In this document: positions 1 through 64,000 of the stretch, in pieces
How the letters are laid out: the number at the start of each line of letters is the position of its first letter
Numbering within the stretch: position 1 is the stretch's first letter
Assembly: GCA_965208665.1 (NCBI GenBank)
Contig: CBDBPH010000001.1
Coordinates: forward strand, 131,045-195,044
Source: Dehalococcoidia bacterium
GTDB lineage: Bacteria > Chloroflexota > Dehalococcoidia > Bin125
Length of the DNA: 64,000 nt
Reading direction: 5' to 3'
The notes under the pieces: generated by a model
What the model saw: only the letters and a program-made list of their open reading frames with translations
Told to the model about the DNA's origin: nothing
Database searches by the model: none
Position numbers and translations under genes: made by a program

Positions 1-1011
1 TGCCGAGCGCGACGGCGCAGGAGACGGGGTTCGCGCCCCAGGTGATCCCGCCGATTGTGCCGTCCTTGCCGGCCTCTTCGAAGGTCCTCGCGATTTCGTC
101 GTTGACGAGCGTGGCAGCGATAGGTGAGTAGCCGGATGAGATCTGCTTGGCGGTGGTCATGATGTCGGGCTGGACGCCGAAGTGGTCCATGCCGAACCAC
201 TTGCCGGTGCGGCCGAAGCCGTTAATGACCTCGTCGGCGATCAGCACGATGTCGTGCTTGTCGCAGATCTCGCGCAGGGTCTGCCAGTACTTCGGGTCGG
301 GGACGTAGCTGCCGTTGGCGGTGGAGATCGGCTCGGCGATGAGCGCCGCTACCGTGTCGGGTCCAGCGGCCGCCACGACATCCTCGATTGTGCGCGCGCA
401 GAAGACATCGCACTCGGGGAAGGTCTTTTCGTAGGGGCAGCGGTCGCAGTTGACGCCGGGCACGTGGATCGAGCCTGGCACCAGCGGCTCGTAGGGCGCG
501 CGCATCGAGTAGGTGGCGGCGTTGACCGAGAGCGCCCCGGCGGTCTGGCCGTGGTAGGAACCGATTCGCGAGATCACCTTGAACTTGGCGGCGTTGCCTC
601 GGATCTTGTGGTACTGCTTGGCGATCTTGAGGGCTGTTTCGACGGCTTCGGAGCCGCCGTTGACGAAGACGGCCTTGCGAATGTTCGAGGGGGTCAGTTC
701 GAAGAGCTTGGTCGCCAGGTTGACGGCAGGCTCGGATGCGTAAGCGAAGGTGTTCTGGTAGGCGAGTTGCGACATCTGCTCATGGGCGATGTCGGCGAGT
801 TCCGTGCGGCCATGTCCGACCGCGTTGAGCCAGAGACCGGACATGGCATCCATGTACTCGCGTCCCTGGTCGTCGTGCAGGAAGATTCCTTCGCCCTTAC
901 GGATGACGAGCAGTCCATCGTCGGCCGCGAGGTCGGCGTGCGACTGTGTGGGGATCCAGAGGTGATCCAACGATTGCTTGCGTAGCGCTTCCTGGGTCGG
1001 GGTGGTCATCG
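1..1011 (-). CDS. class-III (omega-type) PLP-dependent aminotransferase; N-terminal ~337 aa, C-terminus beyond window edge
   Basis: Minus-strand translation from ATG (rc of 1009-1011) reads MTTPTQEALRKQSLDHLWIP...DEVINGFGRTGKWFGMDHFGVQPDIMTTAKQISSGY, i.e. the DEVxxGFGRTG and T-x-AK(Lys) PLP signatures of class-III aminotransferases. The + strand ORF 182..985 is its antisense shadow. Confidence 0.75.
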
Positions 1012-1131
1012 AAGGTCCTGTCGTGCCATGGGTTGTTCCGACAGGATAGGCGCATCGCAGCGAGGGCGAAGATGAGTCAGAGGGGAGGGCAGCCACAAGG
1101 GCTGCCCCTACAGCGTCAAGATGTCAATGCA

Positions 1132-1737
1132 TTAGCGTTGGGCGGAGGTGGGGGCGCCTCGGGCGCGGAGGTCGTAGGCCATGACGACGAGGTCTCTCAG
1201 GCGACCGCTGCGGTCCATGACCCAACCGGGCAGGGTCGCGACGGCCTGGAAACCGAGCGACTCGAACACTGCCTGCGCACTGAGCTGATCGTGGGTCATG
1301 CGGGCGGAGATGCGCTCGAGGCCGATGGAGTCGGCGATGGCGAAGATCTCTTCGGCCAGGAAGCGACCGAGTCCCTGGCCACGGATCTGAGAGTTGACGG
1401 TGACGCGGATTTCGCCGATGTGGTCGGTCCAGCCGGCTTCGTTGTGGACCAGTGACGCCTCGCCGACGATGTCTCCGGCGTCCACGGCGAGGACGGTGGT
1501 GGTGCGGTGTTGGGCGATGTTCTCGAGCCAGCGGTCAACGACGCCTTCGTCGGTGATGTCCCAGGGCAGGTAGAGCAAATCGTCGCGCGAGAGGGAGCGG
1601 GCGAAGGCGAGGAAGCGGGCCTTGTCGGCGGGAGACATCAGGCGCATGTCGATCTCGCGGCCGCCGCGCAGGGTGGCGCGGCTGGGGTATCGCCGTGCAA
1701 TCAGGGCGGCCTGGCGGGCGGATGCATCGGTGGTCAT
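1132..1737 (-). CDS. GNAT family N-acetyltransferase
   Basis: Sequence ...IRGQGLGRFLAEEIFAIADSIGLERISA... is an acetyl-CoA-binding Q/RxxGxG/A motif typical of GNAT. ATG at 1737 (MTTDASARQAALIARRYP) chosen over the upstream low-complexity extension. Confidence 0.7.
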   Translation of the reverse strand: MTTDASARQAALIARRYPSRATLRGGREIDMRLMSPADKARFLAFARSLSRDDLLYLPWDITDEGVVDRWLENIAQHRTTTVLAVDAGDIVGEASLVHNEAGWTDHIGEIRVTVNSQIRGQGLGRFLAEEIFAIADSIGLERISARMTHDQLSAQAVFESLGFQAVATLPGWVMDRSGRLRDLVVMAYDLRARGAPTSAQR

Positions 1738-1866
1738 CGTTCTACTCCCGTTCCAAAGACCTGGCGAGTCGCGTTCTCTCGATCGGACATCGCATTCGCG
1801 TGCGCGCAGAGTATCACTGCGCGGTGCCATTGATTGCAACGGCGCTGCGGATTTGCGGGGAGGAAA

Positions 1867-2412
1867 TCAGCTTGACGGCGGACGCCAACGAGTGGTTTTG
1901 GGCTGTAGCCGAGCGCCTCGGTCAGCGGCGGAGTCGGCTTCGATCGTGACGTCGTCGCCCGGATACATGGTCCCCTGTCGGACGACGCGGGCGTAGAGGC
2001 GGGATCGGCCTGGATGGGTGGCCTGGTTGATGCGGTTGAAGTCGCCGTCGCGGAAGCAGTGGCCGATGATGCGGCAGGGGGCGGCGTAGGAGGTGATCTC
2101 CACGATCACCTGTTCGCCGAGGTGCACGCGCGAGCCGGGGACGAGCTTCTTCCAGTCGATGCCGCGGATGGTCACGTTCTCTCCGGTTGCGCCGGGACCG
2201 ATCTGGTGGCCGTCGGCGCGAAGGCTGTCGAGGATTTCGGCGGCGAACAGGCAGACGGCGCGCTCGGTGCCGCCGTGGTGGCGGCGGTCGCGCTGTCGGT
2301 CCTGGGTGAGGCCATACTCGTTGACGACGGCCTCGGGGACGGCACGCTTGGGGACGCCGCCTGGTGAGACGTTGAGTTGTTCGATTCGCCCTGTGGATTT
2401 CGCTGTGGTCAT
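1867..2412 (-). CDS. MOSC domain-containing protein (YiiM-like)
   Basis: 181-aa ORF from ATG at 2412 (MTTAKSTGRIEQLNVSPGG...); ~180 aa MOSC-like beta-barrel protein with conserved Cys (AAPCRIIGHCF). Confidence 0.6.
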   Translation of the reverse strand: MTTAKSTGRIEQLNVSPGGVPKRAVPEAVVNEYGLTQDRQRDRRHHGGTERAVCLFAAEILDSLRADGHQIGPGATGENVTIRGIDWKKLVPGSRVHLGEQVIVEITSYAAPCRIIGHCFRDGDFNRINQATHPGRSRLYARVVRQGTMYPGDDVTIEADSAADRGARLQPKTTRWRPPSS

Positions 2413-2524
2413 GTCGGCTGCCTGCAACTGGTCCGCTTTGCTGCGGGTTCGGGGCGACTCTCGTGGTGGCCCGCGCCTAGGGTAATCAACCCATTGCGCA
2501 GACGGGCAACCACAAGGGTTGCCC

Positions 2525-4183
2525 CTACATCGTCGGCGATGACTCGGTGCTCCAGCCGGAAATCATCCCATCGACGTAGAGGACGCGGAGGGCGGTGAGG
2601 AGGCCGGGGAGGAGTTGGGCTCGCTGCGTCAATTCGACTCCTTCGAGGAGGTCGTTGAGGAGGTCTCGGACCGGGCGTTGGCCGTCGATTCGGGTGGCGA
2701 GCGCGGCGATGAGCACCGAGATTGGGGCTCCCTGGGGGCGGGTCGGGGAGGAGATGACGGCTCCCCACTCGAACTGTCCGTCGCCGATGACGGGCTTGCG
2801 GGCCAGGGTGACGCCCGAGGCGAGCGTGGGGACGGCGTCGAGCATCGGGCTGCGATCGGGCCAGGCGGAATCGATCAGTTTGGCCATGGCGGCGTCGCGC
2901 TCGGCGCGTTCTATTTCGACGGCGGCGACGCCTTCGACGAAGTCCGGCGGCGCTTCGCCTCGCTCGAGGACGACGCGCTCGTAGCCCTGGGGCGGTTGTC
3001 CGGCGACGGCGGCGATGAAGGCTTCGCGGGGTGAGACGTCGTTCGAGGTCTGCGTGATGCGGCGGGCTTCCCAAAAGTAGGAGTCGGAGGTGCGGTTGGA
3101 GGCGTAGAAGAGGGCGGCCATCTCTCGGAACTGGTGGTACTGCTGCATGTAGAGCTGGGTGTAGACCTCGGCGGCGGGCTCGCGCATGTCGGGATCTCTG
3201 AGGGCCGAGGTGACGTAGGCCGAGGCGAGGACGGCCGAGGACAGCGCCAGATGGACGCCGGAGGAGAAGAGCGGATCGATAAAGCAGGCGGCGTCGCCGA
3301 CAAGGATGTAGCCGTCGCCGACGAGGTGTTGTGAGGTGTATGACCAGTCGCGGATGACACGCGGCTGGTCGATCATCTGGGCCGGCTTGAGCATCGCGGC
3401 CGTGCGTCCCGTCATCGCGAGCTGGCGGCGATAGAACTCGTCGGTCGGCGCTTCGCTGAGATGCGAGCCGCCCCAGGCTGCATCGACCACGATTCCGACC
3501 GACATGATGTCGTCGGGCAGGGGGATCGCCCAGGACCATCCGTGTTCGTAGGCCTCGATGAAGATGTTGCCGGCGTCGGGCTCGGGCAGACGGTCTGCGC
3601 CGCGGAAGTAGGTGTAGACGGCCAGGTTGCGAAAGAACTCGTCGTTGACTCGCAGGTCGAGTCGGCGAGAGAGGAAGCCGTTTTGGCCGCTGGCGTCGAC
3701 GATCCAGTCGGCCCCGTGGGTCCGCGTCTCGCCGTCCGGCGATTCGACCGCCACTGACTTGCGGTCGCCCGCATCGAGGCTGACGTCGATGACGCGCGAG
3801 CCTTCGTGGACGGAAACTCCGTTGCGTTCGGCGTTGCGCAGGAGTATCTGGTCGAAGGTGGGGCGCCAGACCTGATAGGCGTGGGGATAGCTGGCGTTGG
3901 TTTCGGCGAAGTGCCAGGACCAGGGTTCCGGGTTTCGTCCCCAGACCATGGTCGCGCCGTATTTGGGGGTGAAGCCGGCGGCCTGGATCTCGTCGATGAC
4001 GCCGAGGGTCTCGAGGATGGGAATCGAAGCAGGGAGGAGGGACTCCCCGACGTGCTCTCTGGGGAAGACTTCGCGCTCGAAGATGGTGACGTCGAAGCCC
4101 TGGCGGGCGAGGAGGGTGGCGGCGGTGGAGCCGCCCGGTCCGCCTCCGATGACTATCACGGATGCGTTGGTTCCATTAGCCAT
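2525..4183 (-). CDS. FAD-dependent (flavin-dependent) halogenase family protein
   Basis: All three hallmark motifs seen in translation: GGGPGGSTAA (GxGxxG), EHGWSWAIPL (WxWxIP), FIDPLFSSG (FxxPxxSxG). ~550 aa like PrnA/RebH-type enzymes. Confidence 0.7.
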   Translation of the reverse strand: MANGTNASVIVIGGGPGGSTAATLLARQGFDVTIFEREVFPREHVGESLLPASIPILETLGVIDEIQAAGFTPKYGATMVWGRNPEPWSWHFAETNASYPHAYQVWRPTFDQILLRNAERNGVSVHEGSRVIDVSLDAGDRKSVAVESPDGETRTHGADWIVDASGQNGFLSRRLDLRVNDEFFRNLAVYTYFRGADRLPEPDAGNIFIEAYEHGWSWAIPLPDDIMSVGIVVDAAWGGSHLSEAPTDEFYRRQLAMTGRTAAMLKPAQMIDQPRVIRDWSYTSQHLVGDGYILVGDAACFIDPLFSSGVHLALSSAVLASAYVTSALRDPDMREPAAEVYTQLYMQQYHQFREMAALFYASNRTSDSYFWEARRITQTSNDVSPREAFIAAVAGQPPQGYERVVLERGEAPPDFVEGVAAVEIERAERDAAMAKLIDSAWPDRSPMLDAVPTLASGVTLARKPVIGDGQFEWGAVISSPTRPQGAPISVLIAALATRIDGQRPVRDLLNDLLEGVELTQRAQLLPGLLTALRVLYVDGMISGWSTESSPTM

Positions 4184-4265
4184 TGAGGTCAGCGTACTCG
4201 CGGATGCAGGCGTCCAATTCGGCGCCCATTGGCTTCGACGGGAGTCTCGCCCGCCGCCTGCGCAG

Positions 4266-4326
4266 GGGCCCTCACGCTCGGCTGCGTGGGGGCCCTCACC
4301 CTAGCCCTCTCCCAGAGGGAGAGGGG
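4266..4326. repeat. REP-like dispersed palindromic element, copy A (duplicated GGCCCTCAC leader + CCCTCTCCC-AGA-GGGAGAGGG hairpin)
   Basis: ggccctcacgctcggctgcgtgggggccctcaccctagccctctcccagagggagagggga; intergenic between halogenase stop and HTH gene stop; same family recurs at 23548, 26086, 34581, 38749, 39000. Confidence 0.8.
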
Positions 4327-4342
4327 AACAGAAGGAGAACCG

Positions 4343-5059
4343 CTAGGCGGCTTCGGCGCGGATTGGGGTTGGGATCTCGGGGTTTTGGCGGTCGGGATCG
4401 GTGAGTTGGTCGAGGAAGGCGAGGATTTGTTCGGTCGATTGGCCCTTGAGGTGGGGGAAGTGGTCGATGGCTTCGCTGATCAGGGCGTCCAGGTCGGTTG
4501 GATTGGGGAGGTGGACAGTTTCGGGGGCATTTTTTTCCTCCTGGGGCCGATCCGCGACGATCTCCTGCGCTGGACTGGAGATCGTGGGTTCGGGGTGGTC
4601 AGTTTTGTCAGTTTCGGAGGTGGATTCCGCTAGTTTCTGTGGTTCTGCCTGCGGTGCTTCATCAAAGAGGCCGGGTTGGTCGGGGCGCTGTTCGGCGCGG
4701 CGGTAGATGTCCTGGGCGGTGCGGCGGATCTCGCGGGCGAGCGCGTTGAGCTGGGTCTCTCGGCCCTCGCGGGCGCGCAGGTAGTCGACTGGCGTGAGCC
4801 GGTCGGTATTGGCGGCCACGTCGTCGTACTTGATGGCGAGCGAGAGGCGGAGGTGGAGCAGGTGCAGCGATTCGAGGAGGATGTCGTCCGCGGCGGCCGA
4901 GGCGATGCTGTTCCAGTGGGTCTCGACGAGCTGGAGGTCAGCGCGGACGGTGGCGTGCGAGACCTCGAGCTGCTTGGCGATCTGCCGCTGGGAGTTTCCG
5001 CGCTGGCGGAGGTAATGGACGCGGAGGCAGCGTTGTCGCCGCTTGGATGGGATGTGCAT
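4343..5059 (-). CDS. HTH domain protein (sigma-70 region-4-like / terminase-small-like HTH) with long acidic disordered C-terminal tail
   Basis: N-terminus LRQRGNSQRQIAKQLEVSHATVRADL is a helix-turn-helix; the rest is E/D/P/Q-rich low complexity. GGAAGG RBS 8 nt upstream of ATG at 5059. Confidence 0.45.
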   Translation of the reverse strand: MHIPSKRRQRCLRVHYLRQRGNSQRQIAKQLEVSHATVRADLQLVETHWNSIASAAADDILLESLHLLHLRLSLAIKYDDVAANTDRLTPVDYLRAREGRETQLNALAREIRRTAQDIYRRAEQRPDQPGLFDEAPQAEPQKLAESTSETDKTDHPEPTISSPAQEIVADRPQEEKNAPETVHLPNPTDLDALISEAIDHFPHLKGQSTEQILAFLDQLTDPDRQNPEIPTPIRAEAA

Positions 5060-5158
5060 GGTTGGGACCTTCCATGGTGCGTACAGATGTTCGGTGAGTG
5101 TAGCGAATGTGTGTTCCGTGTTGCTGTGTCGTGGTTGTCGGAGGGGGTTAACGCAGAA

Positions 5159-5190
5159 GACCCGCGCCGGAGCGCGGGTCTCTGTTGGGT
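5159..5190 (-). terminator. putative intrinsic terminator downstream of LLM oxidoreductase gene
   Basis: Perfect 9-bp GC stem GACCCGCGC-CGGA-GCGCGGGTC (5159-5180) flanked by U-rich tracts on both strands, 26 nt after the stop of the minus-strand gene. Confidence 0.4.
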
Positions 5191-5205
5191 GAACCGGGGG
5201 CGGGA

Positions 5206-6501
5206 TTAGTCGCCGGACATTGGGTCTCCGGTGAGGGTGTTGACCTCGAAGGCGCCCTTGAGGTCGAGTTCCTTACCCATCTCGCGGACGGCGGGGATGA
5301 CTTCCTCGCCGAACAGCTTGAGGGAGCGCATTGCGTCGTCGTGGTTCATGGCGCCGTCGCCGTCCCAGAAGAAGATGTTGCCGGGGCGCAGTTCTTCGAG
5401 GACGTGCCGGATCTTGGGGATCACGGTCTTCGGCGTACCGGTGATGATCGAGTACTTGTTGATCTGCTCCTCGTAGGTGCCGAAGGCGTCGGCGTCGACC
5501 TTGTCGGTCTCAGCATCCTTCTCCGCGAGGGCGGCCTTCTGCTCTTCCTGGCGTCCACGCGCGGCGGCAGCGAAGGTGCTGACGGTCGGCAGGAGCTGCG
5601 TGCGCGAAGTCAGACCAGGCAGGTTCTGCAGGTTGCTGCGAACGGTGCCCTGGTTGCCCTCGAGGAAGGGGTTGGCCGGACCGGAGATGTACTTGCGGCC
5701 GGCTTCCTCGGCCAGTTCCTCGGTCTCGTCGACGTGGACCTTGAAGAGGTAGCCGTGGTGCTCGGTCGAGGCTTCGTAGCCGTTCTCTTGCGCGACCTCG
5801 TCGTAGTAGTCGAACGACTTCTTGGTCGGCTCGATCTCGGTGGCGAGCATGACGTAGGGGTAGCGATGCTCGGCGCACCACTTGACGGTGTTGCGGCTCA
5901 TCACGCCGGGGATCCAGATCTGGGGGTGCGGCTCCTGGTAGGGGCGGGCCCAGGGGTTGACGTAGCGGTACTGGTAGTGCTCGCCTTCCCAGCGGAAGGG
6001 GCCGGGGGTGGACCAGGCCTTGACCACGAAGTCGTGGGCTTCCTGGAAGCGCTCCCAGTTGAAGGGGGCCTGGGAGTTGTGGGCGACCGACTCGCGGCCG
6101 GTGCCGCGGACCCAGCCGGTGACCAGGCGGCCACGGGAGATCATGTCGATCTCGGCCAGTTCCTCGGCGAGCCACAGGGGGTCTTCCCAAATGGGGAGGA
6201 CGTTGCCGAGCAGGACGATCTTGGCTCGCTTGGTGATGCGGGCGAGGATCGCGGCTTCGACGTTCATCACGCCGCCCATGCAGAAGGGCGTGGAGTGATG
6301 CTCGTTGAGCATCAGGCCGTCAAAGCCCATCTCCTCGGCGTAGACCTTCTCGTCGAGGTAGCGGTTGTAGAGTTCGGCGCCGATTCGGGGGTCGTAATCC
6401 CCGTTGGTCATCCCGAGGTCTTCGATCTCGCGGCCGGTCGCTCCGACCCAGCCCGATTCGAAGTCCTGGTAGGGACGTTCCGTGAAATAGCCAATGAACA
6501 T
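5206..6501 (-). CDS. LLM-class (luciferase-like) flavin-dependent oxidoreductase/monooxygenase
   Basis: 431 aa; ...FDGLMLNEHHSTPF... TIM-barrel bacterial-luciferase-family pattern; length and composition typical of F420/FMN-dependent LLM enzymes. Confidence 0.75.
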   Translation of the reverse strand: MFIGYFTERPYQDFESGWVGATGREIEDLGMTNGDYDPRIGAELYNRYLDEKVYAEEMGFDGLMLNEHHSTPFCMGGVMNVEAAILARITKRAKIVLLGNVLPIWEDPLWLAEELAEIDMISRGRLVTGWVRGTGRESVAHNSQAPFNWERFQEAHDFVVKAWSTPGPFRWEGEHYQYRYVNPWARPYQEPHPQIWIPGVMSRNTVKWCAEHRYPYVMLATEIEPTKKSFDYYDEVAQENGYEASTEHHGYLFKVHVDETEELAEEAGRKYISGPANPFLEGNQGTVRSNLQNLPGLTSRTQLLPTVSTFAAAARGRQEEQKAALAEKDAETDKVDADAFGTYEEQINKYSIITGTPKTVIPKIRHVLEELRPGNIFFWDGDGAMNHDDAMRSLKLFGEEVIPAVREMGKELDLKGAFEVNTLTGDPMSGD

Positions 6502-6610
6502 GGTTCCGGTTCCTGTTCCCTCCGGCTCAACGTGTGGATGCCCGAGCCGGTTGTACGTTCCTCAAGATGATACGTGACGGCGAATCGTCACGCCTCGATC
6601 GTCTGCTTCG

Positions 6611-7399
6611 CTACGAGCTGATGTGCGCGATCACGGCGTCGGCCGTGGCCTGGGCGTCTTCCAACTCGACGAGATGGCCGAGCCCGTCGAGCACCTGAAT
6701 CCTGCTGTTGGGCAGGCTGGAGTCGTAGACCTCGGCGACGCCCTGGGGAACGACGCGGTCGTTCTCGCCCCAGAGCAGGAGGGTCGGAGTCTCGAGTTCG
6801 GTGAGCAGATGCGGAAGCTGGCGATTGAACATCCAGGGCTTCCAGGTCAGACGCGCGGTCATCTCGCGCGAGAAGTCCCAGAGTTCCTTCAGTTCGGGGG
6901 CGGCCTCGTCGCCAAAGATGTCGGCGTAGGCCTCGTCGGAGGAGAAGCCGAGCTTCACGTACTCCTCGAACTCGTAGAAGATGACATCGGCGATCTCGCC
7001 CTCTTCGGGCTGGACGCCGGCCGCGCCGATCAGGGTGAGGCTGTCGAGGCCGTGTAGGTGCATGCAGGCGAGCTCGGCCGCAACCCAGCCGCCGAAGCCC
7101 ATGCCGACGAGGTTGGCGTCGGTGTCGATGCCCATCTTGTGGATGGCGCTGTGCAGCATGATCGCGATGTCGCGAGGGTGGCGAGCCCAAACCGGTCGCT
7201 CGGACTGTCCGTAGCCGGGCATGTCGATGGCGGTGACGGTGTGGTTTTGGGCGAGCAGGTCGTAGAACGGGATCCAACCGGGTCCTGTGGAGTGGTGCAG
7301 GACGACGATGTTGGGTCCGCTGCCGTCCTGAAGCGCGTTGACCTTGAGGCCGGAGACCTCAACGGCGATCTGTGTGTGCGTTTCTGCCTGTGTCGTCAT
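6611..7399 (-). CDS. alpha/beta hydrolase fold protein
   Basis: 262 aa; nucleophile elbow GMGFGGW (G-x-S/N-x-G-like), HHSTGPG oxyanion region, C-terminal catalytic His (GLGHLVELE). Confidence 0.7.
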   Translation of the reverse strand: MTTQAETHTQIAVEVSGLKVNALQDGSGPNIVVLHHSTGPGWIPFYDLLAQNHTVTAIDMPGYGQSERPVWARHPRDIAIMLHSAIHKMGIDTDANLVGMGFGGWVAAELACMHLHGLDSLTLIGAAGVQPEEGEIADVIFYEFEEYVKLGFSSDEAYADIFGDEAAPELKELWDFSREMTARLTWKPWMFNRQLPHLLTELETPTLLLWGENDRVVPQGVAEVYDSSLPNSRIQVLDGLGHLVELEDAQATADAVIAHISS

Positions 7400-7592
7400 A
7401 CACGTGCTCCTGACGGTGATTCCGGCGAGGTTGAGTCGGCTCGGAAGGGGTGTACGGGCGTTCCGTCGGTAGACCGAGCGGAAGAACTAGTTAGGCGCAG
7501 GCTAAGCGCCTATCGGCTCAGCGGCAACTGAGCGGGGAGACGGCGGAGCTTCAGGCGGTTGACGGTACGGCCAGTCGTAGCATTGGAGCATC

Positions 7593-10500
7593 ATGTTCGG
7601 ACTTTTTCGCCTACTCAGGCTCGCCGCCCTACGCGAATTGCGGGGCGGCTGGCTATTGATGTTCGGGGCGGCCTCGCTGCTGATCATCGCGGCCGGGCTG
7701 GTCGCGTTGCCGCTGGTCTTTCGAGCGGCCTCGGCGGACCTGGCACTTCGTGAGTTGATCGAGCAATCGCCGCGCGGGACCACCTTTGCGGACCACTCGC
7801 GCGCCTTCCGTCCGGCCAGCGCGGAGGACTTCGATTTCGTGGAGCGGGATGCGGCGGAGGCGCGCGAGCGGCATCTGGAACGGTTCCCGGGACTGGTCGG
7901 CGACACGCGGCGGATCATGGAGACTCCCGAGATCTTCGCCGGGTTCACGCGGCTCGACAACGGACTGAATGAGTCGATTCAGGCGTACCTGATGTCGTTC
8001 GAACAACTGCGGTCGAACGCGCGGCTGGTACGTGGCGATTGGGCCGGTTCGGCGGACGAGGTGGTGATCGGCTCGCGACTCGCCGAACAGCTCAACATCG
8101 ATGTCGGCAGCGTGGTCAGTTTCAGCGAGGCGATGCAGTTCGAGATCAGCGGGGTCATCGAGCCGGTTGTGGCGGATGTCACGCGGGTGCTGGCGTTCCA
8201 CTACACGGACGTCTGGTTCGAGTTGCAGTTCGATATCACGCTGGGCGGCGCCGAGGTGCCGTACTTCGGCATGTTCGCGGAGTCGGAGGCGCTGGAGCGA
8301 CTCGGGGCTCCGGTGACGCATCGGATGCGGACCGAATTGGATACGGACGCGATCAACTCCGACCAGGTTGAGGATGTGATCGAGTCTCTGGGCGCGTGGC
8401 AACAACAGCTGAGCCGACTGGAGGGTGGCTCGGCGGGCACGCTGTTGGTGGGGGCGCTGCAGTCCTTCGTACGCCAGGCGCAGTTTTCGGCCGGGCAGTC
8501 GCTGCTGGCCGGTCTGCAGATCGCTGCGGTGGCGATGTTCGGCGTCGCGCTGGTCGGCCGGGTGATGGCGCAGCGGACTCGCGTCGATCGCGAACGGCTG
8601 GCGGCTCGGGGGGCGAAGCCCTGGCAACAGGCGGGGGCGCAGGCGATGCTCGGCGGTGTCGCGGCGCTGCCGGCGGCGATTCTGGGCGCTCCATTGGCCG
8701 CGTTCGCGTTGAGTCACGCCGGACGGTTGGAGGCGGTGGCGCGTGTCTCGGGCGGTGAGCCGTTCGATACGCGGCTGACAGTGGAGGCCTGGGGCCTGGC
8801 GATTGCGGGCGCGGTGATCGCCTGGATCGCATTTGCCGCGCCGGCCTGGTTCGATGCTCGGCAGCGGACGAATGAGCGCGTGGCGCAGGGGCGGCCACAG
8901 CGGCAGTCCCTGGTGCAACGGGCCTGGCTTGATGTGGCGCTCTTGGCGCTGGCGACGGTGCTGTTTCTGCAGTTCGAGACCGAGGCGTCGGGCGGGGCGC
9001 TTGCGGCGTTTGAGTCGGGTGGGATCAATCCGGTGCTGATGTTGAGCCCGGGACTGCTGCTGCTGGGCGCGGCGTTGACGATCATGCGGCTGGCGCCTCG
9101 AGTCTGGGGCTTCGCGGCGGCGGTGCTCTCCAGATCACCGATTCCGTCGTGGCTGTATCTCGGAGTGCTCAACGTCGCTCGGAATCCGACCGGTCCGATG
9201 TTGCTGACGGCGCTGGTTGCATTCGTCACGGCGGTGGGACTGATCTCGGCGACGTATGCGTCGACGATTCGGACCGTCGAGCGGTCGCGGATCGAGTATG
9301 AGGTCGGCTCGGACCTTCGCGGCGTGTCGATCGGCGGCAACCTGTCGAACTCGACGGTGGGCCGCGTGACGGAACCACTGCAGAGCCGTCAAGGGATTAT
9401 GGCGGCAGCGGCGTATCGCGGGATCGGTGCGATCGGCGGGGACCGCGAGGGCAGCCGCGTCGTGTTGTTGGGGCTGCAGACGAGCCGGTTATCCGAGATC
9501 GTGTCACTGGATGAGGACTTGCTGGGTACGCCGCCGGACGAGTTGTTGGCGGCGATCGAACGGGAGCCGGGGCGCGCCGGTCAGGAGTTGCCGGACGGGG
9601 CAGAGGCGCTGACGGTGCGCGTGCGCAGCGATCCCGGGAACAGCAACCTTGAACTGGCGGCGCGGGTGCTCGACGCCCGTGGGCAGGTGCACATGCGGCC
9701 GTTTCGGACGAACACGGCGTCCATCGTGGACGGGGACTGGAACACGTTTCGCGCGCCGCTGGGCGGGCTTGAGCAACCGCTGCGGATCGCCGCGATCATT
9801 CTGCGGCCGCAGGCGCGGGTCGTGAGAGCGCCGACGGGCACGTTGTACATCGACGAGTTGAACGCGCAGGTGGGGGAGCAATCCGTCGCGGTGGATGCGT
9901 TTGACGAGGATGGGCCGTGGTTGCCCGCCTCGGGCGGTGCGGGCGAGGACCGGATTTCCTTCGAGGGCGGAGGGCTGCGCTACCACTGGTCGCAACTTGC
10001 GGCGAGCGATGAGCGCATCATCGTGCGCGAGTCGCCGAACCTGCCGGTCAATGCGGCGATGGATCGAACGTCGATGGAGACCGCCGATCTGAGTGTCGGC
10101 GACATTGTGCCGATCGGGGTCAGCAACGCGAATATCCCGGTGCGGATCCAGGCGGCCGTTGATTACTTTCCGACGCTCAATCCGGCGCAGGGTGGATTCC
10201 TGATCGTGGATCTGCTGGCGCTGCGGGGGGCGGCGCTGGTCGCGGCGGTTCAGGCGGTGCTGCCGATCACGGAGGTGTGGACAGCGACTGGGACCAACGC
10301 GGGGCGTCTCGTAGCGGGCGAGTTGCTGGACGATGTGTACCTGGCCAGCACGGTGCTGGACGCGGAGGCGAAGATTGCAGCGGCGGAGGAGGATCCGTTT
10401 CGCTCGGGCGGCGCGGCTGCGTTGTTCGTGGTTGGATTCATTGGCCTTCTGATCGTAGGTTCGGCGGCGTTGATTTTCACGCTCGCCGCTGCCGGCGGGG

Positions 10501-10835
10501 AGCGTGCTCGTGAGTTTGCGCTGATGCGGACGGTCGGCTCGGGTCGCGCCGGATTGACCGCGCAGGCCGCAGTGGAGGTCAGCCTCGTGTTGGCGGCCGG
10601 TGTGGCGCTTGGTTTCGGTCTGGGGCGGGCCGTGGCGGGCGCGTTGTTGGCCTTCCTTGATGTCACGGCTGAAGGGGTGGCGGCGGCTCCGCCGACTGCG
10701 CTTTCGATCGACTGGGTGCTGGCCGGTATTGGGGTCGGGGTGATCGTGTTGTGCGCGGTGCTGGGCACGACGGCGATTTCACGCTGGGCGACGGGCCGTG
10801 AAGCTGCTCCTCTGCTGCGGGAGGGGGCCGACTGA
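7593..10835 (+). CDS. giant FtsX-like ABC transporter permease (two FtsX 4-TM modules, large extracytoplasmic domains), 1080 aa
   Basis: N-terminal TM segment, two extracytoplasmic domains each followed by a 3-4 helix hydrophobic cluster; C-terminus EFALMRTVGSGRAGL... resembles the FtsX/MacB permease signature. Confidence 0.65.
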   Translation: MFGLFRLLRLAALRELRGGWLLMFGAASLLIIAAGLVALPLVFRAASADLALRELIEQSPRGTTFADHSRAFRPASAEDFDFVERDAAEARERHLERFPGLVGDTRRIMETPEIFAGFTRLDNGLNESIQAYLMSFEQLRSNARLVRGDWAGSADEVVIGSRLAEQLNIDVGSVVSFSEAMQFEISGVIEPVVADVTRVLAFHYTDVWFELQFDITLGGAEVPYFGMFAESEALERLGAPVTHRMRTELDTDAINSDQVEDVIESLGAWQQQLSRLEGGSAGTLLVGALQSFVRQAQFSAGQSLLAGLQIAAVAMFGVALVGRVMAQRTRVDRERLAARGAKPWQQAGAQAMLGGVAALPAAILGAPLAAFALSHAGRLEAVARVSGGEPFDTRLTVEAWGLAIAGAVIAWIAFAAPAWFDARQRTNERVAQGRPQRQSLVQRAWLDVALLALATVLFLQFETEASGGALAAFESGGINPVLMLSPGLLLLGAALTIMRLAPRVWGFAAAVLSRSPIPSWLYLGVLNVARNPTGPMLLTALVAFVTAVGLISATYASTIRTVERSRIEYEVGSDLRGVSIGGNLSNSTVGRVTEPLQSRQGIMAAAAYRGIGAIGGDREGSRVVLLGLQTSRLSEIVSLDEDLLGTPPDELLAAIEREPGRAGQELPDGAEALTVRVRSDPGNSNLELAARVLDARGQVHMRPFRTNTASIVDGDWNTFRAPLGGLEQPLRIAAIILRPQARVVRAPTGTLYIDELNAQVGEQSVAVDAFDEDGPWLPASGGAGEDRISFEGGGLRYHWSQLAASDERIIVRESPNLPVNAAMDRTSMETADLSVGDIVPIGVSNANIPVRIQAAVDYFPTLNPAQGGFLIVDLLALRGAALVAAVQAVLPITEVWTATGTNAGRLVAGELLDDVYLASTVLDAEAKIAAAEEDPFRSGGAAALFVVGFIGLLIVGSAALIFTLAAAGGERAREFALMRTVGSGRAGLTAQAAVEVSLVLAAGVALGFGLGRAVAGALLAFLDVTAEGVAAAPPTALSIDWVLAGIGVGVIVLCAVLGTTAISRWATGREAAPLLREGAD

Positions 10836-13800
10836 TGTCGCAGCAGGTGCCGACTCGACGCGGCGAAACGGCACGTGAGCTGGGCAGGCTAGCGCTGCGG
10901 CGTATCGCTTCGGCGCCCAGGCTCTCGACGGTGCTGCTGATCGGGGCCCTGTTAGCGGTGGGTCTGGCGAGCAGCGCACCGATCTTCATCGAAGCGGTGC
11001 GTGATCTGGGGCTGCGGCAGACACTCGCCGATGCCGAACCCGCGTCGCTGGACCTGCGATTCAACCAGACCAACGTGACCGCGGACTCGACGTCGGTTGA
11101 CGACGTTGAGTCGCTCATCCATGAGGAGGTCACGGCGGCGGCCTCGTCGCTGACGGTTGGCCGGATGACGGCTCTGCGAACCGGCGGATACATCTTGCGA
11201 ACGGACGATCAGCCGTTCGATCCGCCGGACGCCGATCACGCCACATTCGTCGCGCAGAGCGACGTGTCGGACCTCTCGGAAATCGTGGCCGGGCGTAGAC
11301 CGGAGGCAACGACCGAGCTTTTGGAGGTGATGGTCGAGCGGAGGCAGGCGCGGGAGTTTGGTCTCGACGTTGGGGACGAACGATTGGCCCAGCCGTTCTG
11401 GCTGGGGACCGAGCATGAGACTCGCGTGCGGATCGTCGGCGTCATCGAGCCGTCGACCGACCAGCGGCGTTGGTCGACGCTCGATCCGCTGTTCCTACCG
11501 ATCGCTGCGCTGGACACGGAGCTGCGCTTCTGGACCACGCGGGAGGGGATTCTCGGCATTCTCGCCGAGCAGTCGCCCACGTTGCGGCTGTCGTTACTGC
11601 AGCGGTTCCGGACCGACTTGCAGGGCGCGTCGGCGGCGGAAGCGTCGGCGGCGGCCGATTCGCTGGAGCAGATGACGCGGCGGATATCGCAGTCCGTGGA
11701 CGGGATCCAGCTGGAGACGGAACTGGTCGACACGCTGGTCGGGTTCAGCCAACGTTTCCAGTTCGCCCAGTCGACGCTGTTGATGATCGTGCTGCAGCTC
11801 GTGGGCGCGGTGTTGGTCTATGCGGTGGTGGCGTCGGCGATGCTTGCCGAGCAACGCACCGAGGACACGGCGTGGCTTCGGTCGCGAGGCGCCCGGCAGC
11901 GCGACGTCGCGGTGATGCACATCGTTGAGGCCGCGATCCTGACGGCTCCGGCGATATTGCTGGGACCGTTGATCGGCATGGGTCTGGTCAGTCTGCTGGG
12001 ATACGTCCCACCTTTCGACGAGGCGCTGGCCGCTACGGGCGTGGGTCCGTTCCTGCCGGTCTCGCTGCCGATCGAGTCGTGGTACCTGGCGATCGGTGCG
12101 GGCGCGCTGGCGCTGCTGGCTCAGGCGGTGCCGACCTATCGAGCGACTCGTCAGACGATGGTCACGACCCGTCGGGAACGTGGTCGGCCGCCCGCGTCGT
12201 GGACGCAGCGCGCCTTGATCGACGCGGCCGTGGCGGCGCTGGGAGCTCTGCTGATCTTTGAACTGCAGTGGGCCGGTGACCCGATCGACTCGCCGTTGGT
12301 CGGTGAGACGCGGCTGGACTGGTTGGCAGTTGCGACACCGACCGTGTTGCTGTTCGTGGTTGGGCTGATCGTGCTGCGCTTGTTCCCGCCGACGATGCGA
12401 CTGCTGGCCCGAGTTGCTTCGCCGTGGCGCTCGCTGACGCTGTTGATGGGCGCCTGGTATCTGGGGCGCACACCGACGCACTACGCGCGGACGGTGTTGT
12501 TGCTCACGATCGCGGGTGCGCTGGCGGTGTTTGCGGCCTCGTTCCGGACGACGCTCGACACGTCCTACCACGATCGCTCGCTGCATGCAGTGGGTGCGTC
12601 GGTGCGTCTGACCGAGCCGGTCTCGGACATCGTTCCGTATGAGGAGATTGAGGAGGCCAGCGGCGCATCGGTGGCACAGATTCGGCGGATTGTGGGGGCG
12701 TTCGAAGGGGACGAAGACTCAGGTCGGCTGCAGATTGCGGCGTTGGACTCGGCGGTGGTCGCCGATCAGTTGGCCGAACAAGGGGCTGATTGGGCGTTGC
12801 CGCCGGCGGACCTGAAGGAGATTGCGATAGTGCCGAACGAAGTGCAGGGAACGGTGATTGACGACTTCGGCGGCCGCCTGGAACTACAGATTGCAGCTGC
12901 ACGGCTCGGGCAGGAGACGGTGATCGGCATCAAGGTGCTGGACGCCATTGGGCGCTATTGGTGGTACGCCATCGACACGCTCAGCCCCGCTCCGGTTCAA
13001 GATGATCCGGAGTGGCTCACCATCTCCAGCCGCTTGACGGAGGAACCGGCCGCCTATCTGCCACTGGAGGGCGCGCGGCTGATCCAGGGACAAAGCAGGT
13101 TCAGCCCGACCGTGGCGGAGCGTCCAGTCGCGCCGCTGACCCTGGTATCGCTTGACCTGGCGATCACCCGCGCCGCGGGAGAGATCGTACTTGGCGAATT
13201 GACCTACACGAGGCGTGGTGAGCGCTCCCTATTGGCCGACTTCAGCTCAGGACGCTGGGAGGCGACGCCGTTGGAGGTCGGCGAGGAACCACTGGATTTC
13301 CTCGTCGTCACCGAAGAAGGCGCACGCTATCGGTGGAATGCGATTCCATCATCTCTGCGCGGGGTGCGCTACATCGCAGACCGGGGGCCATTGCCGGCAC
13401 TGTTCTCGGCGCAGGCCATCGAACAAGGCCGGCTCAACATCGGCGAGACGGTCAAACTGCGCATCGGGCCGTCCTCGATGACGTTTCTGGTCGCGGGACA
13501 GTTTGAGACCTTCCCCAGCTACGATCCGCAGCGCGACGATCCGCTTGTGTTGATCGATCGGGCGGCGTTCATCGATCGGCTGTATGGCAGCGCGGCGGCG
13601 GGCGTGGCCCTGGCCGTGAGCAACGAACTGTGGGCTTCGGCCTCGCTGCAGCGGTGGGGCGGACTATTGGTCGAGTACGAGCTGCCGAGCCAGAGCGATG
13701 GCATCGCCACGATCGAGAGCGCCCGGGAGGAGCTTGCGGCCGACCCGCTGATCGTCGCTTCGTGGAATGGCGTCTTCATCGGCGCGCTGGCGGCGGTGGC

Positions 13801-14182
13801 GATCGCGTCGGCGTTCGGGCTGGTGGTGTTGACAGCCGTGACGGCGCAGGCGCGGCGGGTGGAGTTCGCCGTCTGTCAGAGCGTCGGGATGAGCATGCGC
13901 CAGATCCTGGGTCTGATCGCGCTGGAACAACTGATCATCATCGCGATTGGACTGGGAGCAGGGTTGATCGTGGGGACGCAGGCCGGCGCGGTGTTGTTGG
14001 ACTTCTTCGCGCTCACGCCGGATGGTCGGGACGTGGTGCCGGCGCTGCAGTTCATCATCGACTGGCCGGGCGTCGGCATCCTGTTCGGGGCGTTGGCGGC
14101 GCTGTTCGCGCTCAATCTGGGCGCGTTCCTGTGGTTCCTGAGGCGGATCGAGCTACACGGGGCGCTGCGGCTGGCGGCGTAG
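10835..14182 (+). CDS. giant FtsX-like ABC transporter permease, paralogue, 1115 aa
   Basis: Start overlaps the previous stop (ATGA). Same architecture; C-terminal RRVEFAVCQSVGMSMRQIL... FtsX motif. Confidence 0.65.
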   Translation: MSQQVPTRRGETARELGRLALRRIASAPRLSTVLLIGALLAVGLASSAPIFIEAVRDLGLRQTLADAEPASLDLRFNQTNVTADSTSVDDVESLIHEEVTAAASSLTVGRMTALRTGGYILRTDDQPFDPPDADHATFVAQSDVSDLSEIVAGRRPEATTELLEVMVERRQAREFGLDVGDERLAQPFWLGTEHETRVRIVGVIEPSTDQRRWSTLDPLFLPIAALDTELRFWTTREGILGILAEQSPTLRLSLLQRFRTDLQGASAAEASAAADSLEQMTRRISQSVDGIQLETELVDTLVGFSQRFQFAQSTLLMIVLQLVGAVLVYAVVASAMLAEQRTEDTAWLRSRGARQRDVAVMHIVEAAILTAPAILLGPLIGMGLVSLLGYVPPFDEALAATGVGPFLPVSLPIESWYLAIGAGALALLAQAVPTYRATRQTMVTTRRERGRPPASWTQRALIDAAVAALGALLIFELQWAGDPIDSPLVGETRLDWLAVATPTVLLFVVGLIVLRLFPPTMRLLARVASPWRSLTLLMGAWYLGRTPTHYARTVLLLTIAGALAVFAASFRTTLDTSYHDRSLHAVGASVRLTEPVSDIVPYEEIEEASGASVAQIRRIVGAFEGDEDSGRLQIAALDSAVVADQLAEQGADWALPPADLKEIAIVPNEVQGTVIDDFGGRLELQIAAARLGQETVIGIKVLDAIGRYWWYAIDTLSPAPVQDDPEWLTISSRLTEEPAAYLPLEGARLIQGQSRFSPTVAERPVAPLTLVSLDLAITRAAGEIVLGELTYTRRGERSLLADFSSGRWEATPLEVGEEPLDFLVVTEEGARYRWNAIPSSLRGVRYIADRGPLPALFSAQAIEQGRLNIGETVKLRIGPSSMTFLVAGQFETFPSYDPQRDDPLVLIDRAAFIDRLYGSAAAGVALAVSNELWASASLQRWGGLLVEYELPSQSDGIATIESAREELAADPLIVASWNGVFIGALAAVAIASAFGLVVLTAVTAQARRVEFAVCQSVGMSMRQILGLIALEQLIIIAIGLGAGLIVGTQAGAVLLDFFALTPDGRDVVPALQFIIDWPGVGILFGALAALFALNLGAFLWFLRRIELHGALRLAA

Positions 14183-14185
14183 CGG

Positions 14186-14755
14186 CTAGCCGAGGCGGAA
14201 TGGCGGGTAGCGGTCGGTGATCAGGAGGAAGGCGTAGGCCTCGACGCGCAGGATCCAGCGCTCGACGTTGAGCATGAAGGTGAACAACGGTCGTGGGTAG
14301 GTTCCGCTGAACAGGATCGCGAACCAGGCGATCAACACGACGATGTTCTGGATGCCGACCAGCACCCAGATGATGACGTAGTGCGGAATTGCGAGGAACC
14401 ACTTGACCAGCGGCAGCCATCGGTTGAGCTGGGCTGCGTCGGGATAGTCGAGGTCGAGGCGAACCGACTGTTCCTCGTCGGTTGATGGGTAGCGGTCGGT
14501 CATCAGGTTGAGGTACGCATAAACCCGGTTGTGGAAGCGGGTGGCCTCGAGATTGAAGTCGAACCACCAGCGCGGGTACTTGCGGCGCACGACCAGCACC
14601 AGAGCGACGGGCGTACAGAGCATCGGCGGGATGAACCAGAGCAGGACGACGACGGGGAGTGCGAGAATCGGTCGGAGCAGCGTCGAGATGCGATCGAGTG
14701 TTTGCGGGTACTCGATATCGAGACGGGCCGGGTAGTCGTCGGCGGTGCGTTGCAT
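14186..14755 (-). CDS. DUF4389 domain membrane protein
   Basis: YPARLDIEYPQTLDR...LPLVKWFLAIPHYVIIW... matches the DUF4389 pattern (two TM hairpins, conserved AIPHY). Confidence 0.55.
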   Translation of the reverse strand: MQRTADDYPARLDIEYPQTLDRISTLLRPILALPVVVLLWFIPPMLCTPVALVLVVRRKYPRWWFDFNLEATRFHNRVYAYLNLMTDRYPSTDEEQSVRLDLDYPDAAQLNRWLPLVKWFLAIPHYVIIWVLVGIQNIVVLIAWFAILFSGTYPRPLFTFMLNVERWILRVEAYAFLLITDRYPPFRLG

Positions 14756-14836
14756 GGCGAAGCTCCCTGAACGAACGGAATGCGCGGGGCCGGTGCGCGC
14801 AGGCTATCGATTATGGCAAGCGGGAGCGGATGGCGA

Positions 14837-15391
14837 TCAGGGAGCGATGCCGAGCGTGCGCTGGATCTGGCGGACATGGAAGAGCTGGTGATCGGCGGCG
14901 GTGAGCGCGATCGTTCGCAGGGACATATCGAGTACATCGCCGTCCAATTCGATGTTGGCCGGTTCGCGGAGTTGGTCGGATGACAGGTCGGCAAGCAGGC
15001 GCTCGGTGTCTTCGCGGACGCTGGTCAGGGCCCATCGCAGTTCTGGCAGCGATGCTTCAGACTCGGTGTCGGGCAGGTTGACGCCGCCGACGGGCGGGAT
15101 CGGGAGGTGCGGCGCGACCTCGCGGCGCAGCAGCATGAGCTGCGGATGGAGCCAACGCTCGGAGTGGACGACGTGCAGGAGGATTTCGCGAACAGACCAT
15201 TCGGCGGGCCCGAGGCGTTCGTCGAGGCGGTCATCGGTGGAGGCGTCGAGCAACGATCGCAGTTCTTCGAAGTTCTGGGCGAGCGCGGCCTGGACGTTTA
15301 CAGAATCAGCGATGATGTTTACCTCAACCCGTATCCAACGCGTGGGGCGTCGCGCACAGTGTCGATGAACGACGGCGGCGGGACAACTCAC
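14837..15391 (-). CDS. DinB/YfiT-like (DinB_2) family protein
   Basis: 184 aa four-helix-bundle-like protein with conserved His (ILLHVVHSERWLHP, DHQLFHVRQI); start codon uncertain. Confidence 0.45.
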   Translation of the reverse strand: MSCPAAVVHRHCARRPTRWIRVEVNIIADSVNVQAALAQNFEELRSLLDASTDDRLDERLGPAEWSVREILLHVVHSERWLHPQLMLLRREVAPHLPIPPVGGVNLPDTESEASLPELRWALTSVREDTERLLADLSSDQLREPANIELDGDVLDMSLRTIALTAADHQLFHVRQIQRTLGIAP

Positions 15392-15422
15392 TGATCAGCG
15401 AACGCAGAAGGCGGCCGGCCTG

Positions 15423-16307
15423 ATGGCCCGAGTTCGTGAGATCCCGTCCCGAGCCGAACAGCTCGCGCTTGAACCGACAGTTTCCACAGCGCATCGCGCG
15501 GAACTCGCGAAGGGCGCGTCGGAGTGGGACGCGAAGCAGTTCTTCGACGCGCATGAGACGTGGGAAGAGATCTGGCAGGTTGAGCGTCGCGCGATCCGCA
15601 GCTTCTACCAGGGGCTGATCTTGCTGGCCGCCGGCCTGCATCACTGGACCGGAACGCATCGGCCGCGCGGAGTGAGAATCAAGCTGTCATCCGGAATTGA
15701 GCGTCTGGCGCCGTATGCGCCGTCGTATCTGGGAGTTGACGTGTCGACGACGATCGGCGATGCGGCGGCTCTGCTGCGCCAGGCGCCCGACGATCCAGCC
15801 GCGTTGGCAGACACGCCGCTGGACACCTTCCCACCGTTCCGTTGGGCTGTGACGGACGGCGGCAGGCTCGGAGCCCTGCGCGTGCGGCGATTGCGCGCGG
15901 CGGCGCAGTTGCCCACGCGGGGCTCCGAGCTGTCTTCGGGCCTGGACCTGTATGCAGACCTGTCGGAGTTGGGCGGGTCGCTCGGTCTCACGCAGATGCC
16001 GCAACCGGTGCCGACCGGCATTGCCTGCGCACCGCCGCCGGGGTACGAAATCCAGATCCGCCCGCGTTCGGGGCTGACGCGCAGAGGAGTGGAGATTGGC
16101 TGGGGGACTGTCGATGCGGACTATCGCGGTGAGTTGTTGGTCTCGATGTCGTTGCGCGGGCCGTCGGGACGCGGCTACCGCGTCAATCACGGTGATCGGA
16201 TTGCGCAGCTCGTCGTGGCGCCGGTAGCGCTGACTGCCGTGGAGGAAGTGGACGAACTGGACGACACCGCCCGCGGCTCCGGCGGGTTCGGATCGACGGG
16301 CCGCTGA
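15423..16307 (+). CDS. dut: DUF309-dUTP diphosphatase fusion protein
   Basis: N-terminus FFDAHETWEEIWQ...QGLILLAAGLHHW is DUF309. C-terminal half carries all five trimeric dUTPase motifs (SSGLDLYA, RSGL, GTVDADYRGEL, GDRIAQLV, RGSGGFGSTGR). Confidence 0.75.
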   Translation: MARVREIPSRAEQLALEPTVSTAHRAELAKGASEWDAKQFFDAHETWEEIWQVERRAIRSFYQGLILLAAGLHHWTGTHRPRGVRIKLSSGIERLAPYAPSYLGVDVSTTIGDAAALLRQAPDDPAALADTPLDTFPPFRWAVTDGGRLGALRVRRLRAAAQLPTRGSELSSGLDLYADLSELGGSLGLTQMPQPVPTGIACAPPPGYEIQIRPRSGLTRRGVEIGWGTVDADYRGELLVSMSLRGPSGRGYRVNHGDRIAQLVVAPVALTAVEEVDELDDTARGSGGFGSTGR

Positions 16308-16310
16308 TCG

Positions 16311-16682
16311 ATGACGGTCGCGGCGATCGCTTCGATTGCGCTCGGCGGCGCGGCCGGATCCGTGCTGCGCTACGTCCTCAATCGCTGGATCGGTCAGCCC
16401 GACGGCTTGCCGCTGGGGATCCTCGTGGTGAACCTGAGCGGGACGCTGGTGCTGGGACTTGTGGCGACACTGTTCCTCGAGCGACTCGGGGTGTCGGACA
16501 ACATGCGTCTGGCGATCACGGTGGGGTTGCTGGGCGGATTCACCACGTTTTCGACGGTATGGCTGGACACGCTGCATCTGCTCAACGGCGGACGTTGGGT
16601 ATGGGCGTTGACGAATCTGCTCGTGTCGGCGGTGGGCGGATTGGCGGCGGCGTGGCTGGGCCAGCAGCTCGCTCGTCTTTAG
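16311..16682 (+). CDS. crcB: fluoride-specific ion channel FluC/CrcB
   Basis: 123 aa, 4 TM, GGAAGSVLRY...GLLGGFTTFSTV (GxxTTFSTF signature of CrcB); starts 4 nt after the dut stop. Confidence 0.85.
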   Translation: MTVAAIASIALGGAAGSVLRYVLNRWIGQPDGLPLGILVVNLSGTLVLGLVATLFLERLGVSDNMRLAITVGLLGGFTTFSTVWLDTLHLLNGGRWVWALTNLLVSAVGGLAAAWLGQQLARL

Positions 16683-16801
16683 CCGCGACACGTATCTTCG
16701 ACACGTAACCTCGAAGGCAGCCTCGACCCGGTTTGGTGCTGCGCCCTCAAGGCGGGAATGTGTATAGAGTGGCTACAGGCGACGGGGCGGTTGTGCCACT
16801 G

Positions 16802-18196
16802 ATGTCCCAAATACGTACGTATCCTCGACGGCGTGGCGTCGGGTTCGTCGCTCTGTTTGCCATCTTGCTCATTTGCTCATTCATCCTCTCGGCGTGTGGC
16901 TTGTTCGGCGGCGACGACGAGCAGCCGGATGTCGTCGAGCGCCCGGACACGGCGGCTGAGACGACGCAGACCAGCGAGCCCACGGCCGCGGCGGCAACGA
17001 CTCAATCCGACGCACAGCAGCAACAGACCGCTCAACCTACCGAGGCCGTGAGGGTGACGACATCGTCATCGCAGGACGATGCCGCGCAGCAGGAGCAAGC
17101 AGCTGCTGACGTCGAGGAGCCCGAGACGGACCCCAGCATCTACATCGTGCAGCCGGGCGACACGCTGGCCCAGATCGCGAACCGATTCAACGTGCGTATC
17201 GATGACCTGATCACCCTGAACGGCATTCAGGACCCCGACGTTCTGCATGTGGGACAAGAACTGAGGATTCCGGGTCAGGAACCGGCCAGCACTGAATCGG
17301 AAGATGCGGAACCGGATCAAGCGGCTCAGGACGAGCAGCAAGAGACAGAGGACGAGCAGATAGAGCCGCCGAGTGTCGAGCTGCCGACAGTCGCGGTTCC
17401 GGCAGCCACGCCGACGCAGGTCTCGTACACCCAGTTCCCGCAGCCGGGACCGGAGCAGACCACCGACACGATTCCCGATCCGCCGACCAACTTCCTGCAA
17501 TACGGTGCGGCCGCATTGCCGTGGTTGCACGGGATCAACGAGGTGGAGCCGATCATCGAGCTGTTCAAGGCCTGGCCGATGCCGCCATTGGCTGTAGGCC
17601 ACGATCGCATCGTGCTCGTCGACACCACCGACGACGGCCAGTTCTCCGCTTCGATCATCTACACCGATCCGAACTCGTTCGGCGCTGCCGTCCCGTACTC
17701 GAACCTGGTCGTCTATGACCCGGTGCCGGGAGATCCGTCGAAGTATCGGATTGCTTACGACCACGCGCTGAGCTATGCGCGGGAGGTTCAGGGGTTGCAG
17801 CAGCTCGTCGACGTCGATCTCACCGGTGACGCCGTCCGCGACCTTGCGTTCCGCGAGATCACGTGCGACGAGTCGGGGTGCGTGAGCAGTTTCTATGTGC
17901 TGTCCTCGACCGGTGACGGCTACCGGACCGTGACGAGCACGGCTGCGCAGGTGGGCGCCGTTTCAGCGATAGAGATCCTGGATCGCACCGGCGATGGGGT
18001 TCCCGACATCGTGGTCAATGGCCTGGCGATGGATGAGTCGGTGGCGTCGCGCTACACCTTCGTGTTCACGGTCCAGGGCGACAGCCTGGTCGAAGCGCTG
18101 AGGATCTCGTTGGACGGCAATTCGGTGGCCGAGACGGGCGCAGGGAACAGTGGGGATGCCGAGGGGCAGGAGGAAGACGCGCTGGAGGAGGAGTAG
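16802..18196 (+). CDS. LysM domain lipoprotein with low-complexity linker and C-terminal domain of unknown function
   Basis: Signal/lipobox FILSACG; LysM YIVQPGDTLAQIANRFNVRIDDLITLNGIQDPDVLHVGQELRIPG; ATG at 16802 preferred over GTG at 16733. Confidence 0.6.
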   Translation: MSQIRTYPRRRGVGFVALFAILLICSFILSACGLFGGDDEQPDVVERPDTAAETTQTSEPTAAAATTQSDAQQQQTAQPTEAVRVTTSSSQDDAAQQEQAAADVEEPETDPSIYIVQPGDTLAQIANRFNVRIDDLITLNGIQDPDVLHVGQELRIPGQEPASTESEDAEPDQAAQDEQQETEDEQIEPPSVELPTVAVPAATPTQVSYTQFPQPGPEQTTDTIPDPPTNFLQYGAAALPWLHGINEVEPIIELFKAWPMPPLAVGHDRIVLVDTTDDGQFSASIIYTDPNSFGAAVPYSNLVVYDPVPGDPSKYRIAYDHALSYAREVQGLQQLVDVDLTGDAVRDLAFREITCDESGCVSSFYVLSSTGDGYRTVTSTAAQVGAVSAIEILDRTGDGVPDIVVNGLAMDESVASRYTFVFTVQGDSLVEALRISLDGNSVAETGAGNSGDAEGQEEDALEEE

Positions 18197-18339
18197 CCGC
18201 AACCTGCGGCAAACTGCCGGGTTCGCAGAGCCTGATTGCCCGCTGCCATCGGGAGGCATAGCCTCAGACGGGTAGCTCCCGCAGCCCGAGCATGGTTCGA
18301 GTCGTGTTGGCCGGCTGCGTCGAGCGGGTGATGTAGCCG

Positions 18340-20439
18340 ATGTCCCTCGTCAGCCGTCCGTCCAGGCGATTCGGCACCCGGTCGGCGCATCTCTTCTGGC
18401 GTCTGCCGCTGGTCGGCTGGGTTCGCGTCCCGCGCAACCTGGCGCCACTGTTGCTTGCGGTGGCGGTCGGCCTGGCAGCGGGATTCGCGGCAGTGGCGCT
18501 GAGCGCGCTGGTCGACGGTCTGACCATGGTGTTCGACGAGCTCACGTCGCTGCTCGACAATCTGGCAGGCGGCTGGACGCTGATGCTGGTTCCGGCGATC
18601 GCGGCGATTCCGGTGGCGTTCGTCGTTTCGCGGGTTGCCTCGGAATCGCAGGGCGCCGGGGTGCCTTATGTCATGGTGGCAGTGGAACGCGCCGGCGGAT
18701 TCGTGCGACCGATCATTGCTCCGGCCAAGCTGGTCGCGACCGGATTTACGCTGGGCGGCGGCGGCGCCGCAGGACGCGAGGGTCCGATTGTCCTGATCGC
18801 CGCGTCGCTGGCCTCGACGATCGGACGGCTGGCGAAGCAACCGTCCGACATGCTGGTCTTGATGGTCGCGGCGGCGGCGGCGGGCGGAATCTCGGCCACA
18901 TTCAACACCCCAATCGCCGGCACATTCTTCGCGCTCGAGGTGGTGCTGCGGCGGTTCAACGTGCGCAACTTCACGATTGTGGTCGTTGCCGCGGTGGTCG
19001 CGAACATCGTCGCGGTGGCGTTCTACGGGGACTCGGCCGGACTCGATCTGCCCGACTTCGACATCAACAGCAGTTGGGAACTGTTCCTGCATGCGATCGT
19101 CGGCATCTCCGCGGCGATCGCCGGGATTCTCTTTGTGCGCACCCGCTTCTTCACCGAGGACGTGTTTGAGTTTCTGGGCGTGTCGATGTCGGTCCGGCCG
19201 ATTCTGGGTCTGTTCGGCGTCGGTGTGCTGGCATTGATCGAATCGAACATTCTGGGGTCGGGGCTGGACCAGATCCGGATCTTTGCCGAAGGTGAGACGG
19301 CCGTCTCGACGCTGGCGATCCTGATGGTGCTCAAGCTGATTGCGGCGTCACTAACGATTGGATCGGGCGCATCGGGCGGGGCGTTTGCTCCGCTGCTGTT
19401 CGTGGGGGCGACGTTGGGCGCACTGATGGGCGCGGGCTTCGAGTCGGCGCTGCCGAGCATCGTGGGGCCGACCGGTACGTATGTCGTGGTCGGCATGGCG
19501 GCGGTCTTTGCCGCCGCTGCGCGCGCGCCGTTGACCTCGCTGTTCATCGTTTTCGAGCTCAGCGGATACTCGCTGATCCTGCCGTTGATGACAGCGGTGG
19601 CGCTTGCCGCGGCGCTGGCCCAGCTGTTGACCCGCGACACGATCTACAACGTCCGCCTGCGCCGAGCCGGACTGGATGTCCAGGAGGAATCTGCGCCATC
19701 GCCGCTGGACGATCTGACCGTGGCGGCGACGATGCGCACGGACACACCGATCGTGTCGAGGCTGGCGACGATCGAGGATCTGGCCAACGCGATGAGCCAA
19801 TCGCGCGGGAACGTGGTGGCGGTGGCGGACCAGCGCAACCGCTTCATCGGGTTGGTGACGGCGACCGACGTGGCGTCGGCGGTGGAGCGCGGCGAGATGG
19901 ATCGGCGGGCGTTTGATCTGGCGGTGGTCGCGCCGGTCTTCGTGCACCCCGACGACAACCTGCGCTATGCGCTCTCGGTTCTGGTCGATCACGATGTTCG
20001 CCAGTTGCCGGTCGTCGCCCGCGAGGACGAGACGCGCTTGATGGGCATGCTGACGCAGCGGGATGTCCTGCGCGAAGTCGCTCAGCCGAGTGACCGGGAC
20101 TCGGGTCAGCGGTCCGCCCCAGCACCGGTCCGGCGATTGGTCGGGGCGATTGAGATCGAGGCGCGCGTGGAACCGGGTTCACAGGCCGAGTCGAGCATGG
20201 TCTCGCAGTTGCCGCTACCTGAGGCGTCCGTCATTACGGCGATCCACCGACGCGGTGAAATCGTGATCCCGCGAGGGAACGTGAAGCTGTTGGCGAATGA
20301 TCTGGCGATCGTGTTATCGGTGCCGCCGGAGGAGGCGACGGTGCGGTCGCTGTTCATCAACCACTCGACACAGTCGCGGAACAACTGGTGGTTCTTGCCG
20401 CACGCTCCGCCGTCGCCCAACGACGAATCGCAGCGTTGA
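18340..20439 (+). CDS. ClC-family chloride channel/antiporter with C-terminal CBS pair and TrkA-C-like domain
   Basis: ClC selectivity motifs GAGVP, GREGPIVLIAASL, GGAFAPLLFVGA; C-terminal CBS-like repeats and RGEIVIPRGNVKLLANDLAIVL (TrkA-C). Confidence 0.8.
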   Translation: MSLVSRPSRRFGTRSAHLFWRLPLVGWVRVPRNLAPLLLAVAVGLAAGFAAVALSALVDGLTMVFDELTSLLDNLAGGWTLMLVPAIAAIPVAFVVSRVASESQGAGVPYVMVAVERAGGFVRPIIAPAKLVATGFTLGGGGAAGREGPIVLIAASLASTIGRLAKQPSDMLVLMVAAAAAGGISATFNTPIAGTFFALEVVLRRFNVRNFTIVVVAAVVANIVAVAFYGDSAGLDLPDFDINSSWELFLHAIVGISAAIAGILFVRTRFFTEDVFEFLGVSMSVRPILGLFGVGVLALIESNILGSGLDQIRIFAEGETAVSTLAILMVLKLIAASLTIGSGASGGAFAPLLFVGATLGALMGAGFESALPSIVGPTGTYVVVGMAAVFAAAARAPLTSLFIVFELSGYSLILPLMTAVALAAALAQLLTRDTIYNVRLRRAGLDVQEESAPSPLDDLTVAATMRTDTPIVSRLATIEDLANAMSQSRGNVVAVADQRNRFIGLVTATDVASAVERGEMDRRAFDLAVVAPVFVHPDDNLRYALSVLVDHDVRQLPVVAREDETRLMGMLTQRDVLREVAQPSDRDSGQRSAPAPVRRLVGAIEIEARVEPGSQAESSMVSQLPLPEASVITAIHRRGEIVIPRGNVKLLANDLAIVLSVPPEEATVRSLFINHSTQSRNNWWFLPHAPPSPNDESQR

Positions 20440-20489
20440 GCATCGACGTTCGATGAGAGCGAATGAGCGGGACGCCTAGACTCCGTTGC

Positions 20490-20900
20490 ATGGCGCGACT
20501 GTTCACGCTTTCGCAGGCTCGACGGTCCCTGCCGGAGATCGCCGCGGTGGTGACCGTGATGCGCAAACGAGCGCTTCGGCTCGACGAACTCTCGGCGCTC
20601 TCATCGTCGATGAGTCGCACGATGAGTGCGGACGGCGATCCGGTGGTCAATGAGGACTCGGCGATTCGGGCAGAGATAGTCAAACTTGAAGGGCAGATTG
20701 CGGAGCTAATCGAGCACATCCAGCGCCAGGGCGTGGAGGTCAAAGACATCAGGCGGGGCCTGGTCGACTGGCGGGCGGAGCGGGATGGTCGCGAGGTCTA
20801 CCTGTGCTGGCAATACGGCGAGCGGACGGTGAGCTGGTGGCACGAGTTGGCCGATGGGTTCGGAGGGCGGCAGCCGATCATCACCTCCGAGTGGGCCTGA
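20490..20900 (+). CDS. DUF2203 family protein
   Basis: [17 protein letters not shown]... coiled-coil then C-terminal beta region; resembles DUF2203; start ATG at 20490 or 20463. Confidence 0.45.
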
Positions 20901-20910
20901 GGCGTCGGTC

Positions 20911-21693
20911 GTGCCTCACCATCGAACGCTGGCGCCGCCGCTGCGCCTGGGCGGCGAACTGCCGGTCATTCACCGGGAGCTGCAGCGACACTACGACTCG
21001 CTCTACGACCTGCTCCTGAATGGCCGGGCCCCACGCGACGCCCGACCGGTTCTGGACGTCGGAACGGGCGATGGGCTCGCGCTGGCAGCGATCACGATGG
21101 GCACGCCGCTTCACGGCGTCGCGATCGACGCGGCCTCACCCGGGCACTGGTTGGGGCCGGCGGATTGGGGCGTCGTCCGTGCCGATGCGCAGCGTTTGCC
21201 GTTCGCCGATCGGAGCTTCAACTCGGCGTTGCTGGTCGACGTCTTCGAGTGGTTGCGACATCCCACGGTGACGCTGGCCGAGATCGCGCGCGTCAACAGC
21301 GGCCCGATCCTGCTGGTACAGACCGACTGGGAAGGGCTCTGGTTCCAGGTCGACGAGGCTGAGCACGGCCGCGACCTGGTGAGCGCCTTTACGAAGGGGG
21401 CGCCGGAGAACCTGCGGAGCCGGATTCGATCGCGCGGCGCGGAGGCGGGCCTGACGGTCGACGCGATTTCGAACGTCACCATCAGTGCCGACAGCCTGCA
21501 GCCGGGCTCGCTGGCCTGGGACACCCTGGAGGCCATCCGGCGCTACCTGGTGCTGGAATCGGCCCAGATCCGAGCGCGGCGGTTCGACGACTGGCGTCGC
21601 GAGCTGCAATACGCCGAGTCGGAAGGTCAATTCAAGATGTCGGTACGCAGAGTGGTCGCCGTGTTGAGTCGCAACGGCGCTGACCGCGCCTAG
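20911..21693 (+). CDS. class I SAM-dependent methyltransferase
   Basis: VLDVGTGDGLALAAI (motif I), RLPFADRSFNSALLVDVFEWL (motif II/III). GTG start at 20911 proposed to avoid overlap with upstream gene; an ATG alternative exists at 20854. Confidence 0.6.
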   Translation: MPHHRTLAPPLRLGGELPVIHRELQRHYDSLYDLLLNGRAPRDARPVLDVGTGDGLALAAITMGTPLHGVAIDAASPGHWLGPADWGVVRADAQRLPFADRSFNSALLVDVFEWLRHPTVTLAEIARVNSGPILLVQTDWEGLWFQVDEAEHGRDLVSAFTKGAPENLRSRIRSRGAEAGLTVDAISNVTISADSLQPGSLAWDTLEAIRRYLVLESAQIRARRFDDWRRELQYAESEGQFKMSVRRVVAVLSRNGADRA

Positions 21694-22589
21694 TCACGCT
21701 CTCGCGATGCGCCGTGGACATGGCCTGCGCGATGTTCGTGCTCGTCCATGTGTAGCTGCAGCTCGTCGGCGAGACGCAAGGTGTGGTGATCGCCGGTGTC
21801 GTCCTCGTCGGTATGGACGTCTCCCCTGGAGAAGATCGCCAGCTCGCGGCCGAACGTACGGCGCAGTATCTCTTCGGTGAGAACCTCCGTGGGAGGGCCC
21901 TGGGCAACGACCCCGCCCCCGGTGGCGTTGACGCAGATCACCTGGGCGTAGTGCTCGATCACGGTCGACAGATCGTGCGTGGTCATGATCACGGACGTGC
22001 CGAGGTCGGTCAGTTCGCAGAGCACGTCGAAGAGTTGGTCGTCGGAGACGGCGTCGAGTGCGGCGGAGGGCTCGTCGAGCAGCAGGATTCTCGGCTGCCT
22101 AGCCAGGGCTCGCGCGATCAGGGCGCGCTTGCGTTGGCCGCCGGAGAGTTCGTTGATCTGCCGGTGCTGCAGGTCCTCAACATCCATCATCGCCATCGCG
22201 CGGTCAATAGCGATGCGATCCTCCTGCGAGCGGATGAGACGTCCGATGCGGCGCGTCCAGCTGAACTGGTAGCGCCCCATTTCGACGAGTTCACGAACAG
22301 TCAGCGGGAAACGCCAATCGACGTTGCTGACCTGTGGCATGTAACCCAGGTAGGCGCGTGCTTCGCTGGGCGACTCGCCGCCCACCGTGACCTGGCCCTG
22401 GGACGGAGACAGCAGGCCGGCGATGGTCTTGAGCAACGTGCTCTTGCCCGAACCGTTGCCTCCGATGATGCCGGTGAAGACGCCGCCCGGAATGTTCAGG
22501 GTGAGGTGTTCAAAGACGCGATGGCCGCCGTAGCCCACGGTCACATCGCGCAGTGCCACCTCGGCACCGGACACCGGAGCAATCGTCAT
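21690..22589 (-). CDS. metal-type ABC transporter ATP-binding protein (ZnuC/BtuD-like) with His-rich C-terminal tail
   Basis: Walker A GGNGSGKST, Q-loop, signature LSGGQRKR, Walker B LLLDEP, H-loop, then HTDEDDTGDHHTLRLADELQLHMDEHEHRAGHVHG. ATG at 22589 (MTIAPVSG...); the longer ORF to 22910 overlaps the divergent gene. Confidence 0.8.
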   Translation of the reverse strand: MTIAPVSGAEVALRDVTVGYGGHRVFEHLTLNIPGGVFTGIIGGNGSGKSTLLKTIAGLLSPSQGQVTVGGESPSEARAYLGYMPQVSNVDWRFPLTVRELVEMGRYQFSWTRRIGRLIRSQEDRIAIDRAMAMMDVEDLQHRQINELSGGQRKRALIARALARQPRILLLDEPSAALDAVSDDQLFDVLCELTDLGTSVIMTTHDLSTVIEHYAQVICVNATGGGVVAQGPPTEVLTEEILRRTFGRELAIFSRGDVHTDEDDTGDHHTLRLADELQLHMDEHEHRAGHVHGASRERD

Positions 22590-22647
22590 TCGATTTCCAG
22601 ACCAGGCGACACGCAATCGACGGCGCCTCGCTGATAGCCTCAGCGAT

Positions 22648-23544
22648 ATGCCAAGCGTAGTTGATGCGACAGACACCGAAATCGACCTGGAACGTCCGGC
22701 GCGCGAGATCGTCTCGCTCGTGCCGTCGTTCACCGAGCTGGTCTGCTCGATGCGGCTGGGCAACCGGCTGGTCGGAGTGACGAAGTTCTGCGTCGAGCCC
22801 GCCGAGGTCACAAATGCGATCCGCAAGGTGGGGGGAACAAAGAATCCCGACGTTGAGCGGATCATTGGGCTCAAGCCACAGCTCGTGCTCGCCAATCGCG
22901 AGGAGAACAACGAGGAGGATGTGGTCGCGCTGCGCGACGCCGGGCTGAACGTTTATGTCGGCGAGGTGCGCACCGCCGACGAGGCGAAGGCCGAGATCGA
23001 GAACGTGGCTCGCCTGGTCGGCGGAATCACGCTGAAGATCGGCGACGGGCTGGAGGAGGCGCTTGAGGAACAGCGTCACATCCAGCGCTTGCGACCTCGG
23101 GTTCGAGCGGCGGCGTTGATCTGGCGCAACCCGTACATGGCCGCGTCGGGGGATACGTACATTGGCGATCTGCTCCGCGTATGCGGGGCGATCAATGTTT
23201 GCGAGGAATCGGCCCGCGGGCGTTACCCGCGGCTGCGACTCACCGATCTGATCGAACTCGATCCCGAGGTGATTCTGCTGCCGTCGGAGCCGTATCGATT
23301 CCGAGAACGTCACGCGGAGGAATTGCTGGCCCAACACGGGCTGTCGGCGGCGCGGGATGGGCACGTGTACCTGTGCGACGGTCAGAACCTGACCTGGTGG
23401 GGCGTGAGGACGGCGGCGGCGATCGCGGAGGTGTCGGGATTGCTGGACCGGGCGCGAGCCGGCTGGCAGGCGGAGGCGACGATGGTCTCGGAGTTGCCGC
23501 CCGGGTTGAATCTGAACGTGACCCAGCAGGACGTGGTGGAGTAG
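22648..23544 (+). CDS. BtuF/TroA-like (class III helical-backbone) substrate-binding-fold protein lacking a signal peptide
   Basis: EIVSLVPSFTELVCSM..LVGVTKFC pattern of cobalamin/siderophore-type SBPs; in-frame stops immediately upstream of the ATG so no secretion signal. Confidence 0.55.
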   Translation: MPSVVDATDTEIDLERPAREIVSLVPSFTELVCSMRLGNRLVGVTKFCVEPAEVTNAIRKVGGTKNPDVERIIGLKPQLVLANREENNEEDVVALRDAGLNVYVGEVRTADEAKAEIENVARLVGGITLKIGDGLEEALEEQRHIQRLRPRVRAAALIWRNPYMAASGDTYIGDLLRVCGAINVCEESARGRYPRLRLTDLIELDPEVILLPSEPYRFRERHAEELLAQHGLSAARDGHVYLCDGQNLTWWGVRTAAAIAEVSGLLDRARAGWQAEATMVSELPPGLNLNVTQQDVVE

Positions 23545-23547
23545 ATC

Positions 23548-23585
23548 GGGCCCTCACCCTCACCCTCTCCCTCGGGGAGAGGGGA
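23548..23585. repeat. REP-like palindromic element, copy B
   Basis: gggccctcaccctcaccctctccctcggggagagggga between two convergent genes (stops at 23544 and 23627). Confidence 0.8.
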
Positions 23586-23626
23586 CCGGAACGGGCCGAT
23601 TAAGACAGCTCGAACGGGCGAGCCCC

Positions 23627-24457
23627 TTACAGCGGACGGCCGCTGTCGAGCATCAGGGCTCGGGCTGCGATCTGGGCGGCGAGGACGGCTGCGGTGGTGA
23701 GGTAGAGGAGACCCGTGGCGGCCATCATCGAGCGCATTCGCGCCGTGGTCCAGGCCATCCAGCCGAAGACGAGCGGCAGGGCGAATCCGACGACGATACG
23801 CAGCCAGAAGGTTGGGTCGCCGGTCAGCGACTGATCGCGTCCGCCGACCGGATCCTCGATCGAGACGGCGAGCGCGACTCCAAAGAGCACGGCCTGTATG
23901 GCGACGACGATCAGAAACGCCGTGGTGATCTCGACCAGTGGTCGGGCTGGCAGTCGCGGCGTCACCAGATACCAGTGCCCGAGCGCCAATCCGACGGCGG
24001 AGAGGCCGAGGGCCAGCGCGCCGAAACTGAGGCTGAAAGCGGTGAGGGCCTCGGGCGATCCGGCGAGCGTCGCGGCCATGAGCCCCAATGCCGCCAACGA
24101 AAGTCCACTGAGCGCCCAGCCGATTCGACGCGCCCAGGCTTCGCGGTCGGTGTAGAGCGCCAGGTTGTGCAGCACCGAGACGGCGGTCAGCGTCGCGAGC
24201 ACCCAGACCAGTACATCTCGCGGAGCGGAGCGAACCGGGAAGCCCTCGACCAGGTCGCCGTCAAGCGTGAAGGCGGTCCAGAACGCGAGACCGAGGACGA
24301 TGGGCACCATGATCGTGGTGGCGCGGACGAAGCCCGGCGTGGCCTGTCCGCGGAGGTGCACGGCGTGCATGACCAGCGCGCCGCCGACGCCCAACTCGAG
24401 GAGCAGGAGCAAGAGGGTGTAGGGCAATGCTCCCGACACAACCGCGGAGTCTGCCAC
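23627..24457 (-). CDS. polytopic integral membrane protein (~8 TM), function unknown
   Basis: 276 aa, strongly hydrophobic with periodic TM segments; no recognisable catalytic motif. Confidence 0.5.
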   Translation of the reverse strand: MADSAVVSGALPYTLLLLLLELGVGGALVMHAVHLRGQATPGFVRATTIMVPIVLGLAFWTAFTLDGDLVEGFPVRSAPRDVLVWVLATLTAVSVLHNLALYTDREAWARRIGWALSGLSLAALGLMAATLAGSPEALTAFSLSFGALALGLSAVGLALGHWYLVTPRLPARPLVEITTAFLIVVAIQAVLFGVALAVSIEDPVGGRDQSLTGDPTFWLRIVVGFALPLVFGWMAWTTARMRSMMAATGLLYLTTAAVLAAQIAARALMLDSGRPL

Positions 24458-24463
24458 CGTCGA

Positions 24464-24676
24464 CTACGACTCCAACTTCAACAGCAAGACCGTGCGTCTG
24501 AGGCCTTCATCGCCGATTTCCACCTGCACGCTGAGCACGCGGTAGCGATCATCTCTTCCGCCGCGGCGGAAGCGCAGGATGTCGCCCTTGCTCCAGGGGT
24601 AGTCCGTCTCCAGCGTGTCGAGCAGGACTTCGCGCCGCTCGGTGAAGGTGTCAGACTCCCAGAACTCCGTCAGCAT
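24464..24676 (-). CDS. small hypothetical protein (70 aa)
   Basis: ORF 6 nt upstream of the membrane-protein gene on the same strand; non-repetitive sequence with coding-like composition. Confidence 0.35.
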   Translation of the reverse strand: MLTEFWESDTFTERREVLLDTLETDYPWSKGDILRFRRGGRDDRYRVLSVQVEIGDEGLRRTVLLLKLES

Positions 24677-24744
24677 CGCATCCCTCCCGCGACAGACGTA
24701 CCGAACTATCGTAGCCCACCGAGGAGCGCGCTCCGTATGTCAGA

Positions 24745-25197
24745 ATGACGGGCATGAGCGACACGGAGACCTCTCGACGCTGGCTGATGAAGGCCTTGCG
24801 CGAGGCCTCGGGCGAGATGCACGAGCTGATGATGCGCGCACTGCGACGCTCGATGCCGGAGGCCGAGGCGCTGATCGAGCGAGCCTGGCGACACGAGACG
24901 ATCGCCGCCTGGCAACTGGGCCATTTGCTGTTCCAGGACGTCGACGATCTGCCGTTGCACGACTACGAGTGGCTCGAACAGGTGATGATTCCTGACTGCT
25001 ACGAGCAGCTCCGCGAGTGGTATCACACGCGGGAGCAGATCTCGGGCGTGCTCTACATGATGTCGCCGTTCGAGTGGGAGCAGACCGCGAATCACCGGTT
25101 CCGAGGCGAGTTGAGCGTTGAGTCGATTGCTCGCTCGATGCATCAGACGGATCTGGAGATTCTGAACACACTACGGGCGCAGCTGCAGCCGACGTAG
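24745..25197 (+). CDS. hypothetical protein (150 aa), possibly DinB-like helical
   Basis: Clean ORF with ATG start, high-GC third-position bias; no confident family. Confidence 0.4.
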   Translation: MTGMSDTETSRRWLMKALREASGEMHELMMRALRRSMPEAEALIERAWRHETIAAWQLGHLLFQDVDDLPLHDYEWLEQVMIPDCYEQLREWYHTREQISGVLYMMSPFEWEQTANHRFRGELSVESIARSMHQTDLEILNTLRAQLQPT

Positions 25198-26055
25198 TCA
25201 GTCGGCCGTCCAGCCCAGCGCAGCGGCGACTTCGGAGGCGGCGCGGGCAAAGTTCATCGTGTAGATGTGCAGGCCCGGAGCTCCGAGTTCCAGCAGTTCA
25301 CGTCCGAGGTTGGCCGCGACCTCCACCCCGATCTCGCGCCGCTCGGCGGCACCGGAGGCGGCCTCCAGTCTGTCGCGGATCTCGGCCGGGAAGTCGGTGG
25401 CGTTGAGCGCCGACATGCGCTCGATGCCGGCAACGTTGGTGGGCGGCATGATGCCGGGGATGACCGGTGTTTCGACGCCTCGCGCGTCGAGCTGATTGAC
25501 GAACTGCTCGTAGTACTCGGCGCGAAAGCCGAACTGGGTGATGGCGAAGTTGGCCTGGCCCAGCTTGGTTGCCTGGTGGGCGAGGTCTGCCTCAACGGAG
25601 GCAGCCATCGGGTGGCCCTCGGGATGGGCGGCGACGCCGATGTCCCAGTCGGCTCGTTGTCGAATGAAGTCGGCGAGTTGTGCGGCGGTGTCGAATGCCT
25701 GGGTGCTTGATTGGGTTCCTTGCGGCAGATCTCCGCGGAGGGCGAGGATGTTCTCGATCTCGTCGGACCGGTAGCTCTCGATGATGTCAGCGACTTCGTC
25801 ACGGGAGTGGGCGACGCAGGTGAGGTGAGGCATGGCCTCGACCTGGAAGTCGTCTCGGATGGTCTGGACCCAGTCCCGTGTGGGGCCTCGGGTGGTGCCT
25901 CCGGCTCCGTAGGTGACCGACATGAACTGGGGGTGGTGCTTCGAGAGTCGGGCCAGCGTCCGCCTCAGACGCTCGGCGCCTTCCTCGTCTCGGGGGGCGG
26001 AGAATTCAAAGGACAGTGTTGGGCCCGCATCAAGCAGTTGCGTGATGCGGGCCAT
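25198..26055 (-). CDS. metF: 5,10-methylenetetrahydrofolate reductase
   Basis: 285 aa, LSFEFSAPRD..., HLTCV, LALRGD motifs characteristic of MetF. Confidence 0.85.
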   Translation of the reverse strand: MARITQLLDAGPTLSFEFSAPRDEEGAERLRRTLARLSKHHPQFMSVTYGAGGTTRGPTRDWVQTIRDDFQVEAMPHLTCVAHSRDEVADIIESYRSDEIENILALRGDLPQGTQSSTQAFDTAAQLADFIRQRADWDIGVAAHPEGHPMAASVEADLAHQATKLGQANFAITQFGFRAEYYEQFVNQLDARGVETPVIPGIMPPTNVAGIERMSALNATDFPAEIRDRLEAASGAAERREIGVEVAANLGRELLELGAPGLHIYTMNFARAASEVAAALGWTAD

Positions 26056-26085
26056 TGGTTGTGTCCATCTATGGCTGGTGCAGGT

Positions 26086-26134
26086 CTCTCACCCTGACCC
26101 CCTCCCCAGGGAGAGGGAACCGGAAGGGGGAGAG
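26086..26134. repeat. REP-like palindromic element, copy C (inverted orientation, degenerate)
   Basis: rc reads ccctctccctggggagggggtcagggtgagag, same family in opposite orientation; between metF start and erpA stop. Confidence 0.65.
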
Positions 26135-26144
26135 GAATGAGCGC

Positions 26145-26528
26145 CTAGATGCAGGAGCGGGCCTGTGAGGCGCCACCGGCGTCGGCGGTGTCGAAGCTGG
26201 AGCCGCAGGCGCAGGAGTGCGATGCGTTCGGGTTCGAGATTGAGAAGCCCTGCTTCATCACGTCGTCGATGTAGTCGACGCGCGAGCCGGCGATCAGCGG
26301 AGCGGACTCCTCGTCGACGAGGAAGCGGACGCCGTTCTTCTCGATGATCTGGTCGCCTGTCTCGGCGTCCATGGCGAGCGCCATGCCGTACTGGTAGCCG
26401 GAGCAGCCGCCGCCGACCACGAAGACGCGCAGCGCGCCTTCGGCAAAGCCCTTGTCCTCGAGCAGAGACTTGGCCTTCTCGGCGGCCAGGTCGGAAACAT
26501 CCAGCATCTCAGTCATTTGAAAGACCAT
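26145..26528 (-). CDS. erpA: HesB/IscA/ErpA family iron-sulfur cluster insertion protein
   Basis: 128 aa; GGGCSGYQYGMALA and C-terminal SCACGSSF (CxC) motif; AGAGGA RBS 8 nt upstream of ATG at 26528. Confidence 0.8.
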   Translation of the reverse strand: MVFQMTEMLDVSDLAAEKAKSLLEDKGFAEGALRVFVVGGGCSGYQYGMALAMDAETGDQIIEKNGVRFLVDEESAPLIAGSRVDYIDDVMKQGFSISNPNASHSCACGSSFDTADAGGASQARSCI

Positions 26529-26705
26529 CGCAACAGTCCTCTCATCGCCTCGTTGTCGGGAGGTTGGAGCCAGTGTAGCAGGCGCCGCCGGCCGATCGGG
26601 TGTTCCGGGTTGACGGCCATGGGATTTGCGATCAGTGCGGGACGGCCCGGATTCAGTAATGGACTGTCCACAGATTGTCACAACGCGGGGTTGTCGTGCT
26701 GCTAC

Positions 26706-26719
26706 AGAACTATAGTTCG
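26706..26719 (+). promoter_or_regulatory. putative LexA (Cheo-type SOS) box AGAACTATAGTTCG overlapping the -35 region of the imuB-dnaE2 promoter
   Basis: Perfect GAAC-N4-GTTC palindrome 3 nt upstream of a TATAAT hexamer (26722-26727), ~35 nt upstream of the imuB ATG. Confidence 0.55.
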
Positions 26720-26721
26720 GT

Positions 26722-26727
26722 ATAATG
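26722..26727 (+). promoter_or_regulatory. putative -10 hexamer TATAAT for imuB-dnaE2
   Basis: Consensus -10 in an otherwise GC-rich region, directly downstream of the SOS box. Confidence 0.4.
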
Positions 26728-26753
26728 TTTTTCGACTCTGAGTGGAGCCAGAC

Positions 26754-28187
26754 ATGTCACCAGTTTCCTCCGTGCAAGTGACGCACTTCCGGGCACGGGC
26801 GGAGTTAGCCCGGCGGCCCGAGTTGGCGGATTGCGCCGGCCTGATCGTCGATCGTTCGAGGCGCAAGGCCGTGGTGGTCGATTGCCTGCCCGCGGTTTCC
26901 GGATCATTGCTGGGGATGTCGTTGGAGCGTGCGCGCTCGTTTGTGCCGGACGCGGTGGTGATCGATGCGGATGAGCCGCATTACCGGCACGAGTTCGAGC
27001 GGATGCTGTGCGCACTTGAGCAGGTCAGCGAGCAGGTCGAAGGAGCGGAGCTGGGCGTCGCCTACGTGGGAGTGGACGGCACGTCGGCGATGAGCGAGGA
27101 ACTGCTCGGTGCGATGCCTGAGCGCTACCAGCCGCGCATCGGGATCGGCGAGAACAAGTTTGGCGCGTTCGTCGCCGCGTACACGCGTCGTTCGTCGGGC
27201 GTGAGTCGCGTTCCGCCTGACGCGGCAGCGTTTCTCGCGCCACATTCGATTGATTTGCTGCCCTGCTCAACCGCTCTGACCGACGAGCTACGGCTGCTTG
27301 ATCTGCGCACGCTGGGCGAGGTCGCGGCGCAAGATGTCAACGCGTTGCTGGATCGCTTCGGGCACGAGGGGCGGCGTGCCTGGGAACTCTCGCGCGGGAT
27401 CGACGACCGTCCGCTTGTTGCTCGCACGCACGAGGAATCGATCACGGAGACGCTCGCGCTGCCGGCCGAGGCGACCACACTGGAACTGCTGCGGGCGGCG
27501 GTGGACCGGCTGTTGCAACGGGCATTCGCGCAGCCGAGAATGCAAGGCCGCTACGCCAGCACAGTCAGGCTGAGCTGCTCGCTCGACGACGCGCCGGACT
27601 GGGAGCAGACGTTTCATTTCAAGAGCGGCGTGGGCGGTTGGCAGCGAGCGGCAGAGATCATCAAGGGACGGTTGGAAACGGAGCATCCGCCGGCTCCGGT
27701 CGAAGCGATGACGGTCATGCTGGCGAACCTCGGCGGGGCGACAGGCGAGCAGGGTTCGCTCTTCCCCGATCTGCGCCACGACCGCGAGCGGCGCCTGTTG
27801 GAGACCGAGCGACAGCTCCGGGTGCGGCTGAACGGCCAGCGCTCGCTCAGCCGCCTGGTCGAGGTCGCGCCCTGGCATCCGGTCCCGGAACTGCGCACGG
27901 CGCAGGTCTCGATCGATCCGTCGAGCGACGACGGCATGCGGCCGTTGAGCAGACCGGAGATCGTCGCGGTGCGCGCGGGGCCGACGCAAGAACCGCTCGC
28001 GGTTCAGATCGGCGAGCGCTGGCGAGAGGTGACGCGGATCGAAGAGCAGTGGAGTTTCGATCTCTGGTGGAGAGCCAGGCCAACGACCCGGACGTACTAC
28101 CGGGTGAGCCAGGCGAACGACCAGCAGCTCGTCTTGTTCCGCGATCAACACGAAGGCTGCTGGTATCGGCAGGGCGGGGTCGGATGA
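26754..28187 (+). CDS. imuB: ImuB-like Y-family DNA polymerase homologue (SOS mutagenesis cassette protein)
   Basis: 478 aa Y-family-like N-terminal region (LIVDRS..VVDCLPAV..GMSLERARSFVPDAVV) without obvious catalytic DxD/E triad; stop overlaps the dnaE2 start (ATGA). Confidence 0.65.
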   Translation: MSPVSSVQVTHFRARAELARRPELADCAGLIVDRSRRKAVVVDCLPAVSGSLLGMSLERARSFVPDAVVIDADEPHYRHEFERMLCALEQVSEQVEGAELGVAYVGVDGTSAMSEELLGAMPERYQPRIGIGENKFGAFVAAYTRRSSGVSRVPPDAAAFLAPHSIDLLPCSTALTDELRLLDLRTLGEVAAQDVNALLDRFGHEGRRAWELSRGIDDRPLVARTHEESITETLALPAEATTLELLRAAVDRLLQRAFAQPRMQGRYASTVRLSCSLDDAPDWEQTFHFKSGVGGWQRAAEIIKGRLETEHPPAPVEAMTVMLANLGGATGEQGSLFPDLRHDRERRLLETERQLRVRLNGQRSLSRLVEVAPWHPVPELRTAQVSIDPSSDDGMRPLSRPEIVAVRAGPTQEPLAVQIGERWREVTRIEEQWSFDLWWRARPTTRTYYRVSQANDQQLVLFRDQHEGCWYRQGGVG

Positions 28188-31100
28188 GCTACATCGAACT
28201 GCATGCCAAGAGCTTCTGCTCCTTCGGGCTGGGCTCGTCTCACGTCCACGAGCTGCTGGCGCAAGCCGCCGAGTTCGGGATGCCCGCACTGGCACTGACC
28301 GATACCAACCTCTGCGGCGCGCTGGAGTTCGCGCGGCTGGCAACCAGCCTCGAGATCCAGCCGATCACGGGCGGCGAGCTGACTCTGACGGACGGCTCTC
28401 GTCTCGTCTTGCTGACCAAAACACGCACGGGCTACGCCAACCTCTCGCGCCTGTTCACGCTGGCCAACGAGGTCGACCGGCGCGATCCGAAACTCGATCC
28501 GGCGCTCCTGGCCGAGCACGCCGAAGGTCTGGTGCTGCTCAGCGGCGGACGCAATGGACCACTCTCGCGGCTCGTCCTGGCGGGTGATCGAGCCACAGCG
28601 CGCGAGCTGCTGGGGAGCTATCGGGAGTGGTACGGAGCCGATTCGGTCTACGTCGAGTTGCAGCGCAACTTCCTGCGCGGCGACCGCGAGCACAACCGCG
28701 AGCTCGTTTCGCTAGCCCGCGAGGTAGACGCGCGGCTGGTCGCCACAAACGACGTGCATTACCACGCGCCCGAGCGTCACCGCCTGCAACAGGCGCTGGT
28801 CGCAGCGAAACACAACACGACGCTGGACCAGGCGCTGCGCCATCTCCACCCGAATTGCCACTTGCACCTCAAGTCCGAGGCGGAGATGGCGCAGCTGTTC
28901 GCCGATCTGCCCGAAGCGCTCGACAACAGTCAACGAATCGCCGCGCAGTGCAGCTTCCGGCTCGACGCCGACCTCGGCTATACGCTGCCGCAGCCATTGG
29001 TGCCGGAGGGCTACTCGACGGAGAGCTACCTCAGGCGGCTCTGCGACGAAGCCGCGGTCCGACGTTACGGCTCGCTCAACCGGCAGGTTGCGGCGCGGCT
29101 GGACGAAGAGTTCGGCCTGATCAACCGGCACAACCTGGCCGGCTTCCTGCTGCTCTACCGCGAGATCGTGCGTCTGGCGCGGCGGATCATGGAGGAGCGC
29201 GGCCTGGTCGAGCCGGAGACGCCGCTCGAGCAGCAGCCACCCGGACGCGGGCGCGGCTCGTCCGTGGCGTTCCTGGTCGGGTACCTGATCGGGATCAGCC
29301 ACATCGATCCGCTGCGCTGGGACCTCACGCTCGAACGCTTCCTGCCAGAGGACATGACCTCGCTGCCCGATATCGATCTCGACTTCCCGCGCGGTCTGCG
29401 CGAGGAGCTGATCGAGCGGGTGCACACACACTTTGGCCGCGACTACGCCGTCCTGGCGGGCGCGATCTCGACCTACTCCATCAAGGGCATAATCCAGGAC
29501 CTGGGCAAAGCGCTGGATTTGCCGCCGGACGAGCTGCGCTCGTTGTCGGAGCAGCTGCACTCGCGCGGCGGAGGCGGGCTGCGCGAGCAGATGGAACAGC
29601 TGCCCACATTCAGAGACAAGGTGGACGCGTACGGCTGGCGCACCCTCGTCGAACTGGCGCCGCAGTTGATCGGCGCGCCGCGCGGACTGAGCCAGCATGT
29701 CGGCGGGATGATCCTGAGCAGTTCGCCAATCCCAGAGATGGTTCCGGTACGAGCCGGCGCGATCGCCGGCCGTTACATCATGGACTGGGACAAGGACAGC
29801 GTGGCCGACGCCAACTTCGCCAAGATCGATCTGCTCTCGCTGCCCGTCCTGGATCAACTCGATGAAGCGTTGGATCTGGTCGAGCAGCGGGAAGGCGAGC
29901 GTCCCGACCTGAGCCGGATCAGTCCCGAGGACGACGGCGTCTACGACCTGATCAACGAGGGCCGGTCGAAGGGTGTGTTCCTGCTCCAATCGCCGGCCCA
30001 GCTCAAGATGGCGCAACGGCTCAGGTCACGCAATCTGCGCGATCTGGCGTACCAGATTGCCCTGATCCGGCCGGGCGTCGGCACCCAGGGCAGCGCGGTG
30101 AGCCAGTTCGTCGAGCGCTACCGCCATGGTGCGGAATGGGAATACGATCATCCGCTCGAGCAACGCGCGCTGGAGCGTGGCTACGGCGTGATCGTGTGGC
30201 AGGAACAGGTCGTGCAGCTGATCATGGACGTCGCCGGGATGACCAGCGCCGAGGCCGATCAGGTGCGGCGCGCGTTTGCGAAAACGAACAACGAGCATCT
30301 GATCAAGATGCACCGCGAACACTTTCTCAAGGGTGCGCGAGCGAACGGCGTCGCGAGCGATATCTCGCAGCGCATCTTCGCCAAGATCAACGGACACTAC
30401 ATGTTCCCCGAGTCGCACTCGCACGCCTTCGCGATCACCGCCTTCCAGGCCGCCTGGCTGAAGCGCTACCACCCGTTGGAGTTTTTCGTCTCGTTGATCA
30501 ACAACCAGCCGATGGGCTTCTACCCGGTCGAGACGCTGAAAGAGGACGCGCGCAAGTTCGGCATTTTTTTCCTCAACCCCTGCGTCAACCGCAGCCGGGT
30601 GCGCTGCGCGCCCGAGGACGGCGCGGCCAGGCTGGGGTTGGGCATGATCAAGGACATCGGTCCCGAGTCGGCCAAGCTGATCGTGAAGGAGCGCGAGCTT
30701 CACGGCCCCTATTCGGATGCCGGCGAGCTCGTGCGCCGCACGGGCCTCAAGCCGCAGTCCGTCCGCTCGCTGGTCGAGGCAGGTGCGTTCGACGCGCTGA
30801 CGCCCAACCGCCGCGAGGCGCTCTGGGATGCGGGGCTCTCGATCCGGCCGGCGCGCCACGGGCAGCGCGCCTTCCCCGTCGCTACGGCAGACCCGCCACC
30901 AACGTTCAACGACTTCACGGACTTCGAGAAGATGGCCGGCGAGTACCGCGTTCTCGGGATCTATCCCCGCGGCCACGTGATGGAGTTCATCCGCCCCAGC
31001 CTCGACGCCAGCGTGCGTACGACCGCGGAGACGTATCAGGCTGATGACGGCGAGCGGATCCAGGTCGCGGGTTGGCCGATCGCACGGCAGCACCCACGAG

Positions 31101-31324
31101 GCGCAGACGGGATCGTGTTCGTCACGATCGAAGATGAGACCGGCGACGTGCAGGCCTTCATCTCGCCCAAGGTGTTCGCTCGCTCTCGGCGGGCGGTGGC
31201 GAATCAGATCATCCTGCTTACGGGCCGGATCGATCGTTGGGACGGCACAACCAACATCTTCGCCGAGCGGGTTGATGTCGTCGGCGCCGACGTCCGCCTA
31301 CCTTCCGCTCACGACTGGCATTGA
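28184..31324 (+). CDS. dnaE2: error-prone DNA polymerase III alpha-subunit paralogue DnaE2
   Basis: 1046 aa; N-terminal PHP domain MSYIELHAKSFCSFGLGSSHVHELLAQAAEFGMPALALTDTNLCGALEFARLA; polymerase core, OB-fold C-terminus; no tau-binding tail. Confidence 0.85.
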   Translation: MSYIELHAKSFCSFGLGSSHVHELLAQAAEFGMPALALTDTNLCGALEFARLATSLEIQPITGGELTLTDGSRLVLLTKTRTGYANLSRLFTLANEVDRRDPKLDPALLAEHAEGLVLLSGGRNGPLSRLVLAGDRATARELLGSYREWYGADSVYVELQRNFLRGDREHNRELVSLAREVDARLVATNDVHYHAPERHRLQQALVAAKHNTTLDQALRHLHPNCHLHLKSEAEMAQLFADLPEALDNSQRIAAQCSFRLDADLGYTLPQPLVPEGYSTESYLRRLCDEAAVRRYGSLNRQVAARLDEEFGLINRHNLAGFLLLYREIVRLARRIMEERGLVEPETPLEQQPPGRGRGSSVAFLVGYLIGISHIDPLRWDLTLERFLPEDMTSLPDIDLDFPRGLREELIERVHTHFGRDYAVLAGAISTYSIKGIIQDLGKALDLPPDELRSLSEQLHSRGGGGLREQMEQLPTFRDKVDAYGWRTLVELAPQLIGAPRGLSQHVGGMILSSSPIPEMVPVRAGAIAGRYIMDWDKDSVADANFAKIDLLSLPVLDQLDEALDLVEQREGERPDLSRISPEDDGVYDLINEGRSKGVFLLQSPAQLKMAQRLRSRNLRDLAYQIALIRPGVGTQGSAVSQFVERYRHGAEWEYDHPLEQRALERGYGVIVWQEQVVQLIMDVAGMTSAEADQVRRAFAKTNNEHLIKMHREHFLKGARANGVASDISQRIFAKINGHYMFPESHSHAFAITAFQAAWLKRYHPLEFFVSLINNQPMGFYPVETLKEDARKFGIFFLNPCVNRSRVRCAPEDGAARLGLGMIKDIGPESAKLIVKERELHGPYSDAGELVRRTGLKPQSVRSLVEAGAFDALTPNRREALWDAGLSIRPARHGQRAFPVATADPPPTFNDFTDFEKMAGEYRVLGIYPRGHVMEFIRPSLDASVRTTAETYQADDGERIQVAGWPIARQHPRGADGIVFVTIEDETGDVQAFISPKVFARSRRAVANQIILLTGRIDRWDGTTNIFAERVDVVGADVRLPSAHDWH

Positions 31325-31399
31325 TTCCGATCGAGGATCGCATCGTGCCGAACGGGACGCCTCAGGACAGTGAATTCGACGAATCGTTACCCTGATCCC

Positions 31400-32563
31400 A
31401 TGGACCGCGCATACTTCGACCATGCAGCGACGACGCCGTTGGAGCCTCGGGTGTTGGAGGCGATGGTTCCGGCCCTCCAGTACGGCTGGGGGAATCCTTC
31501 GGGAATTTATCGCGAAGCTCAGTATGCGGCCGGGCTGTTGGATCAGGCGCGGGATGACATCGCGGGGGTTCTGGCGTGTTCTGCCTCGGAGGTGGTGCTG
31601 ACGTCGGGCGGGACGGAGTCTGACAACCTGGCGATTCGGGGGGCGGCGCTGGCACGCCAAGCGGCGGGCCGGCACTTGATTACCCAGGCGACCGAGCATC
31701 ATGCGGTGCTGCATGTGATGGAACAGCTGGAGCATGAAGGCTTCGAGCTGACGGTGCTCGGGGTGGACGGCGAGGGCTTTGTCGAACCTGATGAGGTGGC
31801 ATCGGCGGTACGCGAGGACACGACGGTGGTCAGCATCATGCTGGCAAACAACGAGATCGGCGCGGTGCAGCCGATGGCGGAGATTACGCGTGCGGTGAAA
31901 GCGCGGAACCGGCGGACGATCGTGCACACCGATGCGGTGCAGGCGGCGGGGGCTGTCGATATCCGTCCCGACGTGCTGGGCGTCGACTTGATGTCGCTGA
32001 CGGCGCACAAGATTTACGGGCCGAAGGGCGCGGGGGCACTCTATGTACGGCGTCGGACGCCGCTACAGCCGCTGCAGTTGGGGGGCGGTCAGGAGGAGGA
32101 GCGCCGGGCGGGCACGGAGTCGGTGGCGCAGGCGGTCGGTCTGGCGAAGGCGCTGCAGTTGGCGGAGGAGGAGCGCCTGCAGCGGACTGGGCATACGTCG
32201 GAGTTGCGCAATCGTCTGTGGCGCGAGCTGAACGAGCGCGTGCATCCGATCAGGTTGAACGGTCCGTCGGACTGGTCGCGTCGGTTGGCGAACAATCTGA
32301 ATGTGAGTTTCCCCGGGGTCGAAGGCGAGAGCATCCTGTTGCAGCTCGATCTGGAGGGCTTCGCTGCTTCATCGGGCTCGGCATGTAGTACCGGGAGTAA
32401 CGAGCCGAGTCATGTGCTGACGGCACTCGGGCTCGATCCCGATACCGCGCATAGCACGCTGCGGTTGAGCCTGGGGCAGTCGAATACCGAGGAGCAGATC
32501 GACGGGATAGCGCGGACGATCGAGGAGATTACGGCGCGTCTGCGGGCGTTGTCGCCGGTCTAG
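31400..32563 (+). CDS. iscS: cysteine desulfurase (IscS/NifS family, class V aminotransferase)
   Basis: MDRAYFDHAATTP..., SGGTESDN, Lys in SLTAHKIYGPKG, active-site Cys loop SSGSACSTGS. Confidence 0.8.
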   Translation: MDRAYFDHAATTPLEPRVLEAMVPALQYGWGNPSGIYREAQYAAGLLDQARDDIAGVLACSASEVVLTSGGTESDNLAIRGAALARQAAGRHLITQATEHHAVLHVMEQLEHEGFELTVLGVDGEGFVEPDEVASAVREDTTVVSIMLANNEIGAVQPMAEITRAVKARNRRTIVHTDAVQAAGAVDIRPDVLGVDLMSLTAHKIYGPKGAGALYVRRRTPLQPLQLGGGQEEERRAGTESVAQAVGLAKALQLAEEERLQRTGHTSELRNRLWRELNERVHPIRLNGPSDWSRRLANNLNVSFPGVEGESILLQLDLEGFAASSGSACSTGSNEPSHVLTALGLDPDTAHSTLRLSLGQSNTEEQIDGIARTIEEITARLRALSPV

Positions 32564-32574
32564 GCGCGCGAGGA

Positions 32575-33699
32575 TCACGCAGTTGGGTCGAGTTGCGCAG
32601 ACCAGTCGATATCGGTTTCGAGGAATCGCCCGACTTCAGCGAACTCGGCTTCCAGTTGCGTTTGTGCGCTCTCTGACAATTCTTCGAAGCATGTGACCCT
32701 GACGGTCAGTCCGCGGGCACGGCGTTTGCGGTCCCAGGTTGCGACCAATCGGCCCTCGATCAAGACGCAGGGACGGAGCATCCCGCCGCCGGCGTTGACT
32801 CGCTTGAGGAGATGGTCGGGGACGTCGAGGTCTCGTTTGGCGTAGCCGACGATGTACGGATCGAATGGTCCCAACACTCGCAAGACGTCCTGTGGAGCGT
32901 CCAGCACATCGTTGAGCCGATCCAAGCCGTCCTGCGACATCCACATCGTCTGGCCATCGACGTCTACCTCGGTCAGAGCTTCCATCGCGGCTTGTAGACA
33001 TTGACGGGTGTCGGCAGCGGGCAGGCCGGACCACCAGCGGAAATCGGACTGGGTTGCCGGGCCGTAGGCGGCGAAGTAGCGGCGGGCGAGTTCGGCGCCG
33101 GGGTCCGGAGGTGGATCGGCCTGGGGCAGCCAGTCGTCGATCAGGACGTGGGTCGTGTCGCCGTTGCGTTCGGGACCGAAGCAGGTGACGCCCAGCAACG
33201 ACGTGGTACGGAGCAGGTGGGGTGTGGCCTGGCCGTCCGACGGAAGGCCCGCCGAACGGAAGGCGTCGCCAATCTCGGCTCGGGTCATTGGTCCCCTGGC
33301 TGCGAGTTCCTTGCGCAGGAACTTGAGCACCTTGGCATGGTCGTCGTCGGAGATGCCTAGGTCGGCTCGGCGTTTGAGCGCCTTGGCGTCGATGGCTTCG
33401 CCGAGCAGGTCGAGCATCCAGCGGAGATCCTCGGATGGGACGAGATGGAGGGTGCCGCGCATGAGCCAGTTGCGGACGATCGAGCGGTCGACGAGGCGGG
33501 CGTGATCGACGTTGGCGGCGGTCAGGCCCGTCGAGCGGGTGCCGACGCCGAGTTGCTCGCCGAGGCGGTCCTGGGCCTGGATGGCGGCGGCGGATCGGAC
33601 GGTGTCGGGCACGGCTGTGCCGCGCCGGGCGCTCAACAGCTGGGCGTGGAGGCGAAGGCGATGGGCCTCGCGGCGGGTGAGGGCGATTTCGGCGGGCAT
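32575..33699 (-). CDS. AlkZ/YcaQ-like winged-helix DNA glycosylase (DUF1006; interstrand-crosslink repair family)
   Basis: 374 aa; N-terminal AAIQAQD (Q-hydrophobic-Q catalytic motif as in AlkZ), HLVPSEDLRW, C-terminal winged-helix region. Confidence 0.6.
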   Translation of the reverse strand: MPAEIALTRREAHRLRLHAQLLSARRGTAVPDTVRSAAAIQAQDRLGEQLGVGTRSTGLTAANVDHARLVDRSIVRNWLMRGTLHLVPSEDLRWMLDLLGEAIDAKALKRRADLGISDDDHAKVLKFLRKELAARGPMTRAEIGDAFRSAGLPSDGQATPHLLRTTSLLGVTCFGPERNGDTTHVLIDDWLPQADPPPDPGAELARRYFAAYGPATQSDFRWWSGLPAADTRQCLQAAMEALTEVDVDGQTMWMSQDGLDRLNDVLDAPQDVLRVLGPFDPYIVGYAKRDLDVPDHLLKRVNAGGGMLRPCVLIEGRLVATWDRKRRARGLTVRVTCFEELSESAQTQLEAEFAEVGRFLETDIDWSAQLDPTA

Positions 33700-33713
33700 G
33701 AGTATCAGCCTAG

Positions 33714-34550
33714 GTGGGCGGAATTGGTAGGCTCACGCTCGTGACCAGTCCACCCAGTCCACCCAGTCCACGCGGCGATGGATGGCAGCCGGACCAGTAC
33801 GCCCGGTTCAAGGCGGAGCGGGAGCAGCCGTTCTACGACCTGCTGGACCTGGTAGAGCCGGTGCTCGCGGGGCGCGTGGTCGATCTGGGTTGCGGTACCG
33901 GCGCGCTGACTGTGGCGTTGCACACGAAGACGTTGGCGGACGAGACGGTCGGGCTGGACCGGTCGGAGGCGATGCTGGAGCAGAGCGCTGAGCACGCGGG
34001 TGGCGGTGTGCGGTTTGTGCGCGGCGACATTGCCGAGTTCAGCGGGTTGGATGGCGGCGGGCTGGATGTGGTGTTCGCCAACGCGTCGATCCAGTGGGTG
34101 CCGGACCATGCGTCGCTGTTTCCTCGGCTGGCCGCGACGCTGAGGCCGGGCGGGCAACTGGCGGTGCAGATGCCGGCCAACGAGGATCATCCGTCGCACG
34201 CGGTGGCTCGCGCGGTGGCGCAGGAGTCGCCGCACGCGGAGGCGCTGGGCGGGTTCGTGTATCGGCACTCGATCGAGTCGGCGGAGTGGTACGCGGAGCA
34301 GCTGGCGCGGCTCGGATTCGTCGAGCAGCACGTGCGCGTGCAGGTCTATCTGCACCGGTTGCCGGGGCCGGAGGACGTGATCGAGTGGGTCAAGGGGTCG
34401 CTGCTGACGGGCTATCGGAATCGGATGTCGGCGGAGGACTACGAGGCGTTCCTGGCGGACTATCGGGAGCGCCTGCTGTCGGTGTTGCCCGACGAGCGTC
34501 CGTTCCTCTACCCGTTCAAGCGGCTCCTGCTGTGGGGGCGGATGGGCTAG
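33714..34550 (+). CDS. tam: trans-aconitate 2-methyltransferase-like SAM methyltransferase
   Basis: WQPDQYARFKAEREQPFYDLL (Tam N-terminal signature), VVDLGCGTGALT motif I. True start may be the GTG at 33741 because the AlkZ-like gene starts at 33699 on the other strand. Confidence 0.65.
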   Translation: MGGIGRLTLVTSPPSPPSPRGDGWQPDQYARFKAEREQPFYDLLDLVEPVLAGRVVDLGCGTGALTVALHTKTLADETVGLDRSEAMLEQSAEHAGGGVRFVRGDIAEFSGLDGGGLDVVFANASIQWVPDHASLFPRLAATLRPGGQLAVQMPANEDHPSHAVARAVAQESPHAEALGGFVYRHSIESAEWYAEQLARLGFVEQHVRVQVYLHRLPGPEDVIEWVKGSLLTGYRNRMSAEDYEAFLADYRERLLSVLPDERPFLYPFKRLLLWGRMG

Positions 34551-34564
34551 GCGGTGGTCAGGGT

Positions 34565-34639
34565 GGTTGGGTTTGGTCGAGGCCCTCACCCTAGCCCTCT
34601 CCCTCGGGGAGAGGGGACTGGAGATGGTTGGGTTTGGTC
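34565..34639. repeat. REP-like palindromic element, copy D, flanked by a 14-bp direct repeat GGTTGGGTTTGGTC
   Basis: ggttgggtttggtc-gaggccctcaccctagccctctccctcggggagaggggactggagat-ggttgggtttggtc; immediately after the tam stop; left border of a lower-GC accessory segment. Confidence 0.8.
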
Positions 34640-34777
34640 AGGTTCGGTAGGCGTGTTATGTCGAGTGGGATTGCGAATTCCCTGTGTTTTGCTGGGTTTC
34701 GTGATCGGTGGTAGGTCGTCAGGTGAGAATTTTTCCTGGGCGCTGGGAAACGAAAAAACGGGTTCGGGTGCTCAGAC

Positions 34778-34807
34778 TTGTCCAGATCTGTCCAGATTCG
34801 TCCAGAT
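34778..34807. repeat. 10-nt x3 tandem repeat (TTGTCCAGAT/CTGTCCAGAT/TCGTCCAGAT) in a ~400-bp lower-GC non-coding stretch
   Basis: Read directly from the sequence; lies 3' of the MTase gene. Confidence 0.7.
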
Positions 34808-35014
34808 GCGGCTCGATTTTGCCAGTTTTGTTCCAGGTGAGTCCGCGCGAGTTCAGGAGCGTCCGGGTTGGCGGCTGGATGCTGACTGGCTGGATATTGG
34901 CGGGGCACGTGGGTTGCCTCCCGGCTGCGTGAGCGCATATGTTCTGATTGTATTCGATTTCGGCATCCTGTGGGGACGCGGGGCGAACCGGGCTTGTGGT
35001 CGGATTGACAGGGA

Positions 35015-36658
35015 CTACGCGTCGAGGGATTGCTGGACGCCTTGCTGGCGCCGCCGGCGTGGGGCTTTGCGGAAGGTCTGGGGGGCGGCGAAGCGGGGGT
35101 AGTCGGGCTGGTCGCCGTTGAGGAGCTGCTCGATGGTGAGGATCTGGACCTTGGGGTACCTCCGGGTCTCGAGTCCCGATGATTCGTAGAAGCCGGCGGC
35201 GATCGCTTCCTGGCGCATCGGCTTGGTCGGTTCTTCAAGGGTGATGAAGATGCCGATGGCGGCGTCCTCGCGCTCCATGTCGCCCTTGAGCGTGGCGACC
35301 ATGCCGCGGTTGACGTGACCGCTCTTGACCTGGACGATGATGCGCCTGGCCTTGCCGGAGTTGTCGTCGAAGAAGTTGATGTAGCCGTCAATGCCGGAGT
35401 CGGCGCCCTTCTTGCCGGTGGCGGGCCGGGCGTCGACGAGGCCGAGCGCCCAGTACTCGAACTGGTAGCGGCCGTCATGCTCGGACTCGGTGGCGAGCGC
35501 GCGGGCACTGGCGACATCCTCTGGGAGCCCGACGATCTGGTAGGCGGACAGTTCGGTGCCGAACGTGTCGTGCAGGCGGTGCTTCATCAATGAGATTGAC
35601 ACGTGAGTGAGATCAATGCCGATCCAGCGCCGCTTGAGCCGCTCGGCCACGGCGACGGCGGTGCCGCAGCCGCAGAAGGGATCGAGGACGATGTCGCCCT
35701 CGTTGCTGCTGGCATCGATGATGCGTTCGAGCAGAGCTTCAGGCTTCTGTGTCGGGTAGCCGAGGCGTTCCTTATGGGCACCAGAAAGCGACGGAATGTC
35801 GCTCCAGATGTCTTGAACTGGCACACCCTTCGAATCTTCCAAGTACAGCTTCTGTCGCGGGTATCCGGTCCTGGAATAGTAGAGCCGGCCTTCGTCATGA
35901 AGCCGCTGCATGGTTTCCTTGCTGTATCTCCATGCGCGAGTGTGACCATTCCAGTCGAAGACGGGATTGCCCTTCTCCGCGCCACCCGGACCAGTCAGAG
36001 GTGTGGTAGTAAAGCGCTTACCGGTCTCCTCATCGATGTGCCTGTAGGTCGATTTGACGTAGCTTTCATCCAGCGGGACAAAACCTTGGTTCCATATGAC
36101 CGAGTCACCCTTGTTATAGAGCAACAGAATGTCGTGGACTCGTCCAAAGTGCCTGGAGCCTTGCCCGACATCGTTATGAGCGCCGTAACGCCGCCAAGTG
36201 ACTTCGTTGGTGAACATGTCGTGTCCGAAGACCGCATCCATCACCAGCTTCAGATAGTGGCTCGCGGTCGGGTCGCAGTGGAGGTAGATGCTTCCGGTTG
36301 GTTTGAGGACGCGGTGGAGTTCGGCGAGGCGCTGGGCCATCATCGTGAGGTAGGCCATCATGTCGTTCTGGCCGAGGAACTCGCGCATCGCCTGGAGCAG
36401 CTTGCCCAGCTTGTCGGGGCCCTCGGTGACAACCTCCTGGTAGGCGCGCTCGGAGTCGAGGGTCCAGTGCCAGGTGTCGTCGAAGGCGGTGATCTGTGCC
36501 GCGGAGTCCTCGCCGGATCGCTCCTTGAAGAGGACGTTGTAGGTGGCGTTGGAGTTGAAGGGCGGGTCGAGGTAGATGAGGTCGACGGACTCGGAAGGGA
36601 TGTGTTCGCGGAGGACGGAGAGGTTGTCGCCGAAGTAGAGCTGGTTGGTCCAGGTCAT
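35015..36658 (-). CDS. DNA methyltransferase (N6-adenine/N4-cytosine, DPPF-type) fused to a C-terminal Mrr-like PD-(D/E)xK nuclease domain
   Basis: SVDLIYLDPPFNSN (motif IV DPPF), C-terminal SAM-binding motif VLDPFCGCGT. Then GADSGIDGYINFF...RRIIVQVKSG (Mrr_cat-type D...QxK). GGAGG RBS upstream of ATG at 36658. Confidence 0.75.
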   Translation of the reverse strand: MTWTNQLYFGDNLSVLREHIPSESVDLIYLDPPFNSNATYNVLFKERSGEDSAAQITAFDDTWHWTLDSERAYQEVVTEGPDKLGKLLQAMREFLGQNDMMAYLTMMAQRLAELHRVLKPTGSIYLHCDPTASHYLKLVMDAVFGHDMFTNEVTWRRYGAHNDVGQGSRHFGRVHDILLLYNKGDSVIWNQGFVPLDESYVKSTYRHIDEETGKRFTTTPLTGPGGAEKGNPVFDWNGHTRAWRYSKETMQRLHDEGRLYYSRTGYPRQKLYLEDSKGVPVQDIWSDIPSLSGAHKERLGYPTQKPEALLERIIDASSNEGDIVLDPFCGCGTAVAVAERLKRRWIGIDLTHVSISLMKHRLHDTFGTELSAYQIVGLPEDVASARALATESEHDGRYQFEYWALGLVDARPATGKKGADSGIDGYINFFDDNSGKARRIIVQVKSGHVNRGMVATLKGDMEREDAAIGIFITLEEPTKPMRQEAIAAGFYESSGLETRRYPKVQILTIEQLLNGDQPDYPRFAAPQTFRKAPRRRRQQGVQQSLDA

Positions 36659-36807
36659 TTGGGGCCTCCGGTGGTCAGGGTAAGGGCAGTCGGGCGTTAG
36701 CAGAGCCGGTCCCGGTTCAAGCGGTGAGTAGCACGTTCCGGGAGCCAAGCATCGACCATCCGTTCGTAGATAGTAGACTAGCGACAGAGACGAGGAGGCT
36801 GACAACG

Positions 36808-37665
36808 ATGCCTGGTGAACTCATTGCGGGTGCTGCCGCAGGCTTGACGAACCCGGCAACTGCGTTGATCGAAAGGGTGTCCGATGCAGTCGGCGGCATC
36901 GCGAGGCCTGCTCAGATTCGTCGTGTCGCTAGGGCTGAGGCCGATGCGAAGGTGATCATGGCCGAAGCGGACATCAAGATCACCGAGATCCAGCAGCGCG
37001 CAGCGCGCCGCTTCATTGAGGAGGAAACGAAGAACCAGATCAACATAGAGAACATTACCCATCAGGCGATACCTCACCTCAATGAAAATGCAGAGCCCGA
37101 GAAGATCGAAGACGACTTTCTCAGGAACTTCTTCGATAAGTCGCGGCTGGTGTCGGACGAACAGATGCAGGAGATCTGGGCCCGCATACTCGCCGGCGAG
37201 GCGAACAACCCGGGAACCTTCGCAAGGAAGACGATCAACATCGTGGCCGATATGGACAAGTCCGACGCCGACCGATTCGCTATCCTCCTCAGTTTTTCCT
37301 GGGTCGTCGGCGGCAACCCGGTGGCCATTGTCTACAACGACGACAGCTATTTCGATGAGAGGGGGATCGATCTAGAGATGTTGGCTGATCAGGAGTCGCT
37401 TGGTCTGATCTCGACGAATTCTCTTCCGTACGGGTTCTACCTCAGCGGGGTATCACTCCGTGCTGCTTACTTCGATAAGTCTGCTCAAATCACTCTGTCA
37501 AACAAAGACAAGAACTTTCTGAGCACGGGCAATGTGTTTCTTACTCCGGCTGGCCGACAGCTCGCATCAATGTGTCGCGTGAGACCGATCGAGGGTTTCT
37601 TTGACTTCATGTGCAGAAGGTGGGAAGAGGACTCGAGCGTAGAGTCGGTCAGGACACTCAACTGA
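36808..37665 (+). CDS. DUF2806-like protein (N-terminal coiled coil), noticeably lower GC than surroundings
   Basis: SDEQMQEIWARILAGEANNPGTFARKTINIVADMDKSDADRF resembles the conserved DUF2806 core; GAGGAGG RBS before ATG at 36808. Confidence 0.45.
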   Translation: MPGELIAGAAAGLTNPATALIERVSDAVGGIARPAQIRRVARAEADAKVIMAEADIKITEIQQRAARRFIEEETKNQINIENITHQAIPHLNENAEPEKIEDDFLRNFFDKSRLVSDEQMQEIWARILAGEANNPGTFARKTINIVADMDKSDADRFAILLSFSWVVGGNPVAIVYNDDSYFDERGIDLEMLADQESLGLISTNSLPYGFYLSGVSLRAAYFDKSAQITLSNKDKNFLSTGNVFLTPAGRQLASMCRVRPIEGFFDFMCRRWEEDSSVESVRTLN

Positions 37666-37685
37666 GTGGCTGAGTGAGGGGAGGG

Positions 37686-37727
37686 GGCCCGTCCCCGAGC
37701 GAGTCGGGGAACGGACGGGGGCTCTGC
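37686..37727 (+). terminator. putative terminator hairpin after DUF2806-like gene
   Basis: Imperfect GC-rich inverted repeat GGGGGCCCGTCCCCGA-GCGAGT-CGGGGAACGGACGGGGGC 20 nt after the stop. Confidence 0.3.
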
Positions 37728-37836
37728 TTGAGGCTTCGATGAGGGGGACGATGTCGTCGAAGTTGGTGGTGGCTCGAACGGTGTCGAGGTCGTAGAAGCG
37801 CTGTAGGGTAGTCGGCTGATGCTTTTGGAGCGCTGA

Positions 37837-38076
37837 GTGAAGACGACCGATCACTTCTGGAAGGCGCGCTTTCTGATGCCCGACCGCGGGCGCATCCAAC
37901 TGCATTGGATTCAGCGAGTAGTGGATCGGCCGCTCCGACGTGAAGTGCAGTCGGATGGCCGAATCCGATGCTGGGGGCGTGTACCGGAACTGGGTGGACG
38001 GGCGCTCAGAGTGGTAATCTTGGCCGACGGCGAGACGGTCCACACTGCGTTCGTCGACGGAAGATTCAGGCCATGA
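37837..38076 (+). CDS. DUF4258-family toxin (type II TA)
   Basis: MKTTDHFWKARFLMPDRGRI... matches the T-DH-x-x-AR-x-x-x-RGI opening of DUF4258; 79 aa; stop overlaps the start of the downstream DUF2283 gene. Confidence 0.55.
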   Translation: MKTTDHFWKARFLMPDRGRIQLHWIQRVVDRPLRREVQSDGRIRCWGRVPELGGRALRVVILADGETVHTAFVDGRFRP

Positions 38077-38270
38077 AGCGGTTCTACTCCAAAGACACCG
38101 ACACGCTCATGTTCGTCTTTTCCGACGAGCGCGTTACTGATTATGTTGATCTGGACTTCCAAACGCTGCTCGAACTGGACTGCGACGGCAATCCCGTTGC
38201 CCTGACCATCGAGCACGCCCGCGAACGCAAGGTGCTGCCAGAGGTCGATTCTGAACGGATTCCCGCCTGA
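38073..38270 (+). CDS. DUF2283-family antitoxin
   Basis: MKRFYSKDTDTLMFVFSDERVTDYVDLDFQTLLELDCDGNPVALTIEHARE is the classic DUF2283 pattern; ATGA overlap with the toxin. Confidence 0.6.
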   Translation: MKRFYSKDTDTLMFVFSDERVTDYVDLDFQTLLELDCDGNPVALTIEHARERKVLPEVDSERIPA

Positions 38271-38720
38271 TTGCGGAGACGATCGATGTTGCGAGCGGTG
38301 GCGGAGCCGGCGGCGATTGAGCGCCTGGCGAGCCAGATCAAGGAGTCGCCGATGGATGAGGTGCGAATGCCGGCGCAAGTCGCCAATCCCGATGCGCCCG
38401 ACCGCTACTGGGAGGCGGATTTCCTGCTCGACAGCGGCGCGAGCGTTTCGGTCGTGCCGGTCGACGTCCTCGAGCGGCTCGGCGTTAGTCCGCGTCGCCT
38501 GGGCCGCTCCTATCTCGCCGATGAGTCGTCGATCGTGCGGCGCGTGGGACTGGCGACGTTTACCGTCGCGGGCGAGACGGAAGACGCGAGCGTCATGTTT
38601 GGCGAGGAGGGCACGGAACCGATCCTCGGCCTGACGGTGCTGCAATCGATGGGGTTTCTCGTTGATCCGCTGCGTGAGCGTCTGCTGCCTCGTTCGGCGC
38701 TCGCGGAGGCGTTGGATTAG
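38271..38720 (+). CDS. retropepsin-like (clan AA) aspartic protease
   Basis: FLLDSGASVSVV carries the D-S-G-A catalytic motif; ~145 aa single-domain bacterial retropepsin-like protein. Confidence 0.55.
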   Translation: MRRRSMLRAVAEPAAIERLASQIKESPMDEVRMPAQVANPDAPDRYWEADFLLDSGASVSVVPVDVLERLGVSPRRLGRSYLADESSIVRRVGLATFTVAGETEDASVMFGEEGTEPILGLTVLQSMGFLVDPLRERLLPRSALAEALD

Positions 38721-38744
38721 GGATCTTCCCGGGACTGGGGTGCT

Positions 38745-39110
38745 GTGGAGGCCCTCACCCCAGCCCTCTCCCTCGGGGAGAGGGGGTCAGAAGGGGCGGG
38801 ATTCCGTAGCGGGGTCGGGAATGAGGGTGAGAGGTGGGTACTGTGGGCGGGTGCCCCCCTCTGTCTCTACGAGACATCTCCCCCCGCTGGCGCGGGGGGA
38901 GAGAAGAAGGGGCGGGTCTCCGGGTTCGAGCGCGGTGGGAGAGGGGAAGGGGCTGGTCCCCGCTCGGGGGTGGGGAACGGGAGGATTCTGCCGTGGGAGG
39001 GGCCCTCACCCCCCGCCTTCGCGGGGGCAGGCTCTAACCCTCTCCCTCGGGGAGAGGGGATTCGCGAGCGGGTCGGGGAGCTGGGAGGGCTCGTGTATCC
39101 TGAGGCGGAT
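38745..39110. repeat. complex array: two full REP-like units (38749-38788, 39000-39062) plus degenerate ~40-45-nt tandem GGGG-rich sub-repeats and additional CCCCGC-N-GCGGGG hairpins
   Basis: Repeated gaaggggc(g/t)gg...cgggg...gggga blocks; the shadow ORF 38745..39116 translates to repetitive GERG/GEGAG peptides. Confidence 0.75.
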
Positions 39111-39127
39111 GGGTGAATGGAGTTGGG

Positions 39128-39835
39128 ATGGTTTCTCCGACGTTTGACACTGGGGGGGCTCCGATCCCCCTGTTGGACCCGGTGACGGATGTTGAGGACG
39201 AGCTTCGGTCTCAACTTCTGATCTCGACGGTGGACAAGGTGTTTGGCTGGGCTCGGCGGTCGTCTCTGTGGCCGGCGATGTTTGGGTTGGCCTGCTGCGC
39301 GATCGAGATGATCGCGACGGCGAACGCTCGCTACGACCTGGCCCGGTTTGGGGCCGAGGTGTTCCGGGCGTCGCCTCGACAGGCGGACCTGATGATCGTG
39401 GCCGGCACGGTGACCTGGAAGATGGCGCCTCCGGTTCGGCGGATCTACCTGCAGATGGCCGAGCCGAAGTGGGTGATCTCGATGGGCTCGTGCTCGAACA
39501 TCGGCGGACCGTTCGCGCACGGCTACTCGACGCTGCCGGGTGTGAACAACATCGTTCCGGTCGACGTCTACGTGCCTGGTTGCCCGCCGCGGCCGGAGTC
39601 GTTGCTGGCCGGTCTGATGCTGCTGCAGCAGGTGATCGACGAGGAGCACGCGAACGGGCATCGCAAGCGTCGACCGGAGCCGACGGGCGACTTCTCGCGG
39701 ATGCTGCCCGAGGGCGACCCGATCCGGCAGGAGCTGGAATCGCTGTTCCCGCCGTACCTGACGGCGGACGGTCAGCCTCGTGACAAGTGGACGGGCGCGC
39801 TGCCGCACGACCAGAACTTCTTCACGAGCCGCTAG
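39128..39835 (+). CDS. nuoB: NADH-quinone oxidoreductase subunit B (NuoB/Nqo6) with ~60-aa C-terminal extension
   Basis: [16 protein letters not shown]...[22 protein letters not shown]...WVISMGSCS...[14 protein letters not shown]: all four [4Fe-4S] N2 cysteine motifs. Confidence 0.8.
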
Positions 39836-39885
39836 ACGATAGAGCGGGCAAGGCCGCTAGTCGGTTGAGCGGGCAAAGCCGCTAG
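39836..39885. repeat. 25-nt x2 tandem repeat, each unit an AGCGG-N6-CCGCT palindrome ending in TAG
   Basis: acgatagagcgggcaaggccgctag / tcggttgagcgggcaaagccgctag; the nuoB stop context (gagccgctag) is a third partial copy exactly 25 nt upstream. Confidence 0.7.
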
Positions 39886-39897
39886 AGAGACGGGCAC

Positions 39898-40383
39898 ATG
39901 GTCTTCGGCAAGGGCATCGCCAAGGGACTGATGACCGTGGTCAAGCACGTGCGCAAGGCACCGGTGACGGTGCAGTTCCCGGAGGAAGAGCGCAACATCC
40001 CGCCGCGGGCGCGGACGAACCTGGTCTGGTTCGTGGAGCGCTGCACGGGCTGCTCGACGTGCGCGCAGGCCTGTCCCGACGGTTGCATCCTGGTCGACAC
40101 GGAGCCTCGGGAAGACGGCTCGTTCCTGGTCAACCGGTACGAGATCGATTTCCGGCTGTGCATGTACTGCGGCCTATGCGCCGAGGCGTGTCCGTATGAG
40201 GCGATCCAGGTGGGCGGGTCATACACGAACGTCGTGACGAATCCGAATCGTCTGTACAAGGACAAGGGCGACCTGATCGAGCTGGCCAACGAGTATCTGG
40301 AGCAGCACGACTGGGTCTATCCGAACGGTCAGCAGGCGGTGCAGCAGACAGTGCATCCTGAGGAGCGTCGGCAGCACCACTAG
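39898..40383 (+). CDS. nuoI: NADH-quinone oxidoreductase subunit I (NuoI/Nqo9), 2x[4Fe-4S] ferredoxin
   Basis: Two CxxCxxCxxxCP motifs (CTGCSTCAQACP, CMYCGLCAEACP); N-terminus KAPVTVQFPEE like Nqo9. Confidence 0.8.
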   Translation: MVFGKGIAKGLMTVVKHVRKAPVTVQFPEEERNIPPRARTNLVWFVERCTGCSTCAQACPDGCILVDTEPREDGSFLVNRYEIDFRLCMYCGLCAEACPYEAIQVGGSYTNVVTNPNRLYKDKGDLIELANEYLEQHDWVYPNGQQAVQQTVHPEERRQHH

Positions 40384-40395
40384 GGCGTCGGCAGC

Positions 40396-42621
40396 CTAGG
40401 AATCGCAGACATTCGGCGGGATCATAATCTCCAAGTCCGAGATGTTCTGATGCTTCATCTTTAGCGGGATCGCATCTCCTGGGTCGGTAGAAAAGCCATT
40501 CTCTCCAAAGTAGACGTAGCAGAACGGTGTAGAAACCATCAGGATGTGTTCTCCTGGACGGTCGACGGATAGCGCAAAGGAACCGTCGGCTTGAACCTTT
40601 GGATTTGAAGTGAACCACGAGTAGTAGATTCCAACGAACGATTCGCTAGCAGGTTCGCCGCGCTCATCGAGCACTCTTCCGCTAATCTGACCGGCGCAGG
40701 CGCCGACGGGAAGCCGCAGTTCCAACTCTCGGCCGGCCAGGTACTGGGCCTCGAAGAGTGTGTCGGCTGAGACCTCGCTCGCGAGTCCTGTGCCGTCGAA
40801 CGCATAGATGCAATCCTCGAACCTGACTCGCAAGCGGTACTTGTCCGCCTCGGGAAGTCTCAGACTGAACGTCCCATCGGAGCGAGTCCATTGGTATGTC
40901 GTACCTTCATCTCTTCTGGCCGATACAGACAGCGCGCTGACCGGAGCGCCCTGCGCATTCACTACTCTCCCAGTGATCCGGTGGTGGCAGAGATCCACGG
41001 GCAGTTGGACCGATATGCTCAAATCTTCATTGCCGACCGCGATTGTCTCAGCCGATCGCTGCTTCAGCATGAGTCCGGACTGGGCGTAGTAGACATTGCA
41101 ACCCTCAACCGTGACCAGTAACAGGTAGCCACCCGGCTCAACAAACGCGCTGACCGTGCCGTCCTGCCAGGTACGGGTCCGAATCGCAGTTTGCTCACTC
41201 GAGCGTGGATTCAGGGTCAATCTCACGTCGGCCAGGGATTCTCCATCCGAGCCAAGCATCGTCATGCTGACCAAGCTTTTTCGAGTCGCGCCCTGGCTCC
41301 TCGCCTCTGCGCGATGGCATGTGGCACTGAGGTCGGCCACGCCCAGGGTTTCGGCCACCAGGTGAGCTAATGACGGCACGAACTGCGACAGCTCGATTCG
41401 GTTGCTGATGCCGGAGTAGCTCTGGCCACGTAGGCCGAACCAGTAGAGGACGCCCTCGGCCCAGTACTCGGCTGAGTTGGTCATCGCGTATGTTCCCTCC
41501 AGCCACCCGGCCTCTCGAGCCTGCCGGTAAGACTGAACGAGGGCGCTGCGGAAGCTGCCTGAGCTGGATCCTCGGCTAATGGCGAAATCGATTGCGTGGG
41601 CGAACTCGTGAACGGCGACGTCATAGCCGTTGTAGCGATCGCCCTCGTAACAGAGGAGGTTTTCCTCGGGGACCAGCGTCGGGGTGTAGCCGTTCGGACC
41701 AAGACCTCGAGGTCCTCCTGGACCATGTCCCTCTAGTTCAATTCGATCTCGATACTGCCGATAAGGAGCCAGATCAAAGGTCTGTTCGGACTCGCCGACG
41801 ACGACGATGTGTTCGCGTCTCCTGATCAGCGTCTCGCGGACATCGGGACGGTTGACGAGTAGTTCGTCGACGATAGCGGCGGCGCGGAAGAGCGCCTCGT
41901 CGGCGACGTTTTCCGTGGCCATGATCGCCAGTCCGTCGGCGTCTAGGTACTTATCGAATGTGGCGTACCAGCGCAGATGGTCTGGCGGCGGTCCGAGCGG
42001 ATAGAGCGCGCGATCGCCGCTCGGTTGCAACCAGCTCGCTTCGGTCGTGTTGAAGACCCAGAGGCCGTCGCCGCGGCGCAGCTGGTGTTGGGGTCCGGGG
42101 GCTGGACGGGAGCCAGCCTGATAGAGCGCGAGTTCGCCACTATCGGGAGTGGAGTAGAGGGCCTGCGTGAATGACGCGCCGATGGACCGGACTGCCAGGT
42201 CGATCGGCGTGCCGCTCGGGCCAGTCCAGGCGACGAGGTTTGGCCCCGGCTTGAGCGCGACCCACTCGCCGTCGGCGACCGTCGGTTGATGCCACTCGAC
42301 CGGCTGCTCGCCGGCGATGCGGACGATCAGGCCCATTCCGGGCTCGATCGCGCTGAGGGTCGCAGAAAATCCGGGGGTGGAGAAGCGGTAACGGGCGTCG
42401 TCGGCGTCCCAGGTGTAGATAAGTTCCGCGTTCGGGATCTGGTCGAACAGCGCTTGCGGCGTGGTTGCGAAGCCGACCCAGCCGATCAGATTGTCCCCGG
42501 GGTGAAGCGTTCTGCTTGCCGGCGGAGACTCTTCACCAGCGACGAGTATCTGGGTCAGCAGCAGGGTGGCGAGCAGCGCGGAGAGGATAGTCGCGAGGCG
42601 TACGAGCCGACGCTGGCGCAT
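40396..42621 (-). CDS. secreted zinc metalloprotease with MtfA(M90)/ATLF-like gluzincin domain and three carboxypeptidase-regulatory-like beta-sandwich repeats
   Basis: Signal peptide MRQRRLVRLATILSALLATLLL; HEFAHAIDF (HExxH) with downstream NSAEYWAEG (third zinc ligand Glu as in MtfA/anthrax-LF-like fold). C-terminal repeats ITGRVVNAQGAPV / ISGRVLDERGEPA. ATG at 42621. Confidence 0.6.
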   Translation of the reverse strand: MRQRRLVRLATILSALLATLLLTQILVAGEESPPASRTLHPGDNLIGWVGFATTPQALFDQIPNAELIYTWDADDARYRFSTPGFSATLSAIEPGMGLIVRIAGEQPVEWHQPTVADGEWVALKPGPNLVAWTGPSGTPIDLAVRSIGASFTQALYSTPDSGELALYQAGSRPAPGPQHQLRRGDGLWVFNTTEASWLQPSGDRALYPLGPPPDHLRWYATFDKYLDADGLAIMATENVADEALFRAAAIVDELLVNRPDVRETLIRRREHIVVVGESEQTFDLAPYRQYRDRIELEGHGPGGPRGLGPNGYTPTLVPEENLLCYEGDRYNGYDVAVHEFAHAIDFAISRGSSSGSFRSALVQSYRQAREAGWLEGTYAMTNSAEYWAEGVLYWFGLRGQSYSGISNRIELSQFVPSLAHLVAETLGVADLSATCHRAEARSQGATRKSLVSMTMLGSDGESLADVRLTLNPRSSEQTAIRTRTWQDGTVSAFVEPGGYLLLVTVEGCNVYYAQSGLMLKQRSAETIAVGNEDLSISVQLPVDLCHHRITGRVVNAQGAPVSALSVSARRDEGTTYQWTRSDGTFSLRLPEADKYRLRVRFEDCIYAFDGTGLASEVSADTLFEAQYLAGRELELRLPVGACAGQISGRVLDERGEPASESFVGIYYSWFTSNPKVQADGSFALSVDRPGEHILMVSTPFCYVYFGENGFSTDPGDAIPLKMKHQNISDLEIMIPPNVCDS

Positions 42622-42664
42622 TATCGGGGCTCCAGAGTTCGTCCTGGCGTCCACTGGTCGTGCG

Positions 42665-43549
42665 TCACGACGGCTTTGGCAAACAGACGATTCCCCACGA
42701 GGCGGACTCGCCGGCGGTGATCGACAGTGTCGGGGTGATCCCAATTCCGTGCTCGCCGGTCAGCTCATACTCGACTTCGCCGGACCAGGTCGCCGCTGAG
42801 ACATCGACGAGGGTCAGTTCGCGGAGCGCAACCTTGAACTGCGTCTCGCCGCCGTCATCGGCGAAGTTGCCGGTCACGTCGATTCGACAGGTGTATACGT
42901 CGGGAATCGCGGAAATCATCGCGGTTCCAGAACCCCGACCGGAGGAAGAGGAGAGGTTGCCCCGAGGCTCATCGTTCAATGTCACGGTGAGCTGGATCGT
43001 GCTGCGAGAGCCTCGGTCAGCACGACCGAGTTCGGCGCGGCGGTCGCACTTGAGCGACCACTCGCTCGCCGGCGCCGCTTGCAACCTGACGTCGACCAGG
43101 CTGGTTGCCGTCTGCGCACTGCCGGCCAAGAGCAGGTCGAAGTTCGTCGTCCAGTCCGATTGCGTCGTGTCGACGAGCGCCGGATTCAGCGGCTCACGGC
43201 TGACGAAGTGGATCCGAAACGGAGCCGCCTGTTCACCCTGCACGTTGCCTTGCAGATCGATGCTGCATCGGTACAGGCCGGCCGCAAGCTCATGCTCGAC
43301 CTGGGCATCACCGGAGCCGCTCATCTGGAACGACTCGGGGGCGGTGACGGCGGGAGCGTCTCTCTGGGCGTCCGTGGTGAGGTTGGCCAACTCGGACTGC
43401 TGTTGTACTTCAGCGATGGGTGCACTACGGCGTTCGACCGACGGTTCGGGTTGCGTCAGCGGTTCCGAGCGTTCCCGGGGCGTGGCACAGGCGACCAGCG
43501 TGGCGGCGGAGAGCGCGAAGATGGCGAGCGCGATCTTTGTGAGCTTCAC
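42665..43549 (-). CDS. lipoprotein with internal tandem duplication, unknown function
   Basis: Lipobox LVAC; two related modules (GLYRCSIDLQGNVQGE... and DVYTCRIDVTGNFADDGGE...); 43 nt upstream of the metalloprotease gene on the same strand. Confidence 0.5.
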   Translation of the reverse strand: MKLTKIALAIFALSAATLVACATPRERSEPLTQPEPSVERRSAPIAEVQQQSELANLTTDAQRDAPAVTAPESFQMSGSGDAQVEHELAAGLYRCSIDLQGNVQGEQAAPFRIHFVSREPLNPALVDTTQSDWTTNFDLLLAGSAQTATSLVDVRLQAAPASEWSLKCDRRAELGRADRGSRSTIQLTVTLNDEPRGNLSSSSGRGSGTAMISAIPDVYTCRIDVTGNFADDGGETQFKVALRELTLVDVSAATWSGEVEYELTGEHGIGITPTLSITAGESASWGIVCLPKPS

Positions 43550-43601
43550 GAGGAGCGCCAGACTTCCTGAACGCGTGTCCGCAGATTGGCGAGCCGCCGA
43601 C

Positions 43602-44294
43602 TTAGTCCGCCTCCGTGCGCTCTTCGTCGACGATCGCCCAGACCTCGGTCATGTCGACCGTTAGGCCTTCGAGCGTGGATTCGCCCGAGAGCGTGGCCGG
43701 GCGCTCGAGCCGTTCAGGGTCTTGATTCGGGCGGTAGATCCAGACTGTCTGGTCGAGCGGGTCGACGAGCCAGCCGAGCTCGACGCCGAATGTCAGCCAG
43801 TGCTCCATCCGCTGTCGTTGTGCGGACTGAGAGTCGGACGGAGAGCGAACCTCGATGACGAATGTCGGACAGACACGCCAAAAGCCCCGCCGTGGTCGAT
43901 CCTCGGCTTGAAGCGACGCGATCAGCTCCGGGCTGATCCACGAGCAATCGGGCGCCCAGGTGCGCTCGCCGAGATCGGGGTGGCTGAGTTTGTAGGTACC
44001 GTCAGGATCGCGAGCGCGCCCGCCTCCGCCAGCGACTCGCCAGTTGGCAACTTGGCGGCCTAGTTCGATACTGACATCTGAGCTATCGCCCCCCGCGATC
44101 ATCCTCACCTCCAGTTCGGCGTTCGGCCCGAGTTCGATCTTCCAACCTGCGTTGACCTGATTGAGCCGTTCCAGTTCCTCATCGGTCGGGGCGGCCGGCA
44201 TCTGAATGCGCAGGCAAACATCACGCAGTTCGGGTGCGACGAGCAAGGAGTCTGCGGTGGTCTCTACCTTTGTGCGTGCTTCGGCGGTGGTCAT
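43602..44294 (-). CDS. Uma2-family (DUF820) PD-(D/E)xK endonuclease
   Basis: CPTFVIEVRSPSDS...WLVDPLDQTVWIYR matches the Uma2 core (E-V-x-SPS, D, K region). Confidence 0.7.
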   Translation of the reverse strand: MTTAEARTKVETTADSLLVAPELRDVCLRIQMPAAPTDEELERLNQVNAGWKIELGPNAELEVRMIAGGDSSDVSIELGRQVANWRVAGGGGRARDPDGTYKLSHPDLGERTWAPDCSWISPELIASLQAEDRPRRGFWRVCPTFVIEVRSPSDSQSAQRQRMEHWLTFGVELGWLVDPLDQTVWIYRPNQDPERLERPATLSGESTLEGLTVDMTEVWAIVDEERTEAD

Positions 44295-44407
44295 GCTCGC
44301 TCTCCGTTGTCAGGATCGTACACGGCGTGGCAGCTGGTCGAATCGGGGACACCATGCCTACTGATAGACTGCGGCTTGGTTCTGCGTGCCTTGAGCGGGG
44401 AGACGTT

Positions 44408-47032
44408 ATGGCGACGATCACGATCAATGGACGGTCGGTTGAGGCCGAGGTTGGCGCTCCGCTGGTCGAGGTGATCAAGAACGCCGGCTTCGAGATCTCC
44501 AACCTCTGCTACGTCGACGGCCTGGCTCCGTACGCCGGTTGCCGCACCTGCGCGGTCGAGGTCGAGGGGATGCGCGGACTGCCGCTGTCCTGTACGACGA
44601 CGGTGATGGACGGCATGGTCGTGCGCACCGACACGCCCGAGGTGACCGAGATGCGCCAGGAGGTCCTGGCGGTCATCCTGGCCAACCACTCCGATCGCTG
44701 CCTGACCTGTCACCGAGTCGAGCATTGCCGGACCGGCGAGATCTGTCTACGCGACAACGAGGTCACGCACCGCTGCGTGACCTGCTCGAAGAACTACCGC
44801 TGCGAGCTTCAAACGACGTGCGACGCTGCCGATGTAGGCCGCGCCAACGTTGAGCCGTACATTGATGAGGCGCGCACCTACTACCGCTTCCAGCAGCCGG
44901 AGCCCGACCGGGCGAACCCGTTCTTCGAGTTTGACCCGCAGATGTGCATCATCTGTACGCGTTGCGTCCGCGCCTGCGACGACCTGCGCCACACGACAGC
45001 GATCACGCTGGCCGGGCGCGGATTCTCGACGCGGATCGCGTTCGGCGCGGGCGGACAGATTCACGAATCGAACTGCGATTTCTGCGGTGCGTGCATTGAT
45101 GTCTGTCCGACAGCGACGCTGATGGAAGCGCCGAACAAGTGGGTGGCACGACCCGATCGCTGGGTCACGACGACCTGCACCGAGTGCTCGATGGGCTGCA
45201 CGATCCAGATGGGGGTCCGGGACGGCCGCGGGATCCAGGTACGGCCGGGCAACGGCAATGACGTTTCGCGCTCGCAGATCTGTGTGCGGGGACGCTTCGG
45301 GTACGACCAGACGCGAGACAAGGATCGCCTGCGTGCTGCGTCGATTGGCCGCGGCGAGGACGCGTTCGAGCAGGATGGCGATGCGGTGGTCGAGCATGCA
45401 GCGGCGGCGATTTCGGCGATCCTGGAATCGAATGGGCCGGCGGCGGTGGGCGTACTCGGTTCGGGCCAGATGACGCTCGAAGAGCTCTACGCCGTGAAGA
45501 CGCTGGCGACTCGGCTTGGGGTGACGAATCTCGACTCGTCGCTGGGGCCGGTGACGGCGGCGATCGGCGACGCGTTGAATGACGCCTTCGGGTCGGAGCA
45601 CTTGCCATCGCGCCTTACGTCGGTCGAGACGGCTGACTTGATCATTGCCATCGGCGACGACATCTCGGCCTCGAACAATGTGCTGGGCGTACGGATCAAG
45701 GACGCCGTGGCCAACAGCGGCGCATCATTAATCAGCATCTCGTCGCGACGCAACCCGCTGGCCGAGTATGCAGTCGACGACGACCACACACTTCATCCCG
45801 CTGACGGCGACCTCGCGGGCGTCGCCCAGGCCCTGGCGACTGCTGTGGTCAAGGATCTCGATATTCGGACGGCGCTGACTGAGATTGACGGGCTGTCGGA
45901 TGTGAGCGGCTCGGTTGAGGGCATTGACGCTGCGTCCGCAACCGTGCTGCGTCGACGCGGCGGTTCGGTCGCGATCGTGGTGGCGCCGTCACGCTCGAAC
46001 TCCGCACAGGCGGGCGCTCAGGTTCGGGCGGCCGCCAACCTGGCGATCGCTCTGGCCGGCCCGGCCGACGCTCCCGCATCGCTACATGTACTCCCGCCGG
46101 AGTCGAATTCCGTCGGACTTCGAGACCTCGGCATCGTCCCTGGCGCCGGCGGGCTGGACGTCTCCGGGATGCTGCAGGCGGCGCGCGATGGCAGCCTCAA
46201 GGCGCTCATCGTCGCCCGTGACAACCCGGTGCTGCTGCACCCGGACCGGGCAGGCACGATCGCCGCGCTGGAGAGCCTGGACGCGCTGGTCGTGATCGAC
46301 GAGGTTGCGACGGAGACGGTGGAGCGCGCGACGCACGTGATGCCAGACGTCTCGGCGTTCGGCAAGGACGGGCACATCACCAACGCCGACCGTCAGATCC
46401 TTCGTCTGCGCAGCGCGACGGTCGAGCAACGCAACGCGCGCGGCCTGGGCGACTGGCTGCATTCGCTGGCCGAGCGGCTTCCGGCGGTTGAGACTCCAAC
46501 AACCAACGAGGATGGCGAACCGGGCGAGCCGGTTCCCGCGCCGAGCCAGCCGCAGAACGTGCGCGAGGCTCGAACGGCGTTGGCGGCATCCGACAGCCGT
46601 TATGCGTCGTTGGACGAGCCGGGCGCGACGCAGACACGCATGCCGGTCAACGGGGCGGCGACGCAGCGCTTCCTGGCGGTTCCTTCGACCGGCGCGACGA
46701 ATGGCGACGATTCGCTGACGCTGCTTATGGGCCGCGACCTATACACCGATCGCCTCAGCGCGGCTCGGGGTGATGTCAATGCCGATCTGTTGCACCGCTC
46801 GGAGGGCGTGCAGATCAATCCCGCAGACGCTGCAACGCGGGGGATCGAAGAGGGCTCGGCGGTCAGTGTGTCGGCGAACGGAACGCAGATCATCCTGACA
46901 GCCGAGATCACCGAGGACGTGCCCGCGGGCGCGGTCTGGACCTCCAGCCTGGCCCAGCGCGGCGCGGTGCAGTCGGTGCAGTCAGCCGACGCAGAGCGTC
47001 TGGCATCTGTCGGCGTGGCGTCAGCGGAATAG
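44408..47032 (+). CDS. nuoG: NuoG/Nqo3-like molybdopterin-oxidoreductase-fold Fe-S subunit (NADH dehydrogenase 75-kDa subunit family; a formate-dehydrogenase-alpha-like assignment cannot be excluded)
   Basis: N-terminal 2Fe-2S ferredoxin (CRTCAVEVEG), His-Cys3 and 4Fe-4S clusters (CIICTRCVRACDD, CDFCGACIDVCP), MopB-type CTECSMGC, ~870 aa. Confidence 0.65.
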   Translation: MATITINGRSVEAEVGAPLVEVIKNAGFEISNLCYVDGLAPYAGCRTCAVEVEGMRGLPLSCTTTVMDGMVVRTDTPEVTEMRQEVLAVILANHSDRCLTCHRVEHCRTGEICLRDNEVTHRCVTCSKNYRCELQTTCDAADVGRANVEPYIDEARTYYRFQQPEPDRANPFFEFDPQMCIICTRCVRACDDLRHTTAITLAGRGFSTRIAFGAGGQIHESNCDFCGACIDVCPTATLMEAPNKWVARPDRWVTTTCTECSMGCTIQMGVRDGRGIQVRPGNGNDVSRSQICVRGRFGYDQTRDKDRLRAASIGRGEDAFEQDGDAVVEHAAAAISAILESNGPAAVGVLGSGQMTLEELYAVKTLATRLGVTNLDSSLGPVTAAIGDALNDAFGSEHLPSRLTSVETADLIIAIGDDISASNNVLGVRIKDAVANSGASLISISSRRNPLAEYAVDDDHTLHPADGDLAGVAQALATAVVKDLDIRTALTEIDGLSDVSGSVEGIDAASATVLRRRGGSVAIVVAPSRSNSAQAGAQVRAAANLAIALAGPADAPASLHVLPPESNSVGLRDLGIVPGAGGLDVSGMLQAARDGSLKALIVARDNPVLLHPDRAGTIAALESLDALVVIDEVATETVERATHVMPDVSAFGKDGHITNADRQILRLRSATVEQRNARGLGDWLHSLAERLPAVETPTTNEDGEPGEPVPAPSQPQNVREARTALAASDSRYASLDEPGATQTRMPVNGAATQRFLAVPSTGATNGDDSLTLLMGRDLYTDRLSAARGDVNADLLHRSEGVQINPADAATRGIEEGSAVSVSANGTQIILTAEITEDVPAGAVWTSSLAQRGAVQSVQSADAERLASVGVASAE

Positions 47033-47040
47033 GCGACGAC

Positions 47041-47063
47041 GCCCGTCCGGGGCCCTTTTCGCG
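47041..47063 (+). terminator. weak putative intrinsic terminator after nuoG-like gene
   Basis: GCCC-gtccg-GGGC hairpin followed by CCTTTTCG, 9 nt after the stop. Confidence 0.3.
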
Positions 47064-47199
47064 CCTGCGACGTCACGCCGGCATTAATCGATCTACCCTA
47101 GTCCTAACGCCCTTCTGACCCCTCTAGAGAGGCTAGGAGACCCGAGGCAGTTAGCCAGTAGACATCGTTCGCCTATCACATTCCCGAATCGATTCCGCC

Positions 47200-48456
47200 A
47201 TGACGTTGCAACATCCCGATCCTCCCTTCGCTCCTCCTCGCGGACACCACGTATTCATCGATGGTCCGTCTATTGACGGCACGCTGGGCCGCGTGATCGG
47301 TCAACCGCCGGGACCAGACACGCGACCGGACTGGCGCCGGCTCGAATCCTTCGTCAAGCAGAATTGCGGTCCGGCTCCGTACACGGCCACGTTCGTCTTC
47401 TGGGCCCCCGGACAGCAGGGATTCATGCATTTCCTGCAATCGTCCGGATTCATGATCGCGCTCGGCGATCGCTTCGTCCCCGGTCAGAGTTGCGCGGATT
47501 TGATTCGCGAGCGCGTCGGCCGTCTGAACGACGCAGCGCTGGCGGAGCAGGAGTGGCAGATCATCGTCGGCACACACAACGAGGATCTGATCGCCGACCT
47601 GCCTCGACTCGCCGATCAGGCGGACCGGGTCAGCGTGTTCGGCTTCACCGAGTTCTTCCCGGACGCGCCGGAACTTGAAGACCAGATCGACTTCTACGAC
47701 ATTGAGGACGACGCCCAACTCTTTCGGTCGCCCTTACCGCGGGTCGAGTTTGAAGACGATGGCGAGGCACTCTTTGAGGCTGATCCCTCCGCGCCGTTTC
47801 AACCGCACCTGGTCGAGCCGCAGGCGCTGGAGCAGCCGGCCGCTCCGCCGACATTCCAACGGCTGGAGAGCGAAGGGGTTCGCGACTTCTACCTGATCGT
47901 TGACGGTCGCAGCATCGAGAAGGAACTCGGGGAGATCCTCGGCGAGAAGCCGAATCCGGGGACGCGACCGGACTGGGGGACGGTGCTCGACTTCGCGCGC
48001 AGCCGATCACAATCCGCCGACGGCGACGTCCGGGCGTTGTTTGCGCACATCGCTCCCGGTCATGCGGGATTTCGGCGCGCGCTGAAGGATCTGGGGTACA
48101 CGTCCAGTCCGGTACGGCCGGACGACTCGCAGCCGATGCGACCTGTCGTAGAGGAGTTCATCTGTGGGCTCCTGGGAGCCAAGACGCTGAGCGGGGACAA
48201 CGGCGAAGCACCCGACATCATGGTGCTGGGGCACGGACCGGCCATGTTCGAGGCTCTGAGCAGCATCCCCGACCGCGGCCAACGGCTCTGCGCGTTGGGG
48301 TTTCCCGAGCGTATGCCTCCCGTCGAGTTTTATCCGCGGATCGAGCAGCTCGACATCGAACGGGACGCGCAGGCGTTTGGCGCGGAGTTGCCGCGTGAGT
48401 TCGGAGTTGACGTGGACGACTTCGATCCGGACGAAGAGCTGGCCAAGCTGTTTTAG
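47200..48456 (+). CDS. tandem NYN (LabA-like PIN-fold) domain protein
   Basis: Two homologous halves: HVFIDGPSIDGTLGRVIGQPPGPDTRPDWRRLESFV... and FYLIVDGRSIEKELGEILGEKPNPGTRPDWGTVLDFA...; each has the NYN-type Asp-Gly opening and downstream acidic residues. Confidence 0.55.
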   Translation: MTLQHPDPPFAPPRGHHVFIDGPSIDGTLGRVIGQPPGPDTRPDWRRLESFVKQNCGPAPYTATFVFWAPGQQGFMHFLQSSGFMIALGDRFVPGQSCADLIRERVGRLNDAALAEQEWQIIVGTHNEDLIADLPRLADQADRVSVFGFTEFFPDAPELEDQIDFYDIEDDAQLFRSPLPRVEFEDDGEALFEADPSAPFQPHLVEPQALEQPAAPPTFQRLESEGVRDFYLIVDGRSIEKELGEILGEKPNPGTRPDWGTVLDFARSRSQSADGDVRALFAHIAPGHAGFRRALKDLGYTSSPVRPDDSQPMRPVVEEFICGLLGAKTLSGDNGEAPDIMVLGHGPAMFEALSSIPDRGQRLCALGFPERMPPVEFYPRIEQLDIERDAQAFGAELPREFGVDVDDFDPDEELAKLF

Positions 48457-48468
48457 CGGCGCGGTGAG

Positions 48469-49629
48469 CTACAGGTCGAACGGCAGGGCGCTGCCGATGG
48501 CGAATGTGATTCCCGCGAATACGACGCCGACGAAGACTGATCGAGCGGCGGAGTAGAGCGGGTTGCGGCTGGTGACGAGCGAGGTGAACAGCCCGGCGAT
48601 AGCGAGTGTGACGATGCTGGCGACGACGCCGGCGACGAGCGCCCAGTAGTTGACCGTCCAGTCGGCCGCGTGCCAGAGCAGGAATGGGATGAGCGGAATC
48701 AACGCGCCGAACGAGAACGACATGAACGAACTCGCGGCGGCCTTCCAGGGATTGGCGAGACCTTCCGGATCGAGCCCGAGTTCTTCGCGGACCATAGTGT
48801 CGACCAGGGCGTCGGGCTTCTGCGCTAGCTCGGCGGCGACCTGTTCGGCCAGTCCCTGGGAGAGTCCCTTGGCTCGGTAGATGCTGATCAGCTCGCGCCG
48901 CTCCTCGCCCGGATCGAGCAGCACTTCGTCGCGCTCCATCGCGATCTGGCGCTGTAGCACCTCGGACTGGCTGCGAACGGAAATGTACTCACCGCCTGCC
49001 ATGGAGAATGCGCCGGCGAGCCAACCGCCGATCCCGGCAACCAGCACGGCTTCGGAGCCGATGGCGACGCCGGCAACGCCGGCGATCAGGGCGAGATTGG
49101 AGACGATCCCGTCGTTGAGACCGAACAGCGCGGCGCGAAAGGTCGAGGCGCCCTTTGCGCCGACGCCGGCATGGCCTTCGCCGATCGCTCCCTCGGCGCC
49201 GAACTGCGGGGCCAGCTCCGCGAGGGTCGCTCGGTGCTCTCGTTCCTCCTCGGCGAGGCCACCTGAATCGGGATCGGCGACGTAGCGTTGGATATCGGTG
49301 AGTTCTTCGCGGCGGAGCTGGGAGATGATGTAGCCGAGGCCGAAGACACGTGCCTCGAACGCCATCAGCCGAACGCGCAACGACGGATGATGCGCCTCGA
49401 CGTACGCGGTCGGTTCGTTGTCGCCGAGCAGCGAGATCCAGTGGGCCGCGTGCTCGCGCTCCGATTCGGCCATGCTGCGCAAGACCGTGCCGGGTTGGGG
49501 GTCGCTCATGCCGGCCAGGCGGTCGTAGAGCCAGGCTGCATCGAGCTCGTCGCCGATCATCTCACGCAGACGCTCGATCCGCTCATCGGTGAGCGGCACG
49601 TGGGTCTGAGGCTGCTCCATGGTCGCCAT
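48469..49629 (-). CDS. ferritin-like (rubrerythrin/Er-type) domain fused to VIT1/CCC1 iron transporter
   Basis: N-terminal di-iron helix bundle with ExxH pairs (ESEREHAAHW, EEEREHRATL); C-terminal VIT1 signature ALFGLNDGIVSNLALIAGVAG and 3 further TM helices. Confidence 0.7.
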   Translation of the reverse strand: MATMEQPQTHVPLTDERIERLREMIGDELDAAWLYDRLAGMSDPQPGTVLRSMAESEREHAAHWISLLGDNEPTAYVEAHHPSLRVRLMAFEARVFGLGYIISQLRREELTDIQRYVADPDSGGLAEEEREHRATLAELAPQFGAEGAIGEGHAGVGAKGASTFRAALFGLNDGIVSNLALIAGVAGVAIGSEAVLVAGIGGWLAGAFSMAGGEYISVRSQSEVLQRQIAMERDEVLLDPGEERRELISIYRAKGLSQGLAEQVAAELAQKPDALVDTMVREELGLDPEGLANPWKAAASSFMSFSFGALIPLIPFLLWHAADWTVNYWALVAGVVASIVTLAIAGLFTSLVTSRNPLYSAARSVFVGVVFAGITFAIGSALPFDL

Positions 49630-49727
49630 GCGGCCAGTGTATCCCGCTACACCGGGCATTCCTCGGTATGCGCGATGATCAGCACGTAGCAGCGGGAACG
49701 ACACAGACCTACTACGGAGCCGGCGCC

Positions 49728-50597
49728 ATGCTCAAGTTGGGATTGCCCAAGGGATCGCTCGAAGCGTCCACATTCGATCTGTTTCGGCGCGCCGGGTTTC
49801 ATGTGTCGGTCAACTCGCGCTCATACTTCCCGGAGATCGATGACGAGAGCATCAGTTGCACGATGTTCCGCGCGCAGGAAATGGCGCGTTACGTCGAGGA
49901 CGGCGTGGTGGACATGGGAATCACGGGCCACGACTGGGTGGTCGAGACGGGAGCGGACGTCGTCGAGGTTGCGGAGATGACCTACAGCAAGGCCACCAGC
50001 CGACCGGCTCGCTGGGTGCTGGCGGTCCCGGCCGAATCGCATGTCCAGGAGATCGAGCAGCTCGAGGGGGGCGTGATCGCTACGGAACTGGTCCGCACGA
50101 CGCGTCAGTACTTCGAGCAACGCGGCATTGATGTGCGAGTCGAGTTCAGCTGGGGCGCGACCGAGGTCAAGGCGCGAATCATCGACGCGATCGTTGACGT
50201 GACGGAGACCGGCTCGTCGCTGCGAGCCAACAACCTGCGCGTGATCGCGGAAGTGCTTGAGAGCACGGCTCGTCTGATCGCGAACAAGGACGCCTGGGCC
50301 GATCCGCAGCGGCGGGAGAAGATTGAAGCGATCAACACGCTGCTGCAGGGCGCGATTGCGGCGACGAGCAAGGTCGGGCTCAAGCTCAACACGCCTCAGG
50401 AGCGGCTGGAGGACGTGCTCGCCATCATCGGCAAATTCGGCGAGCACGCCCCCACGATCAGTCCGCTGATCGACAGCTCATGGGTTGCGCTGGAGATTAT
50501 TCTCGATGAGCGCCAGGAGCGAGAGATGATCCCCGAACTGCGCCGTGCCGGCGCCAGCGGCCTGGTCAGCTACCCGCTGAACAAGGTCATCTCTTAA
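49728..50597 (+). CDS. hisG: ATP phosphoribosyltransferase, long form with C-terminal regulatory domain
   Basis: MLKLGLPKGSLE..., TGSSLRANNL (PRPP-binding), C-terminus LVSYPLNKVIS. Confidence 0.85.
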   Translation: MLKLGLPKGSLEASTFDLFRRAGFHVSVNSRSYFPEIDDESISCTMFRAQEMARYVEDGVVDMGITGHDWVVETGADVVEVAEMTYSKATSRPARWVLAVPAESHVQEIEQLEGGVIATELVRTTRQYFEQRGIDVRVEFSWGATEVKARIIDAIVDVTETGSSLRANNLRVIAEVLESTARLIANKDAWADPQRREKIEAINTLLQGAIAATSKVGLKLNTPQERLEDVLAIIGKFGEHAPTISPLIDSSWVALEIILDERQEREMIPELRRAGASGLVSYPLNKVIS

Positions 50598-53099
50598 GCC
50601 CGGGCCCCGCTCGAGTTCGGCGCTGCCCAGCCAGGCGTTGACCGGAGCGTCCTGCGGCACGAGCCATCGCATCGTGGACTCCATGTCGGCACCACTGGGC
50701 ACATAGGTAGCCTGCACGAGGCCGTTGCTGAGGCGGCGCGCGTAGATCCGTCCGAGCTCCTCGCCCTCGTGAGTCACCGGCGCGGTGCGCAGCCATACGT
50801 CGGCAGGAGCGTCAACGCGCAGTGTTCGCCGGCCTGGGAGCGATCGGTCGCCATTGGAGAGATCGGCCGCGAATTCGACCCGTCCATCCCCAAGAACGCG
50901 GGCGAGCAGTCGGGTGGCGGTCACGACTGCGGGAGCCGGGGGAGCCACTTCGACTTCCGGCTCGGGGATAGCCGGATTCGAGTCCAGACCGAGACCGGTG
51001 AGCAACAGATCGTGATCCTCACTGGCGGTCGCCGCGCCACAATAGGCGCGATCCAGCATGCCGCCATAGATCGGCGACTGTAGGCGCAACGCGCCGTCGG
51101 AGAAGGCAAGTGCGCTGGCGTCGACACCGCAGTCGATGCCGGCGGCGAAGCTGTTAAGGCCAGCTGCGACCTCAGGGTCATTCCAACCGTCCTCGGCGTC
51201 CCGCTTCGCCAACACCAGGACGGCGGCTTCGACCAGTCGGGCATCAACGTGCTGGGCGAACGCCAGCTGGGCCTGAATGTCCAGCGCCTCGTCCGGCGAG
51301 ATCACCCGGTCCTCGTTCAGCAATATCGCCCAGTCGCGTGTGAACTGTTCGATTCGGCGTGCCGCGGCCTCGCCAGCCAGCACAACGATCTCTTCAGCGG
51401 CTTCGGCGCTCTGGAAGTGCTGTGTGTCGAATCGGGCGTTGATGAGCGTCTCACTGTGCGCCGAGGTGAGTGTCGCAACCAACGCGTCGAGCGTTGGAGC
51501 CGACGGCATCGCAACTTCGGATATCGGCAATCCGCCTCGCCCAACGAGGGAGAAGAGGGATTCCGCCTGCGCGTTCAGAGAGTCGAGGGTCGAACCGAAG
51601 TCGCCGAGTACCTGCGTCCGCACGCCGGCGGCGTAGGTGGCCAGGGCGGTGATTTCCGGATCGAGACCCTCGTCCTCGTCTGACTCGGAGTCGTCGGAGG
51701 CTTCCTCAGTCTGGTCGGTTGTGTCGGTTGCGTCGGTCGCTTCTTGTTCTACCTCCGCCGCCGGAGTGACGGTCGTCTCAACGTCGCCATCCTCGGCGGC
51801 GATCGCCGATACCTGGTACTCGACGCCATCGACGTTGACGTTCACTGGATCGAACTCGAAGCCGGTGAGCACCATAATCGGCCGCGCCAGGGCGTGAAAC
51901 GAGAGGGTCTCGAAGTCGTCGTTGATGACGGCGACCATCAGCATCACATCGGTAGGTCCGGTGCGCCACCTGAACAATCCCTCAAAGGGATGGAGCCGAG
52001 ACGTGGACTGGCTCCCGAATGCCTGGAGGGCCTCGTCGGAGTGGTAGGAGGCGCCCACGGGCAAGAGTTCCTCATCTCCGTCCAGGACATCGATCCAGGG
52101 AGTCCGCCAGGTGTCGATGTACGGCCAGCGGACTTGCACCCGAATTCTGGCATCGGGGTCGAGCGTAGAAAGTGGCTCGTCGCCCAGGTTGCCCACCCGG
52201 TAGTTGATGGTGAACGGCAGGCCGAGGACAACACGGTCGGGCGCGTCGATCGCCTCCAGTTTGACGATCGGGCCGTCCGCAGCTGCCGCGATGGTGAGCT
52301 CGAACTCGGCTGCGATCAGCCCCTTGAGGTCGCGATCACCCCAGTTGGTCGCCTCGATCATGTACGTGCCGGCGCCGAGGAATCGCTCGATCCGTGAGTT
52401 GTATCCAACGCCGCCGTCGTCGTCGGACTCAAGCAAAGCCCCGTCGTCGTTCAGGAGATACACGTAGGCGTCGGCCAGTTCTGATGTCAGATCAATCCGA
52501 ATGCGACGGTTGTCGGTCAACTCGAAGCGGTAGCGCTGCCCGGCGCGATCGGGTCGGTAGTCGGATTCGCATCCGAAGTGTGACCACTCGCCCGTCGTGT
52601 TGAGCGTGTCCATGAGCACGCCCAGGTCGACCACCTCGAGGCAGCCATCGACGACACGAATGCTGAGCTCAAAGGCGCCGCCCTCGCGCTCTGACCAGCC
52701 GAGGGCGCTGACCTCGAGTTGGTAGGTGCCGGCTGCGAGCGCGCGCTCGATACGGGCGTTGTTGCCCGCGCCGGTGTCGTCATCGGCCTCAATCAACCGC
52801 CCATCCTCGGCGAGGAGATAGAGGAGGGCGTCCCGTTCGGGCGAACTCACGTCGATCCTGACCTCGGCCTCTTCGGCGATGGAAAAGGTGAACGATTGGC
52901 CAGGCCGACTGTCGAGGAACTGCGATTGGTCGCAATCGTCGGCCGACCACGCGCCACTGACGGTCAGCACATCAGCCAGTTCGCCCAGTGCGGTCGGCGC
53001 GGGACAGCCGGGTGATTGCTCCTGGGCACGAGCGGACCCCCATCCGGTGAACACCACATAGACCAACAGCAATGCCAACGCAGCCGGGAGTACTCGCAT
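50478..53099 (-). CDS. large secreted protein with two N-terminal PPC (pre-peptidase C-terminal)-like beta-sandwich domains, acidic linker, and C-terminal domain of unknown function
   Basis: Signal peptide MRVLPAALALLLVYVVFTG; repeated AGTYQLEVSAL...GAFELSI / GAGTYMIEATNWG...AEFELTI PPC-like modules; D/E/T-rich linker; 3' end overlaps hisG by 120 nt. Confidence 0.5.
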   Translation of the reverse strand: MRVLPAALALLLVYVVFTGWGSARAQEQSPGCPAPTALGELADVLTVSGAWSADDCDQSQFLDSRPGQSFTFSIAEEAEVRIDVSSPERDALLYLLAEDGRLIEADDDTGAGNNARIERALAAGTYQLEVSALGWSEREGGAFELSIRVVDGCLEVVDLGVLMDTLNTTGEWSHFGCESDYRPDRAGQRYRFELTDNRRIRIDLTSELADAYVYLLNDDGALLESDDDGGVGYNSRIERFLGAGTYMIEATNWGDRDLKGLIAAEFELTIAAAADGPIVKLEAIDAPDRVVLGLPFTINYRVGNLGDEPLSTLDPDARIRVQVRWPYIDTWRTPWIDVLDGDEELLPVGASYHSDEALQAFGSQSTSRLHPFEGLFRWRTGPTDVMLMVAVINDDFETLSFHALARPIMVLTGFEFDPVNVNVDGVEYQVSAIAAEDGDVETTVTPAAEVEQEATDATDTTDQTEEASDDSESDEDEGLDPEITALATYAAGVRTQVLGDFGSTLDSLNAQAESLFSLVGRGGLPISEVAMPSAPTLDALVATLTSAHSETLINARFDTQHFQSAEAAEEIVVLAGEAAARRIEQFTRDWAILLNEDRVISPDEALDIQAQLAFAQHVDARLVEAAVLVLAKRDAEDGWNDPEVAAGLNSFAAGIDCGVDASALAFSDGALRLQSPIYGGMLDRAYCGAATASEDHDLLLTGLGLDSNPAIPEPEVEVAPPAPAVVTATRLLARVLGDGRVEFAADLSNGDRSLPGRRTLRVDAPADVWLRTAPVTHEGEELGRIYARRLSNGLVQATYVPSGADMESTMRWLVPQDAPVNAWLGSAELERGPGLRDDLVQRVADQAAGAGTAQFGDHLSLLALIENNLQRNP

Positions 53100-53207
53100 C
53101 GGAGGATCCTATCGATATGCCTTATGTCCGCAACACATGCTATCCCCACCTCGTGGCGAGCACGATATGGCCAGCGGGATCACGATCCCTGCCGAGAACT
53201 CTTGCTC

Positions 53208-54353
53208 CTACTGATCGTCCTCGTCAGGAGGTGCGGGTTCCTCCGCGGGAGGTTCGGGCTCCTCAGGCGGAGGCAGCGGACGGAAGCGATCGGGGACGTC
53301 GTGGCGGGGGTCGTCGTCGAAATCGCTCCAGCAATCGATTTGGCCGTCGTTGGTGATGGCGCAAGCGGCCTGAGCGCCGAACAGCCGCACGTAGGAGCGG
53401 GCAGCGGTGGTTTCCTCGTCGGGGCCGCCTTCGAAGAGGATGGTGAAGGGGATGGCCCAGTACTGGAATCGGATGCGGTCCGGAGGGCAGAAGTCGATCT
53501 CCGGAGCGATCAGGTCCAAACAGTGGTGGAAGGTCTGGCGACACTGGATGGAGCCGTCGTCGAGGATTGCGCAGCCTTGCGATCCAAGCAGGTGGACATT
53601 GCGGAACAGCTGCGTGTACGGCTGGGGCGGGCCCGGAGCGGTGCGAGCCTGAGCCGTGCGGCAGCGCACGTCGCCAGCGGCGGTTACTCCGCATAGGCCG
53701 TTACCGCTGGGAGCGATGGAGACGAAGGGGCCGGCATCGGAAACGAACCGGTCGATGGTCAGGTCGCCCCAGCAGGTCGTGCTGCCTTCGGAATCGAGGG
53801 CACAGAATTCTCGGCCGGTGTTGATCAGCTCGACGAAGTTGTCGGCGTCCGGGGCGGCTCGGTGAGGTTGTAGCAGCCCCCAACAGTCGATTTCGCCCTG
53901 AGCCGTGAGTGCGCAGGCGTAGTGTCGCCAGGGATGAACGACGATCTGGACGAGATCGGTACGGTCCGGGGGAACAAGCTGAGCAAGACCGACGAAGTGG
54001 AGGTCGGCTTCGGGGTCGCGGGCCAGGAGTCCGTCGATCTTGGCCTGCACGGACGCGTAGGTGACGCCCCAGCAGACGGCGGCGCCTTTTGTGGAAATGG
54101 CGCAGGCGTCATTCGGTCCGATGCTGAGGTCCGTAAAGGCGCCCTGCGGAACGTCCTGGACGAGGGGGATGTCGAATCCCCAGCAAGCGATCTCGCCGCT
54201 GTCCAACAGGGCGCAGGCGGCGGTCGGGCTGATGTCGATCTCGACGGGCGTCTCGGCGCGGGCCGGTGCAGCGAGGAGCAAGACGAGCAGCAATATGGCG
54301 GCGAGCGGTATGAGGACGCGGATGACGTAACGGAGCGGTGGCATGAGAAGCAT
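53208..54353 (-). CDS. secreted RCC1-like beta-propeller repeat protein with acidic Pro/Glu-rich C-terminal tail
   Basis: ATG at 54353 gives signal peptide MLLMPPLRYVIRVLIPLAAILLLVLLLAAPARA. Seven repeats of h-C-A-h-x-x-x-G-x-h-x-C-W-G (ACALLDSGEIACWG, ACAISTKGAAVCWG, ACALTAQGEIDCWG, FCALDSEGSTTCWG, ...). Confidence 0.5.
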   Translation of the reverse strand: MLLMPPLRYVIRVLIPLAAILLLVLLLAAPARAETPVEIDISPTAACALLDSGEIACWGFDIPLVQDVPQGAFTDLSIGPNDACAISTKGAAVCWGVTYASVQAKIDGLLARDPEADLHFVGLAQLVPPDRTDLVQIVVHPWRHYACALTAQGEIDCWGLLQPHRAAPDADNFVELINTGREFCALDSEGSTTCWGDLTIDRFVSDAGPFVSIAPSGNGLCGVTAAGDVRCRTAQARTAPGPPQPYTQLFRNVHLLGSQGCAILDDGSIQCRQTFHHCLDLIAPEIDFCPPDRIRFQYWAIPFTILFEGGPDEETTAARSYVRLFGAQAACAITNDGQIDCWSDFDDDPRHDVPDRFRPLPPPEEPEPPAEEPAPPDEDDQ

Positions 54354-54468
54354 CTTCGCGGTGGTTGCGAGCAAGATAGAGGAGCGCGAACGGGTTGTTG
54401 TGGGCCGCTGGAGCGTCAGCAGGCGTCGGCTACGATCGCGGCACGATACAGCGTGATTGGAATACGAG

Positions 54469-55908
54469 ATGGCACTCCGAACTGCTGCCGAATACGTTGA
54501 GTCACTGCGCGACGGACGAGAAATCTGGTACCGAGGCGAGCGCGTTGACGATGTGACGACGCACCCGACGATCAGCAAGGCGGTCAAGCACGCCTGCATC
54601 GACTACGAGATGGCGGAGTCGGACGAGTATCGCGATCTGGCCACTTACGAGGAGGGTGGCGAGAGCTACTCGGCCTACTACCGCATCCCGCGGAGCACCG
54701 ATGATTTGCTCAATCGGTCGAAGCTGATTGAAGCAGCGACAGCCGAGGGCGACACGCTCGTCGTGCTGATCAAGGAGATCGGGACCGACGCGCTGTTTGC
54801 GCTGCTGGCGGTGACATCCGAGTTCGAGGATCCGGTCTACTTCGAGCGGGCCCAGGCGTTCTACGATCACTGCCGCTCGAACGATCTCTCCCTGGCGGTG
54901 GCGCAGACGGACGCGAAGGGCGATCGGATCCGTCGACCATCGCAGCAGTCTGATCCGGACATGTACCTGCGCGTCGTGGAGCGGCGGCCTGATGGGGTCG
55001 TCGTGCGTGGGGCCAAGGCTCACACCTCGGTGGTGACCAACACCAACGAGGTAATCGTCCTGCCCACTCGGGCAATGGGACCGGATGAAGAGGACTGGGC
55101 GATCGCGTTCGCGCTGCCGGTCGATACGCCGAATCTGCGCTTCATCGCGTCACCGTTCGGCGACGGCGCTCAGCATGAGGGCGAGCGCCCAATCTCGGCA
55201 GTGCGCAAGATGATGGAAACGATCACGATCTTCGACGATGTGTTCGTGCCCAACGATCGAATCTTCCTCGACGGCGACACCGAAGCGGCAGGCAATCTGG
55301 CGCTGACGTTCGTCGAATACCACCGCTTCACTGCGGTCTCGTACAAGCTGCCGTTGATCGACGCGCTGGGCGGCTGCGCGGCGCTGGCGGCGGACTACAA
55401 CGGAATCATTGGGGTCTCGCACGTGCGCGAGAAGTTCGTCGATCTGATCTCGTACGCGGAGACCACGCGCGCGCTGATCGAGAAATCGGCGGAACGTTGC
55501 ATCCCAAAGCCCAACGGTCAGGTGGCGCCCGACCCGATGACGGTCAACCTGGCCAAGTCGCACTTCGCGCATGGCTACCACGAGGCTGTGCAGCACGTTC
55601 AGGAGATCGCGGGCGGGATCCTGGTGACCGGTCCCGGGGACGAGGACTGGGAGACGGAAGAGCTGCGTCCGTTCTTGCAGAAGTATCTGGCCGGGCGCGA
55701 CGGCGTAGACGGCGAGCAACGGATGAGGCTGCTCAACTTCATTCGCGATTTGACGTCGTCCGATTACGGCGCCTACCAGGAAGTGCTGGCGATCCACGCC
55801 GAGGGATCGCTGCAAGCGGAGCGGCTGCAGGTGTTCCGCGCGTTCAACGAAAACGGCAATGCCCGTCGGGTGATGCGTCTCGCCGGTAGAATGGCTGGCG
55901 TCAGGTAG
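54469..55908 (+). CDS. 4-hydroxyphenylacetate 3-hydroxylase / 4-hydroxybutyryl-CoA dehydratase family protein (HpaB/AbfD fold)
   Basis: ~480 aa acyl-CoA-dehydrogenase-like fold with HpaB-family N-terminus (EYVESLRDGREIWYRGERVDDVTTHP). Confidence 0.65.
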   Translation: MALRTAAEYVESLRDGREIWYRGERVDDVTTHPTISKAVKHACIDYEMAESDEYRDLATYEEGGESYSAYYRIPRSTDDLLNRSKLIEAATAEGDTLVVLIKEIGTDALFALLAVTSEFEDPVYFERAQAFYDHCRSNDLSLAVAQTDAKGDRIRRPSQQSDPDMYLRVVERRPDGVVVRGAKAHTSVVTNTNEVIVLPTRAMGPDEEDWAIAFALPVDTPNLRFIASPFGDGAQHEGERPISAVRKMMETITIFDDVFVPNDRIFLDGDTEAAGNLALTFVEYHRFTAVSYKLPLIDALGGCAALAADYNGIIGVSHVREKFVDLISYAETTRALIEKSAERCIPKPNGQVAPDPMTVNLAKSHFAHGYHEAVQHVQEIAGGILVTGPGDEDWETEELRPFLQKYLAGRDGVDGEQRMRLLNFIRDLTSSDYGAYQEVLAIHAEGSLQAERLQVFRAFNENGNARRVMRLAGRMAGVR

Positions 55909-55939
55909 CGCCTTACCGGGCGACTCGGAAATCAGGAGC

Positions 55940-56605
55940 ATGCCGGAACTGCCGCTCTTTCCGCTGCAGATTGTCGTGTTTCCCGGCGAGTCCGTGCCCC
56001 TGCACATTTTTGAGCCCCGCTATCGGCAACTGGTCAAAGACACGCTCGAGACGGGTGATCCATTTGGCATCGTTCTGACGCGCCGCACGCGCCAACAAGC
56101 CAGCGCGGAGGAGCGGGAGCCGACGCATGAGGTCGGCTGCACGGTGCGCATGGAGTCGAACGAAGCGTTCCCCGACGGGCGATTCAACATCGGTTGCGTC
56201 GGCGAGCGTCGCTTCCGGATCATCGAGAAGCTGGGTGAGCGTCCGTACTGGGTGGCCAACGTGGAGTATCTCGACGATCCGGAGGACGCAGAGTCGTCCG
56301 ACGCCTACGCCGCGTACGACACGTCGGCCTCTCTGTACCGCGACCACCTGGGTTTCGCGTTGGCACTCCAGAATTCGTGGCAGAGAACGTATCGCCTGCC
56401 GAAACAGCCCTACCCGCTGGTCAATCACATCGCCTCAAGTATTGAAGCGCCGGCCTCGGTGAAGCAGGAGATCCTGAAGTCGGAATCGACGGTGGAGCAG
56501 CTCAACCTGCTGAGCCGGATCCTGAGGGCTTCAAATCGCCAACTGATGGATCGGGTGAGCCTGCATCACCAGCAGCGATACGAAGGTCTCGGGGTTGGGA
56601 ACTGA
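55940..56605 (+). CDS. Lon N-terminal (LON substrate-binding) domain protein
   Basis: LPLFPLQIVVFPGESVPLHIFEPRYRQLV is the canonical LON N-domain opening; 221 aa stand-alone. Confidence 0.75.
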   Translation: MPELPLFPLQIVVFPGESVPLHIFEPRYRQLVKDTLETGDPFGIVLTRRTRQQASAEEREPTHEVGCTVRMESNEAFPDGRFNIGCVGERRFRIIEKLGERPYWVANVEYLDDPEDAESSDAYAAYDTSASLYRDHLGFALALQNSWQRTYRLPKQPYPLVNHIASSIEAPASVKQEILKSESTVEQLNLLSRILRASNRQLMDRVSLHHQQRYEGLGVGN

Positions 56606-56691
56606 CTGGCGGTCGATACTCGGCGACCGACATCCTCGCAACCGAACGCCCGCGTCTCGCTCACGCTCGTGACACGCAACGCGGGCCAGTC

Positions 56692-57846
56692 CTACAGCGC
56701 GGCGGCGCCGTTTTGTCGCACGTGCCGGGTCACGGTCAGGCGGAGGAGTTCGGTAGGGCCTTCGGCGATTCTCGATGAACGGCTGGTGCGATAGAGGCGC
56801 TCCAATGGATGTCCTCTGAGCAGGGCCTGGGCTCCGTGGAGCTGGATCGCCCGATCGACTGTTCGATGCAGGCACTCGGAGGCGAGCCATTTGGCTGCGG
56901 CGACCTGCGTGCCGGCAGTTGACTCGTCGGCCTCGCGCGCCTCGGCGGCCTGATACAGCGCCGTCCTCGCCGAGAACGTGTCCGCCACCATATCGGCGAA
57001 GATCGCCTGGACCTGTTGTTGCTCGCTGAGCGGCTGACCGCTTCTGTGTGGACCCTCGATTCGCTCGAGCGTTGTGCGATTCGCCCAACGAGCCCAACCA
57101 ACGCAATCCGCCGCGACGCTCAGGCGCATCCGATCGATGTTCTGCAGAGCGCGGGGCAGACCGTCGCCCACGTTACCCAGCAGCCTCGAGGCGGGCACCT
57201 CGACGGACTCGAAGTTGAACGGGGAGTGCGTGCTGCCGTCGATCGATGCGCCCAGCTCGCCTGCCGTTACTCCGTCGGCGTCGCGGTCGATGACGAGCAG
57301 CGCCGTTCCCTCGTCGGGCACGTTGGCAACGACCACAAGCCAGTCCGACGCTGCGCCTCCCGTCACGAAGCCCTTTGTACCGGTGACCAGGAATCCGTCT
57401 GATCCGTTCCCGATTGTGGCTCTCACCGCCTGCGTCGGCTGGCGCGACCCGTCCGGTCGCAGCGCTTCAGTAAAGGCGAAGGCGGCAGTTCGTTCGCCAC
57501 GGACGACGGGGCGGTACAGCTCCTCTCGCTGCGCGTCGTTGTCGGCGAGGCGCATGATCCCTGGGCCCGAGCCAAGCGCGCGCGAGGCGAAGGGATTGCC
57601 GCTCAGCGCCAGCGCCTCGTGGGCCGCGGTGATGACCCGGGGTCCCGCGCCGAGGCCGCCGTCGGACTCGGGGACCGCCAGTTGATAGAAGCCGGCATCA
57701 TCCGATCTCCTGGCGATCTCGCGGCGTAGCTCTGGCGATGGGGACTCGGGGTCTGCGCCGGTCGTGATTGGGTCAATCTCTTCCTGGACGAAGGTGAGCA
57801 GTCGAGACTGTAGGTCCGCGAGGTCGTCGGCCAGTTCAAAGTGCAT
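56692..57846 (-). CDS. acyl-CoA dehydrogenase family protein
   Basis: 384 aa; ACAD three-domain pattern, C-terminal catalytic region ...RIAEGPTELLRLTV... Confidence 0.75.
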   Translation of the reverse strand: MHFELADDLADLQSRLLTFVQEEIDPITTGADPESPSPELRREIARRSDDAGFYQLAVPESDGGLGAGPRVITAAHEALALSGNPFASRALGSGPGIMRLADNDAQREELYRPVVRGERTAAFAFTEALRPDGSRQPTQAVRATIGNGSDGFLVTGTKGFVTGGAASDWLVVVANVPDEGTALLVIDRDADGVTAGELGASIDGSTHSPFNFESVEVPASRLLGNVGDGLPRALQNIDRMRLSVAADCVGWARWANRTTLERIEGPHRSGQPLSEQQQVQAIFADMVADTFSARTALYQAAEAREADESTAGTQVAAAKWLASECLHRTVDRAIQLHGAQALLRGHPLERLYRTSRSSRIAEGPTELLRLTVTRHVRQNGAAAL

Positions 57847-57898
57847 CAGTACGGCTCCGAGATCGGTGAAGCAGGGACATGCTCATCTGTGGATACCG

Positions 57899-59068
57899 CT
57901 AATCGGCCATCTGCGCCAGTTCGAATTCGCGCAGTTCCGGCGTTCGCGCCTGAGTCAATGCGACGCCCAGCAGGCGAGCAGAGCCCAGCATCAGCCGGGC
58001 ATGGACCAGTTCGCTGTCCGATGCATCGGCCCGGGCGAGCAGGATCACTCCGGCCGCAGACTCCAGGACGTCAATGGTGGCCTCGTCGCTGAGCGAGTCG
58101 GTGAGCAGAATGACGTAACCGTTGGTGCGGCGAGCCTCCGTCGCGGCGCGCAGCATCAACTCCGATCGGCGCAGCGGTGTCCATGTCCCGCCGCCCAGCC
58201 AGGTGGGCGGGGCGGTGTATGCGAGCTCGAAGGCCGGCCGCCGGCCATCCAACCAGACCACAGGTCGACCACGGGCCGCAAGCGTGCGAGCGGTCCGGAT
58301 CAGGGTGGCGGTGACGCCGGACGCATCGTCGAGCGGCACGAGCGCGACGATTCCGGACACATCATTGATCGCGTTGGCGAGCAGCACGGCTTCGTCCTTG
58401 CTTCCGCGCTCTTCTGTTGCCCGGACGACCACGCCGGACGACTGCCCGGTCGCGTCGGCGGAGCCGTGTTCTGCTTCGGCGGATATGACGGCCAGGGGCC
58501 GGAAGCCGATTCGACCGAGCCGACCGAGGGCCGAGGCGGGACCACTCGACCTCCTGGCAGTGCCCCAGGCCAACGCAAGACCGCCGGCCAAGCCGATTGC
58601 CGAGGCCCAGGCTGCCGCCCATTCCGTCGCCGGCGCGACCTTCCTCGCGCCCGGCCGAACCAGTCCGAGCACATCGAGGCCCGCATCTTCGCCGTAACGG
58701 ACGTAGGCTTCGTTGACCGTTGCATGAGCGAGCGAAATCGCGAGGGCTTCGGCGTCGGCCTCGCGCGGGGCACGCACCGTCACGCGGATCAACGTATCGG
58801 TCAGTTCGATCGCGATGCCGTCGAGTTCCGGCGCTCCGTGCTCGGTGGCCATCATGCCGGAAGTGGCCGCATCCTGGACTGCCGGGTCCAGTACCAGCTC
58901 CGCATATTCGGCAGCGGTGGGACCTTCGCGCGCCCAGAGATGCACGTCGGCGTCCCAGGCGGACGCGACCGTCTGGGAGGCGAGGACCGCAATCGCAGCA
59001 GCCAGCGCCGCCATAACGAGCGGCAACCACCAGGCGAACCCGTCCCGAAGTCCTCGCGTCGTCGGCAC
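57899..59068 (-). CDS. membrane-anchored hypothetical protein with degenerate ParA/BY-kinase-like C-terminal domain
   Basis: N-terminal TM, ~130-aa extracytoplasmic segment, second TM, then ParA-like strands (VVWLDGRRP..., VILLTDSL...VILLARADASD) but no intact Walker A GKT/S. Confidence 0.35.
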   Translation of the reverse strand: MPTTRGLRDGFAWWLPLVMAALAAAIAVLASQTVASAWDADVHLWAREGPTAAEYAELVLDPAVQDAATSGMMATEHGAPELDGIAIELTDTLIRVTVRAPREADAEALAISLAHATVNEAYVRYGEDAGLDVLGLVRPGARKVAPATEWAAAWASAIGLAGGLALAWGTARRSSGPASALGRLGRIGFRPLAVISAEAEHGSADATGQSSGVVVRATEERGSKDEAVLLANAINDVSGIVALVPLDDASGVTATLIRTARTLAARGRPVVWLDGRRPAFELAYTAPPTWLGGGTWTPLRRSELMLRAATEARRTNGYVILLTDSLSDEATIDVLESAAGVILLARADASDSELVHARLMLGSARLLGVALTQARTPELREFELAQMAD

Positions 59069-59240
59069 AGTTCGAGTGTATCTGTGCGAGTGGCGGCCAC
59101 AGCCGGCTGAACGGTCGATTTACGTACGGTTTCAACGGGTCTCCGGGGCCGGATTGACGCACACAGCTTCTGTCGGGTGCAGTGAAGCGAGACGGGATTA
59201 CGTCGGTATGGAACACCGCCCGCTCAAGTAATCTCGGGCC

Positions 59241-62200
59241 ATGCGACGCGGCTTCCATTTCCTGTGCCTGGCGGTCCTCGTGACGGCGATATGCTCCCTG
59301 CTCGCCCGGAGCGCGGGGGCGGCTGAGGTCCGCGTACACGTCGATGTGCGAATCGAACAGTCCGGACCGCAGACCGAGCGGCTATTGACTGAAGCGGGTC
59401 TCGAGATCGAGCTCGCGGATTCGGAGCTCGGACGCTGGCAAGGCTGGCTGGACGCGAGTCGAATCGAGGAGATCTGGGCGCTCGATGGCGTTGTCGCGAT
59501 TCAACGCCCGCTCTATGCGAGCTTCGCTGCCGGCAGCGCACTGACCGAGGGCGATGAAGCGCTGAACGCCTCGCTCGCGCGCACGCGATTCAATGTCGAC
59601 GGCTCGGGGGTTCGGGTCGCGGTGGTTTCCGATGGCATCAAGGGACTTGAACAGGCGCAGCGCGCCGGAGAAGCTCCCAAACTGGGCGACGCGAGAGCGT
59701 TCGGGGCTGGGGATCTCAACCGAGGTCAAGAAGGCACCGTGATGATTGAGATCGTCCACGATCTTGCGCCGGGCGCCGAAATCTTCTTCGCGGCAGTCAC
59801 AACTGATCTTGATCACATCGCCGCCGTCAAACACTACGCGCGATACGTGGACATCATTGTCGACGACGTGTCGTATGCCTTCCCCGCCGATCAGCGGAGC
59901 GACGTCTCGGTGAATACCACGCGGGCTCTGGAACACCCCAACTGGCCGCTGCGACTTTACGTGACCGCGGCGGGCAACTGGGCTGAATCCCACTGGGCCG
60001 GACCCTGGCGCGCTGGTGTCAGTGCGGTTGACCTCGGTCTGCCACAGCCTGGGACGGTGCATGCGTTCAGCGCCTCGGGCGGGCCGGAGCCTCTGTACGG
60101 AGCCGGCAACGGCATCCGCGTTGAGCCGGGTGACCACATCCGTCTGGCGTTGTTCTGGGACGATCAATGGGGCGGATCGACCAACGACTACGACCTCTAC
60201 CTCATGTCCAGCGTCGGCATAATCCTGGCCTCGAGCGAGACGCGCCAGGGCATCGGCATCCTCAATCACTATCCACGTGAGCACCTGGAATACGTGCATG
60301 AGGGCGAGGCGATCTACGTCTACGTCGTCATCCAGAACCGCAACGACGACGCCGCTTCGGTGAACTTCGACCTCTTCGCCTTTCATCTCGGCGGGATTCA
60401 GCTTCGCCTGCACCACCGTACGGCCGAGGGCAGCATCCTCGCCCAATCCGATGCCGACGGCGCGCTCACGGTCGGCGCGGTGAACGTCGGCGAGCAGACG
60501 GTGGCGCCTTACTCGAGCCGAGGACCGACAATCAACGGAGACCCTAAGCCTGAGATCAGCGCCGTCGACCGCGTGACCGTTTCCGATACGACGCGCTTTG
60601 CGCCGCGCTTCTCGGGTTCATCGGCGGCGGCGCCTCATGTCGCCGGTGTGGCGGCGCTCATGCTTGAGGCTCAACCGGTGCTGTTGTCGCTTGACGGCGG
60701 GAACGCCATCCTCGAACGTCGACTGATCCGCGAGATCCTGATCGACACGGCCGTCGACATTCCTCCCGCAGGTCCCGACCTCGCTTCGGGCGCGGGCCTG
60801 ATCGATGCAGATGCAGCGTTGGAGCTTGCGCGCAACGGAGCGGCAGTCGTCAGGTCGGAAGCGGACAGCGGACCCGGAACGCTCAGACAGGCTCTGTCGA
60901 GCGGCGCCAGGATCATCGTCTTCCAGGCCGATCGAGCCACGCCAACCATCGTGCTGGAGTCTCCCCTTCCGGCCGTCCCGCCGGACACCATCCTCGACGG
61001 CACTGATTGGAGCATCGATGCGTCGGGTGTCGATGTGGGTCTCGAACTTGGCGATGGCGCTGAACTCTGGGGGCTGACCATCTACGGCGCCAACGACGCT
61101 GCCATCCTGCTCAGCGGGGACAACACCCGAGTCTCGAACGTAGAGACCCGTTACAACCGGGTCGGCATTTTGGTGGCCGGCTTGAACGCTCAAATCGAAG
61201 CCGTCAGCGTCGTCAACAGCTCCTCGCACGGCATCGTCGTGGGACCGGCGGCGTCCGCCTCCATTTCGGCCAGCATGATCGAACGGAACCGCGACTCCGG
61301 CGTGAGCGTCGACGCCGCTGCCGGCGATGTACTCATCGGGCCACTCGACGATCCCCCGGCGCTGGCGTCTGCCAGTGTGTCGTGGCCACCGATCGGCCCG
61401 ATCGATTCGGCCGCGATCGAGCCTCGGACGGGCCGCTCGCACCGTGTTGCGGGAACGGTAAGCATCGATGGCTTGCCCGCGCCGTCCGGCACGTCCGTGG
61501 ACATCTATCTCGATCGGCGGCTCGCCGCATCGGTCAGTGCTGACGATTTCGCCGGCTTCAGCGCGACGATCACCGGTCCAGGGGCCGAGTTGCGGTTCGC
61601 GGTCAACCAGGTTGCGATTGCGCAGCGGCTCGACTTCGCCGCCGGGGCCGATTCGAGAGTCACCTTGCGGGCAACGACCGCGTCGCTGCTCATCTCGGCG
61701 AATGGCAGCGACGATTTCTCGGCGGGGGCCAACCTGATTCGTGACAACCGGGTCGGGATTGATATTCGTTCAACGCCAGCGGCGCAGACGGGTAGGCGGT
61801 TTGTGTGGGGCAACCGGATGCAGGGCAATCGCTTGAGCATTTCCTCGGCCCTGAGCGCGCCGGTCATCGAGGACTACAGCTGGAGTGCTGCCGGCCTCAA
61901 CGTTTCGGGCACGGCGCAGCACGCGACGATCGCGCATCTCTACACGGGTCCCCGCAACGAACGTCGCTTCGCCGCCGCGGTTCCCGTCCTCGACGGCCGA
62001 TTTCGCTTCGAGGACATCGGCGTCGATGCACTGGCCTCGGAGTTCTCCGTGATCGGTCACAGCGAGTCGGGTTACGCCACGTCGGAAAGCGAGGCGTTGG
62101 CCATGTCTCCGCAGGGCAAGATCACCAGCATTACACCAGCTCGCGGATACATCGATGGAGGCGAATCCGTCCAGATTTGCGGAGCGGGCTTGGCCACCGA

Positions 62201-62633
62201 CGCGATGGCGCCAAGGGTCTGGTTCGGCAATCAGCAGGCTCGCATCGCGTTCTGGTCCGAGCAATGCGTGACGGTTACGACGCCGCCTGCGGCGGCCGGT
62301 CGAGCGGACGTCGCCGTATTGCTGACCGGTCAGCGCCCGATCCTCGTCGAGAGTGCCTTCGACTACCGAGCGGAGCGCATCGTCCGACTGCGGCAAGGTT
62401 GGAACTTCGTCACCTGGAGCGGGCCGACGACGCGCGTCACCAATGCGCTGGCCCCGCTCGCAGGTGCGGCCCTGGACGTCTACTCGTGGGACGCGATTCA
62501 GCAGCAATGGCGGCTGTTCTCGACGAGTTTGCCACCGCGCCTCAATACCCTGCGGACGATCAGCCACGACCAGCCGCTCTGGATCTTCCTCGATTCAGCG
62601 GACGTCGATTGGCTTCAGCCATCGCCCAGATAG
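59241..62633 (+). CDS. secreted subtilisin-like (S8) serine peptidase with right-handed beta-helix region and C-terminal IPT/TIG domain
   Basis: Signal peptide; catalytic triad regions VRVAVVSDGI (Asp), EGTVMIEIVHDLAPG (His), GSSAAAPHVAGVAAL (Ser); parallel beta-helix-like repeats (NDAAILLSGDNTRVSNVE...VGILVAG...); IPT-like ITSITPARGYIDGGESVQICGAGL. Confidence 0.7.
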   Translation: MRRGFHFLCLAVLVTAICSLLARSAGAAEVRVHVDVRIEQSGPQTERLLTEAGLEIELADSELGRWQGWLDASRIEEIWALDGVVAIQRPLYASFAAGSALTEGDEALNASLARTRFNVDGSGVRVAVVSDGIKGLEQAQRAGEAPKLGDARAFGAGDLNRGQEGTVMIEIVHDLAPGAEIFFAAVTTDLDHIAAVKHYARYVDIIVDDVSYAFPADQRSDVSVNTTRALEHPNWPLRLYVTAAGNWAESHWAGPWRAGVSAVDLGLPQPGTVHAFSASGGPEPLYGAGNGIRVEPGDHIRLALFWDDQWGGSTNDYDLYLMSSVGIILASSETRQGIGILNHYPREHLEYVHEGEAIYVYVVIQNRNDDAASVNFDLFAFHLGGIQLRLHHRTAEGSILAQSDADGALTVGAVNVGEQTVAPYSSRGPTINGDPKPEISAVDRVTVSDTTRFAPRFSGSSAAAPHVAGVAALMLEAQPVLLSLDGGNAILERRLIREILIDTAVDIPPAGPDLASGAGLIDADAALELARNGAAVVRSEADSGPGTLRQALSSGARIIVFQADRATPTIVLESPLPAVPPDTILDGTDWSIDASGVDVGLELGDGAELWGLTIYGANDAAILLSGDNTRVSNVETRYNRVGILVAGLNAQIEAVSVVNSSSHGIVVGPAASASISASMIERNRDSGVSVDAAAGDVLIGPLDDPPALASASVSWPPIGPIDSAAIEPRTGRSHRVAGTVSIDGLPAPSGTSVDIYLDRRLAASVSADDFAGFSATITGPGAELRFAVNQVAIAQRLDFAAGADSRVTLRATTASLLISANGSDDFSAGANLIRDNRVGIDIRSTPAAQTGRRFVWGNRMQGNRLSISSALSAPVIEDYSWSAAGLNVSGTAQHATIAHLYTGPRNERRFAAAVPVLDGRFRFEDIGVDALASEFSVIGHSESGYATSESEALAMSPQGKITSITPARGYIDGGESVQICGAGLATDAMAPRVWFGNQQARIAFWSEQCVTVTTPPAAAGRADVAVLLTGQRPILVESAFDYRAERIVRLRQGWNFVTWSGPTTRVTNALAPLAGAALDVYSWDAIQQQWRLFSTSLPPRLNTLRTISHDQPLWIFLDSADVDWLQPSPR

Positions 62634-62705
62634 GGCGGCCCGACCACTCGTTATCATCGAGTCGAACCAGATCCAGCAACCTTCCGTACCCGAGAGGACT
62701 CTCGC

Positions 62706-63542
62706 GTGGCCATCACCAAGTTTGAAGATCCGCAAGCCGGTGTCGACCTGGGCTCGGCAACGGTCGTCATTGACGAGACCGCGTTGAGCGATTACTTCGA
62801 GGGCCTGGAGCTCGAGCGGCCGGGTGAACTTGAAAGTGCACCCTCGATGGTCGCTGCCAACGCCGACCTCTCGACGCGCATGCACTACGCCAACGACTTC
62901 GGCAATCTCTGGCTGCGCCAGGAGTGGGATTTCCGCAAGCCGCTCAAGCCCGGCGGAAGCTACGAGGCCTCCTGCCGGTCGCTCGACGTCTACGACCGCC
63001 GCGACCGCAGCGTGATTCTGACCGAAACCGTCGTCAAGGACGACGTCGGAGACATCGCCGTGGCGATGCGTCATCACCAGTCGTTCGTGCTCTACCAGAG
63101 CGAGGGTCAGGTGACGCTGCGCGACCCGTCGAAGAAAGAGGGCGCGAGAAGCTACGCATTGCCTGAAGGCGAGGCGTTTGGACCCTTGGTACGGACCATC
63201 TCGCTTGAGATGTGCGGCTCCTTCTTCCATGGCGATCGCAACTATCACACCGACAAGGAAGCGTCCGAAGAACTCGGCTTCACCGACGTCGTGGTCGGCG
63301 GCAAGATGACGATGTCGCTGATCGGCGAGCTGCTCGATCAACGGTTCGGCGACGCCTGGAAGTCCTCCGGGAAGCTGCTGGTCAAGTTCGCCAACATCGT
63401 TTGGCCGAACGAGACCGTCGCCGTCAAGGGCGTGCTGCAGGGCGTCAATCAGGACGACCCGGAGCGCCGCAACATCGCCTGTTGGGTCGAGAAGGACAAC
63501 GGGGTCACCGCGGTGGTCGCCGAGGGCAGCCTCAAGCTCTGA
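62706..63542 (+). CDS. MaoC-like (double hotdog) dehydratase family protein
   Basis: GTG start with GAGAGGA RBS 9 nt upstream; C-terminal hotdog TDVVVGGKMTMSLIGELL; N-terminal hotdog-like half. Confidence 0.65.
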   Translation: MAITKFEDPQAGVDLGSATVVIDETALSDYFEGLELERPGELESAPSMVAANADLSTRMHYANDFGNLWLRQEWDFRKPLKPGGSYEASCRSLDVYDRRDRSVILTETVVKDDVGDIAVAMRHHQSFVLYQSEGQVTLRDPSKKEGARSYALPEGEAFGPLVRTISLEMCGSFFHGDRNYHTDKEASEELGFTDVVVGGKMTMSLIGELLDQRFGDAWKSSGKLLVKFANIVWPNETVAVKGVLQGVNQDDPERRNIACWVEKDNGVTAVVAEGSLKL

Positions 63543-63566
63543 TCCGTTCGCGGCAGGGAAATTGCG

Positions 63567-63932
63567 ATGCCTGCCGATATCACCGTCTTCGTACCGATCG
63601 GCATGAGGCCGTTGACCAACGGTCAGCGCGTGGTGCCCGCCACCGGGCGTACGGTCGCAGAAGTGGTCGACGACCTCGAGGCGAACTACCCGGGATTTCA
63701 CGAGTCGCTGGTCGAAGGGAGCCGTTTGAAGCGGGGCCTGACCATCGCCGTCAACAGTGTCGAACAGCCGCTCGGACTGCTGGCCAAGGTTCCGCCCAAC
63801 GCTGAGGTCCACATCCTGCCGGCGATGGCAGGCGGGCAGCATTGTCGGGCTGCGATTCCCTGCCGATATCATGCCGATGTCCCCCGCAGCGCCCAGCCAA
63901 CGTACGAGCCAAGGAAGTGGAGCCGCCGATGA
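63567..63932 (+). CDS. MoaD/ThiS-like beta-grasp protein whose Gly-Gly (AMAGG) is followed by a 31-aa extension
   Basis: ~90-aa beta-grasp-like sequence ending ...HILPAMAGG, then QHCRAAIPCRYHADVPRSAQPTYEPRKWSRR before the stop; stop overlaps the next start (ATGA). Confidence 0.45.
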   Translation: MPADITVFVPIGMRPLTNGQRVVPATGRTVAEVVDDLEANYPGFHESLVEGSRLKRGLTIAVNSVEQPLGLLAKVPPNAEVHILPAMAGGQHCRAAIPCRYHADVPRSAQPTYEPRKWSRR

Positions 63933-64000
63933 CCACCGAGACCAAGCCCGCCTACAACGTCGTCGGAAGCCGACCGCTGCGCCCCGACGGGGTCGACAAG
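63929..64000 (+). CDS. xanthine dehydrogenase/CO dehydrogenase large (molybdopterin-binding) subunit family protein, N-terminal fragment (continues past window)
   Basis: MTTETKPAYNVVGSRPLRPDGVDK matches the VGxxxxRxDGxxKVTG opening of CoxL/XdhB-type subunits. Confidence 0.45.
   Translation, partial: MTTETKPAYNVVGSRPLRPDGVDK

Follow-up and report, generated by a model that had tools for sequence, protein, structure and literature searches.

Defence islands lodged between core genes have conserved flanks, variable content and atypical composition; restriction-modification (R-M), abortive-infection and toxin-antitoxin (TA) genes are abundant in them, and the slot may be empty in relatives. Among R-M enzymes, Type III Mod proteins such as EcoP15I Mod and H. 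pylori Mod are beta-class methyltransferases with a DPPF motif and a central target-recognition region (TRD), and mod genes are known to have an allele structure in which conserved ends enclose a swapped central TRD. The Type ISP enzyme LlaGI, whose nuclease is of the Mrr family, and the Type IIC/IIG enzymes MmeI and BpuSI carry nuclease and methyltransferase in one chain. Belisama, described in 2024 from a chromosomal integron of Vibrio cholerae, is a single DUF2806 gene causing abortive infection. In type II TA-like pairs of the DUF4258/DUF2283 type, which recur in unrelated chromosomal contexts, two small genes overlap by 4 nt and DUF2283 comes second. Bacterial retropepsin-like clan AA proteases (Asp_protease_2; TIGR03698-like) are single-domain proteins of ~144 aa in which a D-[ST]-G-[AS] motif is invariant. 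Here, we compare these systems with the segment between tam and nuoB in a 64-kb window (the whole stretch of DNA analysed) from an uncultured Chloroflexota lineage that, to judge from MAG names, is probably sponge-associated (Table 1). We consider it likely that this integrase-free slot now holds a mosaic made up of four or more independent modules, in which a methyltransferase-Mrr fusion (MTase-Mrr) would be an R-M enzyme, the DUF2806 gene a member of the Belisama family and the REP palindromes secondary. The biochemical activities, and the anti-phage effects if any, that are ascribed to these genes are all predictions from sequence.

Table 1. Features of the tam-nuoB segment, in positions of the 64-kb window
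Feature	Position	Strand	Evidence or remark
Non-coding frame 3' of tam	34551..34889	.	Holds REP1 insertion and 10-bp tandem array; common to closest relative L001 despite different cargo
Left REP1 palindromic element, 46 bp	34579..34624	+	Repeat family D1/D14
Tandem array, three TGTCCAGAT-type 10-bp units	34779..34807	+	TRF period 10, 2.9 copies
Predicted MTase-Mrr fusion, 547 aa	35015..36658	-	Pfam, PADLOC and NCBIfam matches
Divergent intergenic region, MTase-Mrr/DUF2806	36659..36807	.	
DUF2806 protein gene	36808..37665	+	Pfam DUF2806, 6e-31
higA antitoxin 3'-end relic, ~28 codons, ...TLQRFYDLDTVRATTNFDDIVPLIEASS	37726..37809	-	Aligns with intact HigA of L011
Conserved small protein, 79 aa, candidate toxin	37837..38076	+	DUF4258-like solely through the NCBI name of one homolog
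DUF2283 protein, 65 aa, candidate antitoxin	38073..38270	+	Pfam DUF2283, 4e-6, 27.4 bits (cut-off 23)
Retropepsin-like clan AA aspartic protease, 144 aa	38286..38720	+	Asp_protease_2, 1.5e-8, 35.6 bits (cut-off 24.3)
112-bp insertion relative to L018, bearing right REP1 copy (38738-38785)	38727..38838	+	Pairwise alignment with L018; family D1
REP2, second palindromic repeat type, core GAGATGTCTCGTAGAGACAGAGGGGGG	38854..38900	.	Single copy in 64-kb window
Third REP1 copy	39012..39059	+	Repeat search
Motif CTCGTGTATCCTGA 5' of nuoB	39090..39103	+	Kept in 8/8 relatives inspected by eye

Rapid gene turnover between tam and nuoB

The segment (4.56 kb) separates tam (33714-34550), whose product matches the NCBIfam trans-aconitate methyltransferase model at 1e-54, under the family cut-off, from nuoB (39113-39835). 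The lowest-GC 1-kb windows of the 64 kb fall inside it, at 0.565-0.61 where the average is 0.650 (sd 0.022), and the left non-coding stretch has a GC of 0.586. No tRNA was found in the 64-kb window, and a domain search of the segment returned no integrase or transposase domains. A preliminary description of this DNA had reported a ~4.5-kb segment of five genes between tam and nuoB, with a lower-GC non-coding stretch and one lower-GC gene but lacking integrase, tRNA and transposase, and coordinates, GC windows and searches agree with it. Four of its five domain calls (MTase-Mrr, DUF2806, DUF2283 and retropepsin) exceed the Pfam gathering scores; its DUF4258 call and its placing of REP repeats as edges did not hold.

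The tam-nuoB locus was compared across 29 related Chloroflexota/Dehalococcoidia loci (28 genome loci and L155). The NifS-AlkZ-Tam...NuoB-NuoI frame is kept in these 29 loci, gap sizes span 66-5175 bp, with some relatives having an empty slot (66-127 bp), and the content differs between genomes, much of it matching known defence or TA families. The R-M cargo of relatives comprises Type III Mod+Res (Res, 7e-180) and an MTase-HNH fusion; other cargo comprises a PD-T4-6-like kinase (2e-38), ApeA (HEPN_Apea), Uma2 and a NucC-like PD-DExK nuclease (a DUF6602 protein, 6e-28), and the TA cargo consists of BrnTA (BrnT/BrnA), HigBA (HigA) and PIN modules. Relative to L001, whose Tam and NuoB proteins are 93% and 99% identical, the entire cargo has been exchanged between 34890 and ~39066. 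Because the flanks are conserved while gap size and defence/TA cargo vary, tam-nuoB is a defence/TA hotspot in this clade, where different genomes keep different defence or TA genes. The segment is thus accessory and defence-like, as had been proposed, whereas the further proposals of one undescribed five-gene system and of REP-marked edges are not supported. Unlike known defence islands, the slot lacks integrase and tRNA genes as well as any recognisable backbone of a mobile element, and its turnover looks piecemeal: single stretches of gene size have been replaced, higA has been truncated and REPs have been inserted.

A methyltransferase fused to an Mrr-family nuclease domain

The most interesting part of the segment is the MTase-Mrr gene, whose product is predicted to join a beta-class (Type III Mod-like) N6/N4 DNA methyltransferase to a C-terminal Mrr-family PD-(D/E)xK nuclease domain (Pfam N6_N4_Mtase, 9e-45; Mrr_cat, 3e-8; NA-iREase1, 1e-9). 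The gene starts at 36658, not at the first TTG of the ORF, and the database protein P0001 is identical at 547 aa. PADLOC 2023 picks up only the methyltransferase in the segment. The nuclease domain scores highest with a Pfam model named 'inactive' (NA-iREase1, 38.6 bits, vs 34.2 for Mrr_cat). Among 63 homologs, DPPF (31-34) and FCGCGT (328-333; FxGxG) are invariant, and so are three Mrr motifs, F400-E401, D420-x-G-x-D424 and Q443-x-K445. These FE, D-x-G-x-D and Q-x-K motifs match those needed for cleavage by LlaGI, which does not cut without its counterparts of D420, D424 and K445 (PMC2790908). With an AF2 model of only moderate confidence (pLDDT 71.5), Foldseek ranked EcoP15I Mod first, Type III Mod proteins being the best structural matches; MspJI is a weak entry in the list (rank 43, E 7.5e-3, TM 0.18).

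The protein shares the DPPF methyltransferase and central TRD of Type III Mod but has no Res helicase-nuclease partner, the Mrr-family domain being fused C-terminally instead. From LlaGI, MmeI and BpuSI it differs in having no SF2 helicase motor, in being beta-class rather than gamma-class, in carrying the nuclease at the C-terminus rather than the N-terminus and in being much smaller. The TRD (~aa 145-300; ~35759-36226) is only 32-43% identical between close relatives while its flanks are 85-95% identical, resembling mod alleles, and the backbone is strongly conserved (>70% identity in >120 clusters). The TRD cassette has therefore been swapped between close relatives, which would diversify specificity as is typical of R-M systems.

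In L064 the gene stands alone, surrounded by P450/SDR genes. It is likewise solitary on plasmids of Mesorhizobium and Microbacterium, where RefSeq names the homologs as methyltransferase only, and also occurs on plasmids next to TA modules. None of the other four genes of the segment was present at 80 metagenome MTase-Mrr loci, and no neighbour is conserved, the largest neighbour cluster covering 5 of ~50 loci. We suggest that MTase-Mrr is probably a previously uncharacterised single-chain R-M enzyme working alone: its methyltransferase and TRD would mark host sites, its nuclease domain would cut unmarked DNA, and new specificities would arise via TRD cassette swaps. That it is instead a solitary (orphan) methyltransferase with an epigenetic or anti-restriction role, its nuclease-fold domain binding DNA or mediating oligomerisation, is a possibility to which we give clearly less weight. 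The gene's constant solitude, the conserved backbone and the best C-terminal match to an 'inactive' model fit such a role, but all three catalytic motifs are invariant, TRD exchange points to R-M and the gene is found in defence hotspots and on plasmids beside TA modules.

Within the clade, DUF2806 adjoins MTase-Mrr in this window only and is absent from the seven other MTase-Mrr loci; in five of seven clade loci, a different gene of ~300-340 aa abuts the 5' end of MTase-Mrr. One could imagine a two-gene system in which MTase-Mrr is the invariable partner and a swappable effector sits at this end, namely DUF2806 here, the NucC-like DUF6602 protein in L012 and 298-338-aa proteins in L003, L018 and L011. 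These unrelated genes are of similar size (298-339 aa), and homology among the loci ends ~15 nt 5' of the MTase ATG, past a conserved TAGAGT-like hexamer. Such an arrangement nevertheless seems improbable, since the site is occupied by higA in L019, where it lies directly 5' of MTase-Mrr, and by small ORFs only in L020, there is no recurrent neighbour in L064, the plasmid copies or the 80 metagenome loci, and a single DUF2806 gene is sufficient for Belisama defence in Vibrio.

DUF2806, the small gene pair and the protease

The ORF of the DUF2806 gene opens at GTG 36724, but its start is most likely 36808 (Met29), because homolog alignments begin at this residue. Its homologs fall into 6500 representative clusters (the best 61% identical, aligned from residue 29) and also occur on plasmids. 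The protein can be assigned to the same family as Belisama, the likeness lying at the level of the DUF2806 domain. As in Belisama, this domain spans most of a ~290-aa protein encoded by a stand-alone gene that forms mobile cargo and whose homologs include copies on conjugative plasmids; unlike Belisama, the gene belongs to another phylum, is not an integron cassette and is known from sequence alone. It has the lowest GC of the segment's genes (0.553) and lies beside the higA relic, the counterpart of which is an intact HigA in L011 (HTH_3, 4.8e-10) and a longer relic in L018. Given its low GC and the removal of higB and most of higA, this Belisama relative is a low-GC insertion that truncated higA and the latest arrival in the slot.

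The next two genes had been called a DUF4258/DUF2283 TA pair, of which the second half stands and the first does not. The 79-aa protein has no Pfam match, DUF4258 included, even at E<=10; one homolog, 63% identical, carries the NCBI name DUF4258, and none of the 120 listed homologs (120 of 842) has a precomputed Pfam domain. The protein shares 77-84% identity and the MKTT start with its counterparts in L003 and L018, and is always followed by DUF2283 in the loci compared. The start of DUF2283 overlaps the upstream stop by 4 nt, as it does in L147-L154, where the pair lies alone between CoA-transferase genes. Together they would form a two-gene TA-like pair of the DUF4258/DUF2283 kind, from which it differs in that the first gene reaches no Pfam model and is a candidate toxin only.

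The protease ORF opens at TTG 38271, and the database gene call places the start at 38286 (P0241 is identical). D49-[ST]-G51 is invariant. The family is narrow, with 26 homologs by word-indexed search; the protein resembles TIGR03698 proteases but scores below that cut-off. The gene, solitary in L157, is the last before nuoB in L014 and L155 too and thus recurs at this position.

The preliminary description had taken the five genes for one integrated, undescribed defence system of MTase-Mrr, DUF2806, TA pair and retropepsin. They are adjacent and compact, DUF2283 and the protease ORF having no spacing, and MTase-Mrr, the TA pair and the protease follow in the same order in L018; this order, with the protease present in some cases, recurs in L003, L018 and, partly, L012, L020 and L028. 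Co-occurrence of these three is confined to a few close relatives, and the five-gene set was not found together elsewhere. DUF2806 partners MTase-Mrr here only, none of the 80 distant loci carries a partner, the higA relic lies between DUF2806 and the TA pair, GC is unequal among the modules and Belisama is already known. Because the TA pair, the protease and MTase-Mrr are each solitary elsewhere, the modules are independent, separate and mostly of known kinds. The lack of co-occurrence largely refutes a single system, which is very unlikely, although some functional coupling may exist.

Palindromic repeats and the ends of the variable region

REP1 palindromes lie near the segment's edges (34595-34615, 38764-38784 and 39038-39058), as had been noted, but do not mark them. 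The left element is flanked by a 15-bp duplication (TGGTTGGGTTTGGTC; 34564-34578 and 34625-34639), and in L001 the target occurs once and the element is missing; the right copy lies in the 112-bp insertion absent from L018. Both bracketing copies are therefore secondary. Further copies occur in the window at 4305, 23563 and 26092 and at unrelated intergenic sites of relatives. REP2 is found in two 'empty' gaps, those of L006 and L009, as well as 3' of the protease gene in L018 and scattered through other loci. REP1 palindromes are genome-wide mobile REP elements that came in later. A decayed mobile element, whether prophage, ICE or transposon remnant, that integrated here and is delimited by terminal repeats is hardly credible: the low GC, the accessory nature of the segment and the 48-nt direct repeats (90% identical) close to its two ends would suit one, but integrase, transposase and tRNA are lacking, the repeats belong to the REP family and relatives exchange cargo piecemeal rather than as one unit.

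The ends of the slot are instead given by homology. Positions 34625-34889 are 89% identical to L001 10833-11098 and homology stops at 34889; on the right, homology with L001, L002, L003 and L018 picks up again at 39066-39090, and motif CTCGTGTATCCTGA marks the right end of the variable slot. Relative to L001, the variable segment runs from ~34890 to ~38850-39065 and does not begin at the tam stop. Arrays of 3-5 copies like the TGTCCAGAT-type one are present at other intergenic sites of relatives.

The interval between tam and nuoB

A scan of species-representative genomes for Tam yielded some 30 loci in related, uncultured Chloroflexota/Dehalococcoidia, whose MAG names (RHO, IRC and SB bins) suggest sponge metagenomes as their habitat. 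By tblastn with the window proteins, NifS-AlkZ-Tam and NuoB-NuoI are kept in 28 genome loci and in the further locus L155, NuoB being 92–99% identical across the 28. Tam and NuoB lie between 66 bp (L023) and 5175 bp (L012) apart, empty sites occur among these gaps in the 28 loci plus L155, and the cargo varies by genome. The closest relative, L001, carries a complete Type III Mod+Res pair (PADLOC REase_III, 7e-180), L011 an MTase-HNH fusion, L014 a Ser/Thr kinase matching PD-T4-6 models (2e-38), L155 an ApeA protein with a HEPN_Apea domain and L012 a DUF6602 protein matching NucC-like PD-DExK effectors (6e-28). Uma2 endonuclease-like genes are present in 13 of the 28 genome loci, with fragments in L010 and L022, and BrnT/BrnA, PIN and HigBA modules also occur. 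Since the gap contents differ among genomes, the site is a variable defence/toxin-antitoxin (TA) slot, which bears out the preliminary description in calling the segment accessory and defence-like; the comparison of orthologous tam-nuoB loci proposed there reveals presence/absence variation. The locus is a further example of a known phenomenon, the defence/TA hotspot between core genes, with a predicted anti-phage role; for a related symbiont group, an abundance of R-M and TA genes along with lateral transfer has already been reported (PMC8163846). As a whole the hotspot is ordinary, adding an example and no new principle. PADLOC gave no match for six of ten hotspot proteins from relatives; in the window segment it matched the methyltransferase only, and not the DUF2806, 79-aa, DUF2283 or protease genes. 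ORFs of 163 and 168 aa in L014 and L019 were rejected as suspected antisense artefacts; they overlap minus-strand higA-like sequence, as confirmed at the ORF 5' ends only.

Relative to L001, in which Tam is 93% and NuoB 99% identical, nucleotide homology ends at 34889 and resumes at ~39066, and all DNA in between has been replaced apart from REP-related patches at 38857–38980. As previously noted, the segment includes low-GC DNA: it has the lowest-GC kilobases of the window (0.565–0.61 versus 0.650 ± 0.022), and the DUF2806 gene is the lowest-GC gene (0.553). Profile searches recovered four of the five domain calls made earlier but not DUF4258, the 79-aa ORF having no Pfam match even at E ≤ 10. 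The locus does not qualify as an integrase-mediated genomic island: consistent with the preliminary description, no integrase or recombinase domain was found in the segment by profile search and no tRNA in the 64-kb window, and element-specific att-type repeats are likewise absent. An Rfam search of 33500–40500 found no RNA family, a promoter and terminator scan gave no signal exceeding shuffles, and two antisense ORFs (37567–38043 and 34591–35517), for which Pfam at E ≤ 10 was empty, were regarded as non-genes. The ~265 bp of non-coding DNA after tam are 89% identical to L001 despite wholly different adjacent cargo, with neither an Rfam match nor a conserved ORF.

Features of the tam-nuoB segment and its surroundings (window coordinates)
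Feature	Position	Strand	Basis or remark
imuB-like (IMS domain) and dnaE2-like (error-prone Pol III alpha) cassette	26742–31324		MTHFR|NifS gap
NifS-like cysteine desulfurase	31370–32563	+	ORF listing, profile searches
AlkZ-like glycosylase	32575–33699	-	ORF listing, profile searches
Tam-like methyltransferase	33714–34550	+	ORF listing, profile searches
Non-coding stretch between tam and MTase-Mrr			464 bp
Left REP1 insertion	34579–34624		46 bp; span with target duplication 34564–34639
Non-coding stretch shared with L001	34625–34889		~265 bp
10-bp tandem units	34779–34807		TGTCCAGAT-type
N6_N4 DNA methyltransferase fused to Mrr_cat/NA-iREase1 domain	35015–36658	-	Profile searches; start 36658 fixed by identical 547-aa database protein
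DUF2806 protein	36724–37665 (ORF)	+	Profile searches; refined start 36808 (Met29), from which close homologs all align
HigA relic	37726–37809 (approx.)	-	Last 28 codons
79-aa ORF	37837–38076	+	ORF listing
DUF2283 protein	38073–38270	+	Profile searches
Asp_protease_2 protein	38271–38720 (ORF)	+	Profile searches; refined start 38286, placed by identical 144-aa protein
Repeat-rich spacer between protease ORF and nuoB			392 bp
Second palindrome type	38854–38900
NuoB	39113–39835	+	ORF listing, profile searches
NuoI	39898–40383	+	ORF listing, profile searches
CarboxypepD_reg protein	40396–42744		782 aa
Uma2-family protein	43602–44294		Putative endonuclease
NuoG/formate-dehydrogenase-like molybdopterin oxidoreductase	44234–47032

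Separate modules and the history of the block

The earlier proposal that the five genes constitute one undescribed system is not borne out: the methyltransferase-Mrr fusion (MTase-Mrr), the 79-aa/DUF2283 pair and the protease each stand alone elsewhere, and among the loci compared the DUF2806 gene adjoins MTase-Mrr in the window only. None of the other four genes lies within 6 kb of MTase-Mrr at 80 further metagenome loci (52–74% identity), so the co-occurrence check suggested with that proposal came out against it, and the 30 related loci contain no DUF2806 homolog. When all ORFs lying up to 3.5 kb from these MTase-Mrr genes were clustered, the largest family was present in 5 of about 50 loci, on which ground a conserved partner gene was rejected. 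In L064, MTase-Mrr (74% identical) stands alone amid P450 and dehydrogenase genes, and Mesorhizobium and Microbacterium plasmids carry single full-length homologs (43–47% identity) annotated just as DNA methyltransferases. In eight contigs (L147–L154) a relative of the 79-aa gene (63% identical) lies between two CoA-transferase genes, where DUF2283 comes directly after it and overlaps it by 4 nt, as in the window, and in L157 the protease (73% identical) is solitary and adjoins an ABC transporter. MTase-Mrr, an unrelated 298-aa gene, the 79-aa/DUF2283 pair and the protease do occur in the window's order in L018, in another slot, between MTHFR and NifS, and parts of this arrangement are also found in L003, L012, L020 and L028. 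We attribute this partial linkage within the clade to probable common descent of a block undergoing erosion and refilling, and not to any functional dependence. The components are of known kinds, namely R-M-like, Belisama-like, TA-like and a clan AA protease.

The DUF2806 protein scores 108.4 bits against its domain (cut-off 24.5), and 76 bits with TIGR03899, below the cut-off of 155.65. The family comprises 6500 representative clusters with a usual length of about 290 aa, the closest being 61% identical, and homologs at 34–39% identity reside on conjugative plasmids. Belisama, which is a single DUF2806 gene and shares the above-threshold domain with the window protein, acts as an abortive-infection defence in Vibrio cholerae, where its over-expression is toxic (bioRxiv 10.1101/2024.07.02.601686). 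By analogy, we infer that the window gene may be a stand-alone Abi-type defence.

The 79-aa ORF is a real gene all the same: two relatives have it at 77–84% identity, sharing the MKTT start, and of its 842 homologs one bears the NCBI name DUF4258; no Pfam domain was found on the 120 homologs listed of these 842. Its stop codon overlaps the DUF2283 start by 4 nt (38073–38076), DUF2283 scores 27.4 bits (cut-off 23), and L003 and L018 carry both genes as well. The two genes have the layout of a type II TA system and are a putative pair; the second gene and the overlap agree with the DUF4258/DUF2283 pair described earlier, but the first gene lacks a DUF4258 match. The protease matches Asp_protease_2 with 35.6 bits (cut-off 24.3) and TIGR03698 with 42.4, under the cut-off of 57.35. 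D49 and G51 of its D-[ST]-G active site do not vary across 14 homologs, and the protease homologs all keep D-[ST]-G-[AS] together with a C-terminal ILG motif. The protease gene comes last ahead of nuoB in the window, L014 and L155, and apart from this location no evidence was found that ties it to defence.

Between the DUF2806 gene and the 79-aa ORF lies the end of a HigA antitoxin gene, terminating in ...TLQRFYDLDTVRATTNFDDIVPLIEASS. HigA is intact in L011 (HTH_3), L018 has a longer relic, and in L019 higA is directly upstream of MTase-Mrr; therefore, the low-GC DUF2806 gene arrived between MTase-Mrr and higBA, and its arrival removed higB and most of higA. Among the MTase-Mrr loci, similarity extends only some 15 nt beyond the MTase ATG on its 5' side, and the position next to the MTase 5' end is the place of replacement. 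A TAGAGT-like hexamer is conserved 7–13 nt 5' of this ATG (window 36659–36675; also L003, L011, L012, L019 and L020), with no further upstream similarity, an arrangement compatible with a very short or leaderless transcript.

The methyltransferase-nuclease fusion

The N-terminal part of MTase-Mrr matches N6_N4_Mtase (9e-45) and PADLOC MTase_III (7e-42), and its motifs are in beta-class order, motif IV (DPPF, 31–34) preceding motif I (FCGCGT, 328–333). Both are invariant in an alignment of 63 homologs, as are F400-E401, D420-x-G422-x-D424 and Q443-x-K445 of the C-terminal domain (Mrr_cat, 3e-8), which correspond exactly to Mrr-family motifs I–III. LlaGI, an R-M enzyme made of a single polypeptide, needs both aspartates and the lysine of these motifs for cleavage (PMC2790908). 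The central target-recognition region (TRD; aa 145–300, between the MTase half-motifs) is 32–43% identical in L003, L018, L012, L019, L020 and L011, the flanks being 85–95% identical, and coincides with a blastn gap at 35773–36224; the more distant homologs P0013, P0049, P0065 and P0090 retain the window-type TRD at 70–78%. Such TRD exchange on a conserved backbone would be expected of R-M specificity under diversifying selection. That the 'inactive' NA-iREase1 model slightly outscores Mrr_cat would suit an orphan methyltransferase with a non-catalytic nuclease fold, a reading that we regard as unlikely. From the invariant Mrr motifs and the TRD exchange, we infer instead that MTase-Mrr is a self-contained, single-chain R-M enzyme, for which both cutting and methylation are predicted.

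Sequence and fold searches of the PDB place Type III Mod proteins (EcoP15I, H. pylori) at the top, ahead of CcrM, M.BceJIV and RsrI, with 6k0w and 4zcf as phmmer matches; the AF2 model is of moderate quality (pLDDT 71.5), and the match to MspJI is weak (Foldseek rank 43, E 7.5e-3, TM 0.18). MTase-Mrr is thus, like the Mod subunits of EcoP15I and H. pylori that are its top Foldseek matches, beta-class and Mod-like. However, Type III systems have Res, an SF2 helicase-nuclease, and none is present in the segment or recurrent in the 80 loci; the genuine Mod+Res pair of L001 has a different Mod (24% identity). Type ISP enzymes such as LlaGI share the Mrr-family nuclease motifs but have an SF2 helicase-like motor, whereas MTase-Mrr, at 547 aa, consists of a beta-class MTase and the Mrr domain only. 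MmeI/BpuSI-type IIG enzymes combine an N-terminal PD-ExK nuclease, a gamma-class N6 MTase and a C-terminal TRD, in contrast to the beta-class MTase, central TRD and C-terminal nuclease found here. A Haloferax HVO_A0006 paper was discarded as a parallel, its subject being N-terminal Type IIG nucleases, which have no bearing on the C-terminal arrangement. With methyltransferase motifs and intact nuclease residues in one polypeptide, MTase-Mrr fits none of these three types and, as judged from sequence, falls under the broad combined (Type IIC-like) definition.

Homologs at ≥70% identity form >120 clusters, with relatives on rhizobial and actinobacterial plasmids. Tentatively, they may represent a large uncharacterised class of minimal single-polypeptide R-M enzymes, helicase-free and partner-free, that join a beta-class Mod-like MTase to an Mrr nuclease and diversify by TRD cassettes. 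The family is abundant, solitary and annotated merely as 'methyltransferase' despite the conserved Mrr site and shuffled TRDs; if its members are self-contained R-M enzymes, many 'orphan' methyltransferases of surveys would be misclassified and a compact new enzyme architecture would be available. This architecture is the only part of the locus with a reasonable chance of new biology.

Dispersed repeats and neighbouring genes

The palindromes, previously taken to mark the island edges, are genome-wide REPs. The REP1 core CCCTCTCCCTCGGGGAGAGGG occurs at five window sites within 3 mismatches (0 expected), including 4305 and 23563, with a sixth, more diverged copy at 26092, and 15 copies lie at non-homologous intergenic sites in 586 kb of relatives; these are short imperfect palindromes with many dispersed intergenic copies, as in REP/BIME-type families. 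The left copy is an insertion missing from L001 and flanked by an exact 15-bp target duplication (TGGTTGGGTTTGGTC), which suggests that REP1 moves or once moved and duplicates its target on insertion, and the right copy lies within a 112-bp insertion missing from L018. A second palindrome type is also found in the otherwise 'empty' gaps of L006 and L009. The palindromes are dispersed REP-like elements that entered pre-existing sequence, not island termini, and 48-nt direct repeats as mobile-unit ends are ruled out by the same two comparisons. The slot, empty in some of the about 30 genomes and occupied by different defence genes in others, provides a natural series that includes dated steps (the higA truncation by DUF2806 insertion, and REP insertions with target duplication) and could help the study of integrase-free defence-gene turnover.

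Arrays of 3–5 copies of the TGTCCAGAT-type unit are found again in relatives (L002 15372–15437, L005 14820–14893, and L007, L008, L010, L016 and L020), at several unrelated intergenic sites, one of them 5' of NifS, and could be regulator-binding arrays or another small repeat family. The imuB-like/dnaE2-like cassette is found at MTHFR|NifS in the window, L001 and L003 only, and MTase-Mrr blocks occupy this gap instead in L018, L011 and L028; this gap is therefore another variable slot, some 4 kb away from the tam-nuoB one. Uma2-family paralogs (32–79% identity) are spread over several intergenic slots of relatives (NifS|AlkZ, Tam|NuoB and the one ahead of the molybdopterin oxidoreductase), and their behaviour resembles that of a selfish or TA-like family with multiple copies. 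NuoB and nuoI are an isolated pair outside any nuo operon (39090–40383), near the molybdopterin oxidoreductase gene, and a CTCGTGTATCCTGA motif precedes nuoB in 8/8 relatives with inspected gap sequence. The CarboxypepD_reg protein is 49–62% identical in relatives in which the neighbouring NuoI is 93–99% identical, and its gene falls in the window's second low-GC patch; it is therefore fast-evolving or undergoing replacement.

Follow-up and report, generated by a model that had tools for sequence, protein, structure and literature searches.

Introduction

The MmeI-type and Type IIG families of restriction-modification (R-M) enzymes comprise many specificities built on a conserved framework. 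These enzymes are stand-alone single chains, in which a single nuclease site and a single methylase site share one recognition module (PMC4081073). In the Type IIG/IIL enzymes Eco57I, BpuSI, and MmeI, an N-terminal PD-ExK nuclease is followed by a helical connector, a gamma-class methylase with the NPPY motif, and a C-terminal target-recognition domain (TRD) (PMC4081073). The Type ISP enzymes LlaGI and LlaBIII also have the nuclease at their N-terminus; an SF2 translocase and a gamma-class methylase follow, and the TRD closes the chain (PMC3874165). BtgZI, a Type IIC/IIS enzyme (GCGATG 10/14), has been described as harboring, in one chain, an N-terminal alpha-class methylase and a C-terminal PD-QxK nuclease (PMC4081073). 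Nucleases of the Mrr-type or PD-QxK kind are already known from single-chain R-M enzymes whose cutting is blocked by modification, i.e., LlaGI (PMC2790908) and BtgZI (PMC4081073).

Two other groups are relevant for comparison. The Type III Mod proteins (EcoP15I, Mbo45V, and those of H. pylori) require a separate Res subunit, consisting of an SF2 helicase and a nuclease; Escherichia coli Mrr and MspJI (Type IV) possess an N-terminal modification reader and no methylase, and cut modified DNA.

Here, we describe a gene located in a 64-kb stretch of DNA from a Dehalococcoidia bacterium (hereinafter the window, i.e., the whole stretch that was analyzed), whose product joins a methyltransferase and an Mrr-type domain. 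The searches of the literature did not retrieve any paper describing or characterizing this methylase-nuclease architecture, nor any characterized homologue.

Structure of the fusion gene and of its product

The fusion gene is complete and lies on the minus strand, a minor correction to an earlier note on this DNA (Table 1). The longest open reading frame at the locus begins upstream with a TTG codon; the N-termini of the homologues align at MT(T)WTNQLYFGDN and a GGAGG sequence stands upstream of the ATG, so that the start at 36658 adopted in the earlier note is correct. A protein identical to the 547-aa fusion is present in the public collection (P0001).

Table 1. Features of the methyltransferase-nuclease fusion locus (positions refer to the window).
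Feature	Position	Strand	Remarks
Fusion CDS, complete, 547 aa and stop codon	36658..35015	-	ORF list of the 64-kb window
Longest ORF at the locus, 596 aa from TTG	35015..36805	-	ORF list of the 64-kb window
Shine-Dalgarno sequence GGAGG	36665..36669	-	6 nt upstream of the ATG at 36658; read from the sequence
Methylase N-lobe, residues 1-145	36224..36658	-	PF01555; column identity at least 90% in 120 homologues; GC3 0.92
Catalytic motif IV DPPF, residues 31-34	36557-36568	-	Read from the sequence; inside the methylase N-lobe
Central variable region, presumed TRD, residues 146-295	35774..36223	-	Most variable segment of the alignment
Methylase C-lobe, residues 296-375, with PTQKP and the AdoMet-binding motif I VLDPFCGCGT	35534..35773	-	
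FCGCG, residues 328-332	35663-35677	-	Read from the sequence
Conserved linker helices and Mrr-family PD-(D/E)xK nuclease domain, residues 376-520	35099..35533	-	
Mrr motif I, F400-E401, first core helix	35456..35461	-	Motif definition from PMC2790908
Mrr motif II, D420-S-G-I-D424: supplementary Asp, Gly, and catalytic Asp at the start of a beta strand	35387..35401	-	
Mrr motif III, Q443-V-K445, end of a beta strand	35324..35332	-	
Conserved basic C-terminal tail PRFAAPQTFRKAPRRRRQQG... (TFRKAPRRRR)	35018..35098	-	Predicted disordered, pLDDT <50

The proposal that a methyltransferase is fused here to an intact Mrr-type PD-(D/E)xK domain was borne out by the Pfam scan and by the position of all the motifs on which it had been based. 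The scan matched N6_N4_Mtase (PF01555) to residues 25-352 (E 7e-45; 154 bits, with a cut-off of 26.7) and Mrr_cat (PF04471) to residues 415-487 (E 2.5e-8; 34.5 bits, with a cut-off of 21). Residues 415-513 matched NA-iREase1 (PF22722, "NACHT-associated inactive restriction endonuclease 1") slightly better than Mrr_cat (E 1e-9; 38.8 bits, with a cut-off of 27). All these matches are far above chance. The domain order given previously holds, while the extents had to be revised: the methylase occupies residues 1 to about 375 rather than 400 aa, and the linker and the nuclease about residues 376-520.

The methylase shows the circularly permuted order of the beta class, with DPPF preceding FCGCG and the variable region between them, and its fold is similar to that of solved beta-class methylases. 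The DPPF motif is compatible with either N6-A or N4-C as target base; most of the structures closest to it are of N6-A enzymes. Concerning the C-terminal domain, the motifs of the Mrr family were defined by Smith et al. 2009 as F-E (motif I), D-x-G-h-D (motif II), and Q-x-K (motif III) (PMC2790908), and all three of them are found in the fusion protein. The profile of this domain did not yield any meaningful match against the sequences of the PDB (Vps33, E 0.08; ribosomal protein S3, E 1.1), and a comparison of folds was therefore required; among the structural neighbors of the nuclease domain are N.BspD6I, a nicking enzyme, and NucS, a repair nuclease. The structure was predicted with moderate confidence, the mean pLDDT being 75-76 and falling below 50 at residues 416-420. 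In the basic tail, residues T528, F529, A532, and R534 are invariant or almost so among the homologues, and this segment may contact DNA.

In summary, the N-terminal part of the protein is an amino-methyltransferase of the beta class that resembles a Type III Mod and has its exchangeable TRD in the center; a conserved linker and a C-terminal Mrr-family PD-QxK domain follow. Two catalytic domains with intact motif sets on a single chain correspond to a Type IIC architecture. As for the closest systems, the protein shares with BtgZI the order of methylase and nuclease and the active-site variant, with Gln in place of Glu, but the methylase of BtgZI belongs to the alpha class, whereas that of the fusion is a beta-class enzyme in which DPPF precedes FxGxG and the TRD is central; moreover, cleavage has been demonstrated for BtgZI and is a prediction for the fusion protein. 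Unlike the Type ISP enzymes, it has no ATPase, its methylase belongs to the beta class, and its nuclease is C-terminal. The designation "Type IIG/IIL-like", suggested in the earlier note, holds as an analogy, in that those enzymes are likewise self-contained chains; in the details it does not, the nuclease being C-terminal instead of N-terminal and the methylase a beta-class DPPF enzyme instead of a gamma-class NPPY one, so that none of the parts listed above for Eco57I, BpuSI, and MmeI is found in the fusion.

The same note had regarded the fusion of an Mrr-type domain to a methylase as paradoxical. There is no paradox, because in Mrr and MspJI the reading of the modification resides in a separate N-terminal domain; Mrr_cat is the cleavage module alone, and LlaGI and BtgZI already pair such nucleases with a methylase. 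This bears on the possibility, related to the reader module considered in the earlier note, that the C-terminal domain is Type IV-like and modification-dependent, reading or cutting methylated DNA with a foreign pattern. Such a role, for which the family name speaks (Mrr and MspJI sharing the catalytic domain), appears highly improbable: the sensor of Mrr and MspJI is a winged-helix or SRA domain (PMC12707154), whereas the N-terminal 375 residues of the fusion protein are methylase and no reader-domain family was detected in it by the Pfam scan at E values up to 0.1. Furthermore, methylated DNA is not the target of LlaGI, which has the same motifs (PMC2790908), and an enzyme combining its own methylation with methyl-dependent cutting would be suicidal.

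Conservation of the nuclease active site

Two sets of sequences were aligned, i.e., a close set of 120 homologues sharing at least 69% identity, and a wide set of 150 representatives of 50%-identity clusters (151 aligned sequences). In agreement with the D...QxK arrangement pointed out earlier for the single protein, the catalytic Asp and Gln/Lys residues are kept in the homologues. Within the close set, E401, D420, D424, Q443, and K445 are each present in 120 sequences out of 120. In the wide-set alignment, D420 and D424 are each found in 147 of the 151 sequences (with two gaps) and K445 in 148 of 151, that is, a conservation of about 98% for the three residues. Position 443 is occupied by Gln in 73 and by Ser in 77 of the 150 representatives, and the Glu of motif I is replaced by Gln in 97 out of 130 members of the wider family.

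The active site is under purifying selection, and the near invariance of D420, D424, and K445 in the 150 representatives is hard to account for without chemistry or metal binding. Since Gln in motif I and Ser in motif III are widespread, the chemistry may be weakened or altered in some of the lineages with the E to Q or the Q to S change, although Cfr10I and NgoMIV are active with an SxK site (PMC2790908).

These data have to be weighed against the idea of a solitary (orphan) methyltransferase, whose nuclease fold does not cut and serves by now as a DNA-binding, clamp, oligomerization, or regulatory module, so that the enzyme only methylates, either for epigenetic marking or for shielding host or phage DNA against other restriction systems. 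We consider this unlikely. The best Pfam match of the C-terminal domain, NA-iREase1, is an "inactive" family, and the substitutions just mentioned are frequent in the wider family, both of which would suit a non-cutting module. On the other hand, the protein retains its catalytic residues (D, D, Q, and K) and its partner is a methylase, not NACHT, so that the "inactive" label, as judged from the family name, does not fit it. The three near-invariant residues persist among representatives that share no more than 50% identity, and in the subfamily of the window protein the canonical E...D...QxK set is 100% conserved, which argues against the loss of the nuclease function.

Exchange of the central region

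The comparison of homologue pairs revealed that the identity of the TRD is bimodal, being either 30-50% or 70-100%, while that of the methylase core exceeds 70%; in some pairs the core is about 95% and the nuclease 94% identical, and the TRD just 32%. The same pattern is displayed by paralogues of the same genome and in tandem (identity of 0.86-1.0 in the core, 0.85-0.99 in the nuclease, and 0.20-0.55 in the TRD) and by the alleles at one syntenic locus (86-100%, 85-99%, and 20-55%, respectively); at one syntenic locus, five genomes carry at least four different TRDs. At the nucleotide level, the fusion gene and its syntenic allele in L002 are 38-56% identical in the TRD and 80-94% identical in the flanks, which represents a mosaic break. 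Moreover, the GC3 of the TRD is 0.65, versus 0.83-0.92 in the remaining segments of the gene.

The central region is swapped between relatives as a cassette, a pattern which suggests that specificity is being diversified in the manner of R-M systems. A diversification of this type, typical of defense genes and shared by paralogues and alleles, is not what is expected of housekeeping orphan methylases, and it is a further point against a solitary methyltransferase.

Genomic context of the fusion gene

According to the Pfam scan, the neighbors of the fusion gene in the window encode a DUF2806 protein, a small-molecule-type SAM methyltransferase, an AlkZ-like glycosylase, and a DUF2283 and aspartyl protease pair. 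None of them matches a restriction component of PADLOC, and the previous statement that no separate restriction enzyme is adjacent was thus confirmed. PADLOC recognized the methylase part alone, as MTase_II or MTase_III; it found no known multi-gene defense system at the fusion locus and no meaningful match for the neighbors.

The analysis was extended to 82 loci by clustering the ORFs within 8 kb on each side. No conserved partner (restriction endonuclease, Res helicase, or specificity subunit) emerged; the commonest neighbor family occurs in at most 11 of the 82 loci, and none occupies a fixed position. Likewise, no SF2 helicase or res gene was found in the 82 loci, in the annotated contexts, or in the window. 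The family gene stands alone, without a conserved neighbor. In this respect it differs from the Type III systems, with no res gene within 8 kb and the nuclease borne by the Mod-like chain itself.

Two candidate elements were discarded. The divergent DUF2806 gene is absent from every related locus and, hence, is not a component of the system. A pair of direct repeats of 48 nt, at 34569 and 38738, might have marked the ends of an island or an att site; their palindromic core recurs five times across the window, so they represent a dispersed REP-like element and no att site. No tRNA is present in the 64-kb window, and no Rfam family was detected between 33 and 40 kb.

Distribution and mobility of the family

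The family includes more than 8000 protein clusters and was found at no fewer than 592 loci in species-representative genomes, mostly of Dehalococcoidia, as well as in temperate phages; the relatives of the fusion gene come from Dehalococcoidia MAGs. In 61 out of 76 scanned representatives, the nuclease subfamily forms the C-terminal part of a PF01555 protein, the remainder being mostly fragments; the subfamily is essentially methylase-specific.

At locus L086, the family gene is inserted, as a single gene, between the Hydantoinase_A and Hydantoinase_B genes of an operon, and at other loci it lies beside PIN, HigB, DUF2283, and Uma2 genes. Full-length homologues adjoin the integrase or the CI repressor gene in temperate phages of Streptomyces, Mycobacterium, and Marinitoga. 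The family gene is thus mobile or placed in defense-like settings. Panchino, the mycobacteriophage whose "single-subunit restriction system" was considered as a possible member of the family, is absent from the phage matches.

Part of this distribution would also suit a solitary methyltransferase. Solitary protective methylases are common in phages, where the gene is found; every family member is labeled as a plain methyltransferase in public annotation; and in several species-level genomes of a clade the gene is found at one and the same syntenic place on the chromosome, as a domesticated solitary methylase would be. The position beside the integrase or repressor in three temperate phages speaks against it, the integrase/repressor region being the one in which prophage defense genes have been reported in mycobacteriophages (PMC7542560).

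A different possibility is that the nuclease is active in a non-classical role, as a nickase directed by the methylation state or as an end-processing enzyme, for instance in strand discrimination on hemimethylated DNA, or by making a nick that aids the spread of the gene or the recombination of the TRD. The single active site per chain, the structural neighbors N.BspD6I (nicking) and NucS (repair), the single-gene insertion at L086, and the frequent recombination around the TRD are consistent with it. Nevertheless, it seems distinctly improbable: nothing specific for repair or homing was observed, no conserved repair partners occur nearby in the 82 loci, and the single-site domains of FokI and of Type IIC enzymes also cut both strands, via transient dimerization (PMC4081073).

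A model for a single-chain R-M enzyme

The best-supported reading, in accordance with the single-chain R-M candidate put forward in the earlier note, is that of a self-contained R-M enzyme of the combined Type IIC/IIS kind, which would cleave at a distance and has a beta-class methylase as its unusual chassis; the intact fusion and the lack of a partner restriction endonuclease nearby both point to it. We assign to this reading, in which cutting is predicted, a probability of roughly 0.55.

According to this model, the module formed by the methylase and the TRD would bind DNA at a short specific sequence. In the DNA of the host, methylation of the target base (adenine at N6 or cytosine at N4) would block cutting. 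When incoming DNA lacks this modification, the tethered nuclease, which is non-specific and has one active site per chain, would pair with that of a second molecule, and the paired domains would cut near the site, in the manner of FokI, BtgZI, and the MmeI-type enzymes. The swapping of TRD cassettes would vary the specificity, the methylase core and the nuclease remaining almost identical.

It is conceivable, with odds slightly short of even, that the fusion protein is the first recognized member of a very large class of one-protein R-M enzymes, which would join a Type III-Mod-like beta-class methylase to a C-terminal Mrr/FokI-style cleavage domain, without any ATPase, and would gain new specificities by swapping a TRD cassette of about 150 residues between near-identical frameworks. 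This would be a natural "programmable" family, analogous to MmeI on a different chassis, abundant in Dehalococcoidia and serving temperate actinophages as a lysogenic defense gene.

Implications

If the nuclease were inactive, the protein would be an ordinary methylase with a decorative domain. If it is active, the family would provide a third Type IIC chassis beside the gamma-class one and the single alpha-class example, i.e., one in which a PD-QxK nuclease is placed C-terminal to a beta-class methylase, with thousands of natural members. Since these genes are annotated as plain methyltransferases, genome surveys would in that case miscount them as "orphan" methylases. Moreover, the clean exchange of the TRD could yield a recognition code, in which TRD sequences are paired with methylome motifs, and could lead to new enzymes cleaving at a distance. 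Lastly, an active nuclease would mean that a main restriction barrier of Dehalococcoidia, together with a prophage-borne defense gene of actinophages, has been identified.

Architecture of the fusion gene product

The open reading frame on the minus strand extends beyond the coding sequence of the fusion gene (see the table); judging from the sequence, the ATG at 36658 is the biologically sensible start, since homologues have the same N-terminus, MT(T)WTNQLYFGDN, and a GGAGG precedes this ATG by 6 nt. This is also the start of the earlier note, and the product has 547 aa. Pfam places N6_N4_Mtase at residues 25-352 (E 7e-45) and, at the C-terminus, the overlapping Mrr_cat (415-487, E 2.5e-8) and NA-iREase1 (415-513, E 1e-9), both above the curated cut-offs. 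The note's methyltransferase and Mrr-type domain are therefore indeed in one chain, and all the motifs that it quoted were found in place when the sequence was read directly.

The N-terminal part is a beta-class amino-methyltransferase, in agreement with the DPPF-type enzyme first recognized: the motif order is DPPF (residues 31-34), a central insert and FCGCG (328-332), and the sequence matches in the PDB are M.BceJIV, CcrM, M.RsrI, M.MboIIA and Type III Mod subunits.

PDB searches by sequence, including one with a profile, gave no relative of the C-terminal part. Its secondary structure comprises a helix (398-407), two strands (425-429 and 438-445), a helix (451-463) and a strand (468-473). 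The first helix carries F400-E401; D424 opens a strand, and Q443-x-K445 lies in the strand that follows. This is the arrangement of motifs I, II and III described for Mrr and LlaGI, with a supplementary Asp four residues upstream (PMC2790908), here D420. All 120 close homologues have E401, D420, D424, Q443 and K445. The conservation check proposed in the earlier note was extended to 150 divergent representatives: D420, D424 and K445 are near-invariant (147, 147 and 148, respectively), but position 443 is split between S (77) and Q (73). Moreover, at position 401 Q (97) is commoner than E (32), and all four 401/443 combinations (Q or E with S or Q) are present. These substitutions represent the main internal caveat on the nuclease reading; Cfr10I, NgoMIV and Bse634I are active with SxK sites and a relocated carboxylate (PMC2790908), so that such variants are no proof of inactivity.

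The earlier note regarded an Mrr-type domain, which normally cuts modified DNA, as paradoxical on a methylase. In Mrr and MspJI, it is an N-terminal winged-helix or SRA domain, separate from Mrr_cat, that senses the modification; Mrr_cat provides no more than PD-QxK cleavage (PMC12707154). Furthermore, Type ISP enzymes are described with an N-terminal Mrr-like PD-QxK nuclease (PMC3874165), and BtgZI is described as joining an N-terminal alpha-class methylase to a C-terminal PD-QxK nuclease (PMC4081073). Given the separate sensor and these precedents, the fusion is not contradictory and the paradox dissolves. A Type IV-like role, for its part, is contradicted by the absence of a reader domain from the fusion protein, and we consider it very improbable.

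Distribution of the family

A word-indexed protein search gave at least 8000 matches to the fusion protein, the best 120 of which all have at least 69% identity, at least 86% query coverage and the same three Pfam domains. The scan of one genome per species retrieved at least 592 loci. Dehalococcoidia and other Chloroflexota MAGs account for nearly all of the best 80, and the few remaining ones belong to Latescibacterota, Acidobacteria, Desulfobacterales and Bacillota. The gene of the window is one among thousands of family members.

With the 164 C-terminal residues as query, a full HMMER scan retrieved 2867 cluster representatives at E <= 0.001 and 102 at E <= 1e-30. PF01555 is present in 61 of the 76 longer representatives of the nuclease subfamily; the others are mostly fragments or chimeric gene calls in which the linker is retained, while a ParB_N domain is found in one. 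In essence, the subfamily is therefore an appendage at the C-terminus of beta-class methylases.

Homologues of full length, at 41-50% identity and with the motif residues retained, are also found in temperate Streptomyces likaviruses, in the Mycobacterium phages Amgine, Dori and Mask, and in the Marinitoga phage MPV1. In all three phages inspected the gene adjoins an integrase or a CI-like repressor; this region is the reported site of prophage-expressed defence genes in mycobacteriophages (PMC7542560). Six plasmids, from rhizobia, Cellulosimicrobium and a Rickettsiales endosymbiont, harbor a homologue as well.

Genomic context

Clustering of the ORFs from 8 kb on each side of 82 loci revealed no neighbour family that exceeds 11 loci or recurs at a fixed position. 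The annotated contexts comprise housekeeping genes, other methylases and toxin-antitoxin-like genes (PIN, HigB, DUF2283, PaREP1, Uma2), and contain neither a Res helicase nor a restriction endonuclease, in line with the earlier remark that no separate restriction enzyme is adjacent. The unit is a single gene. In L086, a related Dehalococcoidia chromosome, the arrangement suggests a small cassette inserted into an operon; at a distance of 4 kb there is a further PF01555 methylase, one that lacks the nuclease.

Features of the window and of related loci
Feature	Locus	Coordinates	Strand	Remarks
Fusion-gene ORF	window	35015..36805	-	from the ORF list
Fusion gene	window	35015..36658	-	547 aa
AlkZ-like DNA glycosylase gene beside class I SAM methyltransferase	window	32575-34550		E 1e-68 (AlkZ-like)
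DUF2806 / TIGR03899-family gene	window	36724-37665	+	E 6e-31; divergent from methylase gene
DUF2283 gene	window	37968-38270	+	directly upstream of protease gene
Retropepsin-like aspartyl protease	window	38271-38720	+	Asp_protease_2, E 1.5e-8
Dispersed palindromic element	window	4305, 23563, 34595, 38764, 39038		21-nt core CCCTCTCCCTCGGGGAGAGGG
Longer copies of ~48-nt repeat	window	34569-34616, 38738-38785		90% identical
Three tandem GTCCAGAT units	window	34775-34806		in ~460-bp non-coding stretch just 3' of methylase gene
Tandem fusion-gene paralogues	L073	4315-9629
Tandem fusion-gene paralogues	L064	6363-9656
Fusion gene, PIG-L gene and 79-aa GIY-YIG ORF	L086	3621-10299		between Hydantoinase_A and Hydantoinase_B

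In the window, the DUF2806 gene (GC 0.55 vs 0.65 for the window) is missing at all 81 related loci, has no PADLOC match and was probably acquired separately. DUF2283 also occurs near the fusion gene in two related loci (L002 and L087), with PIN or HigB toxin-antitoxin-like genes, and the AlkZ-like/SAM methyltransferase pair keeps its synteny beside the fusion gene in L002. The palindromic core sits within a ~48-nt repeat and is present five times in 64 kb, against 0 expected. The two longer copies flank a 4.1-kb stretch with the methylase-nuclease, DUF2806, DUF2283 and aspartyl-protease genes; they were considered as att sites, but a REP or terminator-like hairpin family looks like a better fit. 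The non-coding stretch 3' of the methylase gene has a lower GC (0.59).

Exchange of the presumed target-recognition domain

Residues ~146-295, the presumed target-recognition domain (TRD), are the most variable part of the protein in the homologue alignment. Pairwise TRD identity is bimodal (30-50% or 70-100%), while in the same pairs the methylase core is at least 69% and the nuclease mostly at least 60% identical; 216 pairs combine a core above 88% with a TRD below 35%. Both tandem pairs, and five of six genomes with two copies, show 86-100% identity in the N-terminal core lobe and 85-99% in the nuclease (79% and 71% in the sixth genome, L056/L069), and TRD identity is 20-55% in all of them; for the tandem copies the values are 0.90-0.99 (core and nuclease) and 0.20-0.26 (TRD). 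A third, distant beta-class methylase lies upstream of the L073 pair.

The window locus is syntenic with four others (L002, L010, L012 and L016), sharing AlkZ-like, aminotransferase and NuoB/NuoI neighbours, and these five orthologous positions hold at least four different TRDs. Compared with L002, the window gene has a DNA identity of 80-94% in the 5' 430 nt, mostly 73-92% in the 3' part and 38-56% in between. GC3 of the window gene drops to 0.65 in the TRD (N-lobe 0.92, C-lobe 0.83, nuclease 0.90), which suggests that the present TRD is a recent import.

This pattern is the behaviour of restriction-modification (R-M) specificity modules. Such exchange is not expected in a housekeeping orphan methylase. 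The main rival explanation, a solitary methylase with a non-catalytic nuclease-fold domain, seems rather unlikely.

Possible function

A stand-alone combined R-M enzyme is the best-supported reading (probability roughly 0.55). The analysis shows the architecture, folds, motif integrity and conservation, gene autonomy and TRD exchange. The methylase with its TRD would bind a specific site and methylate host DNA, and the tethered single-site nuclease would cut unmodified DNA close by, probably after two molecules pair, as for FokI and Type IIC enzymes (PMC4081073); cleavage and its dependence on methylation state are predicted properties, as are the site of the cut and the base that is modified. 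A nicking or other DNA-processing role appears distinctly less probable than the solitary methylase.

The closest systems in function are BtgZI, with the same domain order and QxK variant but a different methylase class (alpha instead of beta), and Type ISP and Type IIG/IIL, which share the logic of the fusion protein and differ in order, methylase class and accessory domains. The methylase of the fusion protein most resembles Type III Mod, but there is no Res. The label "Type IIG/IIL-like" of the earlier note holds for the logic and not for the organization: the fusion protein lacks the features that define Type IV Mrr, classical Type IIG/IIL and Type III, and only the broad, architecture-based definition of Type IIC applies to it. 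Literature searches gave no paper on this architecture; REBASE, beyond that search, may already flag such ORFs. The family-level picture, that is, a beta-class chassis with a C-terminal Mrr nuclease and TRD cassettes, merits experiment.

Follow-up and report, generated by a model that had tools for sequence, protein, structure and literature searches.

Introduction

The closest described relatives of the gene considered here are small, single-gene defense systems. Belisama, a single-gene DUF2806 cassette in the superintegron of Vibrio cholerae N16961, protects against phage, with strong, unrecoverable lysis at high MOI and no phage amplification; it is toxic when over-expressed (Darracq et al., bioRxiv 10.1101/2024.07.02.601686). 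Its homology to Abi-alpha is detectable, and blastp homologs, the authors' criterion being at least 50% query coverage and E < 1e-5, are found in 70 Pseudomonadota genera (bioRxiv 10.1101/2024.07.02.601686). Genome surveys based on DefenseFinder list Belisama as a system, for example as an 819-bp locus in Oceanimonas. DUF2806 genes are also known from IncX4 plasmids, where they are often interrupted by an mcr-1 cassette. No mechanism is given for the DUF2806/Belisama family in the literature searched.

Abi-alpha (EF2833, 272 aa), from prophage 6 of Enterococcus faecalis V583, defines the Pfam family PF14337, formerly DUF4393, and causes premature lysis of infected cells; its authors noted a resemblance to PF10987, the DUF2806 family, and speculated that it might act on holin timing or the proton-motive force (PMC6356687). 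Two other systems bear a more limited likeness to the present case. AbiZ of Lactococcus lactis is a functional analog only: it too is a single protein speeding the lysis of infected cells, but it has no sequence relationship to the protein described here, has membrane-associated features, and acts via the phage holin. PrrC and RloC are abortive-infection nucleases encoded within restriction-modification (R-M) loci, and here also a gene of abortive-infection type adjoins one of R-M type.

The DUF2806 gene described here is in a stretch of 64,000 nt ("the window") from a high-GC, Chloroflexota-like host. We think it reasonably likely that its product is an abortive-infection protein that acts alone as a single polypeptide, belongs to the Belisama family, and is a distant relative of Abi-alpha.

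Gene Call and Base Composition

The DUF2806 gene is present in one copy in the window, within an enclosing forward-strand ORF that runs from a GTG at 36724 to 37665 (Table 1). The ATG at 36808 is read as its true start, because of the GAGGAGG upstream, an identical 285-aa database protein, and homologs of about 285 aa; the database protein (P0001) has exactly the same length as the 285-aa product.

Table 1. Features of the DUF2806 gene and the islet around it, in window coordinates.
Feature	Positions	Strand	Size	Description and basis
Variable islet	34553..39083		4.5 kb	GC 61.3%; bounded by a conserved SAM-methyltransferase gene and a NuoB-like gene; defined by synteny with L088
Methyltransferase-Mrr gene	35015..36658	-	547 aa	Beta-class N6/N4 DNA methyltransferase with C-terminal Mrr-type nuclease domain
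Divergent intergenic region	36659..36807	.	149 nt	Between methylase and DUF2806 starts; presumed promoters
Shine-Dalgarno-like GAGGAGG	36792..36798	+		9 nt 5' of ATG 36808; direct reading
DUF2806 gene	36808..37665	+	285 codons + TGA	ORF call; Pfam PF10987
Conserved N-terminal half	36808..37293	+	Residues 1-162	Median identity 57% to 54 homologs
Variable C-terminal alpha/beta half	37294..37662	+	Residues 163-285	Median identity 33%
higA/HTH_3 antitoxin 3' remnant	37720..37807	-	88 nt, ~29 codons	82-89% identity to intact higA-like 3' end in L004 and L088
79-aa gene	37837..38076	+	79 aa	ORF; ATGA overlap with DUF2283 gene; 69.6% identical ortholog in L086
DUF2283 gene	38073..38270	+	65 aa	PF10049 at 1.2e-06; 66% identical ortholog in L086
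Clan AA (retropepsin-like) aspartic protease gene	38271..38720	+		Pfam Asp_protease_2 at 1.5e-08

At 55.2% GC, where the window averages 65.0% (sd 2.3%, 858-nt windows), the gene has the lowest GC content anywhere in the 64 kb, and its GC3 is 70%, versus 79-87% for the flanking housekeeping genes. A first-pass annotation of this DNA had called the gene less GC-rich than its neighbors, and it was right in this; the A/T-rich run it quoted is at 37024-37065, and the peptide it quoted is present in the translation of 36808-37665. Its further step, from low GC to a recent horizontal origin, does not hold up against the rest of the family: among 65 loci from many phyla, DUF2806 genes are below their flanks in GC in 95% of cases, by a mean of 9.2 points, and the gap widens as host GC rises. 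Since low GC is common to the whole family, it is no evidence of recent arrival in the window. It could reflect either a shared mobile gene pool or a compositional constraint, and the case for mobility of the gene, as read from sequence, rests on synteny rather than on composition.

DUF2806 Family Membership and Distribution

The protein matches Pfam DUF2806 (PF10987) with 108.9 bits (cut-off 24.5; E 4.5e-31), passing the gathering threshold. The match spans positions 1-218 of the 221 in the profile and residues 63-266 of the protein, and no other domain was found; the N-terminal 62 residues are outside the model, yet conserved in the family. The DUF2806 identity proposed in the first-pass annotation is thereby confirmed, and the protein reads as a typical member. 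The accompanying statement that the family has no assigned function has been overtaken, Belisama being a validated DUF2806 anti-phage system.

The family is a large one. A scan of 1.84 billion representative proteins gave 6,515 clusters (50% identity) at E <= 1e-3, 820 of them at E <= 1e-30, spanning more than 12 phyla of bacteria and archaea; nearly all members are 270-320 aa long, typically ~285 aa. Longer homologs (380-444 aa) were considered as informative fusions and rejected, having no other Pfam domain. Species-representative genomes hold at least 303 DUF2806 loci. The best 80 of these, from Chloroflexota, Acidobacteriota, Pseudomonadota, Planctomycetota, Cyanobacteriota, Nitrospirota, Desulfobacterota, candidate phyla, and archaea, encode proteins 39-57% identical to that of the window, and such identity across many phyla is best explained by frequent horizontal transfer. 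A search for contigs encoding the window protein itself found none.

DUF2806 genes are also carried by 312 plasmids, most of them IncX4 and conjugative, and the gene could conceivably be mobile-element cargo (of a plasmid or an island), selfish or neutral and perhaps addiction-like, with no anti-phage role in its host. The toxicity of Belisama, the atypical GC found throughout the family, and the toxin-antitoxin (TA) genes that adjoin DUF2806 in several loci would all fit such a role. Against it, no conserved cognate antitoxin-like partner was found beside DUF2806: the neighboring TA genes vary (MazE, ParE, HigBA, PIN/AF2212). The mcr-1 interruptions, moreover, are in circulating IncX4 plasmids, so that DUF2806 is not needed for plasmid maintenance, and the retention of a full-length ORF with a conserved N-terminal half across phyla implies selection on the protein. 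We regard the selfish-cargo reading as unlikely.

Relatives on viral contigs are few. A prophage-derived superinfection-exclusion gene, like Abi-alpha on Enterococcus prophage 6, might be suspected, as Abi-alpha homologs are mostly prophage-borne (PMC6356687), DefenseFinder placed Belisama on a Desulfovibrio prophage, and BFVD includes one phage protein of the same fold (E 2.3e-18). Against this, 2.9 million viral contigs yielded only 7 DUF2806 loci, versus the 303 or more in species-representative genomes; the 4.5-kb islet contains no phage genes; and the sole match of the protein in PHROGs is a marginal one of 30 residues (E 0.0014) to a family of unknown function. A prophage origin of this kind is the least probable of the readings considered.

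The relationship to Abi-alpha is visible at the level of the family. All 55 aligned sequences, the window protein included, match PF10987, and 30 of the 55 also match Abi_alpha (PF14337) at E <= 0.01, the best at E 3.9e-07. These matches cover the core and C-terminal region of the relatives; the four PF14337 scores listed for other relatives are all below the 29-bit gathering threshold, and the window protein itself has no PF14337 match even at E <= 5. It scores 76.5 bits with NCBIfam TIGR03899, below the cut-off of 155.65, and over model positions 15-127 of 250 only. With both thresholds missed, the protein is a relative of these two families and not a member of either. A search of the PDB by sequence gave chance-level matches only. 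No model in PADLOC-DB 2023 matched, which carries little weight, as this database is older than Belisama.

Because it is 34-47% identical to gammaproteobacterial DUF2806 proteins over at least 87% of its length, the protein would probably count as a Belisama homolog by the blastp criterion of Darracq et al., and it has every feature of DUF2806/Belisama membership that was examined. Like Belisama, it is the product of one gene of ~270-290 aa with DUF2806 as the sole recognizable domain, from a family with detectable Abi-alpha homology; in both cases there is no partner gene, the family has spread horizontally, and the genes are often found amid defense and TA genes. The differences are in setting: Belisama is an integron cassette in a pseudomonadotal host, while the window gene is not in an integron cassette. 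Abi-alpha (272 aa) is likewise similar in size, encoded by a single gene, and without known catalytic domain; its phenotype is premature lysis, and by analogy the same would be expected of the window protein. Abi-alpha is, however, mainly prophage-borne and from Firmicutes, whereas the DUF2806 family is rarely found on viral contigs.

Predicted Protein Architecture

The two halves of the protein differ sharply in conservation (Table 1). The contrast is clearest for P0005, which is 85% identical to the window protein in the N-terminal half and 37% in the C-terminal half; in P0005 and P0007 identity drops from 81-85% to 37% near residues 150-165, and a blastn alignment with L088 breaks off across 37280-37583. 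The DUF2806 profile is matched in full even by homologs that align only by their N-terminal half, which means that the C-terminal half has diverged and not been replaced; it is, to judge from these matches, a fast-diverging version of the same domain. Most of the invariant residues (P34, R39, A43, R64, R68, Q77, D103, L128, A129, N133, F157, G199, G241, G249, and W272) are in the N-terminal half, and no catalytic motif is recognizable among them.

An AlphaFold2 model of the protein has pLDDT 82.8 and pTM 0.74. Residues 1-55 are predicted as two low-confidence helices, despite a sequence that ranks with the best conserved of the family; amphipathic helices are predicted at 13-55, with the top helical hydrophobic moment (0.55) at residues 19-36. 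A long helix (57-90) follows, then a helical core (102-161) bearing the motif ILAGEANxPG, and an alpha/beta part (164-285). No solved structural relative of this fold was found. The product is acidic (pI 4.8), with a mass of 32 kDa. At first glance the sole hydrophobic 19-mer (residues 157-175, Kyte-Doolittle 1.8) might be taken for a membrane segment, but it was rejected as such: in the model these residues form a helix and a strand buried within a core of pLDDT > 90.

The N-terminal half would then comprise amphipathic helices, a long helix, and a helical core with a small winged-helix-like unit. It is proposed as the effector or oligomerization part, and the C-terminal half as the specificity or sensor part. 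The winged-helix-like unit could alternatively be that of a transcription regulator, similar to a controller protein, governing the methylase or the islet instead of acting in defense; we consider this very improbable.

Genes and Repeats of the Islet

The first-pass annotation described the DUF2806 gene as divergent from a methyltransferase gene, and the gene upstream on the reverse strand does encode a DNA methyltransferase by Pfam (N6_N4_Mtase, 9.4e-45). It also matches Mrr_cat (3e-08), NA-iREase1 (1.2e-09), and the PADLOC model MTase_II (4e-72). Its true start is the ATG at 36658, with GGAGG upstream, and its motifs are intact (DPPF31, FCGCG328, and GID422...QVK443). A scan for sigma-70 promoters and terminators gave nothing beyond shuffled sequences; the divergent intergenic region showed no sigma-70 consensus, which says little for such an organism. 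An Rfam scan of 34000-39500 gave nothing real, and no tRNA is present.

Downstream, the same annotation had proposed a TA pair. The DUF2283 half of this is confirmed (E 1.2e-6); for its 79-aa partner, Pfam gave nothing even at E <= 5. The aspartic protease gene that follows also matches TIGR03698, below threshold (E 7e-11; 42.4 bits against a cut-off of 57.35). Between DUF2806 and these genes, a conserved 88-nt element proved to be not an attC-like or regulatory site, as was considered, but the 3' end of a higA-type gene that has decayed. The intact higA-like protein of L004 matches HTH_3 at 4.7e-09, and in every related locus the homology ends at 37807. No attC-like element is found by the DUF2806 gene.

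The islet is flanked by a REP-like palindrome, CCCTCTCCCTCGGGGAGAGGG, with further copies elsewhere in the window. An interpretation of the 48-nt repeats at 34569 and 38738 as insertion scars was dropped, since the palindromic unit recurs at 4305, 23563, and 39038 and is therefore a dispersed REP-like element.

Locus Turnover in Close Relatives

The same module is found in a Chloroflexota MAG (L086/L087), with methylase-Mrr (73.6% identical), divergent DUF2806 (59%), 79-aa (70%), and DUF2283 (66%) genes; its aspartic protease ortholog (74%) is 7 kb from the module. This is the only full-length close ortholog of the methylase-Mrr. L004/L005 and L088 retain remnants, and L013 and L080 have distant methylases of 24-27% identity.

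The DUF2806 protein of L004 is 90% identical to that of the window. DNA homology between the two loci corresponds to window positions 36473-37807, and takes in 62 methylase codons, the intergenic region (~87% conserved), the DUF2806 gene, and the end of higA; at the protein level, the 5' methylase remnant is recognizable for ~68 codons, of which the first 62 are within the DNA homology. In place of the methylase body, adjoining DUF2806, is a gene for an OLD-family ATPase-TOPRIM nuclease.

L088 is a 3.5-Mb contig syntenic with the window, its IscS-like, SAM-methyltransferase, NuoB-like, and ferredoxin genes being 88-97% identical and its AlkZ 72% identical to those of the window. Its flanks match window positions 32578-34552 and 39084-40884, but the interval between them carries Uma2 and a 242-aa gene instead, from which the islet at 34553-39083 is seen to be variable cargo. 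The DUF2806 gene of L088 (59%) is at another chromosomal site, where the window carries a DnaE-like gene, and is flanked by 3' and 5' methylase remnants and an intact higBA pair. As DUF2806 is intact in both L004 and L088, where the adjacent methylase has decayed, it has no dependence on that methylase.

Other settings differ again. In L089 (57%), the DUF2806 gene is directly 3' of an MmeI-type IIG enzyme, with an AF2212-like/PIN gene pair (probably a TA pair) and a PLD-helicase downstream, on an element that also carries a serine recombinase and a relaxase. In L001-L003, MazE and ParE genes are beside it.

Gene Neighborhoods Across the Family

When 1,229 ORFs from 83 loci were clustered all against all, no neighbor family recurred beside DUF2806: the largest clusters were from 9 loci, at a median distance of ~6 kb. 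DUF2806 is thus a stand-alone gene, as expected for Belisama. Some of its immediate neighbors are housekeeping genes (CstA, cytochrome bd, GcpE, EPSP synthase); others match Type IIG and Type III R-M enzymes, DrmMI/PglX-type methylases, AriA/OLD ATPase-TOPRIM proteins, AbiLi, Mrr, and PIN.

The concentration of defense genes was examined as the number of PADLOC families matched at E <= 1e-5, near genes being the two on each side. Two batches of near genes matched 232 families (150 proteins scanned) and 183 families (121 proteins), versus 31 for 150 proteins encoded 6.5 kb or more from DUF2806 in those loci. These are crude counts of HMM families and not of proteins; a single R-M enzyme can match a whole series of models, and the proteins of the near set are longer. 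The counts therefore indicate a clear local concentration of defense genes but not a calibrated enrichment. The neighborhood check suggested in the first-pass annotation thus comes out in favor of a defense setting. Its idea of DUF2806 as a component or effector of a system with its neighbors does not, there being no conserved neighbor among the 83 loci and the gene being intact despite decay of the methylase.

Another reading is that DUF2806 guards the adjacent R-M-type enzyme as PrrC does EcoprrI: it would be silenced by the methylase-Mrr, and fire when a phage anti-restriction factor disables the enzyme. The divergent pair kept in L086, the remnants of it in L004 and L088, the Type IIG enzyme directly ahead of the L089 homolog, and the PADLOC Type IIG, Type III, and Type II methylase models among the nearest neighbors are all consistent with this. 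However, the gene has stayed intact after the methylase body was lost or replaced in two lineages, Belisama is active alone as a cloned cassette, and most of the 83 loci have no R-M neighbor; no conserved linkage to a methyltransferase or endonuclease was seen, other R-M types adjoining in a minority of loci. Nor does the window protein have the ATPase or anticodon-nuclease domain of PrrC and RloC. A guard role is accordingly quite unlikely, and a two-layer unit in this Chloroflexota lineage, in which DUF2806 kills the cell when the divergent methylase-Mrr is inhibited, is to our minds just as doubtful.

Proposed Mode of Action and Implications

The abortive-infection role that the first-pass annotation put forward as a candidate is now the best-supported reading, given Belisama, the Abi-alpha homology, and the defense genes beside homologs. 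The present analysis contributes DUF2806 membership, stand-alone genetics, horizontal spread, a concentration of defense genes, and a conserved-N/variable-C architecture. What the literature shows, for its relatives Belisama and Abi-alpha only, is protection from phage accompanied by early or unrecoverable lysis, together with toxicity; the window gene would share these by analogy. It is a plausible candidate for a defense gene of known kind.

If the window gene is an abortive-infection protein of the Belisama family, its action might be as follows. The protein would be cytosolic, made constitutively, and inactive in uninfected cells. Its variable C-terminal alpha/beta half would recognize a phage-derived cue and so set specificity, as the conservation pattern suggests. 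The conserved N-terminal half would then trigger premature lysis or death before progeny mature, sparing the clonal population, possibly through oligomerization of its amphipathic helices; the least unlikely lethal step would be interference with membrane energization or lysis timing, as the authors of Abi-alpha proposed. No partner gene would be required. The methylase-Mrr gene, the higA remnant, the 79-aa/DUF2283 pair, and the aspartic protease gene would be co-resident cargo of a defense/TA islet with fast turnover.

The locus comparisons indicate that such islets change fast, with the methylase-nuclease replaced or decayed while DUF2806 is kept. Should the two-layer guard arrangement prove true after all, the N-terminal helical half would be a new kind of lysis-triggering effector, its specificity set by the C-terminal half. 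On the preferred reading, as an abortive-infection protein in its own right, the window gene would be a Chloroflexota-like example, from an under-studied phylum, in a defense family previously validated only in Vibrio. For work on Belisama and Abi-alpha, it points to a very large family (~6,500 clusters) having a fold without solved relative, in which the conservation of the N-terminal half, set against the far greater variability of the C-terminal one, suggests a division between effector and sensor.

Composition of the variable islet

The DUF2806 (Belisama-like) gene lies in an islet whose other members (see table) are differently combined in related loci. The methyltransferase upstream carries a C-terminal nuclease domain with a complete GID...QVK signature; among Pfam models, the "inactive" NA-iREase1 scores slightly above the Mrr-type one for this domain. 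No separate endonuclease gene is found near it. The body of this gene is replaced by one for an OLD-family nuclease in L004, a locus with a 90% identical DUF2806, and is gone from L088, a contig syntenic with the window, where remnants of its ends are left.

Features of the islet and of other variable or dispersed sequence in the window
Feature	Position	Strand	Remarks
Segment including DnaE-like ORF 27638-31324 (+)	26545-31384		Missing from syntenic contig L088
DNA methyltransferase fused to C-terminal Mrr-type nuclease domain	35015-36658	-	Beta-class, DPPF...FCGCG
HigA/HTH_3 antitoxin remnant	37720-37807	-	88 nt, last ~29 codons
79-aa gene and DUF2283 gene	37837-38270	+	ATGA overlap
Clan AA (retropepsin-like) aspartic protease gene	38271-38720	+	Begins immediately past DUF2283 stop codon
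Dispersed REP-like palindrome (GGCCCTCACCC..)CCCTCTCCCTCGGGGAGAGGG	4305, 23563, 34595, 38764, 39038		Intergenic DNA

A complete higA-type gene is convergent to DUF2806 in both L004 and L088, accompanied by higB in the latter, and homology to the higA remnant ends exactly at window position 37807 in all related loci. The remnant is found twice in L086, a same-module relative: one copy is upstream of an aspartic protease gene, the other upstream of the 79-aa gene. Because this protease orthologue (74% identical) is 7 kb away and likewise has a higA remnant ahead of it, the protease gene moves as a separate unit. The 79-aa/DUF2283 pair is also kept in L086, at 70% and 66% identity respectively. 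The pair resembles an addiction-type module of two genes, in which DUF2283 is the only identifiable member; the 79-aa gene has no Pfam match.

Base composition and longer homologues of DUF2806

GC content of the DUF2806 gene is below that of its flanks in 95% of the 65 loci compared (those of L001-L085 at least 8 kb long), with a mean difference of -9.2 percentage points. The gap grows with host GC, from -1.5 points at ~41% to -12.4 points at ~65%. Two close homologues, P0015 and P0021 (431 aa; 58% and 53% identity), share a conserved additional C-terminal region of ~145 aa, without Pfam match, which may represent either a partner domain joined by fusion or read-through into a neighboring gene.

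Other variable and dispersed sequences

The segment with the DnaE-like ORF is not present in L088, its place being occupied by the DUF2806/higBA islet of that contig; this is therefore a second variable site, ~3 kb from the first. The DnaE-like polymerase gene may itself be accessory, perhaps of DnaE2 type.

The REP-like palindrome is present in five intergenic copies, where none is expected by chance, and related copies are found in L088 and in L089 (a locus with a 57% identical DUF2806 following an MmeI-type IIG enzyme). Its translation accounts for the "PSPLPRGEG" pseudo-peptides in spurious ORFs.

Uma2-family genes in L088 (13543-14202 and 16149-16793) are scattered among housekeeping genes, and their presence differs from that in the window, where ORF 43602-44294 (-) looks, judged by eye only, like a Uma2/DUF820-type endonuclease. 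Such genes apparently make up a further type of mobile filler in genomes like those of the window and L088.
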